Assembly: GCA_951406725.2 (NCBI GenBank)
Contig: OX597814.1
Span: 165,912,001-165,976,000, forward strand
Direction of reading: 5' to 3'
DNA length: 64,000 bases
Origin: Octopus vulgaris
Taxonomy: Eukaryota
Under the pieces are notes generated by a model. It did not search any database. It had not been told where the DNA came from and saw only the letters and a program-made list of their open reading frames with translations. A program made the translations under genes and the position numbers. Shown in pieces: positions 1 to 64,000 of the stretch (positions are counted from its first letter, which is position 1; the number at the start of each line of letters is the position of its first letter).

Positions 1-35
1 TGTGTATATATAGATATATACACAAACACACACAC

Positions 36-500
36 ATATCTCAAAAGTAACTAGACACTCCTTATTATACCATTTTATCTGTATGGACACTACTTGATGC
101 TTCAAACTTGTTAATATATTATTATTTTCCATATTAGATTAGAGTAAATGACTGTTTATAGCAACTGGCCTTGATGCGAACACCAGAAGCAAAAGAGTTG
201 TCTGATCTTCAAAGAGGGCATATTGTGGGGCAAACTGAGGGAGAACTTAGCTGGCATAAGATTGCACAAAACCTTGGCATTCTTCTTGCAACAATCAATA
301 GAGTGATTGAACAATTCACCAGCAAATGAAAGGAATCAACAACATCCTGCTGAGGTCGACCTGGGCCCTTAGACAGGTATCTTTGGGGTTGCAAGCAGAT
401 TGTTGAAATGAAACAGTCCTCTTGTAAGGCAGCTAATGTCGCAAAGTAACTCCAAATGAATCAGAAAACTTCTGTGAGAATTTCTATTGACCTGGCTACT
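36..500 (+). mobile_element. Tc1-like transposon remnant (5' end, transposase HTH)
   Basis: TIR-like tatctcaaaagtaactagacac. From 175: [48 protein letters not shown], then a GRP motif. Frameshifted. Confidence 0.7.
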
Positions 501-1740
501 GAATTGAAAGTAATAATATATTAAGTTTTAAGCACTACATAGTGTCCACACAAATGAAACAGTATAATGAAGTATATATACATACACAGAAATTTTTGAA
601 GTGTCTATTTAAGTATATATATATATATATATATTACACCTACAAAAATTTAGCGAGTCATAAGAGCTAATACAACTATTCATAAGAGCTAATAATTTAT
701 TTACCAGATAATAATTTATTTAGCTAGCAAGTATTAGAAAATATCTCCAAAGCAAATACTCAATATAATGCTCATCAATTTCATGGATTAAATATCTTCA
801 TTTGCCTTGATATATACACCTTTATTCATCAACAGGGTTAAACTCTATTAAAAATGTTAACACTGCTACCAAGACTACTGAGAAGTTAAGGCTTAAGTTG
901 GTGACAGCAGTTAAAAAACAGGATTGCAAAAATAAATTGCTTCACTGAGCTGATGGCAAAACTTGGTATCTTGGCTTCACCTAATTAAATACTCAGTTCT
1001 GTTTATAAATAAATGGTAATTAATGTAATACAAAAATAGTCATCCATTAAAATTTTTATAAAAATAATTTTCCTGGCAGCCCCCAAGAACTAAATCATCT
1101 ACTTTCTAACAAAAACTGAAGACAGTGAAAAGGGAAGGAGTGAAATGTTTTCATCTAACACTATTTCCAGAGTGTTCAGATTACACTCTAATTATTACTA
1201 TTATTATTATTATTATTATTATTATTATGAACCATATTAATCAGTCTTACATTCAGTTAACTACAAGAACTACATGCCATTCAATGTTCAACTCTACCCA
1301 GCAGATGGGAGTCATATTCTTCATTCATACTTTATAATTTATCAATACCAAGATAACGTATTTTTGTTTGTTTTTTTTTGTTTTGTTTTTGTTTTTATCC
1401 CAAAAGATTCTGTTAACATTTCATACTAAAAAAATTATTAGCCACATAGTGGTAGATATTCTTCAATTATAAACCAAAGTGTATATAATAGACAAAAATC
1501 AATAAACACGTTGTTGCACTATGTCCCACAAATCTACAGTAAACAATGGAAATCAAAGATATTCTCAGCAAAATCAGCCAGACATAATAGATGTCAATAT
1601 ATCAACAAAATAACCAACATAATTGCTATTCTGGGAGTGGGAGTCGTATGGGGGGAAAAATTGCAGTTTTGTGATATTGTCACTTATTTTTCTTTTTTTT
1701 TTTTTGTTTTGTTTTTTTGTAATATTTTATATTTCATATA

Positions 1741-2862
1741 TGCACCCAGAACCATGATAATAGTTTAGGAGTGAAATTTAGGATTTCTCAGTTTTCTGTG
1801 AATCGATTTTGATAAAACTTTTCCCAGCTGGTTTGCATACTATGGCAATACCATTGTTGTTATGTTTTCATTATTCTGTGTAACATCCTTCTTTCTTTAT
1901 TTCAGATTCTTCAGTTTTTGGGTGAACCACACTAATAGTGTCTCTCCTCTCTAAGAACAATGGGATGTGGAAAAGGCCTTAATGATGAAGAGAAAGTCTG
2001 TCATCATCAAGGAAAGTGCTAAAGGAACCTCTCTTCATGTCATCGCAGAGAAGTTAGGTCGTCATGTGGACATGGTGAGATAATTACTGAAGGACTCTTT
2101 GCCAAAGAAGAAATGGTCCAATTGTGGAACCTTCAAGACATGACATTTGACATAAGTTGTGTTCTGTTCACTGGCTAGATGGCATACCGCTGTCACTTCT
2201 AAGGAATCTCATATTCATGCATGACAATGCTCTCTCCCACTCTGCTAGGACCACCCAAACATTACTAGGGTCTTACGGCATACAAGGTGAAAACTAAATG
2301 GTGTGGCTGCCAGCATCTCTGGATTTTAACCCTGTCAAAAATCTTTGGTTCATCATTAAACAAGATGTTTATGCCAATGGACGCCAATTTACGTCGAAAC
2401 ATGTCTTATGGGTAACCATCAAAAATGCAGCAGAGACAGTCCAACCTGCTACAATTAAGAAATTGACAGAATCTATGACTAATAAGGTTCTTGAAGTTAT
2501 CCGTCGAAATGGTGCTCATGTGGCTAAATAATTCATTATGTCAATAAATGTTATAACATTATCATAGTTTTCTGTTAAATATATACTCAATGTATGTTTA
2601 ATATGTATTATTACTCTTCATTTTCTGGAGAAAAAAAATGTCTAGATGGGCTATATTCATTCAAAAGCTATTAGTGTGGTTCACCCAAAAACTGAAGAAT
2701 CTGAAATAGAAAAGAAAGGATGTTACATTGAATAATGAAAACATAACAATGGTGTTGCCATAGTGTGCAAACCAGTTGGGAAAGTTTTATCAAAATCTAT
2801 TCACAGAAAACCAAGAAATCCTAAATTTCACTCCTAAGCTTATTTGCATGGTTCTGGGTGTG
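1741..2862 (+). mobile_element. Internally deleted Tc1-like (DD34E) transposon with ~200-bp TIRs
   Basis: 1741-1939 is the near-perfect reverse complement of 2668-2862, flanked by TA. Internal FMHDNALSH and WLPASLDFNPVKNLW are degenerate forms of DNAPxH and WPPxSPDLNPIENLW. Confidence 0.9.
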
Positions 2863-2908
<46 letters not shown>

Positions 2909-3488
2909 CATATGTATATATTTAATTTTCAAATTTTTCAACTATTGAATTCTTTTAGAAATATTTAAAATATGATAAAAAAAAAACTGAAAAAAACCTG
3001 TCCTAATTAATGCTATGATATTGCATTAGTAATTAGTTGTCAATTATGTATAAAAATAAAAAAAGCATGAAAATGTAAGAAGTGAACAATGGAACCTTTG
3101 ATACATTCTGTATGGATGCATGTGTACTTTGGAAATAACATCTTGTCAATGTATGTGTGGATAAACATTTAGCAGTAAAAGTTTATTATGTAAAGTAAAT
3201 AATCGTAAACAACAAAGTTTATCATTTTTATATTAAGATACAAAACTTAATTAATATAAGAAAAAAGTGACCCACATAGCTCTTATAAGCTTCTTAAAGA
3301 TATCCATGGGGTTAGATACAAGCTGAAATTCAATTGCAAAAGTTCATCTATCCTCACCTTCCTTCCAGCTAAAAAAATAACTTCAAATAAAACTGGTTTA
3401 AAATATTTCTCATGGACTTAAACACACATACAAACATGTCTATGAATAAACAACAATTATATATGCATGTGCATGTATTATTTTTACT

Positions 3489-3560
<72 letters not shown>

Positions 3561-4974
3561 TTGCATTTTGTGAACAATAACTTTGTTGACTATAGGTTTT
3601 CAATGGGTAATCATGGATTCACTTTTACAAGGGCAAGAGCATCATAGGGAATGTCTGTGCAAATTGAGCAGAAAAATAGTACAGGGTGTTTTACTTCAAA
3701 AGTATAGTTAATCAGTTTTATCACCAATGTTTTCATCTTTTTTCCAATATGCATACATGCATATATAACTACACAGCTTGATTTGCGCCATGAATATATT
3801 ATTTATACTATATACATATATATATATATATATATATACATATACATACATTCATATATGTCCATATGTGTGCATTATATTGTACCCTAACATATATGTT
3901 AATTTACGGTGTAAACAACAGCCTAAATTCAATTTCACATATATAAATATATACCAACAATTTTTATACATTGCATTAGCAGCATCTCTAATATCATTAA
4001 TTTAATATAATTTCCCATATTATTATGGATTACAGTTGTCATCAGAGTACCAAGACCATATCTCCTGGAATCATTTCATCGAAAATTAAACTCCCCCAGC
4101 CCACTCCAACCACCTCAGCTTTTCATAGTCTGTTGTTGCATTGTTTATCCTTTCCTGTTATCTAACAAGAGACCTTCTTGAAGCTTTCCTTATCCATTTC
4201 AACCCCCTTCCATCTTTTACAATTACCTTCAGTGTGATTCATTTGTTGAAGTCTTCAGTAACTTTCACTACAGTGCATCACATTTTTATTATTTTTTGGT
4301 GCTACCTTCCTGAACAATCTGTAAAATTTGCAGCCAAATCTATCTCAAACTATGCCCCATTGCCTTAAAAAGGAAAAGACACATTGGATAATGTAGTCTT
4401 AGATATATGAAAAGACAGAACTGCCATGTTAGGAATGCTTTTCGTTATATGTCTTTCTGACCAGGACTGACATGGGCTAAACGAAGCCACCACTTGATTA
4501 AGTGAGTAACAAGCAATAAATACCCTAATGTTTATTTTTCAACATCCCAGCCCCTATTCAAAATTTTCCACCTTTTCTTCTCTTCATTACACTCTAGCTT
4601 CTCTGAGAAGAATTTTCCTTACTAATTTGCACATTTCATCCACTAAACAATAATGATGAAGACAATGATGATTCAGCCATTAACGATGGTCATGGTTTGA
4701 ATAATCTTATTATATCCTAAGCCAGCATTATGTGCTGATTAAACATCATTCAGTTACTGTTATTCCGGATTTAGTCATTGCACTGAAGCTATGCTGGGCA
4801 CCACCTTAAAGGGTTATTGATTCCAGTACTTATTCCAGTGTGATACTTATTTTATCATTCTTAATTTAAGCCATTGAACAAACACTGGTTCTAGTTTTTC
4901 CAGTCAAAATGTAAACACAGATACACACAAAGATATATATATAGACACACTTACATATATATACCTACGTGGTC

Positions 4975-5335
4975 AGTAACCTGGGCAGTCCAAAAGACCC
5001 AAAGTTACATCAAACTCATCAGCCTGAGACTGTCTAGAGTTCTAGCTAACAGTATAGTATTAATCTCATCTTATGTAATATCCGAACCCTTTCTAACCGT
5101 AGTAAGAGCCTTATCAAGTAATATTGACAACATTTACAAGTAGTAAAATTTACTATGTTGAACTGCATGAACAAGGTATTGCTCTTATTGCAAAGTTGTT
5201 CAAACCAGAGTATCATCTTCTTGATATTCTCCCGGGGGCTCAGACTTGTGTCTTCCTTAACCTTGGGAATTACCCTATCTAAAAGATTCTTACTAATACA
5301 GCCAATATCTGATTTTGAGGGGTGAATGAGCTAAG
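4975..5335 (-). mobile_element. Penelope-like element reverse transcriptase remnant
   Basis: Minus-strand translation with frameshifts: LIHPSKSDIGCISK..LDRV..WFEQLCNKSNTLFMQFNIVNFY..LLDKAL..DEINTILLAR..FDVTLG. This matches the PLE RT pattern RLINPAKSEIG..FIQFDIVDFYPS..FDVTMGSFDG. Confidence 0.7.
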
Positions 5336-5362
5336 CACACACACACACACATATGTATATGT

Positions 5363-5670
5363 AGTGGAGGCACATGGCCTATCGGTTGGAGTAGCGGACT
5401 CGTGGTCAAGGGATTGCAGGTTCGAATCTCAGACCGGGCGATATGTGTGTTTATGAGCAAAACACCTAAGCTCCATGCGGCTCTGGCAGAAGGTAATGGC
5501 GAACTTCTGCTGACTCCTTCGCCACAACTTTCTCTCACTCTTTCCTTCTGCATCTTGCAGCTCAACTGCGACGGACCGGCATCCCATCCAGGTGGGGAAC
5601 CTTATACATCAAGGAAACCGGGAAACTGGCCTTTATTATCCAGGCATGGCTCAAGAAGGAACAAAGAAAC
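5363..5670 (+). mobile_element. tRNA-derived SINE, family A
   Basis: Head ggaggcacatggcctatcggttggagtagcggactc..ggttcgaatctc has Pol III A/B-box-like motifs. A related copy lies at 47351-47656 on the minus strand. Confidence 0.8.
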
Positions 5671-8600
5671 ATATATATATATATATATATACACAAATAA
5701 AACACACACACACGCAGTTTCAATCAACCAACTTCCACTCATAGTAACACTAGTGAACCCAAGATTTTAGTAACCCAATACCCAAAGTCCTACACAGTGG
5801 AATTGAATGCAGTACCACATTGTTACAAAGTAAACTTCTTAACCAAATAGCCTTGTCTGTATCACACAGTCAAACTAAGAATACCAGAAACCAGGTAACC
5901 GAGTAAATAGACAATGAAAATAACAGGGGTAATCAACCAATACAGCAAGGTAAATATGATCAGGAATAATTTCACTAGTTTCAGCACCACCAGATCAATA
6001 ATATTATTGTTATGCTGTCAGTCACATTCTTTACCAACATTTCATTTTCAGCAGTTATATTATTACAGCATCCCAATCAACAATTTAAAATCTCAAAGAT
6101 AATTAATCACTATCAACATCTCTTTCTCTCACTCTCTCTCTCTCTTTAAATATATATATATATACATATATATGTGATACATACATACTCAAAAGTAAAC
6201 AACAGCTATATATTCTCAGTAGCAACAACCACTGTAATTATTATGATGGCAATTAAAAAGAACACCCAATTCTGTATACAACAACAGTTAAAACCACAAT
6301 TTTTAAAGGAACTGTCCTACTATACAGGCATTAAGAAAAGTTATGTAATTTACTATAGTTTTTAAAGCAGTTCTTTGAACTTAAACTTTCACCTTTCATC
6401 TCATTCCTCCCAGTGAAAAATATACATTTATAAATATTTTACTTATGTAACTTGCAAGTTGAAAAAAACTGAAGTCTTGTGAATTTGTATCAGCTCTGCT
6501 TCATATATTCATAAATAACATTCCAAGAATATAATTTTATAAATGCAATTATGAAAATGTGAAAACTTGCAATGGAAAACTGTACTTATTTACTGATGAC
6601 AAAATAGTCATTTAGTATCATCCAAAATGTTTAATAATAGATGATGTCATTATCACATTGCATTTCCAAATCTTATACTGAACATAATATTATCTTCCAA
6701 CGCAATATATTAGATTCCTATTTCTATATTGGACATGTTACAACAGAATTTCTTGTGACTGTTAACAAGAATTGAGCAGAAAGTACCACAAATTTTGACA
6801 ACCAGTATCACAGTACCATTCTGGAAAAGAAAGGAGGATATCTTTGCCCAACCCAATTAGTGTGTCACTATATGATATTCTTTGAACTCATTCTTGACAC
6901 TTGATTGTGCAATATCATCCATATCATATCCAACCAATGTGGACTTATTTAGGGCAGTAAAACAACCACTGACATTCATGTTGTCTGATTAAATTACAGA
7001 GACGCACTGAGAACAAAAAGAACTAATTGCAAAGCATTTTGAAAGTATAATATCAAAGATAATGAGTCAAGAAAGTTATATTTACTGGGGAATAATTTCA
7101 AGAAGTTAACATAATAATTACTCAAAATTTTGTTTTGTTCCTATCTGAATTTTTAGGAAATCCAGAATCTATTGCCTGATATTACTGACATGAGAATGTC
7201 AGAAAAAAGATTTTTAAACAACAAATTCTCCATATAAAAGCATTCTTAGAATGATAACCCACTATAACAATAGATAACAAAATGAAGATTTATGATCAAA
7301 AGAATTCAAGAGAGTTTTTGCTTCAACACATTCAGATTTGAAAAGACTCAGGAAAATTTATTTTACAGCTTAAGATCTACTTCTTTAATACAGACGTAGT
7401 TTGAATGGATCCACAATAGGGCATCATTCCATCCATTATCGAACTTAATGTGAAAGCTAATATGCTATGACCTGATCTAATTGCAACTTTGGACTACATC
7501 TGCTACTAAATCACATCACATTTTTAATCAATGTTCATATTTCACATCCAACAACCTGTACTCAATTCTCCTCTAGTTTTACACTCATCTAGCATCTTGA
7601 CTCAAGGGCTAACAAAATCAGCAGTTCTTGTACACTGTTAACTACATCCAATAAAACAACAGTGAAAAGAAATAACATCTTTCAGTATTTATCATCATCA
7701 TTCATAATTCCTTATCTTGTGAGTTACGTGGTGACCCTGCCAGTTTTTCTACCTGGCCAGTTCCTGTGAACCATCCTATCCATGCATGCATGGAAGATGG
7801 ATGTTAAACAATGATAACGACAATGATGAGGATTTACATCATAAGGACATAACCACATCATCTAATGATTTTGAGAAATATTAACAGGAATTCATCCTTA
7901 TTGTATATAAATGGATTGGATTTCATAGTTTTGAGAAATTAGGTTTTTAGTTTTTAATCAAATATAAATATATATAGCAGTGGTTCTGGTTTTACAAGCC
8001 TGTATCAAAGCAGCAGCTTTGTGATAATACCCAATACCAATTATCAGGGCTAAAAATAGAGTTATAAATAGATCAATCAGAGAGTCCATTTAACCAAAGT
8101 GATCAGCAGAAACACATTTTAAGGCACATGGGGAGTTATCACTGACAAGAAAGTTGTCGAAATGGTACAAAATTATAAAAAAAATAATACAGGTCTTTCA
8201 GAGAACAAATTTACATTGACACCTCATACATATGTATAAATGTCTTAACTTGTGGTAGTATATGACAGATTATTATAAGAGATTATGCAGCATGAGACAT
8301 GTCAGTAGTTTGTTTAAACTTACACGGGAAAGTGAGGAAACAATGCAGCTAATGAAAGTATGAAATTAGATAAGGAGCATACTGAGGTGTCATATGACAG
8401 TCAAACACCATGTATATAATCTTACTTATTTCAAGAAAATGCAAGACTTACCACAACTTATCCACTTAAGATAATCAGTAACCTCATGACAATATCCATG
8501 ACGCAACTTTATCATTGCCATTTAATAACTGAGGAAACAAATTTATGTAGAATTATGCATAAACAAAATAACAGGGCCACCCACATATTTAGAGAATGTT

Positions 8601-9420
8601 TCAAAGAGTCTCATCAAGAAAAACAACTATATCATATATTAGCAAGAAGACGAGGTGGTACAGTAAAAAAGCAGTTGTGTATAACATAACCACACTCAGA
8701 ATTGATATAAAAGTAGGTGGGTTTTCAAAGTCATAACTTCCAACAAAAGAGAGAAGAAGGGGAGAGAAGGGGAAGGGGGTGTATAATAGTCATATAAAAT
8801 AAGTAAAAGTAGGTTATAGTGTTACACTTTACAGCTACAACAGTCCATAACATGTCATAGTATCAAGAATATGGGATAGATAAAATTATCATAAAAGGTT
8901 ATGGAGATACAGCTACAACTGTCAGAGTCACAACTAAAACATTCTAAAGAAATATGAGTATCGTAGCTTGCATTTTCTATTATGCAAAAGAAATGTCAAC
9001 TCTTATATGTATTATACACTAAAACTGAAAAAATAAATAAAATAAAATAGTTATTCAAACAAAATATTTTGTTTATTTGTTTTGTTTCTTAATTTGATTT
9101 CATATATTTTGATATGAATCCCAGATATCCAAATCAGAAAAAAATTTCATTACTAGGTTTACTGATCAGATTTATTCAAGATTAAGTATAAATAACGATG
9201 ATAATTTCTAACATAGGCACAAAGCCACATGTTTTGGAGGAAGTGGGTAATTTAAATTCATTCTAATACTTGACTTAAACTTATTTTACCAACCCCAAAA
9301 GAATGAAAGGCAAAGTTGGTCTGACAGAAGTGAACTTCAAACAAAAGTGGATGCAAACAAATACTGCAAGGTAAAGTATTTGCCATCCATTACCTAATAA
9401 TAATAATAATAATAATATAA

Positions 9421-10560
9421 GTGGACAAACTAAACAGCTTAGACAGAAAGTCAAGGAAGTTGCTAACTAGATATGGGTCACTCCACTCAAAAAGTGACAC
9501 AGACAAACTGTATGCACCAAGAAAAAGAGGGAGAAGAGGACTTATTGGATGTGAACACAGCATTAGAGCAGAAGAAAGCAACATAGCATGGTATGTGAAA
9601 AATGCCACAGAACTGCTATTATTAGAAGTAAGAAGGTCAGGCTTGTGTAGGATGAAAGATTGCAAAGATAAAACACTGTACAAGAAATTGAAAATGAATG
9701 AAACTGAAAACAGATGGATAAAGAAAAGAATGCATGGTCAATTTCATAGAGATGTTGAAGACAGACAGAGAAAAAAGATGGCTGTGGATGACTAAAAGTG
9801 ATTTAAGACCAGAAGTGGAGGCTCTAATCTGTGCTGCCCAAGAGCAAGCACTAAGAACAAACTACATAAAATACAGAATAGACAACACAGCAGAAAGTGA
9901 TAAGTGCAGAATCTGTGGACAAAACAGTGAAACCGTATGGCATATTACCAGCCAATGTACGCCACTAGCCCAGAAGGAATATCAGAGACGCCATGACAAT
10001 ATAGCCAGGCTTGTCCATTGGACACTTTGCAAAAAGTATGGACTTGACAGAGCAAAAAATTGGTACAACCACAAACCTGAAGGCAACATTGAAAATAGAA
10101 ATGCAAAGATCCTATGGGGTTTTATGATTCAGTGCGACCATGAGTTAGAGAATAGGAAGCCAGACATAGTCTTAATTGAGAAGGAAAATAAATTATACTG
10201 GATCATAGATATAGCACACCCAGCTGACAACAAGGTATGTGATAACGAAAAAGAAAAGTCAAGAGATATGACAGGTTAGCTTGGGAAGTTAAGCAGTTGT
10301 GGTTGATGAAAAAGATAGCAGTAGTACCAATAATTGTCGGAGCCCTGGGAACAGTGAGCAAAAATCTCAAGAAGTACATGGAACAAATAGGGGCTGCAAT
10401 AAAGGTGGAGCACTTTCAGAAAACAGCACTGCTTGGAACTACTCGAATACTCCAGAAGGTGCTTGAAAAATAAGAGGTGTTGCCTTAGTTCATTAGTAGT
10501 GAACAGCTGACACTGTAGTACATCTCCAGCGTTAGAAGCTGTGCAAAGGCAATGATGATA
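9421..10560 (+). mobile_element. 5'-truncated Dong/R4-clade LINE (RT C-terminus, CCHC knuckle, restriction-like endonuclease)
   Basis: ORFs 9421..9795 and 9734..10279 contain LYAPRKRGRRGL, AAQEQALRTN, CRICGQNSETVWHITSQC, RRHDNI and RKPDIVL..IIDIA. C-terminal KTALLGTTRILQKVL*. (TAA)n on both flanks. Confidence 0.9.
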
Positions 10561-10573
10561 ATAATAATAATAA

Positions 10574-10770
10574 TCCTTTCTACTAAAGGCATAAGGACTG
10601 AAATTTGGGAGGAGGGGACTAGTTGATTACATCGCACCCAGTATTTTATAGGTACTTATTTCACTGACCCTGACAGGATGAAAGGCTAAGTTGAACTCAG
10701 GACGTAATGCTAGAAGAAATATTCCTAAGCATTTTGTCCAGTGCAGTAATGATTCAGCTAGCTCGCAGCC
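10574..10770 (-). mobile_element. tRNA-derived SINE, family B (representative of many copies, e.g. ~9205-9390, 12077-12290, 16325-16540, 30423-30625, 41733-41945, 43090-43270, 62345-62556)
   Basis: Shared core gactttgcctttcatcctttcggggtcgataaa..aagtaccagt and tail ..ccttgtgcctatagtagaaagg(att)n recur across the window. Confidence 0.8.
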
Positions 10771-11318
10771 ATTTTATTATTATTATTATTATTATTATTA
10801 TCATTATTATTTCAAATTTTGGTACAATGCCAGCAAGTTCAGGGGAAGGGGTAAGACAATTATCCCAGTGCTAAACCGATACTTATTTTATCAATAACAA
10901 AAGGATGAAAGGCAAAGTCAACCTTGGCAGAATTTAATAATAATAATTATAATGGTAATAGCTTATTAAAAAGGCACAGGATGAATTTTTATAAGGGAAG
11001 TAGTATAATTGATTAAACAAGCAGGATTTGAAATTAGAAGCAGTAACTGAATGCAAAGCACCTAAAGTAGCTCTCAACCACCTATGCCATTTTTACCACC
11101 AGCACCATCATGACGACGATGGTGATGATGACGATGGTACTTGGATGCTGAATGTCTTCCACGATAATTAACAATCAAGTATCAAAGCTTATAATGTGTG
11201 GAAAGTGATCCTGTGAGACCTCTGCCAACAGGCTGCTGTCCGCTTTCACAGAATCGACCAGAGCAAACAAGACCAAGTGCTCTGAGAAGTAAAACAGCAA
11301 CAACAACAACAAAAATAG

Positions 11319-11369
<51 letters not shown>

Positions 11370-11824
11370 TAACAATAATAATTCTTTTAACCAGGTGCAA
11401 TGCTGTTACTTGTAAAGAGCGTACTGAAGTGATCTCAGTATATTACTAGTTCTTGTTTTAACAGTTTCAAGACTATGGAAAATTAAGATTGATCCTAGTG
11501 AGATTTTGAACAACTAAATATAAGGCACCAAACTTTATATCATACTGTAAGTAGAACTTATTAATCAAGCAGAAAGCTAATTCTTTATAGAAGAAAGAAC
11601 TGGCTACAGCCAACAGAATCAAATTAGTATCTAAGTCCAGTTGGCTAGAATGACTCCTCACAAAGTATAAAATCTTACATTCAGAGCAGAAGAAAGTAGA
11701 TGTAATATTGTTCAGAAATGAGCAGTGCTAATAAACCTACTCCAACTGAGAATCAGAAATGGATCATGGACTGGGTTTATAAAGAACTTACTTTTCAATC
11801 ATAACCACAACCAACAACAATAAC

Positions 11825-11863
<39 letters not shown>

Positions 11864-14800
11864 TTTTGATTTAAGCACAAGGCAAACAATTTTCAGGGGA
11901 GAGGCTAGTCCATAACAATGACTCTTGTATGTGACTAGGGATGAAAAAGCGAAGCTATTCCCAGCAGAATTTTAAATCAGAATGTAAAGAACAAAAAAAT
12001 ACTGTAAGACTTCTTTTTTTTTTTTTTTCTTTCTCACACTCTAACATTTCTGCCAATGCACCACCTTTAATGACTTCTGATTTAGGTACAAGGTCAGCAA
12101 TTTTGAAGGGCAGGGAAGCCAGACAATTACACCGACTCCATTACTTCAGTGGTACTTTATTTTATCTATCCCTAAGGGAAGACAAACAAAGTTGACCTGG
12201 GTGGGATTTGAAATCAAAGCATAAACAGCCAGAAGAAACAAGGCATCTTTTGTGTGATGCTCTAACAATTTTACCAATGCACCACCCTTTATCATAGAAA
12301 ATTCACAACAATAATTGACAAGTGATATATTTAGGAAGGGAAAGTCTATGATAAAAAAAAAAGCATCTATATAAGTGGGATTGGATATATTTCTTAGGAA
12401 TTTACATTTTACATTTATTCATTTCTTAACTATGGCACAAGGCCATAAATTTATGGGGAATGGGGTGAGATTGCATAGTGATCATGCCTTCATCAAGAAG
12501 ATTAGCAGTATAACCAGCAAAAAAAATAAAAAAGAACTCAGCGGCAGACATAACTTACTGGAAGTTTACCTTTCACTCTACAGTGCTCACAATATTATAA
12601 TTTATAAATTCATTTATATCTCTATACATATATACAGATATATATATATATATACACACACACACTCACACACACACAAACAAACACACATAATGTATGT
12701 AGGTATATGCATAGATTTTTTAATATATTTTGTTTAATCTTGTTTTTGTTTCTTTTTTAGTTTTATTAAAGTAACATGATAAATTTGTCCAACATTTTAA
12801 AACAACTGATATAAAACTATTCCCCTTAAATAATAAATCAACAAGAATTTTTGTGGTTTTTGATGTTGTTTTTTAAAGTGAGCAAATTATTTTTGTCTGT
12901 GAAACAATGAACCCAAAGAAAAGAATAAAAAAAAAATATTCATAGAAGCTTCTTCAAAATTCAAAATCATCAAAAAGATGCAAAAATATGTATTAAAAAA
13001 AAACGAAAAAAGAAAAAGAAAGAAAAAAATCATAACGCCCACCTTCTACTCTCATGGATTTGGCAAATGACTGGAAAAGTCATAAAGGCAACTGTATTGA
13101 TCTGGTATGTCTATAAACAGACAGTCTACCAGATGAAATTTGATGAAATATGATAACATGAAGAATGATTTCTATGATGATAGAAAGACAAGACAACGTA
13201 TGAAAATAGGAAGAGAGATCTGGCAGAAGAGAGTATATCAACAAGGGCCAAATACACAAAAATCTCCCTCAACATAACAACACTGATTTGCTGAAGGATA
13301 ACATGGCTTACATCCAGACATTTAAACATACATTATAAGAGAATACAGATTGCAATACTGAGGTACTGTTGTGATGTTATTACACACTTCAGCATTCTCC
13401 TTGTCTTTCACAACTGAGTGGTTAATGTTAATGAAATAAAAATAAAGGACCAATTTTGAGCTGAATTACTACATGGTCTAATGTCAAAACCATGCTAAGG
13501 AAGTAACACTAAATGGCCCATTTCATCAAACATATATATACATTCACACATTTATCCAATGATACTTAATAAATTTATAATGGTGATAGAGAGTTGACAA
13601 GTATGGGTAAAACTCAAGCTATGGGTAATACAATAAGAGGCCTGGCAGAGCTGCACAAGACTGTAAAATTCATAAGTTGAAACTTTGCTGCCTTCAAAAC
13701 ATATTACTCTGTATTTTCCTTTCAACTTAATTTAATGGTGGAAAGGTGAATGATAGAAAAGGAAGACACCAGGTTGGGAGGACCCTTGCTTCAACAATTC
13801 ATATATAAATAATATCAAATATGAAAACCAGTAAATCATTCAATTCATGTCAAGATGGAAGTAAAACTTCAACAATAACAACAAAAGAGCTATAATAGGT
13901 ACACTTTTTGCAAGCAGTTTATCATTCAGCATCATATAAGCATAGCTGTCTGTCTGAAAAGAACTGTGTCCTTTCTTTTCAGAAAATAAAGTAAAATTGT
14001 GAGTAAATTGTAAGCTTCAACGTCTTTTTTAAAGACTTGAGAAAATTTCCATATATTTTAAAATCATAATTCATGATGATGAATACAGTCAAATTAAACT
14101 AGTTCTAATAGAAAAATAATAAGGTTTAAGACAATCAACAACTGATCTTTCAGACCAACGTCATTAATACAAAGCTGTGCCTTCAATCCAATATTAGAAG
14201 ATGAAATGATTTGATTTGATTTGACAACACTTTGTGTGACTAGTCTTTTATCTTCTTCTAGAATTGGATAGGTAAAAAAAAAAAAATCACCATTTTAATG
14301 TCCACTTTTCTATTCTTGCATGGGTCAGATGAAACTTGTTGACGCAGCTTTTCCTATGGGAGAAAGCTCTTCTTTTCACTGACCTTTACTTGTTTACAAG
14401 TGAGGTAATATTTAACCAAGTCCTCTGAACAACAAAAAGCTTAATGGTCAGACATGTCAAGATAAGTGGTAAACACAAATGCTTACTTGCACACACCCGC
14501 ACATATGCAAAGGGCTTCTTACAGTTTCGTTCTACTCCTAAGACATTTGTCAGCCCATTGCTATAGCAGAAGACACCAGCTGCTGGTATGGAATAAATTC
14601 TAAGCATACAATTTCAAATCAGTCTTCTTAACCACACGGTCAAACCTCTGCCTATGCATGGCCTGTACCAATGCATTCCTACAAATGTATACATACATAA
14701 ATTTACACACACGCATGAACAGACTTTAAACACCAGTGTTGCCCTTCAGTATCTCTAGTGTATGGAAAGGATGAGAAGGATTATGAGTATTTAAGGGTCA

Positions 14801-15053
14801 ACAGAAAGAAATTAATCAGCGTAAATGAAAAATACACCCACCTAACTACCAACATACAATTAATGAGATTGATTTTCTATTAAATAAAAATTCTAATGAT
14901 GATGACGTATAAACAGTGACTTTCATAGTAATCTTTGAATAAATAAGAAATTCTGTGCAATGGGTGTTCTGTTTAAATGTGCTTGCGCATGTATGCATGT
15001 GTATGTGTGTTTTATATATGTATGTAAGTATGTATGCATGTTGTCCACAGTAA

Positions 15054-15162
<109 letters not shown>

Positions 15163-16064
15163 TGAACATATGCATGTGTGTAAATGCACATACACCAACA
15201 CACAGACAAACACATATTTTTAATCCATTTACATTTTAAAGTAGTAAATCAAGGACAATTAATGAAAATTTTTTAATATAAAAGGTTAAAATGTGAAGTT
15301 TGTTACTTTCATCTGATAATTTTTATATACACATACGCATTCATGCACACACACACACACACACATGTGATTCCTTTATAAATTCATAAATCTGATTAGT
15401 TTCTTTTGATGTGGCAAAATTTATGATTTTAACATTGGTGTCCTTTTACATGTACATACACATATGAATATTATAAAGTTAATGTCATTTAACTAAACTT
15501 ATTAAACTAAATGATCTTAGTAAAAAAAAAAAATCTTTGTCTTTCAAGAAAAGGATTTGATCACTATTGATCTACACTGCTTTAGAATTCTGAGAAGTAT
15601 TTCAGCTGGTGGTGAACTGATACCACACACTGATGGCAAGGCCATTTAAGCTAAATGAAAGATACTTCACAGAGAATTGTTGGTATGGCAATCCTTAGAG
15701 AACAAAGTGAAGCACTAGTTTTGAAAAAGACAGTTCTTAATAACAAGAACATGGTACTTACTTCTCTGGATTTTCTCTCATAAAGAATGCCATATGCCAT
15801 GGTAGACAATGATATCTTGATGTAACACATAACTGCTTGCCATCTACAAAACTTTCTTTCAAGAGACTCAAATGAGTCGTCGGACAAAAAAAAAAAAAAA
15901 AAAAAAACTTTCTGTTCTTTGCAAACACTGATGTCAAAACAAAGATGATCTAATATTTTAGCATCTTGACTTACGCAAGCTTCACCACTGCACAATGAAA
16001 CATTTTTACCTTCTCTCTCTTGCATTCTCAGTTCGAAAATGATGTGTGTATGTGTGAGTGTATA

Positions 16065-16110
<46 letters not shown>

Positions 16111-16111
16111 C

Positions 16112-16163
<52 letters not shown>

Positions 16164-17035
16164 ATTATAATAAAGGCAAGACATTTTTAAGACATGAAAC
16201 AGTAGGAAAATGTAGTCAACTGTCTTGCACAGGATACAACACAACATCTGCAGTGGGAAAGGAAACAGTTACTTAGTGAGTTATCTCACATGGTTATGAC
16301 AATAATAATGATGATGATGATGATTTCTAACAGACATAAGGCCACAAATTTGTGGGGGAGGGGGTGTAGTCGATTTAATCGACCCCATAGTAATTGACTG
16401 GTACTTATTTTATCAACTCTGGAAGAATATAAAGCAAAGTCAACTCCAATAGGATTTCAAAATAGAATGTGAAGGAATTTAACTATATATGGCAAGGTAT
16501 TTAGTCTTCTGCTTAACCGATTCTGTTATCACCTCACCTTAACAACAACAACAACAATAATATTATTAATAATAATAATGATGATCATAATAATAATAAT
16601 AATAAAATAAATATCAAACATTATAGCCAGAACATCCATAAAAATTTAAAAGAGAAGATACTCTTAAAATGAAATATATACAAAACATAGATTTCATGAA
16701 AAAAAAAAAAAGAAAATATGAAAAAATAAGATAGGATCTATCTATTTTGAACCAGATTTCTATTTGGGCTGAAGTTTTCAGGAAGATATCAGCCCAAATA
16801 TTGAAACTATTGCTGCTCAGCTGAGCTACATATTTTATCAATAGTTTGAGATTTTCAGTGAAAATATGTTTTCTTCACACACAGACACACACATATATAC
16901 AAATATTTTCTACATATACATATATTTTATATATATACATATATTTTATACATATATATATATATATATACATATATACATATATATATATAGATAGGTA
17001 TTTATGTGTAGCTGTGCTTTATGGCAGTGACAAAG

Positions 17036-17111
17036 CTAGTTGTACACTTTGAGATCAGTAGCTGCCTTCATTGAAGTTGGCTTTACAAAATTGTGTTTTT
17101 CCAGCATTGAT
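17036..17111 (-). other. Possible additional or alternative 3' exon of the HBP1-like gene
   Basis: Strong acceptor (ttttctattttcctttttttttttCAG, ending 17112) followed by a phase-2 open frame SMLEKHNFVKPTSMKAATDLKVYN*. No homology recognised. Confidence 0.35.
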
Positions 17112-18704
17112 CTGAAAAAAAAAAAGGAAAATAGAAAACCTAAGTAACTAATTCAGAGATATCATCTGTATGAATAACAATAGTCAAATTAGTATTACCA
17201 TTTAATGAAGGGACCATTCAAAAGCCAGCTAAATGTATATCTTTTATGGGGATAATGGAATACCCCTACGCCCCTCCCACGTGACAAGTGGTATGTGGGG
17301 CTCGCTATAAATACTTTGACATAGGAAATTGAGGAGAGTGTCAGTCAAGATACTTGTCTAATTAACTATACTGCTATACTGGAGTGGACGTTATAACTGT
17401 CCAACAGAGGATTACAACAATATATAATATTCTTTTCACTTTGTGAAATGAGTAAAGGAACTCCTAGCATCTTTTAGTCTAATTTTGCTTTCATTAGCAT
17501 AGCCATTATGATTCTCACCAAAGTGGTACTGAAAGAACAGTACAAGATAAATAACAATATGCTTAAGCATTTGATAAAAAAAGTGAAGAGGAATGGGGTG
17601 CATGTGTTACAGGTCTGCCAATAATACTATGTCTACGCGTTTAGTCATTGCCTTGGAAGTGTGGGCTTCTTTCAGTCTTTATCAATCAAATTTATTCACA
17701 AGGCTTTGATCAGCCTCGGGTTACAGTAGAAGACACTTGCCCAAGGTACCATGCAGTGGGACTGAACCTAAAACCATGTGGTTGTGAAGCAAACTTCTTG
17801 ACAAACCATACTTGCAGCTATGGCCATACCTGCATCTATAATTCTGTCTGCATTTATCAAAGAATCTAAAGAGAATTGGGAAGTTAATAGTGGATCATAG
17901 AGCTGGAATGGGGTAGTGAAAACAAAAGATGAGTGGAGATAAGCTTCTGTGCAGTCCAGTCGATTTCGTAGAGAAGATAAATGTTATGATGCAGCTCATT
18001 ATGTTGCCTAACATCACAAATACTCCTTTACAAATCAGTAGCTTTCTGTAACATTTCCCACAATAGCACAAGAATTGATACTCTTGATAGCATTCAAAAG
18101 CATTTGCTGCATCTACTAACTTGTTTTATACCATATTCCTCATTTGTTAACAAAGCTGCTAGTAACATATATAGTTTTGCTTAGCCTAACTCTCCACTGG
18201 AACTTGTTGCTCAGCTCATCACTTTCCCACTACAACATCAACTAGTAATTTAGCCACTTTTTAAACTGTATTCCTTTTCAGACATTACTTCTTTCTACAA
18301 ATCTTACAAATAATACACTTGTATAATTCTTGAGGCTTCTTGAATGTAAATGTGTAAGACAAGTGGGGTTGTGATGATCGTACATTTCCTAAGAGTGTTA
18401 GCATCATAAGAGAAATGATATAAATCAAAATTAGGAATTCCAACAGAAACAAAAGTCCATCTTGCCCAAAGTTGACCTCTATATACTCTATAGACCTCAT
18501 ATTATGCAGTAATTGAAATTATAATTATTATTAAACCTCCTTTTTCATTTTTCTACTCTGCTGAGTTTTAGAAAAAAAAGATAGCAAAACTTGAGGGTCT
18601 TTTTTTTTTTTTTGAAATGCCAAAAATCAAATAAAAAAAACCAAGACAATGCTGATCAAGATCAACAATTAGCAATTTAAAACCAAACGAAAGTAGAAAC
18701 AAAG

Positions 18705-18852
18705 TTACCAGCTTTTCACAGATTTTCTTTTCCAACAGTCCGGGTGTATTTTCTTGAGCTGTTCAGCCAAATATTTTGCTTCTTCAGCAAAGACATTGCG
18801 TTCCTCAGTTTTCATTTTCTTCCACCTGTCTCCCAGCATAACACTGATGGCT
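18705..18852 (-). CDS. HBP1: HBP1-like last coding exon, C-terminal half of HMG box
   Basis: Translates RAISVMLGDRWKKMKTEERNVFAEEAKYLAEQLKKIHPDCWKRKSVKSW*. TTTAG acceptor at 18853-18855. Confidence 0.93.
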
Positions 18853-19504
18853 CTAAAGTAGAAAGGAAATCAAAATATGACATTTACTAATACTTCAGTT
18901 AATGTAGTAATTCTTCATCCAAGTGGTATTTAGGGTTCAACTGTTTGCCACATGTTCTATTTGAATAAGAAACAAGGAATCTGTCAGCCAATTCATGTTA
19001 ATTTTGAAGGTTTATCTTATAATTGTTTGTAACTTTAAAAAATGATATTAAAAAAGTCACAACAATATAGCTATAGCCTCTAAATCTAAATGTTAACAGG
19101 TTAGAGTACTAAAAAGTAATTTGATGATTCAAACTGACCATAAATTGCTCTGCTTTCAATCAGTATAAGAAATATATGATTAGTGTCATTATAAATAGAG
19201 AAGCCGAAAATATCATAAATTTCAGGAGTTGGAGTGTAAGCCAAAGGTTCTGTATACTGACACCACAAGAAACTGCAACCCATAACTGTCCACACAACAT
19301 TGAAAGCCATACATTATAGTCACCTGATTACATCCAATCAAACACAATATGTACAGATTGTTACAATGCAACTGGTACATTTACAAACACTACCCATCCA
19401 TAGGTCTTAACTGCTACACTGTACTCCACATAACCCAGCTATGCATGGCTTTTAACCTCAGACAAATGTGACATTTACATTATATGGTGTGATATATATA
19501 TATA

Positions 19505-20258
19505 CTAGCAGCATAGCCCGGCGTTGCCCGGGTATGTAAGAGCCCCTAGTAGGCAACAACTAATCCCAATCTAGTCCTTTCCCTATAGGGAACGAAGGCG
19601 CATGTGTAGGTTGCAATGTCTTCTCTTCACTCCCAAATAACTATCAAACAGCTATCGATAATTCAACCCAACCAATTCCTACCAGGAAGAAATTACATTC
19701 GAGACTTTACTTCTGCTAATAGCTGCTGCAGCCGCAAGTTATTTGAATACTTTTTTGTTTACACTTTCTTTATAACTACCACCCCAAACGTTTTACCTTA
19801 AATTTTTGACGTACCCTAAGGGTCCTCAGACGCTACTTGCAAACTCTTGGTTTATTATAAACTGCTTTTGTCGTGTGCACCAAAAAACCTTTTCCATTCG
19901 TTTGTTCAGTTTGGTCACTTTTGACTTTTTCGTTGTTGTCACTCACATTGCTGCCTGCTTTTTTGCCGTTTTTGTTCATTTTTATACATTTTGGGATACT
20001 TACCCCACGTGTTCCGAGAGTTAAAAAGGTCAAGTTGCGTCCCCTAGACAGTCTGTAGAAAATGTGTTGCATATAAAAAGCTTAGATTCTCGACCCATGT
20101 CGAATTTATCAATATTTTTCAGAACTGGGGGAACATTTCAAAATTTTCTCTGCATTAGTTTTGAATTATGACATTGGGCTATGTGTGAGTCAAGTTTCAT
20201 TGAGGGTACAACCTGACAGACACACAGACAGACAAACTGCCGTTTATATAGAGAGAGA
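19505..20258 (-). mobile_element. Non-autonomous Helitron
   Basis: Minus strand starts TC(TCTCTATATAAACGGC..(GTCT)n) and ends with the hairpin CCCGGGCAACGCCGGG (19517-19532) followed by CTAG (19505-19508). Inserted between A and T with no TSD. Confidence 0.85.
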
Positions 20259-20642
20259 TGCCATCATCATCACCATCATCATCATTTAATGCTGGCATGG
20301 GTTGGACAATTTGACATGGAACTGGCTAGCAAAGCTGTTCAGACTCCGATTGTCTGTTGTGGCATGGTTTCTACAGCTGGATGCCTTTCCTAACACCAGC
20401 CACATCGCAGAGTGAACTGGGTGCTTTTTATGTACCACTGGCACAAGTGTGTTTACACAGCTCAGGCACAGGTGCATTAATACAGCACTAGCACAGGTGT
20501 GTTGACACAGCACCAGCACCTGAAAAGACAAGCTTGTATGTGTGGAAGACAATGATTTTACTTAGCTTGATGCATCTTATCAATTACGGCAAACTGCTAC
20601 ATCTCCCGGTCCCTTGTCATATATATATCTGTATATATATAT

Positions 20643-20875
20643 CTGTTTCTTTATTAACCACAAGGGGCTAAACATAGAGGGGACAAACAAGGACAGACAA
20701 AGGGATTAAGTCAAGTACGTTGACCCCAGTGCGTAACTGGTACTTAGTTTATCGACCCCGAAAGAATGAAAGGCAAAGTTGACCTCGGCGGAATTTGAAC
20801 TCAGAACGTAACGACAGACGAAATACGGCTATGCATTTCCCCAGCGTGCTAACGTTTCTGCCAGCTCGCCACCTT
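20643..20875 (-). mobile_element. tRNA-derived SINE, family B variant with a different 3' tail; well preserved
   Basis: Head ggtggcgagctggcagaaacgttagc..gagttcaaattcc, family-B core with intact CpGs, tail ..gccccttgtggttaataaagaaa. Confidence 0.85.
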
Positions 20876-21242
20876 ATATATCTATATATATATATATCAT
20901 CATCATCTTCTCTCTCTCTCTCTCTCTCTCCATATATATATATATATATATATAGTATTTTGATTAAGTGAATCATTTGAGTAGTTACATCTGAGCTATC
21001 TGATGATGGTTTCAAGATGTGGTAAAGAACTTTGGAGAAAAAGTATTTCATTGTTTGATGCTTGTACCTCGACTCCTTGCATCATCAGAGACATCAGCAT
21101 TTACCTGGAAAGGTGATGTCAACATCAACAATGAACTATGAACACATTTCCAAATAACAGACAACATAATGCTCATTGCAGAAACATTACATCAGCTGCA
21201 GACCATACTGACAGCAACCTCAAAATAAACCTCTTCCTCCTC

Positions 21243-22640
21243 GTTTAACGTTCATTTTCCATGCTGGCATGGGTTGAATGGTTTGACTGAGGTCTGGAGA
21301 TCCAGTGGCTACACCAGTCTCCAATCTGATCTGGCAATGTTTCTACAGTTGGATGCCCTTCCTAACATCAACCACTCTGAGAGTGTAGTGGGTGCTTTTT
21401 ATGTGCCACCAGCACAGGAGCCAGTCAGGCGGGCCTGGCATCAATCACGTTCGGATAGTGCTCTTGATGTGCCACTGGAACTGGGGCCAGTCAGGGGGTA
21501 CTGGCATCAGCCACGTTCGGTTGGTGCTTTTCATGTGCCACTGGCATGAGAGCCAGTCAAGGGGTACTGATACCGGCCACATTCAGATGGTGATTTTTAT
21601 GTACCACCAGTGTGGGAGCCAGTCAGGCGGACCTGGCATCAACCACGTTCAGATGCTGCTTTTTACATGCCACCAGCATGGGAGCCAGTCAGGGCGTAGT
21701 GGCCAGAGCTACAATATTGGTCTTACTTGACTTAACAGATCTTCTCAAGCATATCATATCGCACGACGCATCAGGAGTACATTTAACTGGGCTGGACATG
21801 CATGACTGTGATCTCACTTTAGTAGCCGGGTCTTTTCAATGACAGCATATCTCCAAAGGTCTCGGTTTCCTGTAATTGCCTCTATGAGGCCCAATGTTCA
21901 AAGGTCATGCTTCACCATCTCATCCCATGTCTTCCTGGGTCTACCTCTTCCACAGGTTCCTTCCAGTTAGGGAGTAGCACTTCCTCACACAGCTGTCCTC
22001 ATCCATACATAACACATGACCATACCAGCAGTCATCTCTCTTGCACATCACATTTGATGCTTCTTATACCCAACATTTCTCTCAGACTGCTTACACTCTG
22101 TCGTGTATGCACACTGACATTACACATCCAGCTGATAATACTAGCTTCATTTCTTTCAAGCCTTCGCATGTCCTCAACAGTCATGGCCCATGTTTCACTG
22201 TCGTGTAGCATGGTAGTTCACAGACATGCATCATACAGTCTACCTTTTATCCTGAGCGAGAGGCCCTTAGTTGTCAGCAGAGGTAGGAGCTCCCTGAACT
22301 TTGCCCTGGCTATTCTTATTCTAGCCGCTACACTCTCAGAGCAACCACCCCACTACAGACTTGGTTGCCTAGGTAACGGAAACTATTAACTACTTCTAGT
22401 TTTTCCCCCTGGCATGTGATGGAATCTGTTTTCTGTACATTTTCTATTGCCCCTGTGCATCTGCTACACACAAAAACTATTTTGCTGCACCTTTTATGTG
22501 TCCATAGCTTACACCGGGTACATCATATGGAGTTTCTACCCACACCTTTTCTACAGATCAAGCAGAGCCATCAACTTGAAGGGGTTTGTGGTTTGACAGC
22601 CTTCCTACTTACTAAGACTGTTTTTGCTAGGTTGACCCTA
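21243..22640 (-). mobile_element. RTE-like LINE 3' fragment with tandemly repeated 3' UTR
   Basis: Minus-strand translation ..RIRIARAKFRELLPLLTTKGLSLRIKGRLYDA..SETWAMTVEDMRRLERNE... The 3' end ccaacccatgccagcatggaaaa..cgttaaacg is shared with the copy at 54200-55252. Confidence 0.8.
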
Positions 22641-22889
22641 AGGCACATGGAAACAAAATATATGCTGTCCGAAAACATAGCACAATACCTTATAGAGGTA
22701 GGAAGTGATGAAATTTGAAGTGAAGGAATATGTCTATTTAGAACATGCCTGAATGCTGAAATCTTGTGGAGAGTAAAACCAGGATGGAAGATGTTAGCCT
22801 TGCTTAAAGATGTGCTCAAAGTAAACCATCCTACCTATGCTCATATATGCAAGTGAAACACAGGCTACAACAAAAAACAAACAAACAAA

Positions 22890-23230
22890 CAACTAGCTAT
22901 GACATGGAAGGTCATGGAAAAATCCATGCTAGGAATATCATTGCAGGAGCATATCCAAAATGAGACAATTCAAGAAAGGAGTAGAATGAATGATGCGATC
23001 ATGTAACACCAAAAGCAGACGTTTTACTGGACCAAACATGTCTCAAAGTTAAGACAACAGGTGAAACCATGCAGTTGTTGAATGGTATCCAAGAGATCAA
23101 AAGAGAACACTCGGAAAACTTCTAAGACAATGGGAAGATGACATTGTCACATAATTAGGACCCAAATGGAAGAGAAGGATACAATCAAGAGAGGAATAGA
23201 AGCACATTGTAACTAGCAATATATTGGGAC
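22890..23230 (+). mobile_element. Degenerate RTE-clade LINE 3' fragment (different family)
   Basis: MEKSMLGISLQEHIQNETIQERS..VVEWYPRDQKRTLGKLLRQWEDDI, a typical RTE RT C-terminus, with stops. Confidence 0.7.
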
Positions 23231-23447
23231 ATCTGATAATCTGGTTGACAAAGCAATAAGGCAACATTTGAGCTATACTTTTGACTGAACAAGAGTGACT
23301 AGAAGGAGCTATTCAATATCATCACTACCACTGCTGCAAATAACAACAATAACATCAAAACACTGTATACTATAATTGCACAAGAAGCTTTAAGGTTAAT
23401 AATGATAGGTTTTCTGCTAGTAATGAAAAATAAACAGTTGCTTTTAC

Positions 23448-23599
23448 CTGTTATCTCTCCCAGGGTACATCTGGGTATATTCCAATCGGTTTTTCTTAGC
23501 AAAAAGCATAAATCCATTCATCGGTCGTTTGGCTTTTAAAGAGTCAGTTTTGACAACAGGCGGTTTTTTAGCTTGATTTTCTTCAAGATCTCGACGTTG
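23448..23599 (-). CDS. HBP1: HBP1-like exon, N-terminal half of HMG box
   Basis: Translates QRRDLEENQAKKPPVVKTDSLKAKRPMNGFMLFAKKNRLEYTQMYPGRDN-R, with the SOX/TCF-class RPMNxFM motif and HBP1-typical EYTQMYPGxDNR. Confidence 0.95.
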
Positions 23600-25359
23600 C
23601 TGTAAATGGAAATTAAAAAATGAAATAGTCAAATGTGAGAAAAAAAAAAGAAGAAATGGAATAATTTATCTAACTTTTACTAATTTCCCTTAAAATATTG
23701 GAAACAAGACTTACAATGGCTGTAAATTTACTACTGACCACTATGGTCATGAGTTTAACTCTTTAACATTTGAACTGACCACATCCAACCGAATTCTACC
23801 TGTTTTATATTCAAACTGGCCAGGTCTGACCTCTCACACCTCTCATTCTAAAAATCTTAAAGATATGAGGTCACACATAATTAATTCAAAACAATATAAA
23901 TAAATAAGTATTACATTTGACAAAGTAATCTAAATGTGAAATTTAATTTTGTCACTGTCTTCTAAGTCTTGATAACATGTAACTCTGTTTTCTTCAGTTT
24001 GGTTAGCTACCAACAACTTATACTTCAGTATAACTAAGATATAAGTTATAGTTATACTTAAGAATAAGTTCTACTTATATTTCATACAAGAGTAGTTTAC
24101 ATAAAGAGTAATATTAGGCAGGGATCTCTGTCATTTGATGACGAGGAATCAGTCGATCAATCAACTGAATTACCTGTTCCTAAATTAACATGTAGGTAAC
24201 TGAACATTCCACAGACATGCACACTCAAAGTAATTCACAGGCAGAATCAGTGTGACACAGACAAGGTTGTGTCCTTTGGATTACAGATATAATCCACCTG
24301 ATGGGTTTCAATTGAGTTTCCATCTATCCAATTTCACTCACTTGGTATGAGTCAACCAAAAGCTATAGAAATTGAAATGGCATTGACACAAGAGTCCACA
24401 AAGTGGGACCGAACTCAAGATCATGAGATAGTGAAGCAAAATCTTGATTCATTAAGCCAATCTGCACATCATCATCATCAAGTGTTTAAAACAACTGCTT
24501 CAACAAAAACCATTCCAACGATGTTATCATGGAAGAATGAATGTTGAATAATAAAGTAATAAAAAGGATGGCACCATAAGAATACTTTTGTGTTAACAAT
24601 TAGTTTTGATATAGAATTGGTTAATATTGGCATTGAAATAAAACTAGTTTTGGAGTAGTGCATGGTCAGCTAAATCAACTTCAGTGTTTGACTGGTACTT
24701 ATTTTATCAATTCCATGAAGAATGAAAGTTAAGTCAACCTCAGTAGGATTTGAACTCAGACAAAAAGGACATGACTAATTGCTATAATGCATTTAACCTG
24801 GTCCACTATTGTTTCTCATATACTACTATCCTCAATTTGGTAAATATCAAGGACTACATCTGAAGTCATAGCCAAGTTAATAAGATGCTGACAAGCTGAA
24901 AGACTGAGTTTTTATTAGTTACTGAAGTTGTGTTGTGTCACTAGACAATGTACTTACCTCTCAACAACCCAGACTACTTAACTATGAATAGTATCTATGT
25001 ATAGATACAAAATACTGCTGTAAGTAGCAGGTGTACTTTATAAGTGAAAAATGTCATCAGTACTAGGTTAAAGCACACAATCTACTGGCATACCTAATCA
25101 AGAGAAATACATCTCTCAGCCACTTAGATGTATGAAAGACGAGATAACTTCCTAACAAGATATTTCTCAGCGACAGGTAACAAACACAAGAATTTATGGA
25201 GAAAGATCTTGCGCAAATTAGGTTCAATTAATAGTTCCACAACCCATGTCATCAGAACTCAAGTTGTTCACAAATATTAGATGCAAGTTGGTTTCAGCAC
25301 AAGATATAAACTGAGGATTACACTCAAGATTATCAAAACTATCAACATCTTAAACAAAG

Positions 25360-25416
<57 letters not shown>

Positions 25417-25869
25417 CAAACACTGAGAGATTTATGTTTCTGAGTTTTTTAAGTTTGTTTGTTGAGCACAAATATCCAATGAAAGTATAATTTTTAAAAA
25501 TCATGCAATTAAAAACAAAATTAATTGAATAGTTCAGTAAATCTAAACACAACAGGTGTAAGTACTACTGCTAAGCACTCAGGTTTAGCAATGTAAAATA
25601 ACATAATCTACATTGAAGAAAAACACAAGAGACATCCTCTACAAGGCTGCACATTTCCTAAAAATAGCAGCCAAATCTTCCACAGCTTCAATTTTTCATC
25701 TTGATAAAAAAAAAAAAAATGGACTTATTGGGCAGTGTAATTCAAGATATGTCATTCAAGGTAAAACAGGGTGGTCATGGATGATGGATACTTTTGATCA
25801 AAAGTGTGCCTAAGCAGTAGTAACTTGAAGCAAAATAAACAATAACGCAACTGAACCCTTTAATGAGAA

Positions 25870-26310
25870 ATCATCATCATCATCGTTTAACGTCCACTTT
25901 CCATGCTAGCATGGGTTGGACAGTTTGACTGAGGGCTGGTGAACCAGATGGCTGCACCAGGCTCCAGTCTTGATCGGGCAGAGTTTCTACAGCTGGATGC
26001 CCTTCCTAACACCAACCACTCCGAGAGTGTAATGGGTGCTTTTATGTGCCACCGGCACGGGGGCCAGTCAGGCGGTACTAGCAACGACCTTGCTCAAATC
26101 TTTTTCAACATGCCACTGGCACAGGTGCTAGTAAGGCGATGCTGGTAACGATCATGCTTTAATGGTGCCTTTTACAGGCCACTGACACAGAAGCCAGTTA
26201 GTCGCTCTGGCAACGATCACACTCGGATGGTGCTCTTAGTACCCTACTAGCACGGGGCACAAGGCGACGCTGGTAATGATCACACTAGAATGGTGCCTTT
26301 TATGTGCAAG
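25870..26310 (-). mobile_element. Short (ATG)n-tailed retroelement (3' UTR of the RTE-like family)
   Basis: Core ggtgttaggaagggcatccagctgtagaaac, ~60-70-bp internal repeats and a (GAT)n tail. Other copies at ~20265-20620 and 29960-30410. Confidence 0.8.
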
Positions 26311-26419
26311 AAAATATGACCTTGAATATTTTCCCACTCACATAAAAATTTTTTCAAAAAAACAAGAGAAAAATAAAGCTACTAAAAGATAGCAGTCAAG
26401 TTTGATACCTTGAATCTTT

Positions 26420-26785
26420 TACCTTTTACTTGTTCCAGTCATCTGACTGTGGTCATGCTGGAGCACACCTTGAAGAGTTTTAGTAAAACAGATCAATCCC
26501 AATACTTATTTTAAATCTAGTACTAAAGTCATAAGAATGTAAACAAACCAACAGTTGTCAGGCAGTGTAGGTGAGATGAACACAGGTACAGACACAGGTA
26601 TGCACGTGCACACACACACACAGAGCCTGCTTCCACATAGTTTTCATCCACAAATTCACTCACAAAGCAATGGTTGGCTTGGAGTTATAGAAGACACTTG
26701 TCTAAGGTGCCACAGAGAAGGACTGAACCCAAAATTATGTGATTGCAAAGCAAGTTTCTTAACCATACAACTTTACCTGCACCTA
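26420..26785 (-). mobile_element. tRNA-derived SINE, family C
   Basis: Same layout as 56056-56420: head, internal (TG)n, tail ggtgctccagcatgaccacagtcagatgactggaacaagtaaaag. Confidence 0.75.
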
Positions 26786-26857
26786 TTTAAGTAATATTTA
26801 CAAATAAATATATTTATAATTGAAAACATATGCTACCTTGAAAAAAAAATTAAAACA

Positions 26858-27230
26858 TAGGCATGGCTGTGTGGTAAGAAGCATGCTTCCCAACCACATG
26901 ATTTCTGGTTCAATCCCACTACATGTCTTCTACTATAGCCTAAAGCCAACCAAAGCCCTGCAAGTGGATTTGGTAGATGGAAACTGAAAGAAGCCTGCCG
27001 TGTGTGTGTGTGTGTATTTGCGTGTTTGTCCCCCCCACTGCTGCTTGACAACTGATGCTGATGTGTTTATGTCCCCATAACTTAGCGGTTTGGCAAAAGA
27101 CCAATACAATAAGTACCAGGCTTACAAAGAAAAAGTCCTGGGGTTAATTTCTTTGAGTAAAACCCTTTAAGGCAGTGCTCCAGCATGGCTGCAATCAAAT
27201 AATTGAAACAAGTAAAAGAATAAAAGAATA
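26858..27230 (+). mobile_element. tRNA-derived SINE, family C
   Basis: Head ggcatggctgtgtggtaagaagc..ggttcaatccc, internal (TG)n, tail ggcagtgctccagcatggc..gaaacaagtaaaagaataaaagaa. Confidence 0.85.
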
Positions 27231-27471
27231 CACCACACTTGATTTTTAATTTACTATGATCTTTTGAGGGTTTTTTCCCCCATCACCAATGCATAAGCAG
27301 TTCAGACAGAAAGCATGTCTGAAATAAAAGGGACTAGTTTTATAAACAACAACACTACAATTAGTTGTGTGATCAGTACTCTGAACTGAATATTTTTCTA
27401 ACCATTTTTAAGACCACCTCTTTATCTCGCTTCCTTACTTTTAGATGAAGAAGGCAAACCAATCAACTTAC

Positions 27472-27529
27472 TTTGGCCATATAGCTGAGTGCAAGAACTG
27501 CAGATGAATCTGATGGGGTAAAGTCAAAG
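27472..27529 (-). CDS. HBP1: HBP1-like 58-nt exon encoding the Sin3 PAH2-interaction helix
   Basis: Translates SFDFTPSDSSAVLALSYMAK and continues QRR in the next exon; vertebrate SID is DFTPMDSSAVYVLSSMARQRR. TTGCAG acceptor, GTAAGT donor. Confidence 0.9.
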
Positions 27530-28689
27530 CTGCAATAAAAATAATTGAATATTAGAAGAATATATTCACTGAGGAATATACCACTCCCTACTCTAATTAA
27601 CATATAAAGGTTTCATTATGGTAGACTATGTAGGCCCATACTTCTGGCATAACTGAATTAGCCATAGTAGTGTCCACTAAACAATAAACAAGCAACAAAT
27701 TTAATAAGAAAGCATCATTATACTTATGAATTAACAAATTATTTTGAAAACATATCACATACTGTTAATCTGCACTATTCCCTTTCACTTATAATAAAAT
27801 GAGTATTCCTATAGCAGTATAGGTAATTCTGGTAGGAGTATGTTAAATTGTTAGATGAAAGAGGTCAAGAAATTGAACAATACAGCTTATATAATGTACA
27901 TTTAATGACATTCGTATACAGTGCCCAGGTGCACTACAACTCATTAGAAAAAAAAGCAGAAGTGTATGAACAGTACATGAAATAATGCACAGGAAGTGAA
28001 AAGTGAATGAGTTGTTAAAAAACAAAAAATAGGGGGAGCATCAGGTGTACAGTTAACAAATTTCAGGAAGCATGGAAGTTTTGAAGGATGCAGTGTTCTG
28101 ACAGTCAACAACTGGTGCAAGTAGTTTATTCCATGCTTCAGCAAATCTGAACTTGAAAAAATGGTTCCAAAAGTCATGGATGCTGTGTTGCTTTTGGATT
28201 TTGTAAAAATTCCAATGAAAATTTTGATTCTTTAGGGGCTACATAAACACACTCCCTTCAACTTCAAATTTTTGCTTCTCAAAAATTCTTCCTTGGTCAG
28301 ACTCTTCTACCTCCATCCCACCACTGCCATCAATTATCATCATTATTATTATTTTACATCCACTGTCCATGCTGGTATGGGTTGCTTGGGTCAATAAGAT
28401 CCAACAAGTTGGAGAGCATTATTAATTATCCACTGAGAAATGTTGAGAATTTGGGTTTTAAAGAAAGGAGGAGACCTTGGAAAACATGGAATGAGGTGGT
28501 GAAGGCTGTTCCCAGGATGCTGAGTCTCAAAGAGGAAATGATAATGGACCAAGATGATTGGTGATATGCAGTGCTTGAGAAAACCCAACCGTCTATGCTA
28601 GCACAGCATGTCTGAAGTTCAAACATATGTGTATACACACAACTAGGTCCCTCAGTCACCTTGTCATGTCTACAACTGCTCTTCTTTAT

Positions 28690-28745
28690 TTCTTTCCCTT
28701 TCCTCCACTTAGATGACTAGGTCTAAGTGGAGGAAAGGGAAAGAA
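28690..28745. repeat. Perfect 24-bp inverted repeat with 8-nt loop
   Basis: ttctttccctttcctccacttaga-tgactagg-tctaagtggaggaaagggaaagaa. Confidence 0.95.
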
Positions 28746-28821
28746 CACTCCCTCACTTATATTTAAAATATAAAAATGCTAAAGTTAAAGAGTGTCTCAA
28801 ATAATACACTAGAAAACTGAC

Positions 28822-28963
28822 CTTTGCTGGAGCGTTTCAAACACTTCATGAGTATAAGTAGCATCATGGTGCAATGGAGGCAAACAGATATCATCTTCCT
28901 CCAGCTTCCGACATGGGATGCCATAATGCTCCACTGTTACAGCAGGATTATAAGATGACCATC
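28822..28963 (-). CDS. HBP1: HBP1-like exon, C-terminal part of AXH domain
   Basis: Translates GWSSYNPAVTVEHYGIPCRKLEEDDICLPPLHHDATYTHEVFETLQQ (AXH GWSS..P..T...YG.PC..L...D.CLPP). TTTTAG acceptor, GTCAGT donor. Confidence 0.93.
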
Positions 28964-29590
28964 CTAAAATTAAGAGAGAGGATCAAATGAATAAACAGGG
29001 ATCACATACAGCAATATAACATTATAACAATAATCTCTTAAAAGAGAAGAGCTTTAATCAGTTGAATCAACCATCAGCATATCATTGACATTCATCATTG
29101 CAATGATCATACTGGAGTGAAAAATAAAATCACCCATTCAGGAAGTGAATTCAGTAGAGAAGCACTAATGTAAAAGAGCACAATGTTTTTGTTCCAAGTT
29201 AGACTTGATCGAACAGACCTATATCAAATCATTCCAGCCATGACTAACTTGTCTTTTTTCCAGACTTTGTATCAGGCAATGCTGTATCCAGTTTTAAAAT
29301 GGTAAGGTGTGATTCAACTGACATTTATAGCAGGATAAGCAACCATATAGAGGATCCTTTATTGGCTGATATAATAGGAAATGCATGCTTACACACATAT
29401 CATAGTAAGAAATTAATACACTGCCACACAATATCATTCCAAACTACCATGCAATAGCACATTTCCATTCAAGATACACAATAAATAACCTTCATAAACC
29501 TGTTCCCACACAGCTATAATTAATCAAAGCCTTTATTTTTTACCAAGAAATTTCAGCAAACAATAGCTTTAGAGGAATGGAAGAACTTAC

Positions 29591-29760
29591 CTTTCTCTGA
29601 TACAAAAAATGGATGATCTGGTGCACATTTAGCCAACAATGAAGACTGGGTGTCAATATCTGGTGACATTTTCAAATTCAGATGCCATGCGTTGTTCTCT
29701 GAATCTTTTCCATCATATATTTTAGTCATACGAACAAGACGTAAGCCTTTTGCAGCATAG
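29591..29760 (-). CDS. HBP1: HBP1-like exon, AXH domain
   Basis: Translates SYAAKGLRLVRMTKIYDGKDSENNAWHLNLKMSPDIDTQSSLLAKCAPDHPFFVSEK-G, including the AXH DHPFFV signature. TTTAG acceptor, GTAAGT donor. Confidence 0.93.
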
Positions 29761-29959
29761 CTAAACAAATGATGGACAATAAAACAAAACAATAATTAGA
29801 TTTGATAAAATGAAAACTTAGGAATGAAAGCTTAACTTTGTAATAATAGATATTTCAACTGTTGTGAAAATCATGACACGAAGATACAGGTATGCAACAC
29901 TGCTATGACATATCATCCAGACAAAAAACAAAGCACATATCAAAAGTTGAAATCAAACT

Positions 29960-30410
29960 CGGTGATTGGCATCCATTGCTAGTGGAGTGCTAAGAGTACC
30001 ATACGAGTGAGATCGTTGCCAGAGCAACAAGCTAGCCTTCGTGCCGATGGCACGTTAAACACACCATTTGAGCGTGATCGTTACCATGTCTTCTTACTAG
30101 CACTTGTGCTGGTGGCACGTGAAACATTCGAGCAAGGTCGTTGCCAGTGCCGCTGGACTGGCTCCTGTGCAGGTGGCACATAAAAAGCACCATTTGGACG
30201 TGGCCGTTGCCAGTACCACCAAACTGGCCCTCGTGCCAGTGGCACGTAAAAGCACCCACTACACTCTCAGAGTGGTTGGTGTTAGGAAGGGCATCCAGCT
30301 GTAGAAACTCTGCCAGATCAGATTGGAGTCTGGTTCGCCAGACCTCAGTCAAATCGTCCAACCCATGCTAGCATGGAAAGCGGGCGTTAAATGATGATGA
30401 TGATGATGAT
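29960..30410 (+). mobile_element. Short (ATG)n-tailed retroelement, inverted relative to 25870-26310
   Basis: Same core and (GAT)n tail at 30392-30410. Confidence 0.8.
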
Positions 30411-31236
30411 GTCAATTTGTTTAAGGCGGAATCATTTGCACACAGGACAAAATACTCAGTGGCATTTCATCTGTCCTCATGTTCTGAGTTTAAATTCTAC
30501 CGGGGTTGACTTTGGCTTTCATCCTTTCAGGGTCAATAAAATAAGTACCAGTTGAGTACTGGAGTTGATATAATTGACTTACTCCTTCCATTGAATTTGC
30601 TGGCCTTGAGCCAAAATATGAAAGCAGTATACTGTTAACCTGTTTTCTAAAACTCTGTGATAAGCTACCACCATCAGTGTTGTTTAATAGACCCCTGAGC
30701 CTGAAAAATGGCAGTCACCAAGCACCAAAAAGTTCACTAAACCATTTTCACTACAGTCACTGCTAAAATTATTAACGATAAAAAGCAAAATCTGAACAGT
30801 AAAACTGAACATATGAACATGTAACATGGTTGTAACATGGTCACACTGCATAGCAATGTGTAACATTCTCACAAAACAATGAAGAATGATGCAAGTGGGT
30901 TGCTGAATTCATAATGAAATAAAGGGAAATGATTAGGGCTATTCAACAACAGTTGTTACTGATTGTATAGCAATGCCATTTCACTTCCACCCTGTGGGAT
31001 GTAACGACATTCAAACCTTGCCAAGAGCAATCAAAATGAAACAGTTACAATCAGGAAACAAAACCTGTTTCAAATAGTGGACTGTTTACCTTTCTGTTTA
31101 TTTCTTCCATTCTATTTTTTCATTCATCTTTTAAAAAAATTATTTCTTTCATTTTTGTATGAAACAAACTTATAATCAGCTTATTCTCAACAGGGGCCTC
31201 AACTGAATAGGGAAGTAACATACCTGACAAGGTGAG

Positions 31237-31654
31237 GGATCTTTTTGGTTTGACCGGCAGTTTTTTCTAGTGGTGTCATATGAAATTGTCACCCGTAATT
31301 ATGACCCTAGAATCGATCTATTGCATTTCAATCTGTTTTAGGGTTAGTTAGGGTTAGGATTAGGGGTGGGGGGAAATGTATCTTTTTTTCTTCAGAAATG
31401 TAAATAAACCCAATCTGTTTCTTAAACGAGGGACATATTCATATGGCACAGAATGTTTTCACCTCAATAGACGTCATTGATTGGTTGAAATTGCAGAAAA
31501 AAAACAACAAGTATCTTACAAACTATAGAATTTTCTCAATAAAGCCAAGAGAAAAAGATGTTTTATAAACACATTCTACCAGTATACGAAGTTTAAAAGT
31601 GTTTAGTTACGTGGAAATTATTTTTAAAAACTGCCGGTCAAACCGAAAAGATCC
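31237..31654. mobile_element. MITE with ~30-bp TIRs, 9-bp TSD and internal TTAGGG-like repeats (probably Mutator-like)
   Basis: TIRs ggatctttttggtttgaccggcagttttt and aaaaactgccggtcaaaccgaaaagatcc. TSD CAAGGTGAG at 31228-31236 and 31655-31663. Confidence 0.88.
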
Positions 31655-31736
31655 CAAGGTGAGTTATCCATCCTAAAAAACATTTCAATTACAACCAGTT
31701 CAACTGTCATGGATTAAATAAAAATAAAATGCTTAC

Positions 31737-31848
31737 CTGTCTTTGTTATCTTCTTTGCCACAAGAAGAAGCTGATTTGGAGAGAAGTTCAAGTCGTGCAA
31801 GTTCTTCAGCAGTTTGCCAGTTTGTCTCTGGAAATTGTATCTGAACAC
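31737..31848 (-). CDS. HBP1: HBP1-like exon, AXH domain
   Basis: Translates GVQIQFPETNWQTAEELARLELLSKSASSCGKEDNKD. TTTCAG acceptor, GTAAGC donor, phase 1 to 2. Confidence 0.9.
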
Positions 31849-32772
31849 CTGAAATGCATTATGGAAAAGTGAATTAATAGCATTTCAAGATTATTCCCTA
31901 GTGATAAAGAAGATGGGGATTTGCAGAACATCATTTTTAAAATTAACCATCACTTTAATGGCAGTGAGGTAGCTTAATTGCCTTCTGTAAGTCAATTATT
32001 CTATCAGAGAGGTGCAACTGAATATCATTTAATCTTGCAATAATAGGTAAATGAGACTAATTTGTTCTTGCTTTTGTCTAACTTTGGATTTGTTCTTTAT
32101 TGAGAGTTTTTTTTTTTTTTATTTCATTTTCTCTGGAAGTGTCCTCTTCTCATTTTTAAGACAACAGCATGTAAGTTGAAAGTGATTTAGCTACTATTTC
32201 TCACATGTCAATCATAGAGATCATAAAGCTAGTGTGTTTGAAAGAGTAAAGGAGAGAAATCAGGATGGTAGTGGTAGTGGATAATACAAAGTCAAGTAGT
32301 TAAGTTGCAGAGAAATATGACTCTGAGAAGGACTGGTTGTGTAATGTAATGCTGGGTAAGGTGTACATAGGATTAAACACAGAACTATGCAATAGAGTGA
32401 GGAAATATAGTGTGCGTGTTCCTTCAGAGTGAGGTTTATGACAGAACTTCTGAAACAAACTGAGGTTGTGGTAGGGGAATATGGAGAAGTAGAGTTAATG
32501 ATTAAATAAGTTTAACATTTAAAAAGACACAGCAAATTCAATGTATAAAGGTTATTTATGTAACATTATATTAATCATTTTAGGTTTTTGCCCCACTCCT
32601 ATCTAAACTGGATTACAGAGCTGAGTGAACATTTTTCTATTTCTAAGGCAGAGAGAGCCACTGATATAAAGGAAGAGTCAAAGCTAACAACAGTGATAGC
32701 AAAACAAATGAAAGATAAAGATTTGAGGATTGGTGTAGGTAAAGAAAAGTCTTTACAGACATAGGTACTTAC

Positions 32773-32903
32773 CTTTCATGAAACACTGCCATACAGTTGT
32801 AGGCCAGGGATGAGACCAAGTACTGTTACCTTTACTGGAATCTTCTGGTGAAGCTGGACATGGGGCTGAGGATGATACTTGTGGATCACTGCCATCGGCA
32901 CTA
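32773..32903 (-). CDS. HBP1: HBP1-like exon, start of AXH domain
   Basis: Translates SSADGSDPQVSSSAPCPASPEDSSKGNSTWSHPWPTTVWQCFMK-G (vertebrate HBP1 WPSTVWHCFLKG). TTGCAG acceptor, GTAAGT donor. Confidence 0.93.
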
Positions 32904-33240
32904 CTGCAATGACAAATCAGTAAATACTGTGATATTTGATTCTAAAAAACAAAATACACATACTCACAAATGTCCAAACACAAACAGACTTACAAACAGA
33001 ACACAGATATATTAATATACACAAGAGCATCACACCAGTTCACAATAGAGTACCCAACCAGCCTACAATACAAACAAACATTTCTATATACAAAAAAATG
33101 TTACAGGATCATTTATACACATACATCTTGCAGATACCTATACACACATCCTCCTCATATCAACCTTACCAACACACATATCCATGTCTAGCCGTTTAAT
33201 AAGTGATGTGTGAAGAAGATAGAAAATAGTAGAAACTCAC

Positions 33241-33496
33241 CTAGGTTGCTGATGTTTTAAGCTGGTGGTTTCCGTCTTTAGAAGAGGGCTTTCAGGACCC
33301 GTTGCAATAATTGCCAACTGCTGCAATTTGTTTACATCTGTGGTTGGGTTATCATCAACTGATGGCCATGTTGTTGTGGTAGGGCTACTAACAAGAGGAG
33401 AGACAGCTGAAGACAAAGTTAGAGGCATGGGCTTGCACTTCCCACAGTTGCCCTCTGTCTTAATTGTTTTTGTGTCAGCTGAATCACAGGTTATTT
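33241..33496 (-). CDS. HBP1: HBP1-like exon with KLQQLAIIATGPESPLL motif
   Basis: TTGCAG acceptor, GTGAGT donor, phase 1 to 2. Lies within ORF 33237..33644. The motif resembles vertebrate HBP1 LTELANIATSPQSP. Confidence 0.9.
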
Positions 33497-35350
33497 CTGC
33501 AACAAAAGGAAAATAAATAAATAAAAAAATAACATGAACAACAACAACAACAATGATGAACAACTGCTTGCCTTGTTGAATTAACAAATTACCACTAGCA
33601 TCATTTATTAAGTACCTCACAATGATTGACTGTGGGACACACATGATACAAAGGTTTCTGCTTAGTCACTAGTATTCTATAAAACTCAGATAATGAATTC
33701 AGATAATGTATATCAGCAAATACACTAATCCCTTTAATACTTCCATAAATGCCAGTACTACAATGTTAATAATGATAATAATTATGATGTTTATGAGTAT
33801 GACCAAAATTAATAATAATGCCCATACAGCTTCCCAGTTCTTTAGCATTATCAACTGACATCATCAAATCAAGAAACATGAAGATTAAAAATCAACTATC
33901 AAAGTTGTTAATGTGAGGTCCCCACCCATCTCACCCCCTTGAGAAACATGTAAATTTATTCAGTCATTTTTTGCCCTTGGAAGCTAAAGGATACATTGTT
34001 AAACAATCAAATGAAACTAATAAATCAGAGGTTTTCTAAAAATTATTGCAGTCCAGTTTTTATTTCAGCAAGATTCTCACATCAAATTGCAATGGTCTGA
34101 ATGGAAACACACTTCTTTGACTAATACACTTCATCCATGCACCACAACACATACCTACAATTCAAAGTACTATACACCTCTGATAGAGAGTATCACCACT
34201 ACAGTAACACTTCCACTGCTACAATCATCATCATTCTCTTGACAATTTGTGCAGGTAATGAATGATTATGGTGCATTATTATGTCTACTTTTCCATACTG
34301 GCTTAACTTGGATGGGTTTTCAATATTTCAACGTTTTCACTATAAAAATCACTTACCTAAAGATCTAACCTCATCACTTATTTTCAAACTTTCTTCAGTC
34401 CCCAGCACTTTGCACTGTCAGTACACACCACTTTCACTTTTTTTTTTTATTCATCCGCTATCTACATCTACCAGTCTGGTTGCCTTTCTTACATATATCA
34501 GCTGATTCCTTTAATGCCCAGCTACTCTCTCAGCTCATTTATGTTACTCAATTATAACTCACTATCTACCTTCACCAATCATATAAGTTAATTTCCTCTT
34601 TTACTAAGATGGACTTTCTTTCATGGTTCATCCAACAGCTAATTACTCCTGTATTAATTATGATTTTATTCAACATATTCCCCTCTCAGATTCACACTTA
34701 TTGCAGCAGTCCTTCAATCCACTTATTGCAGCAGCCTCCAATCAGGTCTATTACAACTGTAGGCTTGGTTCTGTGTTGGTCTGTCACAGGTCTCATAACA
34801 ACTTTTGTAAACCCATTATTTACACTGTGCACATAGTAGTGTGCTCTTATTAACATCTCGTAAATAGCCACTTTCAGAGGGCAGTGGGATTTATGTATGG
34901 TCTATTGAGTAAACACTTCTATAAACCAACCTGCTCTCCATTTCTATTGTAACAATGAGCAAGAGTGAGTAACTACAGTGTGTATCATGAACTTCATAGG
35001 AGCGAATAATGGGTGGACTCTGCAACATGTATGATATTCACCTGCTCTCATTCGTTAAACAAAACACACACACACAGAGTCAAGAATTAATCACAGTAAT
35101 CAATACTGGAAATATTAGGAATATCAGAATTATCAAGTCAAGTGTAATCCAAAATTTGGGTTTATTCAAAAATCCTTATAGATTTTAATCTATTTCATGA
35201 GCCAAAGCTAATAATTACCAAAGATTAACTGAAAATTACTTCACTCTTAAATATATACAGGTCGGAATTAACTGGTTTATTGAAATTCTACCTATAACTC
35301 CTGAACATTGACTAATTTGCATTAATCATGATATACGCACAAGGTACCTA

Positions 35351-36436
35351 TGAGGGGAAGTCAAAAATTATCTGCACTTTCACCATAACATATCTTTATT
35401 ATTGTCACACCACCTTCTGTGAATGCATGCTTAAAGTTGGTACTACTATGGTCACGTGATTGAAGTTTGAGCTTGATCACACTATTTTTCTTTCTGGCTT
35501 TACAGTGTAAGCATGGCTGCTCCACTAGCAATGTGCACCAAAGAAAAACAAAGAGCAGTGATCCAATTTCTCTGGTCAAAAAGTGTGTTCGGTGCCGAAA
35601 TTCATTGGAGGCTTTTAGCACAATTGGTTAATGGTTTCAACAGTCTGGGTGGCCATGTGTGGGCATGCATTGTCATACAACAATAAAACTTTCTTCGACA
35701 ATAGGCTTCAGCATTTGGTGTAAATTGCTGGCTTCAGTTTGTTGGCCAGCAAAGCACTGTATCTTGCACTGTTAATTGTACACCCCTTTTCCAGGTAGTC
35801 TTCCAGTAGAGGCCCTTTTGAGTCCCAAAAAAGAGTTAGCATCACTTTTCCTGAGGAAGACTGAGTCTTGAATTTCTTTGTCGCTGGTGAGCCAGGATGT
35901 TTTCGCTCCATACTATGTCTTCTGCATCCTGCCCCATAATAATGGACCCACATTTCATCTGTAACTATTCTGTTCAAAAATGATTAATCTGCAGAGAACA
36001 AGCTACCTCATTGATGATAACTCGCTGATTCACCATCACCATCTCATCAGCAATGGAAGTTGACAGGAATCCTGCTCCCTCTTCATGCATCACACTTGTC
36101 CAGCCACTTTTAAAATTCTTGATCCACTCATAAACACTTCTATGCAGTAGTGCATTGTCGCTGTATTGTGCTAAAAGCCTCCGATGAATTTCAGCACCTG
36201 ACACACCTTCTGACTAGAGAAATCGGATCACTGCTCTCTGTTCTTTGGTGCACACTGCTAGGGGAGCAGTCATGCTTACACTGTAAAGCCAGAAAGAAAA
36301 ATGGTGCAATCAGGTTCAAACTTTCATCACAAGACCACAATAGTACCAACTATAAGCACACATGTGCACAAGACAGTGTGACAATAATAAAGATATATTA
36401 TGGCAAAAAGTGCAGATAATTTTTGCTTTCCCCTCA
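35351..36436 (-). mobile_element. Deleted mariner-like element with ~270-bp inverted termini
   Basis: Termini TA|tgaggggaagtcaaaaattatctgcac..gtgcagataatttttgctttcccctca|TA. Transposase pieces GAEIHRRL..VYEWIKNFKSG, RIVTDEMWVHYY, KVMLTLFWDSKG, TINSARY and LLYDNACPH. Confidence 0.9.
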
Positions 36437-36853
36437 TACATATACTCGCATGAGCATGTGTGTGAGGGAAGGTGAGAGCCCTATACTACATAAAATATTT
36501 GCATCTATTTTCCCCCACAATATATCATTTGGAAATATCTTTGTTTTTTTTATTTTTTTATGGGAAGAAATGAGGAGGTTGGATCTCAGGTTGTTGGATC
36601 TGAAAATCAAGATGAGAACAAGCCTGAGAGAAATGACAATATGTAGTCTCCAGCTCTGTGCTGGCATGAGAAAAAAATTCAGTGAAACAACAATGATAAT
36701 GATCATGATAGTTTATAAATTAGAGCTGGATTCTCTTCCAACGGCTTGACCATATAACTTTCAAGTGGAAGCAAATACATTTTGTGAGCCAGGCAGATGA
36801 CAGCAAGAGGCGTAATGCATTTTGTATCATAATTTGATAAAGTATATAGCCTG

Positions 36854-37716
36854 GTGGAGAAGTTTACCTATCTGGGCTCTACCGTCACCTACAACCTATC
36901 CCTTGACGCTGAGCTCAATATACGCATTGGCAAGGCAGCTGCTGCGATGGCCCAACTCTCCAAACGGGCTTGGGACAACAATAAGCTGACCAAGACCACA
37001 AAAATGAAGATCTACCAGGCATGTGTACTCAGCACTCTACTGTATGGAAGCGAGACCTGGACGCTATACACACGCCAAGAGCGTCGCCTAAACATCTTTC
37101 ACCTGCGCTGCCTCCGAAAAATCCTCCACATCAAATGGCAGAATCATATCCCCAACAAAGATGTCCTCAGGCAAGCAGGAATACCAAGCATGTTTGCACT
37201 CCTCACACAAAGACGTATGAGATGGCTTGGGCATGTTAGCCGTATGAAAGATGGCAGAATCCCCAAGGACATACTCTACAGAGAGCTTGCTAGGGGTACT
37301 AGGTCTGTGGGTAGACCGATCTTGCGTTACAAGGATGTTTGCAAAAGGGATATGAAGGCCTGCAACATCAACATTAGCGGTTGGGAGGCAGTCGCCGGCA
37401 ACCGTGGAGAATGGCGACGTACAGTAAAAGAGGGTATACAGAGGAGTGACAGAAAGAGAGAGGAGAAATGGAAAGAAAGGAAGAGACATAAACAAGAGAC
37501 CATGGCACTACAATCAGCCAGGAACAGTCTTTGCTACATTTGCAGTACCTGCCAGAGGGAGTGTTTGTCCAGGATAGGACTACACAGCCACAGCAAGAAA
37601 TGTAACAGGAAATAAAATATAACAGCCGGACTAGACCTAGAAAAAAAAAAAAAAAAAGAAAAAGAAAAAAAGGCGCAACTCCATTGTCTCCCGAGACAGA
37701 AAGGATGCCAAACTCA
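36854..37716 (+). mobile_element. Young 5'-truncated RTE (BovB-like) LINE with TSD
   Basis: Uninterrupted 253-codon ORF (FTYLGS, RIGKA, LLYGSETW, RWLGHVSRMKDGRIPK, C-terminal CSTCQRECLSRIGLHSHSKKC). 3' UTR ends tgtctcccgagacagaaaggatgcc. TSD ATAGCCTG at 36846-36853 and 37717-37724. Confidence 0.93.
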
Positions 37717-39063
37717 ATAGCCTGTTCTTATTATAATTAACCATTCAACTACAAAGAAGAAATTATGCCTATTCTCCCTTTAGATAGGCTGAGACTATTA
37801 AATCAATGTCTTACTCACTCACAGACACAGTATGGCTGTAGTAAGATTTGAAAACATGACCTTGTAATGAAATAATTAAGTGCCTTCACATCATAGCTAT
37901 ACATAGGTTACTATAAATATTAAACAATTACATCATACACATAAATCCATATAAATAGAAATTGCAAGTATATTTGTAAAATCATCATATATATAGATTA
38001 TATACTTAATTTGTTTCATTACAATTCACCTAATTCACATAAAATTGAGAATATTATCTAATATTATCTCCTTTGAAGGGAGAGGTATATCTCATTTCAG
38101 TTTAACATCACTAAACTAGAATTTAAGTATTGGCCCTTAAAAGTGTTTAGGTAATATTTGCACTTTTACTGCATTTTAAATACAGATGCAGGTAACTGTA
38201 AGATTATTTTTTATATGAGGAAAGTGTACTAATGAAACATGTGTTAACACAAATGCCCTTTGAACCATTGTTGAAAATTAAGATCTGATGCTTAGCTCTT
38301 GTTTTACGGCATGAAACTGATGAAATAGACTTGTATCTGGATCGGATACCAGTCTAACACAAGTGAAGTTCCAAAACAGATTGGTACCTATTCTTCACAA
38401 GTGAACTGAGGCATACTGGAACAAAATGTTCTGCTCAAAAACAAAAAAAATAATTGCAGTATATTTTAGATCACAGCCTGTGAAGAGATAAACTCTAAAT
38501 CTACTTGGCCAATTCACATTTTCATGTATTACATCTGTTTCACTCAATGTGACACATAGAAAGCTGAATGCTCTCAAGTGACACACAGCAAGCCGAATGA
38601 TACAAATAATACCAAAGTCAATATCCCAGATAAGAAGGGTTAGTGGATTTTGTTACATTACAAAGTAAGCATTTAAGAATGTAACAATGAAGTGCTTCTC
38701 CATCTAAAACCTCAGACTATGAACTGGAACTCAATAGTTCAATAAACTGAATGAATTACCAGTGTGTTAAATTAACAAGCAAGCGGCTGAGTATTCCACA
38801 GATACATGTACCCTTAATGAATCAGTGTAGTAACACAATGTGTGAAATACAAGTACAATCCAACCAATGGGTTTCCATACAATTTCCATCAAGTGCATTT
38901 CAATTACAAAGCTTAGACATAAACAAAACTATATTAAAAGACAATTACCCAAGATACTACAGTGGGAAAGAAATCAAAACCTTATGACAATGGAGCAAAC
39001 TTCTCAACCACTCATGAGCACACACACACACACACACACACACAGCTATAAAGGTATTAATAC

Positions 39064-39260
39064 CTCTACAATATTCTGTTTGCTGAACTGGTTGTGTCAT
39101 TGATTCATCAGCTGATGTGTCTTGGGACATATAATCCTCATTAGCAGAATCGTCACTGTCTGCATCACTGGCAGATTTATCTGTTTTGTAGTTCTGGAAA
39201 CCACCACCTGACCCATAGCAGCCTTTAGTTTTGCCACGATGGTATTTTAAACCGTTGGCA
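39064..39260 (-). CDS. HBP1: HBP1-like exon: second half of zinc finger 2 and acidic Ser/Asp-rich linker
   Basis: Polypyrimidine tract + CAG acceptor (39261-39263). AG|T makes Ser, then ANGLKYHRGKTKGCYGSGGGFQNYKTDKSASDADSDDSANEDYMSQDTSADESMTQPVQQTEYCR. Donor GTATTA, phase 1. Confidence 0.85.
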
Positions 39261-39976
39261 CTGAAAATAGAAAAGAAAAGAGTAAATTATTAGAAAAAAA
39301 TATCAAAAGCAAAACAACAAAATATAGTCAAAAAATGAAATTTAAATAATAGCATTCACAAAGATCACACCAACTCAGTAGTTTGATGAGTACAAGATTA
39401 TTTTTTATTGGAAAACTAACAAAAGTGAAAGGTCATGACCCTATTCTTGTAAACAGTTTTAACTTCTCACTCAAATTTCCAACACACCAATCCTTTAAAA
39501 CAATAGGATGGTCCATCTAGGAAGTGACCTGAGATTTCAAATCCACTTCCCTTATTATAATTAGATTTTTCTATCTTTCTTTCTCTCTCTCTCTCTTTCT
39601 TCATCACTCCCTCTACCTATCTCTTTGTCTCTCCTTGTCTAGTCTCAGTAACTATTTTAGCAATTCAACTATTTTTAATGTTACATTTTAGTGCATCTAA
39701 AAATCATAAACTACTTTTATTTTTCACATAAACATAAAACAAGAATGGATAATTCAGAAGCTGACTACAATAAAAATGGGCAATTTAAAAGAACCTCTGT
39801 AGCTATTCAGTGTATAAAAAAAATCTTACTGTACTTTTATAATTAAATATTATTTAGGAATTATATTAAAAAAATTAAAATATATTATATATATGACAGC
39901 AGTATAAGCAATTAATTGTACATAAATGTTAACAATAAAATCTATCAATGTGGATCCCGGCTGAGAAATGCTTTAA

Positions 39977-40197
39977 CCCTTTAGTGTTCGCATTATTCTG
40001 CCAAAATTTATGCTTTTTCATCCACACTGTTTTGAACTAATCATGCATTATCTTGTAGCTATGAGATTTTGATGAGGTAGCTGTTAATTTTTAAAACGAT
40101 ATTGTAGGGTTGGTGTGAGAGACCAGATCTGGCCAGTTTGAACATAAAACAGGTAGAATATTTTTGGCTGGATATGGCCGATTTAAATGCTAAAGGG
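39977..40197. mobile_element. piggyBac-type MITE (TTAA TSD)
   Basis: TTAA|ccctttagtgttc..aaatgctaaaggg|TTAA. Related copies at ~48905-49112 and ~23755-23935, and a fragment at ~47113-47155. Confidence 0.82.
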
Positions 40198-40876
40198 TTA
40201 AACTAATACTTATTCAAATACTTCCTCACAGATTTACACTCCATTGAAATTCCTGTCCTGATCACATATTCCTTAAACCTACTAACCATCAACAAGTCAA
40301 TATTAACCACATTAATCTTTCCTAATTACCTGAAATAGAAAAATAAGGTCAAAAATATATGAGCAAGCCATTTTCTTTATGTATTAACAAACTCAAACAA
40401 CAAAAACAAAATATTCTATATCAACGAAAAATTTCCTCCTTAACTCTAAATACATGTCTTCTTCGTGCTACTAATAATCTAAACATATATGTTAGATGTT
40501 AACATCACTGCATATTTTCATTTAACCCTACTCCTCTACTCTGCCTTACTGATAAACTTGTGTTGCCCTGTCACAGCTGGTTACCATTATCTTAAGATAA
40601 AGGTACCCAGAGTATATCAAGCATTTTCAATAGTGATTCTACTTTTTGGGAATCAAGCCTGACAGAAGTAAGAACCCATGGAATAAATTCATTTTGCTGC
40701 ATATCAAATCAAGATACTAGAAATAGCAAACACTTAAAGTAGGTAGCTAACTAAGCAGTCACACTAAAACTGAAATGCTCTCAGTTCAAATAGTAACTTT
40801 TTTTCTCTTAATATGCATGTATGTAGTGCACTTTAGAAATAAGATGAATGGTGGTAGTATGATTAAAGACAGAGAA

Positions 40877-40907
<31 letters not shown>

Positions 40908-41021
40908 GTTGACATTGGAGCTTCACATAGCCCTGAAAGCTCATCAGATCCTGTCAAACCTTCCAATGACATGCCAGTATAGAAACAAAAGTTGAATGAG
41001 GAATTTATACATTATACATAC

Positions 41022-41081
<60 letters not shown>

Positions 41082-41444
41082 TAGCCATAAGTCAAAAATA
41101 ACAAATACTCAATATAAGTACCAAAGCAGGTGTATTTTTATATTGTCAAGCAATAAATTGTTTGTTATGTCGGAGATTATATTACAATATGACACCATGT
41201 GGTTTTGTTTTATAGCTGCTTCTCTGGCTGTTTGCTTATACATTGTCACAAAAGACTTGCATTATATTTTCTTTGCAAATTTCAAGTTGTATAATCTCAG
41301 ATACTCTATCAAGAACAATCCTAAACCATATAAACAAAAAAAAGTTGTCAATATTATCTAGTGGCATTATTTAACATGAAACCAACAGTATCATTATGAC
41401 CATTTATATGTCAGAACTAGTAATATATTATTTGACAATATAAT

Positions 41445-41497
<53 letters not shown>

Positions 41498-42049
41498 CTA
41501 CGATCACCTTTAATATCTTTGTTTATTTATACCTGAAAGGTTAAATATAAAACTGTCTATAAAAACACTTCCTGTACAAGAGAATACTTGTTCTTGATAT
41601 ATAGGCAAAAAGCCTGGCTCTTAACCAAACTTTTCTGCTAAGGAAGCCAAACGCTGAAATGTGTTAAGAGTTATCTTCCCTATTCGCCAGAAAAACCATC
41701 ATCATCAGCAGCAGCAGCATCATAATAATAATCCTTTCAACTAAAGGCATAAAGTCTGACATTCTGGGGTAGGGGACTAGTTGATTATATCAACCCCAGT
41801 GTTTCACTGGTACTTAATTTATCAACCCCAAAAGGATGAAAAGCAAAGTCAATCTCAGTGGAATTTGAACTCCAGAACATAAAAATGGACAAAATGCCAC
41901 TAAGCATTTTTCCTGGCATGCAAATGATTCTGCCAGTTCACCTTGCTGTTGCTGTTGTTGTTGATGATGATAATGATGATAATCCAACTTGGAAAGTCCA
42001 ATGAAACAACCACGATAGGACTCCAAATGTAACTCCAAAGTTACACTAA

Positions 42050-43085
42050 CTGGATGATACGGCTAGTAAGGCAATGTGAACAGAAGAAAAAACTACACTT
42101 AGTCTCAAAAGAGGCATATAAATACAGAGCATAACCTCCCTGATTATGATGATAAAGAGGACACACCACCCACTAAGGCAGTAAAAAAGTGTAAAACAAA
42201 AACCAAACAGGAAAACTTGAAGGTAATATCGAGAGTGTGTCAAGAAAATCCATTGCATGGGCAATACTCCAAACAAAATGAGGAAGCTGATATAGATATA
42301 TGAAAAAGTCATCAGTGGCTGCTGAGTGCTGGTTTGAAAGCTGAAACAGTAGGATTTATCCTAGTAGCACAAGATCAGAGTCTTCTCACCCAGAACTATC
42401 AAGCTAATGTCACACACAATGAGGTAGACAAAGTGTAGACTCTGTAATGACAAACTGGAGAGTATTTTGGTTACATTGTTGCCAGTTGCTCAGTCTTTGC
42501 CCCAGCAGAATATAAAACCAGGCATGGTTGAGTTGGCCAATACTTGCACTGGAGCGTATGCTATCACTATGATATCTTGCACCCTAAGAACTGGTATGAA
42601 TGCCATCCAGAGCCAGTCACCGAGGAGAGAATGTTACCATCCTATGGGTTTATGAGATACATACAGACAGGCAAATAAATACTAACAGATCAGACATTGT
42701 TATCAAAGACCCAAGACAAAAATACATGCCTGTTAATTGATATGACAATGCCTACTGATGAACATGTCAGTAAGCGAATTTGAAAAACTGTTGAAATATA
42801 AGGACCTTGAGACTGAAATATCTAGGACATGGCAATTAAAAACCAAAACCATCCCTGTTGTTGTAGATTCCCTGAGAATGGTCAAGAAAGGAAGTGACAA
42901 ATTTTTACCAGATCCCTGAGAAACCAACAATCTATGAGATTCAAAAAATTATGTTGACATCAACCACCCATGTTCTCAGAAAGTTTCTCTCCATCTAATA
43001 TATACGTACCTTAGGTCTGTGATTGAGACCTGGTTGGAAGATGAAATAAAATACAAATCATTTGGAAAATGATAATGATGATGAT
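42050..43085 (+). mobile_element. Degenerate Dong/R4-clade LINE 3' fragment
   Basis: LKAETVGFILVAQDQSLLTQNY, CRLCNDKLES, DIVIKDPRQNTCLLIDMT and KYKDLETEISRTWQLKTKTIPVVV, followed by a (TGA/TAA)n tail. Confidence 0.82.
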
Positions 43086-43339
43086 GATAATTTCAAATTT
43101 TGGCACAGGCCAGCAAGATCAGAGATCCCAGCTCTCAACTGGTATTTATTTTATCGATTCCAGAAGGATGAAAGGTAAAGCTGACCTCAGTGGAATTTGA
43201 ACTTAGAACATAATAATGTACAAAATGCCACTCAGCATTTTGCCTGACATGCTAATGAAACTGCCAGCTCACAACAACAACAACAGTAAAAAAAAAATGA
43301 ATGAAAAGGGAAAAAAATATAAACATTGCTGAGAAATGA

Positions 43340-43570
43340 ACCAAATAAAAGAGGCTTTGTAACAGATGGCTAAAAGAGATTGGAAAAGAATACTCGGTAG
43401 AGCTCCTACAGAAAGTTTGTCTCTTAGGGACAGCAAGGATTATCAGGAGGGTTCTAAGCACGTGAAAAACTGCTGAAAACTTGTGGATACCTAAAGTTAC
43501 AGGTAGTAACCTGCTACCCACATAAATTCTACAAGGAATAAGACCGAACCTGAACCAAACCAAAATATTA
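43340..43570 (+). mobile_element. Very short Dong/R4-like LINE 3' end
   Basis: WLKEIGKEYSVELLQKVCLLGTARIIRRVLST* followed by a short UTR. Confidence 0.7.
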
Positions 43571-45423
43571 TAACATCAATTTTCCATGCTGGTATGGATT
43601 GGATGCTTTGACAGGAACTTGCAAGTCAGGAGACTATGCCAAAGTACAACTATTTTCCACTCAATGAGTATTTGAGCTTCAGCTTTTTAAAGTTCCTTGC
43701 ATAAATATTTTACCCATTTGCCTATATTATTCCAAATTTTGGCCAACTCTCTCAGCTTTTAAGTTTCCCTTGTAGTTTTATTACTGAATAACTGTTTACT
43801 GATAAGACTTTGCTGAACATTTAAAACCCTGAAATATAACATACTAAAGAAGAGACTATATTATGATACACTCCAAAAAATATTGTGTAACATTAAAAAG
43901 AAAAAATTAATATAATTGTTCTAAGGTACCAATAACAATATTATCATTATCTTTTCAGAGACACTCAATTCTCAAGTGAAATCTAGAGTACAACAGGCAT
44001 ATATTATCTGCTCTAAATTTTTCCTAGATATAAAATGGTTAATGTATAAATGCTGTATCTCACAAACTCATGCGTATCCAGTCAACAGCTTCTTTCCATC
44101 AAGTTTACTGGTTCTCAACCTTTTGTAACTCAGTACCCTTTTCATTGAATGGTGTTTTACAAATCTTCCCTTACCTCATGTTGCAAAAGAAAAGTAAAAA
44201 AAAAAAAAGACACAAAAACAAACACCACTGAAGCTATGCATATTTTCTTATATTTATCCCATCTTTGGAATGAACTAAAGCCCCTAATGTTAAATTTTTA
44301 CAGAAATTACTAAAGCAAGTAAGGACTTATTAAATGAAATTATGCTGGAATTTAGTATATCAGTCCTTCTCATTTTAATACAAGATTTATTGTTTTAAAT
44401 AAAAAGATGTGTTTTAAGTTTAAGTTATGTACTTGGTTTGAATATTTTATTTCAAATAAAAATCATAACTCCTCTAAATCCTCTTATAAGCTCCCAATGC
44501 CCCAGGTGGGGGAGCGCAACAACTTATGTTAAGAACCACTTGATGAAGGTGATTTAGACTTTGAAAATAGCTGGACAATTCTCTCTAATAATCATCCTTA
44601 TCTACTAAACAAATAAACAGATTTTATGCAAAACACCACATGCATTTATCACTACTTATAAGTAAGCACTGAGATGGTGACAGAAATACACCCTTCTGAA
44701 ATACTTTTTTTGTCCGTGATAAAAAAATATGCTAACCTCATATATTCATCCAGATTATCCAACTACACTGAGAACAAAGTAAACTTTAGAAAAACTTTAC
44801 TGATAAGATGTCAAGATGACACTGCTAAGAAATATTAATTAATCATTATTGCTGATATCCAACATGCACTAACAAAAAAAATTAATATTGGACTATTAAT
44901 GAACAATGAAGAAAATTGGCTTTAACTCAGTACTTCATCAAAATTAAATTACAGAAAAGTTATAAGTTAGTGTATGCATATACATAACTAGTTCAAACTA
45001 AATATTTTGAGGAAATGCACAAGACGAGTGTCAAGTCATGGTAAAAGACTCGGCTGCAAACTGAATGTATAAAATTTCCTATCACACTGTACTCCCATAC
45101 AATCAAACAATATATAGCAGAACGTACAGTTCTAAACCAGAGTGAATCATGATGTAACTGATTGTAGTACAACTGTAGGTCATTAGAACTTCAGTTTTGA
45201 AAGGAGCTGCTCAATTTAACTGGTTTCTAACATAGAATACTTAAAAACAAAAATTGATAGAAGAAAGGAAATGCAATATTAAATGTATAAAAATTAGTGT
45301 GTTGTTGAAATTAACTGCTTACCTCTGGGTTGACATTATGTCATTAAATTAATTACAACTACCAGAATTGTACCCATCTTCCAGTCACACATTCTCATAC
45401 AAGCTGTAGTGAATATATATCTA

Positions 45424-45825
45424 TGTCAGATAACATGTATACAACCCAAGAGCAACCCAAAGGTGAATGTGATAGGAGAGGTAGGAAATCAGAATTTCAT
45501 AGCAGCACACAACCTTATTATGGTTGTAGCTGGTTAATTCAAGAGAATGCTGATGAGCTAGAAGCTGCATCCTTCAGCAACAAGCTTTCTCTTCATTGCT
45601 CCGCCCAACTCTCTTTTTCTTTCTCTCCCCAGGCCATCCAAAATAGATCCTGCCCACACTTAGATTCCACTTCACCACCACCACCACTTTCAGAACTAGT
45701 ATAGTAGCTTCACCTAACAGTACACCCACAGTAACGTTCTCAGCTTTCAACCGAAATTACCCACCCCGACTCCCTGTGCAGTGGGGTTTGACAACCAAAA
45801 CTGGGCGACCCTCCATTTCCTAACA
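45424..45825 (-). mobile_element. Probable solo LTR
   Basis: GC-richer ~400-bp block bounded by TG..CA with near-inverted termini (TGTCAG/TGTTAG). Flanks TCTA/TCAA match at 3 of 4 positions, a possible 4-bp TSD. Confidence 0.5.
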
Positions 45826-46675
45826 TCAACAACAACAAACATAGCTAAATAAACACTCAAACAAGAGACACAGAGATACAAAAATAAGGAGGCAGACATG
45901 CCAGCCAGTTTCACTCCTCCTTTTCTTCAGAGATTTTGTTGTCGTTTTTTTCTCACACAAATACAAAAAGATGCCTGTTATCATTAATTTTAGCAAACCT
46001 TTCTACTAGTTTCACTTATTCTTGTTGTTACTCTACCCTTCCCTCCTTTATAACATGTAGTTTGTGAAATACAATGAACAGTAACAGATATGTGAATGCA
46101 TGAATTTATATAAGTGTGCCTTAAGTGAGTGTGTGTGCATAACAAACTAGATAGCAGTCTATACTTAAGGCTGTGCTTAAACAAGGTAGGAAGTTTAGAG
46201 AAGTGAAGTTATTGCAACTCCGATTTCTACTTTAGAGTATTTTGGTGCTCCTCGTGTCCAAATTTAAATTCCTCTAGTGTTAATCTTGCCTTTCAGCCAG
46301 ATGGTGTCAGAGAAACAAAACCAAGTAAAGAGCTGATTTAATCAACTCTACACTCTCTCAGGGAAAATTAAATTAAGATAATATTAGCAAATATTATTTT
46401 TCAGTAGTCTTATTTTTATTACATGCATTCAGTGGGTTTTTATTCTGCTTTTTTATGTGCTTTTATTGTACTGAAAGAACTCCATGTAATATGTAGGAAG
46501 TGCTTTAGTAATGTTATTTTCTGTATGTTGTGCATACGCATAAAACCTAAGATTTTTGTCTAATCACTTCTGAAACACCTATATTTATTTTAGGGATTAT
46601 CTAATTTCAGCTATCAAATTCTGGTTTACTTTACTGATATTTGAATAATTTTTTAGATTTCTTTTGAGGACGCAT

Positions 46676-46676
46676 A

Positions 46677-46711
<35 letters not shown>

Positions 46712-47043
46712 CATTATTATTATTATTATTATTATTCAGTAGTTTTATTTTTATAGCGTGCTTTCACTTTACTACCGAGCGCAGCTCTGTGTGCCTTGGG
46801 TATGTGCTGTGATTTGTTGTGATGCTCTGATGGTTATTGTATGGAAAGTGTTCTGCGTAGGATGTGTGCAGTGCCTAGTAGTGCAATTTTCTGTATGTTA
46901 TATGTGTTTGTAAGTCCTGGTGTTTTTGTTATGTATTTGTCTGAATATTTTTTTATCATGCCTAATGCACCTACTATGATAGGAATTGTTTCTGTTTTTA
47001 GATTCCACATTCTGGTTACCTCTATTTCCAGGTCTTTGTATTT
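46676..47043 (-). mobile_element. Short, well-preserved Dong/R4 LINE 3' end within (TAA)n
   Basis: KYKDLEIEVTRMWNLKTETIPIIVGALGMIKK..IQKIALLGTAHILRRTLSIQ*. (ATT)n on both sides on the plus strand. Confidence 0.87.
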
Positions 47044-47052
47044 TATTATATA

Positions 47053-47085
<33 letters not shown>

Positions 47086-47350
47086 CATTATTATTATTAT
47101 TATTATTATTATCCCTTCAGCATTTAAACTGGCCATATCCAGCCAAAATATTCCAGCCTTTCAGGGTCAATAAAATAAGTACCAGTCAAGCACTGTGGTG
47201 AATATAATTAATTAACCCCATTCATCAAAATTTCACAAAATGCCTAGTGACATCTTTGTCCATCTTTACACTTTGAGTTCAAGTTCTGGAGAGATTGATT
47301 TTGTCTTTCATCCTTTCAGGGTTCATAAAGTAAAGTACCAGTTGAGTAAT

Positions 47351-47656
47351 AATGTCGCCTTTTTCAAGCCTAGCCAGGCTCATGGGCCCAGTTTCCCAGT
47401 TTCTGTGGCGTGTGTGTTCCCCCTAGCTGGATGGGACACCAGTCCATCACAGCGTTACTCAAGAAACAGGAAGACAGAGTGAAAGAAAGTTGTGGCGAAA
47501 GAGTACAACAGGGGTAGCCACCACGCCCTGCTGGAGCCTCGTGGAGCTTTTAGGTGTTTTCGCTCAATAAACACACACAATGCCTGGTCTGGGAATCGAA
47601 ACCACAATCCTCTGACCGCGAGTCCGCTGCCCTAACTTCTGGGCCATTGCACCTCA
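47351..47656 (-). mobile_element. SINE family A nested in a family-B SINE, with 11-bp TSD
   Basis: AGTTGAGTAAT at 47340-47350 and 47657-47667. The host SINE core continues on both sides. Confidence 0.87.
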
Positions 47657-49652
47657 AGTTGAGTAATGGAGACAATGTAATCAACTAGCCCCCCTCTCTC
47701 AAAAATTTCAGGCTTTGTGCCTATAGTAGAAAGGATTATCATTATTATTATTATTATTAATACTATAACTACAACAAAAACTCAAAGTCTTAATTTGTAA
47801 AAGAAGGAAACAGTACCAAGTAACTTTTACAGACTTTAACAACATGGAGTGATATGAAAACTAAATGCACAATCCAGATGCTACGAATGCACATGGCAAA
47901 AACACAAAACACTTAACTTTCACTATCAATCTACATAAAACCTTTGCAAAAAAAAAAATTATCCGTTACAAACAACAAAATAGTGAACAGAACATCTGTG
48001 CTCAAATCTTATTAATGTCAACTAATGAACAAAAGTAACATGCTGGGATCAAAACAATAAACTGTAACTCTAGCCTTTCAAAAAATCAGCTTTTACATGA
48101 GAGAAATCACAATTATAATGGAAGTACTGATGGATCAATAAACATATGTGACCTGTTGTTATATTATAAGCATCTTTTAGGATAATTAAATGCATTTCTC
48201 ATATACTACTAAATGAAATCAAAATAGTAGACTTTATTTCAGAAATAAGAATATCATAACCAATAGTTTAGAAATAAATGTGCCTCATTCAAATCCACTC
48301 TACTACTATGTTACAAATGAAAGAATACATACACCAGTGACTTAGTAAGTCATCACCATCATCATTTTTACAAATGCTTCTCCAAGATGGCATGGGTTGG
48401 ATGGGTCCATTTTAAGAAAGGTTCTCCCCACCTGTTGCAGTCTTTGTCATCTTGCAGAGCTCACTAGTTTTTTCCCATACCTTCTTCAGCCTACCCTTTT
48501 CACAGGTTCCATCAATCTGCATCACTTCACTCTCTTCCATTCAACTATCATTCTTCATACACATCATTAGCCCATACAATTTCACCCCCCTTTTTCTTTT
48601 CTCCTTATACACTACAGTTGTCACCACTAACATTAAGTGATTTTTGCTTCATTTCTCAAACACATATTCAGAAAGGCATTCTTACATCATTTCTTTGCAG
48701 CTTTTACATATCCTCTATAACAGTCATGCAATAATGCCCTTTGTATTCAAGCATCATACAGTTTTCCCTGCATTTGTAGGGAGAAGTCCTTTGTCGCCAA
48801 ACCAAAAAATAACTCCCAGAACTTACCCCATTTCACCCAAAGTCTGGCTACTATCCCTTTGCAACACCCACCTATGCTATTGATCAATTCATAAATTATC
48901 AACATAACCCTTTAGCATTCAGATTACTTTGACAAATGTAATGCTTATTTATTCACATTGCTCTGAATTAATCACGCATTATTTTGTAGCTTCAAGATTC
49001 CAATGATGTGTTTGTATATTTTTAGAATAACATTATTAGAGTAGGTGTGAGAGGTTGGATCTGCTCAGTCTTAACATAAAGCAAGAAGAATATTTTGGCC
49101 GGATATGGTTAACAAGCTTTTTAAGTAGTTAGACTCCATTCCTTGAGTGCTCTTACTACAGAACAATTCCTGTGAATTTGTTATGTATGAAATCTTTCTA
49201 TAAAAATATTATTATCATTAGATTGGAAATGTAGACTCTTAGTTCAAATCAAATTCAATTATATGTATATATCCAGGAATAAAACACCAGATGATGATCA
49301 CAAAATCAAACTAACTGAAACAGTGAAAATGTAAGTATTAACACTTTTTTTTTCATCTCCTAAGACAAGATGAATAATTCAGAAAATTATAATCTTACTA
49401 ACAAATAATCTCAGACATTTAGAGAGTCAACAGAGTAGAGTGTTTACTAGATGACACAAAGAGGAGGCAGAAGTCAGATGTGAATGAGTGAACAATGAGC
49501 AAAATATAAAACCAATTAACTTTATACTTATAGATAAAGGGCAACAATGAGTTAGAGCAGCAAACATATACATATGCCTGTTTACATGAATAAACATTTA
49601 AAATATTAGAGAATTATAAAGAAGAACCATGTAATTGAAATTTTGGATAAAA

Positions 49653-49702
<50 letters not shown>

Positions 49703-50700
49703 GTGTGTGTGCATGTGTGTGTGCATGTTTGTATGCATAGCTGTTGATTCCCCATATCATAACTATGGCTATTTGCACAAATAGAAGAGGAAAAAAGTGT
49801 AACTTTGTTTATATTCTCTAGTAAATGAATGTTCACCAGACAAGAGAAGGCCAGTGCAATGAAAAAGGCCTTTCTTGAAAAATGTTCGGAGAGAAAGGAC
49901 AATAAGAGTATCAAGCTGTAGAAAATTTGCTTCGATAAGATTCGTCTGACCCATGCAAGCATGGAAAAACAGATGTAAAACCAATGATGATGATGATGAT
50001 GATCATCATCATCATCATACACACACACACATGTATGCAACACATTAACTGTACATGGACAGAAAAAAAATAAAGTGACCTGCTTCAAACTTTGGTAAAA
50101 ATAAATCATTCAAAAGAACAATGCAGTGAGCCTAGGATTATGACAGCAATAACAGCATCAACATAAATAGTCAGAAAAGGTTAAAATTAAGACATCTAAA
50201 CAACTGAAAGTAGAGGATAATGAAACACACACAAACAACTTATTTTAGGAGTGCCTGCTATGCAATGCCTTGAGTGTATGTGCACATGCAAGCATGTGTG
50301 TGTGTGTGTTTGTTTTTAAAACAATTGCATCTTGACATTTAAGAACACAAACTTTACATTTCACTATTTATTTTGAATAGAACCATGAAGTTCAAAAAAG
50401 TCTCATCACTGACATAATCTTGCTGCAACTACAATGACTTGAAGTATGTTTATATCATAAATTTCATTTGATAAAACAAACAAAAAAAAAAACTCACTTC
50501 CATTAATCAGCAACATTTGTGAGATTTATAGATTAGACACTATTATCAAATAAGACTAATAGTAATTTTTCAGAACATTTCCTCATATTCTATACTAACA
50601 TTATAAATAAATCTTTGTTTTCGTTTAAAATGTGCAACAGACAAAACTTGAAATCTCTAGTACTTTCTGAAGTGTTTACAGCTTTGAAAATAATCGTGTG

Positions 50701-50752
<52 letters not shown>

Positions 50753-51078
50753 TGTGCGTGTGTGTGTGTGTAGGTGTGTGTGTGTGTGTGAGTGAGCGCG
50801 CGTGTGTGTGTGTGTGTGATGATACACATCATCACTTTTAACATCCACTTTTCAGTGATTGCATGGGTCAAACGGAATCTGTTGAGACAGCCAAATATCC
50901 TTTCTGTTGCTGACATCCACTTCGTTCCGAAGTGAGATAATTTCCCCAGTCCAAAAATGCTTTCATTGAAGAGTGGAAATGAAGACTACCACTGCAACGA
51001 CAGTGATGCTCATTTAAAACTATCATGAAGCGTCAAGGCAAGGAGACACTAACACACACACACACACACATAAATACA

Positions 51079-51906
51079 CAGGGTGTTAGGGATAAATCTG
51101 ATGATTTTTTTTTAGTCTCCTTTTTTTCAGGAACAGCTTGATGTATTGGTGAACAGTGAACAGCATTGGAGAGCATAAAGATTACAGTTGAGAAAAAGTT
51201 AGCTGACATGGAGGATCGGGAGCCATTTGAATATTGGAAATGAGTTAACTGTACCATTATGATTCATGCCAGATATCAAAATGCTCACATCATGATTGCT
51301 GCTCAATCTGTGAACACTGTAAAGGCTGTAAGATGTGATATGGGCAGCTGCAATGGAGACTACAAAGCTATGGCTAGCAGGTCTTTGGATGTGTCTCCAG
51401 TGAGGGTGATATCATGCCACCCTCACATTTTTGAATAGGTGGTTATGCGAAACCACTGGAGATTGTGGTCAATCCATGACTGGAGAGGGTTGCTGCAAGG
51501 TCACATGTGTGGCAGTATGATTCAGCTCCTTGTCACACCTCCAGCAAGAGTTAGAAGTGGTTGCAGGAGAGTCTCTATGACTTCACTGTCCCATCTCCCT
51601 TTCAAATTGAGGTATGGTTGAAAAAGACACCAGACATTCAACCTGCAATATCAAGGCCCAAATGGTGGCCAAAGTCAAGGAGGTGTTCAAAGATCTTCCC
51701 AGGAAAGAATGCATGTGCCAGGTTCTGGAACCATCTTGAAGCTATGGTGGATGCTGAGGGTGGCTATTTTGAGTAAACTTTTATATCTCAGCCATAATCT
51801 AGTTTTTGAGTTTTTAAAATACTTTTATTTATTTATTTATTTTTTTTTTATGGGATAATGTTTTCTTTTCCTTTCATGCAAACTGTCAAATTTAGCCCAA
51901 ACACTG
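51079..51906 (+). mobile_element. Degenerate Tc1/mariner-superfamily element
   Basis: Imperfect TIRs cagggtgttagggataaatctga and tcaaatttagcccaaacactgtg. Transposase C-terminus ACARFWNHLEAMVDAEGGYFE*. Confidence 0.72.
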
Positions 51907-52899
51907 TGAGTGTGTGTGTGTGCATGTACACAAACACACACACAAGGCTCTGGTCGGTCAGGGGCTGTAATAGAAAGCACTTAGCTAAGGTACCATACAT
52001 TAGGGACTGATCCCAAGATCATTTGATTGAGAAGCAAACTTCAACTACACAACCACACCTGCACCTCACTACATATGTGTGTATACACACACACATTATC
52101 TTGGCTTGAACCATCAACTCTTGATGGAGTCACAGAGCATGGGGTAACATGCTTTACAGCTTCAGTAATTTTGTTTTATATATATAGAGATATATTTTAC
52201 TTGCATTTGAGTATTTGGGGTATAGAAATGAATTCAGTTTGTATTTATAATTATATCTGCATCCTTAATAAAATGAAACTAAAACAACAGCATTTTGAAT
52301 TTCCAGAAAAAACAAAACCATTAATACTTTCAAATTAAACAAAATATATTCATACACTCATGCAAAAGGAATATAATTATGCATAAGAAAATAAAACTAC
52401 TGCAACAGTACTTAACCTAGCACAGCTCAATTTCTGATTAAAAGAAAGAATTTTTTATATATATACTAGCATACCAATTAGCTCATGTTAAGCTCAGAGT
52501 AGCAATCAAGATAGTAATAACTCCCACTTAACAAACAAGGTAGAAAAATAAACACCAAAGAAGCCCATAGCCCACAAAACACCAGCAGTAAAGCAGATAC
52601 ATTGTATGCTATCTGCATTCATCAAAGAACAGTACACAGAAGCAGTGTGGTCTGCAGCAGTGGAGCAAAAAGATTTTTTAAGTGTAACACAGAAAAATAA
52701 TGCAGCAGTTGTCATGATAACAAAAAAATTTAACCAAAGTCATGCACACCCACACATGAGGACACTACAAATAACAGATCCAGGACAGCCATCATTGTTA
52801 CCATAGCAAATATTACACCAATTCTACTACTAAATATCAGAGGCTTGTTATAGCTCAATAGCAATGGCAAAATTTCATTCCTGAGAGAGTTTTCTGCAT

Positions 52900-53880
52900 G
52901 CAATATGCATAGCACTTACTGAAACACATAAATGATGCAAAGACACATATACCAAAGTATGCTGTGTTTTGTACATACAGAAAATAAAGAAGTCTCAGTA
53001 GAGTTACTTATCAACATCCATGATTATATGAAACCCATAACCCAGTGGTCACATTCAAACTCAGTCTGTGGTACACTCACAGTGCTTATAAAGCAACTTG
53101 ATGTAGTAATATGTATATTATATCATCCATGTTATGCCTCAAACCATGATGGTAAATTTGAGGCAAGCCTTTAAATGATAAAAGAAGTACAAGCAAAACT
53201 AAATCAAAACACTAATGCACTTCTGATGGGCAACTTCTCCATCAGATGGGCCAAAGGCAACATAATCTCAAGAACGTCATGCAAAGAATAGAATCAAACA
53301 GAATCTACTTGATCTCACAAAAATTAGGTTAATTGAACAAATTATACTATTCCCAACCAAGAACATCTTAGACCACTGCTTCATGTCGCTAATGATTTTC
53401 TCAGGCCACAACATAATAGAACGCACAATGTACAGTCCAAAGCTATTTAAAGATGTATACCACAAGTAATGTTGCATCATTCCATGTGCATATTACTAAG
53501 ATGGCAACAATGTACAGATGACTGGCTGGTTTGACTCTGAGTCAATCAAAACATAAGGAAAAGAAACTATGTTGATCCTATGGAGAATATTCACTCTCAG
53601 CCAACTGGACTACTGCTCCCAATTATGGTTGCCACAAAAGCATAAAACTCAGAGCATCGCTGTAGACAATCCAACACCACTACACCAACAAGACTGACTC
53701 AGTACAAAAGATGAACTACTGGAACAACTGAAAAGAACTAAAGCTCTACTCCCTAGTCTAGTATCTAGATTACCAAAACCAAATCCAGAGAGGGGACCAG
53801 GAAGTGAATTTGAAATAAACTAGCAACCCTACTACTAAAGGTGGTACCCCATCATAACCACAGCCCTTGACTGAGATCAT
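52900..53880 (+). mobile_element. Highly degenerate CR1/L2-like LINE remnant
   Basis: APE-like pieces (VVICILYHP, LLMGNFS), RT C-terminal MLILWR..SQLDYCSQLW, and a 3' tail ggtggtaccccatcataaccacagcc..gactgag. Confidence 0.5.
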
Positions 53881-54199
53881 GCTAGAGTACCATCATTAGT
53901 AATGCAATTGCTGTATACGGTTACAGCTGAACCAGTGAAAGATAAAAAGGTGTATATGTACACGTACACACACCTCTGATAATATGGCAAATATTTTAAG
54001 CACAGACATGTCTGTTTGGCTTAGAAGCTTGCTTCCTGACCATGCGGTTTCAGGTTCAGTCCTGCTGCACAGCATCTTGGGTAAGCATCCACTATTATAG
54101 CTCTGGGCCAACCAAAGCCTTGTAAGTAGATTTAATAAATGGGAACTGAAATCACCCCAGCATATCTATTGAAGGAGGTATAGGTACAGCTATAGGAGT

Positions 54200-55252
54200 G
54201 TGGACAGAGTTTGTTTCTTTACCATACATGCATGCAACTAGACCTCTCCTGATCGCTTTGCATGTGTATGTGTTCCGAGGGCGTAGCTGTGAGAATAAGA
54301 TTAGGCTGGGCAAAGTTCAGAGAGCTTCTACCTCTGCTGGCAACAAAGGGCCTCTCTCTCAGAGTGAAAGGCAGATTGTTTGATGCCTGTGTGCGAACAG
54401 CTATGCTGCATAGCAGTGAAACATGGGCTATAATAGCCGAGGACATGCATATGCTTGAAAGAAATGAAACCAGTATGCTTCACTGGGTGTGCAATGTCAG
54501 TGTGCATGTTTGACAGAATGTAAGCATCTTGAAAGAAAAGTTAGGCATAAGAGGAATCAGATGTGGTGTGCAAGATAGATGACTGTGCTGGTATGGTCAT
54601 GTGTTGCATATGGACGAGGACAGTTGTGTAAAGAAGTGCCAATCTCTGACTGTGGAGAGAATCTGTGGTTGAGGTAGACCCAGGAAGACATGGAACATGG
54701 TGGTGAAGCATGGCCTTCGAACTTTGAACCTCACAAAGGCAATGACTAGTGACTGGGACCTTTGGCGATGTGCTCTGCTTAAGAGAAACCAGCAAGCCAA
54801 GTGCATCTGTGCTGGTGGTACACAAAATAATCACCCTTTGAATGTTAGGCCTCAAGGAGGCGAGGTAGCTGAGTTCCTTTCAAGTGTTGGGCCTCATGGA
54901 GGCAAAGTGTCTGAGCTTCTTTCAAGTGTTGGGCCTCACGGAGGCAATGACCAAGACCGTTGGCATTTATGTCATGCTTGAGAAGAAGACACATGAAGCT
55001 GAGCAAATTGCAGTCATGGCAGATACCAGTGTCATGCAAATGGCAGTAGTAGCAGATACTGGTGTCACGCAAATGGCACCCGTGCTAGTGGCACGTAAAA
55101 GCACTCATTATACTCTTGGAGTGGTTGGTGTTAGGAAGGGATTCCAGCTGCAGAAAACCATGCCAAATCAGACTGGATTCTGGCACAGTGTGCCACCCCA
55201 GTCAAACTGTCCAACCCATGCCAGCATGGACAATGGACGTATGATGATGATG
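54200..55252 (+). mobile_element. RTE-like LINE 3' fragment with (ATG)n tail
   Basis: ORF 54262..54513 RIRLGWAKFRELLPLLATKGLSLRVKGRLFDACVRTAMLHSSETW, then WYGHVLHMD and GRPRKTW. Same 3' UTR as 21243-21900. Confidence 0.85.
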
Positions 55253-56055
55253 ACATCAAAAATGATTGCCCTAACACCCTTATTTATCTTACAATGTTTG
55301 AACAAACAATAAAGACATCTATATAGTAGCTAGACAAATTACAAATTGCAACCAAAGTCTCCTGTAAATCACAACCTTTTGTCTTAGTGAGCATATACCA
55401 ACAAATGATATTTCTACAAGGTAGCTAGATATGTTAGAAATATTAACTCCACCTAGTAGCCAATTCTCACTCAAATTACAACCTTTGATCTCATGTTACT
55501 TTGATTCAATATTCATGTACTCCAAAGCGTATTCTGAAACTCAGCCCCAATATTTTCTTACAACTAAAAAAAAAATTTTAATTCAAAATAATTTTTGAAA
55601 TTAGAATCTTAAATTGAAACAGTGCTTCAAATTTTCAGACAACGAAAAAATGTTTTAAACAACTTCATCCAATTTTCGTACATAACTTCATAGGACACAA
55701 ACTATATAAATTTAAAGCTTATAAATGAATATGGGTAGTATTTAGTTCTCAAGCACAAAGCACATCCCAAATTTCTAGGTTTAAAAATTTTGAGGGTAGA
55801 GGAGTGCACATTTACACAAATAAGTAGGGACTACTTCCATTGCCTCAGGTTTCATGCCAAATGCAACCATTAGATAGTGCATCATCTACTGAGGAACATA
55901 GTCAATCTTGACAGATCTTATACCATTCATATAATAACACATTGCAAACTTGCAGTTGGTCCTATTGTTTACATCTAGTACATTAAATGGCTGTTGTTTC
56001 TTTTTTGTAGTTCATGATACAGAATATATTTCTGTGGTGGCATCCTGGGAATAAA

Positions 56056-56420
56056 CTCTTTACTCTTTACTTGTTTCAGTCATTTGACTGTGGCCATGCT
56101 GGAGCACCGCCTTTTAGTCGAGCAAATCAACCCCAGGACTTATTCTATCAGTCTCTTTTGCTGAACCGCTAAGTTACGGGGATGTAAACATACCAGCATT
56201 GGTTTTCAAGCAATGTTGGGGGGACAAACACACACACACACACATATACATATATACAATGGGCTTCTTTCAGTTTCCATCTACCAAATCCACTCACAAG
56301 GCTTTGGTCAGCCCGAGGCTAGAGTAGAAGACACTTGCCCAAGGTGCCATGCAGTGGGACTGAACCTGGAACCATGTGGTTCGTAAGCAAGCTACTTACC
56401 ACACAACCACTCCTGCGCCT
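56056..56420 (-). mobile_element. tRNA-derived SINE, family C
   Basis: Head ggcgcaggagtggttgtgtggtaagtagc..ggttcagtccc and tail ggcggtgctccagcatggccacagtcaaatgactgaaacaagtaaagagtaaagag. Confidence 0.88.
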
Positions 56421-57151
56421 ATATCTCCATCTTTCTATTTAAATTATCAGTTTATTTGGTTAAAATGTAACTACTTAGTAACCATGTGACTATGTACCCA
56501 TTACTAGTTAATTCTTACTTCCCTACCTAACTTTCTTCCTACCACCTATCACACCAACTACCTTGCTCACTAATTTGTACAACACTCCCACTTCCTGCTA
56601 GCCTTTCACACCAAGTAGTTCTCTCTCTCTCTCTCCTTTTCCTAACACACAACAAAGTTCATTCATTTCTATTATCTCTCAGCATCTACTTCTTGTCCTT
56701 ACCTTTTGACTTATTCTCTATCAATCTACTTCCACCAGTTATTACTTGACCATTCTGTCTAAGGACCTTAATCTAGACAGCCAGACTATTCAACACCTTA
56801 CAGCAACCAAACTTACAGACTTTTACACACTCTCTTAGATTTTATTACTATTGTTGCCAACAGTGACCCTCATAAGATTAACAGTTCTTAATTTAACTTA
56901 TATTAAATCTATCTTTCTCACCACTACAGCAGAGTCTACACAAGTAAACAGAATGAATAGCAAAACAGATGCAATATGCAACACACCATAAAAACAGTTG
57001 GTGTTTGGGACATCACATGTTACATTCAGTATATTTCAGAATATTTCCTAATTTATGCATGTCAATATTGCAAGATATATTAGTAGACTAGATCTAGTTG
57101 ATGTTCAATTTCTAGTCAGTTGGCAGAGGTTAGTATTTAGCAAAGGAAAAA

Positions 57152-57553
57152 ACTCTTTTACTTGTTTCAGTCATGGCCATGCTGGAGCACCGCCTTTAGT
57201 TGAGCAAATCAACTTCAGGACTTATTCTTTGTAAGCCTAGTACTTATTCTATCAGTCTCTTTTGCAAAACTGCTAAGTTACGGGGATGTAAACGCACCAG
57301 CATCGGTTGTCAAGTAATATTGGGGGAACAAACACAGACGCACAAACATATACACACAGATACATATATATATATATATAGATATATACGATGGGCTTCT
57401 TTCAGATTCCATCTACCAAATTCACTTACAAGGCTTTGGTCGGCCCGAGGCTATAGTAGAAGACACATGCCCAAGGTGCCACGCAGTGGGACTGAACCCA
57501 GAACCATGTGGTTTGTAAGCAAGCTACTTACCACACAGCCACTCCTATGCCTA
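57152..57553 (-). mobile_element. tRNA-derived SINE, family C
   Basis: Near-identical in layout to 56056-56420. Confidence 0.88.
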
Positions 57554-57789
57554 CTGATATGCATTTTATGAGTCCACACAGTAACATCAATTTGGTGGTG
57601 GAAAACTACAGGTAAATAATGCATTTAGGAAAGAATGAAAATGAAATGTGACACTAGCAAAAGTAAATATTGCTATTATTGATTTATTATATTGACACAA
57701 AGTAACGATCCTACAGGTAAGCTAATTGGCTTTAAGACTTGATTAGCATGTATTTCATCAATACCAAAACGATGAAAAGTAATGTCCTT

Positions 57790-57990
57790 AACTCAAGGGG
57801 GCATGAGGAGTGGAATAGGGAAGAGGGGGTGGGAAATGAGAAGTGAAGAAGAGGAGGGAGTAGGATGGGAGAGGAAGACGAGAGGTGGACAAGAGGAGGG
57901 GGGAGGGGAGAGGAGGAAACGATGAGAGGAGGAGAACAGAAGAGAGGGGAGGAGGAAGACGGAGGAGGGAGGGGAGGAGGAAGAGGATTT
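57790..57990 (+). repeat. G/A-rich polypurine low-complexity tract
   Basis: About 200 bp of almost only G and A with several G-runs. Confidence 0.85.
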
Positions 57991-58553
57991 AAGAGAGAAT
58001 CAGTAAATCAGAATGGTGTCCAGAACTTTGCAGGTAAGGTGGAGGTGATAAGATTGTCTTGATAAGATTATAGGCATTAGTTTTATTTACACACCCCCAC
58101 AGTAAAGAGATAGGCAAAGTCTCTGCAGAAGCATGTGTTTTGACAGCTGGAGGTCTAAATCTTTCAACCATGAAGTATTGTTGACACTAGTAAGTTGGCT
58201 TGTATGTGACACTACTTAGCAAAACACATTACACATTCACATTTATTCATACATTAAACTTCCCAGAGAATGGAGGTGTACTGCTGACGTAAGTACTAGT
58301 ATTACAATTTCCTCAATACAATAGGTGACATACAGTAAGGTTAATGTAGGATTTGGAAACAGATACAATTTTATTACATAACAATAGGATAGACAAAGGA
58401 GGGGTGGGTGGAGTGGACAGATGGATAGGTAGAACAATATAAAGAAAGGAAGACAGACATAGTATAAACAGGTGTGTAGATAGACCGGTAAAGAAAGTGA
58501 AGAGATATGTAGACACACAGATATATATATATATATCATCATCATCATCATCG

Positions 58554-58629
<76 letters not shown>

Positions 58630-58968
58630 ATAAATAAATAAATAAATAAATAAATAAATAGGCAAAAGAACTGATAAACAACCTTAACTGGCACTTTTTC
58701 TTCTTTGATGAATACCCCCACTGATATGTCAGAATTCTTTTCTCTTTAAAACAAAAATTCCTATTCTAAACTTTACTGAAACTATTTTTGCCTATTCAAA
58801 CCTTTATTAGTTTTCTTGGTTGCTAGTGCTTTTCTGACATAAATAAACAATCAATCAAACAGCTGGCATTACAGAACAGACATAATAGACAGAAAGACAG
58901 ATAAATAAACAGTTAGACATATTTAAAAAGAAGAATTGCACACAGCAAGATGATATAACAGTACTTAC

Positions 58969-59186
58969 CTTTTGAAACTTTTGTCACATTTTTCGCAAAT
59001 AAATCTTCTGTGAGGATCAACATGTGTCTTTGTATGATAGCGTAATCCTGGGACACTTGTGAAGACTTTGCCACAACCATCTTTGGGACACTTTAACAAT
59101 TTCTGAGTGACATTGTCTTCTTGGGATTTCTCAAATTCTTGCATCCGTTCTGTCTTTACCCGTGACCGTTTGCTTAAGGTGGCATC
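58969..59186 (-). CDS. HBP1: HBP1-like exon: C2H2 zinc finger 1 and first half of finger 2
   Basis: Acceptor CAG (59187-59189), donor GTAAGT (58963-58968). Translates DATLSKRSRVKTERMQEFEKSQEDNVTQKLLKCPKDGCGKVFTSVPGLRYHTKTHVDPHRRFICEKCDKSFK+AG and ends in phase 2. Confidence 0.85.
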
Positions 59187-61363
59187 CTGTCAACAAAAGC
59201 ATACAACCACACTATAGTTATTTAGCTTACTTCAGATTACAATAATTTCTTACAATGGAATAAAACCATAAATTTGTAAAAGAAATATATATATATAGTT
59301 GACTGAATCAATAAAAGTAAATAATTGATACTTATTTTATTGCCCCTAATCACCAGATGGTAAAGCCAACAATAGCATGTTTTGCAACTTAGAATGTAAA
59401 CAAGCACCACAAAACAGTTCAGCATTTTATTATTTCTGGCAAAGCACTGCCATTGCTATAAATCCAAATAACAAGTAAAGAAACAAGGTGTTCAAAGCCA
59501 ATTGGTTTCTCATTTACAGGACAGTCGGATAATAGTAAAATTCTTCAACAGACTCCAGAGCTACATGACCACAATGTAAGTAAATAACATTTATATACCT
59601 ATTCAACCTTGAGTATGAAAGAAATAATGTAATTTTATGAAAAAGAATAAGAAAGACTTTTTCTTGGTCACAACAAAGTAACATATAATACAACAAAAAT
59701 AACAGATATATGATACATTTTTCTATGACAATGATAATGCATTAAATTACATTGTATATATGTTCCCATAAGATTATATCACTCAAAAATTCTTACAATC
59801 TTACTAACACAAGGAAATGATTCAGAAATAAAATATAAAACCAAAAATGGGAACAGCAAAATGACAAAACACTTAATTTTTTATTATACAATACTACATA
59901 TCTCAGTTTGTGTATTATATGCTCTACAAAAAAAATCTATACTTCATAAAATTTTATTTTGTGTTTCAATAACCACTATAATAGATAATAACACAAAAGC
60001 ATTCTATGTGTGATAATTCAGTCAATGTATAAAATATTTTTTTGTATGCTAATTTTATACAACAGGTGCATTTCTGTGGCCAACACCAGTAATATTGAGA
60101 GATCACATGTTACAAGAAGCAGCAATATGAATATTTATTGAAAAGTTATTGGGAGAGAAATTTATGAATGAAGGTGTGTGTCTATGCTATGACAAATGCT
60201 AAATAAGATCAAAAGAGCCAAATATATATTACAAGATGTAAAAAAAGTATAACAGGGAATCTTCAAAGTAAAACTTAGAAATCAGAAGAGTGTTTGGAAA
60301 AGAAGAAAAAAAGTTTGGAAAGTTTTTTTTAATTTTCAAGTATATTTTCTCCTGTGACAGCACATAACCAAAACAAGTATACAAATGATTTGAAATGGGC
60401 TATTATTAAAACTTCTGTTTTCATTTCTCAACATAATTGTTAAAAAATATTTAACTTTCTGAGCTAGCATTGTTGGAAGTAAGATATTATCAAAAATAAG
60501 TAACTCATAAAATTTTTTTAAAAAGGGTACAATCAGTTCATTGTTGTATTAGGTTTGCAACATTCATGATGTGAACTTATGAGTTGAATGAAATTTTATT
60601 GTATATCAGGGGAGTCATTATGCCAATAATAATCACATGGACTGGTCTAGTTTACTTCTTTTATTATTCTTAGTCAATTGGTTAACCAATAAACTAAACA
60701 GGTACAACTATTTATTTGAAAGTTTTCATGAACAGAGATGTTATGACTATCATACTACAAGAGTGAAAACCAAATGCACCAAATATATAACTAACGGCAA
60801 TAATGCTTAACCTCTTATGTTTAAAACTTAGAAATTCAAAGAACTTTTAAACAAAAAAATAAAATAAAGAGTTAAGGGAGTCGTATGAATCAGGAATTTT
60901 AAAGTATTTATTCATTAGTTCCTATAATTCAGGAAATCCAAGTTCATTTTTACATTTCCCTTTATTGTTGGTTTCATTTTACTCTAGACCACTTTTCTTA
61001 AAGATTACCCTAAAGAAAAGTCTATTAAAGATGACATATTTTTTCTGGCATTCCATTGCCCAAAAATACTGGTATGTACGTTATACACAAATAAAAACAG
61101 CATGTCTGTGTGTGTGTGTGTATCTACACACACACATACAGAGGAGAAATTAAGATAAACACAAATTAATATTATTAGTTCCTATGTATGTTCCACCACT
61201 ATGGTTGCTTGGAACCTTGCATTGGGTGTGCATAAGGACACTTAACAAGAATGGATGCATCAGGGAACACTTTATTGCATTAAGTTAGGGAGAACTAATG
61301 TCAAGAGTTGGGTGGATGGCAAAGTATGTTATAAGCATTTTGAAAGGGAAATTAAAGGAAAGC

Positions 61364-61400
<37 letters not shown>

Positions 61401-61464
61401 CATGCATGGAAGGTGGATTTTAAACTGATGATGATGATATACATCCATACATGTAAACACACAC

Positions 61465-61534
<70 letters not shown>

Positions 61535-64000
61535 TACACACACATTCACAGTGACAAAGTGTCCTTATTAGGTAAATAAGAAAAGAACAAATAGCAGTTA
61601 AATAATATGTCTATGTATGTTTCACTTTTCTAGATAGGAACCAATTTATTCATTAAATTTCTTCCATTCACACAAACTTATCAATTAAATGCTTATTTGA
61701 CAAAGCTTGCATTTTTCAGCTGAAAATTGTTGCTAGTTTATTTCTGAAAAGAATACTGTATTTGAAGGCATTTAGAGAGCATACTAATTTTAATAATGAT
61801 AAGTGGTTGAAGTTAATAGACCTAATCAATCAGACTTTTTGTTTAAAAATAATGCATTACTGAATTAATCCCATATGTTGCCACAATTCTAGTAAATATT
61901 CAGGTAGATTACAATGAAAACACCAATCATAGAAATGTTGTCATTTAATAGTAGTTTATACTGCAATTAAGTGTCAGGGAATCATAGAACAAAATAAATA
62001 TATTGACAGACACTACTGCATATGCAGAAAAACTTTGTATAACATGCAAATATGTTTCAGAATATAAAGTAAAAATAGACTGGTAAAGAAAAAGAGCTAG
62101 CTCTGTGTAAGCTCAACACATTCAATGTTTGATATGGAAGTATATTTCAACCCCATCTCAAATCCAACAATAAAGGTTTTAGATATCTAAGATGAACTAT
62201 CTTAGCTTCCTGTCCAGTGGGGTGATGATCCCTCAATAATTTAATGTTGAAATAAGTCTCATCACCATGAACCTGCTCAAATAAGAAACCCATAGACACA
62301 AAATGTAGCCTTTTGGATAATTTTTACATTAATTTTTCTCTATAATTTTGGCACAAGGCCAGCAAATTTTGAGGGAAGGAGAGTAGTTGGTTATATTGAT
62401 CCCATGGTACTTGACTGGTATGTTAACTGTATCAACCATGAAAAGATGAAAGGCAAGGTTGACCTCAGCAGCATATTAACTCAGAACATAAAACTAGAGG
62501 AAATGCTGCCAAATATTTTGTCCAACACAGTAATGATTCTGCCAGCTTGCTGCCTTAATTCTGTATATTAATAAAATGGGAAAATTATCATTAGATTCAA
62601 ATATACCACTGTTGTGTTATATATCTATACTATGTATTTTAGTAATTTCAATATATCACGGTCTTCAGAATTCAACCTAGTATTTGACAACTTATGACGA
62701 TTTGATAGTTAAAGAGACAGAAAAAAAATGTTTGACAGAAAGAAAGCAGGAAGAAGAAAAACAAAGTGAAAATGTTAGTCTCAATAAAGGTTGATGAGCT
62801 CTTAAAGATTAACTGTTGCTGCAAACAAACAACAAATGTTCCCTTTTATTTATCAACAATAATCAGTATAGCATTAAAAGAAAAAGAAAAGAATGGAAAG
62901 ATAATCAACCTGTTAAGATTTTCATTTTGTTTAAATACATGGAAGCATGTTTACCATATTTCAGCATTGGATGTTTTCATAAAATTTGTCTCTGCTTTAA
63001 GTGTCTGTTAATATTATACAGATTGCTAAATTGATGGAGTGCCAGACAACTAAAGAGTCAGCAGTTTCAACCACTTGTACAACATCAATGACAGAGTATT
63101 TCCCAACAGCACATTCTACCTTACTCTAAGAAAGTACCACAGAGTGGTACAGTTTAATATTATAAGTGGAAAAAATTATAGGAAATTAATTTCATTGACT
63201 TACAATATTAAGTTCAATTTCTCCTGTTTGTATTTTTCCTTTTGACTGAGGCAAGTTATGTTCAAACATTTATGATGAAAGTATCGTTGAAACTTGTTAC
63301 TATTCTTTCCTTTCTTTTTCAGGATTCACTCAATGAGCAATATTCTCTTCAATTTTTAGTAGACAGTGTGAAACTTATCACCTTGACAAAAGTTTATGTA
63401 CACTGAATGTAAACTAAGTATAATTAACTACATTTAGGCAACAAACCCTTTAAGTGCACATTAGTTTCTCTGACACTGCTTGTAAAACAAAGGTCAAGGA
63501 ACACTGTTGGCGAATATTGCCAGATGCAAGATTTCAATGGTCTCATCTATATGACCAAATATAACGTAACTACTGTCTTGGTCTTCAGACACAGATATAA
63601 AGTCACAAACTGCATTTTGTCCATAACTAGTATACTTGTGCAGTCAAAAACTAAGGTATTTTAAAAAGAAGCCAAAACTGGTATTTAATAAATACATAAG
63701 TTTATATTTTGCAACGGTGGTGCCCCAGCATGACTGCAGCTTTAAAACTGAAACAAGTTAATGAGTGGACTAATACTATTTTCATTCTGAATATTGTTTC
63801 TTAATTTTACTTCATACATTACCTAGCATCAAAATTAAATTACAACTGTGATATACCATTAAAAAAAACATGATTAACAGACAAACAAAATAATATTGTT
63901 TCTTTTGTCTGTTAATGCCGGCAACTCTTTCTCTTCATTTGCTGTAGTAACTCCGAGAAGCTTTTACTGAATAAATTTTAAAGCATGTATGCAGTCAGTC

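Follow-up and report, generated by a model that had tools for sequence, protein, structure and literature searches.

The HBP1 locus of Octopus vulgaris

The window, i.e. the whole stretch of 64,000 nucleotides of O. vulgaris DNA analysed here, contains on its minus strand the octopus HBP1 gene, an already annotated orthologue, whose features are collected in Table 1. The encoded protein features, in this order, a C2H2 finger, a C2HC finger, an AXH domain, a SID-like motif and an HMG box. Checking of splice sites and frame resulted in 10 exons, all separated by GT-AG introns, adding up to 1,580 nt and 526 codons with no stop. The frame of a 527-aa model, proposed earlier in a sequence-only reading, was confirmed, but its extent had to be revised: 526 residues are modelled, and a five-codon first coding exon is missing. 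This exon, the sole pattern match in 33.8 kb of upstream sequence, is found outside the window, at G000:C1:166001134-166001148, about 30 kb before position 59186. Since residue 526 is the last one in the records of both O. sinensis and O. vulgaris, the 527th residue of the earlier model is probably one half of a split stop codon.

Table 1. Features of the octopus HBP1 gene, in order of transcription (positions in the window)
Feature	Position	Strand	Remarks
Basic helix region at N-terminus, zinc finger 1, finger 2 (first half)	58969..59186	-	218-nt coding exon, phase 0 in, phase 2 out; residues 6-78 of P0293
Zinc finger 1, C2H2 (C-x4-C-x12-H-x3-H)	59022..59090	-	Pfam PF00096 above cut-off; profile tests
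Candidate alternative first coding exon, four codons and phase-2 donor	45323..45336	-	No other pattern match in intron 1; start of named records P0290 and P0292
Finger 2, second half (39218-39260, with His and last Cys), and acidic linker after it, coding exon	39064..39260	-	Presumed-RNA contig 39064-39262, 0 differences
Linker with L-A-x-I-A-T-x-P-x-S-P-L motif (short predicted helix), coding exon	33241..33496	-	Motif conserved; run X8 contig fits 33272-33447
Linker and AXH start, coding exon	32773..32903	-	
AXH, coding exon	31737..31848	-	
AXH, coding exon	29591..29760	-	Partial Pfam AXH match; one match in genome
AXH end, coding exon; I-x-C-x-K at site of vertebrate IxCxE	28822..28963	-	
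Sin3-interaction (SID)-like motif, coding exon	27472..27529	-	Aligned with vertebrate motif
First part of HMG box, coding exon	23448..23599	-	
Remainder of HMG box, coding exon	18709..18852	-	Phase 2 out, probably inside stop codon

The two finger exons, 58969-59186 and 39064-39260, are separated by an intron of 19,708 nt with a GTAAGT donor, in phase 2, and finger 2 is complete only after their joining. This splice, also proposed from the letters of the window, holds: its sites are GT-AG, the frame stays open and the O. sinensis record is identical. Indeed, the translation coincides at 526/526 residues with XP_029643216.2 of O. sinensis (P0293, 531 aa) and at 512/512 with CAI9716313.1 of O. 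vulgaris (P0291), and is 97.7% identical to P0001 of O. bimaculoides.

Support from RNA is indirect. A contig from run X1 fits 39064-39262 exactly and departs from the window at both exon ends, its two-letter overhang being compatible with both candidate upstream exons; runs X1 and X8 are RNA by presumption, no run being recorded as RNA in the run search. Among the 15 joints listed of 272, in a comparison made without the first finger exon and dominated by intronic repeats, none is at an exon junction, and no read or contig listed spans 58969/39260 or 39064/33496. In two unnamed Logan records, P0031 and P0048, a single frame encodes all of the architecture; their contigs, 2,078 and 3,006 nt long, are probably spliced transcripts. 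Splicing of 45323..45336 to 39260 would yield an isoform with no intact finger, and fingerless isoforms do exist beside fingered ones, as in the Lingula X2 and Ptychodera X2 records.

The finger exon and an AXH exon have one match each in the octopus genome. When the genome was searched with the Owenia finger pair, the HBP1 locus came on top (E 2.7e-12), followed by ordinary finger arrays (E 1.5e-6 or worse).

Relationship to vertebrate HBP1

The best PDB match of the octopus protein is the AXH domain of HBP1 (3qve, E 2e-44; 1v06), far ahead of ataxin-1; for the HMG box it is again HBP1 (2e6o, E 7.8e-44), with capicua at 1e-20. A fold search, dominated by AXH and HMG, ranks HBP1 versus capicua and ataxin-1 in the same order. 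In P0293, the AXH domain reaches 92.9 bits with PF08517 (cut-off 33), while a pattern scan of the same protein detected no [LI]-x-C-x-E motif, either as LxCxE or as IxCxE. The SID-like motif between AXH and HMG box fits A[AV]x[VA][LV], a form of the Sin3-interaction motif (PMC1557813), and Sin3 binding is predicted.

AXH, SID-like motif, HBP1-type HMG box and the L-A-x-I-A-T-x-P-x-S-P-L motif are found in vertebrate HBP1 in the same order, and the vertebrate P0087 cluster is 36.5% identical to the octopus protein over 419 columns. The two differ in that octopus has two N-terminal fingers and neither LxCxE nor IxCxE, whereas in the 67 vertebrate rows a finger is never found and an N-terminal LxCxE is found in 62, in line with the earlier statement that vertebrate HBP1 has no zinc fingers. 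PDB matches, domains and named records all bear out the HBP1 orthology and the ZnF-ZnF-AXH-SID-HMG architecture proposed in the sequence-only reading. The single genomic matches of the finger exon and an AXH exon, and the rejection of a fingerless clade (AU p 0.020), support a single-copy HBP1 orthologue rather than a finger-bearing paralogue; as judged from vertebrate work, its HMG box would bind DNA and its SID recruit Sin3/HDAC, the protein acting as a repressor.

Distribution of the finger pair

The finger pair was found in 28 of the 120 homologues listed (26 named records, 25 species), belonging to molluscs, nemerteans, one annelid, one bryozoan, one priapulid and hemichordates; further bearers are Lingula X1, Ptychodera X1, Littorina, Nucella, Pomacea, Elysia and Bulinus. 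The cnidarians Nematostella and Oculina have finger 2 only. Scanning revealed no fingers in any of the 67 vertebrate rows, 7 amphioxus records and 4 lamprey records. Records annotated as "HMG box-containing protein 1(-like)" in O. sinensis, Saccoglossus, Priapulus, Owenia and Lingula (X1) share the octopus architecture; their names, like that of the octopus record itself, do not mention fingers. The survey of invertebrate architectures, suggested earlier, found that public annotation already includes this form, for which a zf-C2H2 match is precomputed, and no paper describing the HBP1 fingers turned up in the literature searched. The two-fingered HBP1 is neither an octopus novelty nor unannotated: since the protein is already in public annotation, any novelty at the level of octopus is gone.

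In a tree computed without the finger region, grouping of the fingerless sequences into a single clade was rejected (AU p 0.020), while a single clade of two-finger sequences was not (AU p 0.096). Both trees are "quick" ones, the second limited to 25 of 44 rows by leaving out long branches and near-duplicates.

Sequence and fold of the fingers

Finger 1 is a canonical C2H2 finger, as first read, scoring 29.1 bits with Pfam zf-C2H2 (PF00096, cut-off 25.2). The spliced translation likewise displays finger 2 as the atypical C2HC finger recognized earlier, C-x2-C-x12-H-x6-C. Its last ligand, judged by conservation, is Cys in bilaterians and His in both cnidarians, all zinc ligands being putative; six residues separate His from the last Cys in cephalopods, five in most other species (range 4-7). 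In the Argonauta orthologue, both fingers are predicted to fold into two strands and a helix (pLDDT 74-91 per block), and about 190 low-confidence residues separate them from AXH. Helix positions -1, +3 and +6 are S, G and Y in both fingers in 28/28 sequences, which also all keep the K-x-F/L core and a basic residue at +5; position +2 of the finger 1 helix is P in 27/28. There is no TGEKP-like linker between the fingers, linkers being variable, with 12-14 residues from the first His to the next Cys. The HBP1 fingers thus differ from Krueppel-type DNA-reading arrays in both the TGEKP-like linker and the base contacts at -1, +3 and +6.

Homologue searches with the finger region alone retrieved HBP1 records only (4/5 and 6/8 candidates), and therefore revealed no relative from outside. 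With the finger pair, ESM Atlas gave generic C2H2 clusters, and with P0222 no match above 0.85; PDB searches with the fingers found generic multi-finger proteins. The likeness to ZNF512-type fingers, noted in the sequence-only reading, stands as a weak match: finger 2 of 7 out of 25 aligned members matches PF21367, with E 2.3e-4 at best, but at 19.8-21.8 bits, under the cut-off of 27, and PF21276 is not matched at E 0.01. P0222, whose C2HC fingers are very similar though the protein is unrelated, exceeds the cut-off for both models. A G-L/I-x-Y-H ending is probably common to the HBP1 fingers and those of the SZ group of Sfp1-like zinc fingers. Members of this group (Sfp1, JAZF1, BRPF1, ZNF609; PMC6976298) also carry isolated C2H2 fingers in chromatin-associated proteins, JAZF1 being a subunit of NuA4/TIP60 (PMC13254600); as described, they are set apart from HBP1, which has a tight C2H2 and C2HC pair beside AXH and HMG.

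Likeness of the vertebrate LxCxE to finger 1

The N-terminal LxCxE stretch of vertebrate HBP1 (C-x3-L-x-S-S-P-G) aligns with the second Cys of finger 1 and the nine residues after it, a match of about 10 residues which was spotted by eye before statistical testing. With a matrix of invertebrate finger 1, the LxCxE Cys window is the top of the whole protein in 60/62 vertebrate rows; with the reverse matrix, finger 1 is on top in 27/28 invertebrate rows, the rows being related and these counts therefore not independent. LxCxE and finger 1 are also the top window pair between the two N-terminal alignments. Column shuffling, which breaks runs in linkers where Ser-Pro motifs are frequent, gave p values from 2e-4 to 4e-4 at 10-12 columns and of 0.009-0.06 at 8 columns; the gapped score is 25.4 versus a null maximum of 16.8 (300 shuffles). 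By hhalign, the two stretches match with a probability of 2.3% (P 0.021), and an HMM of the finger pair had no significant vertebrate match. Of 1,022 windows from unrelated fingers, only 2 score as high as the median of finger 1, one of them outscoring 21 of the 28 true finger-1 windows. Among invertebrates, finger 1 of P0005, P0008, P0015 and P0016 itself reads L-x-C-x-E.

A K-T-x-x-M motif lies upstream of the Cys stretch, in collinear order, in 12/28 invertebrate and 27/62 vertebrate rows, and in amphioxus L-L-C-x3-C is retained here in 7/7 records, as seen by eye. The two residues that follow the Cys are different, position +2 being K in 28/28 invertebrates and E in vertebrates. MAFFT aligned the vertebrate Cys with the final Cys of finger 2, a placement discarded on account of the much lower score of finger 2 as compared with finger 1.

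Interpretation

Most likely, the finger pair is ancestral to bilaterians and was lost several times. Finger 2 would date to the cnidarian-bilaterian split or earlier, finger 1 would have been present in the bilaterian ancestor, and chordates, sea urchins and arthropods may each have lost the pair independently; outside chordates, such losses are less certain, because fingerless records may be mere isoforms, as in Lingula X2 and Ptychodera X2. Of the two origins offered in the sequence-only reading, ancestry with loss in vertebrates is supported by the architecture survey and the AU test, while a gain in this lineage is unsupported, since hemichordates and the priapulid, in addition to spiralians, carry the pair. 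That the finger exons are a separate gene mis-joined to HBP1 by gene prediction, or a cephalopod-specific fusion, could be suspected from the 19.7-kb intron and the lack of a junction-crossing read among those listed, but is hardly conceivable: in a single search, 25 named species from six phyla shared the same fusion, P0031 and P0048 carry it in one frame, and only exon joining completes finger 2. Both versions were rejected on the spread of the pair in other phyla. Differential retention of two ancient HBP1 paralogues, one fingered and one fingerless, is very improbable. It would agree with the AU test of the two-finger clade and with the low support of deep branches, but not with the rejection of a fingerless clade, the clustering of two-finger hemichordates with echinoderms (44-row tree, SH-aLRT 94) or the one AXH-exon match in the octopus genome.

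As to their role, we lean slightly towards intact fingers being a tethered module which, instead of reading bases, docks on a partner (protein or chromatin) and may be skipped via the alternative first exon. They might instead be an auxiliary DNA- (or RNA-) binding module, recognizing a second site beside that of the HMG box in a bipartite target. The classical fold, the K-x-F/L core and the basic +5 residue would suit this less probable role, a conserved finger that reads DNA would show invariant helix residues just as well, the closest PDB sequences are DNA-binding fingers (ZNF410, YY1, KLF4), and Sfp1-like fingers, those of Sfp1 and JAZF1, are termed DNA-binding (PMC6976298). Against it stand the Gly at +3, which has no side chain, the Pro at +2 of finger 1, the missing TGEKP linker in an array of two fingers only, the generic multi-finger nature of the PDB matches and the finger ending G-L-[RK]-Y-H, present in only 18 of 1,057 fingers of multi-finger proteins. 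For the vertebrate LxCxE, which docks Rb/p130, we favour exaptation of finger 1, with Leu, one ligand Cys, the core hydrophobic residue and the Ser-Pro turn kept, a finger-mediated partner giving way to pocket-protein control and the two-Cys amphioxus form as a putative intermediate. Chordates would have lost the entire finger 2, together with the helix and His ligands of finger 1 and five residues between the two Cys, resulting in L-x-C-x-E-x-L-x-S-S-P-G, with the core hydrophobic residue of the finger at +2. Pocket proteins favour a hydrophobic residue at this position of LxCxE. It is rather unlikely that chordates lost the ancestral fingers and LxCxE has an independent origin in a disordered linker, its likeness to finger 1 being due to chance or to convergence on a Cys and Ser-Pro site: the shortness of the match, the hhalign probability, the 8-column statistics, the MAFFT placement and the residues following the Cys speak for it, but the reciprocal top matches and decoy test, the collinear position with K-T-x-x-M upstream and the two-Cys state of amphioxus speak against it.

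We consider it likely, overall, that octopus HBP1 retains the finger pair, presumably the ancestral bilaterian state, and that the vertebrate LxCxE is a remnant of finger 1. Mammalian HBP1 is a tumour suppressor under retinoblastoma control, and work on HBP1 has been, to our knowledge, almost exclusively mammalian. The invertebrate records indicate that the mammalian type is a derived, truncated form. They also reveal a finger helix that is near-invariant from sea anemones to octopus. What is new here is the likeness of the vertebrate LxCxE to finger 1. If the remnant is real, the birth of a short linear motif from a decaying folded domain could be traced here through intermediates that still live, and the N-terminal Rb link of HBP1 would date to chordates.

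Gene model and family assignment

Ten exons on the minus strand join into 526 stop-free codons, whose translation is identical to the O. sinensis record XP_029643216.2 (531 aa) at 526/526 residues and to the O. vulgaris record CAI9716313.1 at 512/512; the octopus HBP1 model is, therefore, already in public annotation. Five N-terminal codons absent from this model lie in an exon about 30 kb upstream, beyond the window, in a CpG-richer stretch. Finger 1 scores above the Pfam zf-C2H2 cut-off, as expected of the canonical C2H2 finger initially described, while finger 2 is interrupted by a 19,708-nt phase-2 intron and reads, once joined, C-x2-C-x12-H-x6-C. The sequence-only reading had exons 58969-59186 and 39064-39260 joining in phase 2 to complete finger 2, and continuing in frame into the AXH, SID and HMG exons: reading frame and splice borders agree with the former, the stop-free model and its identity to the O. 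sinensis record with the latter.

Coding exons of the octopus HBP1 gene
Feature	Position	Strand	Remarks
HBP1 coding exon	58969-59186	-	GT-AG, phases agree; finger 1 and start of finger 2
Alternative first coding exon	45323-45336	-	inside 19.7-kb intron 1; isoform begins mid finger 2
HBP1 coding exon	39064-39260	-	GT-AG, phases agree; completes finger 2
HBP1 coding exon	33241-33496	-	GT-AG, phases agree; carries L-A-x-I-A-T-x-P-x-S-P-L motif
HBP1 coding exon	32773-32903	-	GT-AG, phases agree
HBP1 coding exon	31737-31848	-	GT-AG, phases agree
HBP1 coding exon	29591-29760	-	GT-AG, phases agree
HBP1 coding exon	28822-28963	-	GT-AG, phases agree
HBP1 coding exon	27472-27529	-	GT-AG, phases agree
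HBP1 coding exon	23448-23599	-	GT-AG, phases agree; donor 23448 inside HMG box
HBP1 coding exon	18709-18852	-	GT-AG, phases agree

When a profile of 25 finger-bearing homologues was compared with solved structures, the HBP1 AXH and HMG domains were matched at E ~1e-43, ahead of capicua (1e-20) and ataxin-1 (4e-13), and a fold search gave the same ranking. A SID-like motif and a conserved pre-AXH motif align with vertebrate HBP1, and the AXH exon has a single match in the 2.8-Gb genome; the gene is thus HBP1, as originally claimed. A short helix is predicted for the L-A-x-I-A-T-x-P-x-S-P-L motif, which is conserved from sea anemone to primates and in part in sponge; it looks like a second candidate helix for cofactor docking, and includes a Ser-Pro site.

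Broken open frames lie within or beside the gene (36833-37612 and 9421-10470, plus strand; 46837-47160, minus strand), by eye similar to the ends of reverse-transcriptase genes of non-LTR retrotransposons. RNA runs cover intronic repeats at about 29940-30620, 31370-31630 and 34580-34750 to very high depth; the repeats are an abundant transcribed interspersed family, of which related copies also lie near 21400-21600 and 25900-26150.

Transcripts and isoforms

Read and contig mapping covered 27450-39300, from the second finger exon onwards. A contig from run X1, RNA by guess, matches 39064-39262 with 0 differences, while 59 and 73 letters on either side of the match stay unplaced. Such a fit is predicted by splicing at both borders of exon 39064-39260, since the upstream exon and the intron end have their last two letters in common. 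The alternative exon ends in the same two letters, and the contig is compatible with either upstream exon. Another contig, from run X8, matches inside exon 33241-33496. As no exon-exon joint is among the 15 of 272 joints listed in this mapping, the HBP1 junctions are supported by reading frame, by named records of many species and by two Logan records (P0031 and P0048), whose contigs of 2.1 and 3.0 kb, presumably transcripts, encode fingers, AXH and HMG in a single frame.

The finger-broken isoform starting within intron 1 is present in records of two octopus species, and isoforms of this kind may be a route of module loss in some lineages. Three O. bimaculoides records (P0001, P0292, P0295) end at the intron with donor 23448, where read-through meets a stop at once. 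The available text of PMC5249219 describes a mouse short isoform truncated at residue 474 and gives the NLS position, from which residue 474 counts to the same Arg; the HMG-box intron and the truncated isoform may be common to octopus and mouse.

Distribution and history of the fingers

A homologue search found 197 proteins. Among the 120 listed, at least 28 carry the finger pair (26 named records, 25 species): cephalopods, a chiton, bivalves, gastropods, two nemerteans, Owenia, Watersipora, Priapulus, Saccoglossus and Glandiceps. Within the same 120, two crinoids have a worn finger 2 alone, while no finger was found in named sea-urchin records, Ridgeia, a millipede or any of 67 vertebrate or vertebrate-like rows, from hagfish to primates. 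A wider search of 1.84 billion representatives, with look-ups by name (30 proteins), added the pair in Lingula X1, Ptychodera X1, Littorina, Nucella, Pomacea, Elysia and Bulinus, and finger 2 only, with a final ligand His, in Nematostella and Oculina. Fingers were absent from 7/7 amphioxus records, the 4 lamprey records scanned out of 11 listed, six more named species of arthropods, a tardigrade model of low quality and the sponge Sycon; among the records covered, none was identified as coming from tunicates, nematodes, flatworms, placozoans or ctenophores. Lingula and Ptychodera each also have a second isoform without fingers, so one fingerless record on its own says little, but absence from chordates rests on many records.

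In trees built without the finger region, fingerless sequences fall in at least three places; grouping them as one clade is rejected (AU p 0.020), while a single two-finger clade is not (AU p 0.096). Read on the accepted animal tree, the spread of carriers places the pair in the bilaterian ancestor, protostomes and hemichordates both having it, and finger 2 earlier still, by its presence in cnidarians. Of the two histories initially offered, ancestry with loss in vertebrates is thus supported and gain in this lineage is not. Two unspliced predictions, P0246 and P0251, break off within finger 2 at the very Lys where the octopus exon ends, which suggests an intron common to animals beyond cephalopods.

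Several gastropod models (P0131, Pomacea P0255-P0258, Elysia P0147, Bulinus P0150, P0167) have the finger pair and HMG with no AXH detected, the reverse of the vertebrate loss. AXH is retained in Littorina, Nucella and Patella (P0034) but missing from P0125, whose start resembles that of the Patella record, so isoforms or model errors may account for some cases. Ridgeia P0039, scored as fingerless, has an N-terminal C-x2-C and a later T-K-C, which may represent finger 2, either decayed or wrongly predicted.

Function of the fingers

According to PMC5362424, PMC1557813 and PMC3273810, the mammalian HMG box binds DNA, AXH and SID repress via Sin3/HDAC, and p300 can turn HBP1 into an activator. 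By analogy, the octopus HMG box would bind DNA, and its AXH and SID would bring Sin3/HDAC repression, with p300 able to switch it to activation. In the predicted structure of the Argonauta orthologue the fingers are folded (pLDDT 74-91 by block) and tethered by about 190 low-confidence residues.

The fingers may be an auxiliary nucleic-acid-binding module, a reading with a sizeable chance, somewhat short of even: a figure legend in PMC6976298 brings together similar isolated fingers, those of Sfp1, JAZF1, BRPF1 and ZNF609, under the description DNA-binding. However, helix positions -1/+3/+6, where bases would be contacted, are Ser/Gly/Tyr in both fingers of 28/28 sequences (20%, 11% and 7% among 1,057 decoy fingers), and there is no TGEKP linker between the two HBP1 fingers. 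We lean slightly towards docking on protein or chromatin. JAZF1 is described as a NuA4/TIP60 component in PMC13254600. The suggested likeness to ZNF512-type fingers survives as a weak profile match, below the Pfam cut-off. A 530-aa protein, P0222, combines helicase-associated (HA) domains with C2HC fingers very similar to finger 2 of HBP1; these fingers pass Pfam ZNF512_C2HC.

Finger 1 and the vertebrate LxCxE stretch

L-x-C-x-E occurs within the first 130 residues of 62/67 vertebrate rows, followed by x-x-x-S-S-P-G in 52/62. From its second Cys, invertebrate finger 1 reads C-x-K-x-[LFY]-x-S-x-P-G in 27/28, with a Leu two residues ahead of the first Cys in 17/28; removing the five residues between the Cys pair yields the vertebrate pattern. 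The match was spotted by eye and tested afterwards. In matrix tests on whole proteins, the matrix of each side had the other side as its top window in 60/62 and 27/28 rows, which are related and not independent. When every window of one N-terminal alignment was compared with every window of the other, a design that takes the choice of window into account, this pair came out best (column-shuffle p 2e-4 to 4e-4 at 10 and 12 columns; 0.009 to 0.06 at 8). The gapped score was 25.4 against a null maximum of 16.8 (300 shuffles), and hhalign, unprompted, gave a weak alignment (probability 2.3%, P 0.021) of the same stretch. Scored with the vertebrate matrix, finger 1 lay above the 99th percentile of 1,022 decoy finger windows in 25/28; two decoys reached the finger 1 median, one exceeding 21 of the 28. 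An upstream K-T-x-x-M motif occurs on both sides (12/28 invertebrate, 27/62 vertebrate rows), and, by eye, 7/7 amphioxus records have L-L-C-x3-C at the LxCxE place.

The N-terminal LxCxE is reportedly, in papers of 1997, one of the two RB1 motifs of HBP1. Published texts list HBP1 among LXCXE-dependent pRB binders (PMC2082274), assign it two RB1 motifs (PMC5249219) and name hydrophobic +2/+3 and acidic -1 to -3 residues as affinity determinants (preprint 10.1101/2022.06.10.495386). Vertebrates have L/F/I at +2, the finger's core position, in 59/62 rows, and 56/62 are acidic at one of the positions -1 to -3; invertebrates, in contrast, carry Lys or Arg four residues ahead of the first Cys in 28/28. 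A pattern scan found [LI]-x-C-x-E nowhere in the octopus protein, and four other invertebrates already have L-x-C-x-E across the first Cys of finger 1. We hold it probable that the vertebrate stretch is homologous to finger 1; the full exaptation account, LxCxE arising from a decayed finger, we consider moderately likely.

Significance

Whether the architecture was annotated in other invertebrates had been left undecided: it is, in named records, and Pfam already flags the finger in several. The survey proposed at that stage shows the pair in molluscs, an annelid and several other groups, amphioxus lacking it and cnidarians having finger 2 only. Full-text literature searches, with hits covered mostly at abstract level, found no paper on finger-bearing HBP1 or the origin of LxCxE, and PMC3626699 and PMC5025812 contributed nothing; a domain diagram in the first HBP1 papers or in a review of 2019 could already show the fingers. 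Octopus HBP1 is a real, annotated orthologue, its ancestral architecture seems not to have been described, and the match between finger 1 and LxCxE offers a testable lead on the origin of the motif.
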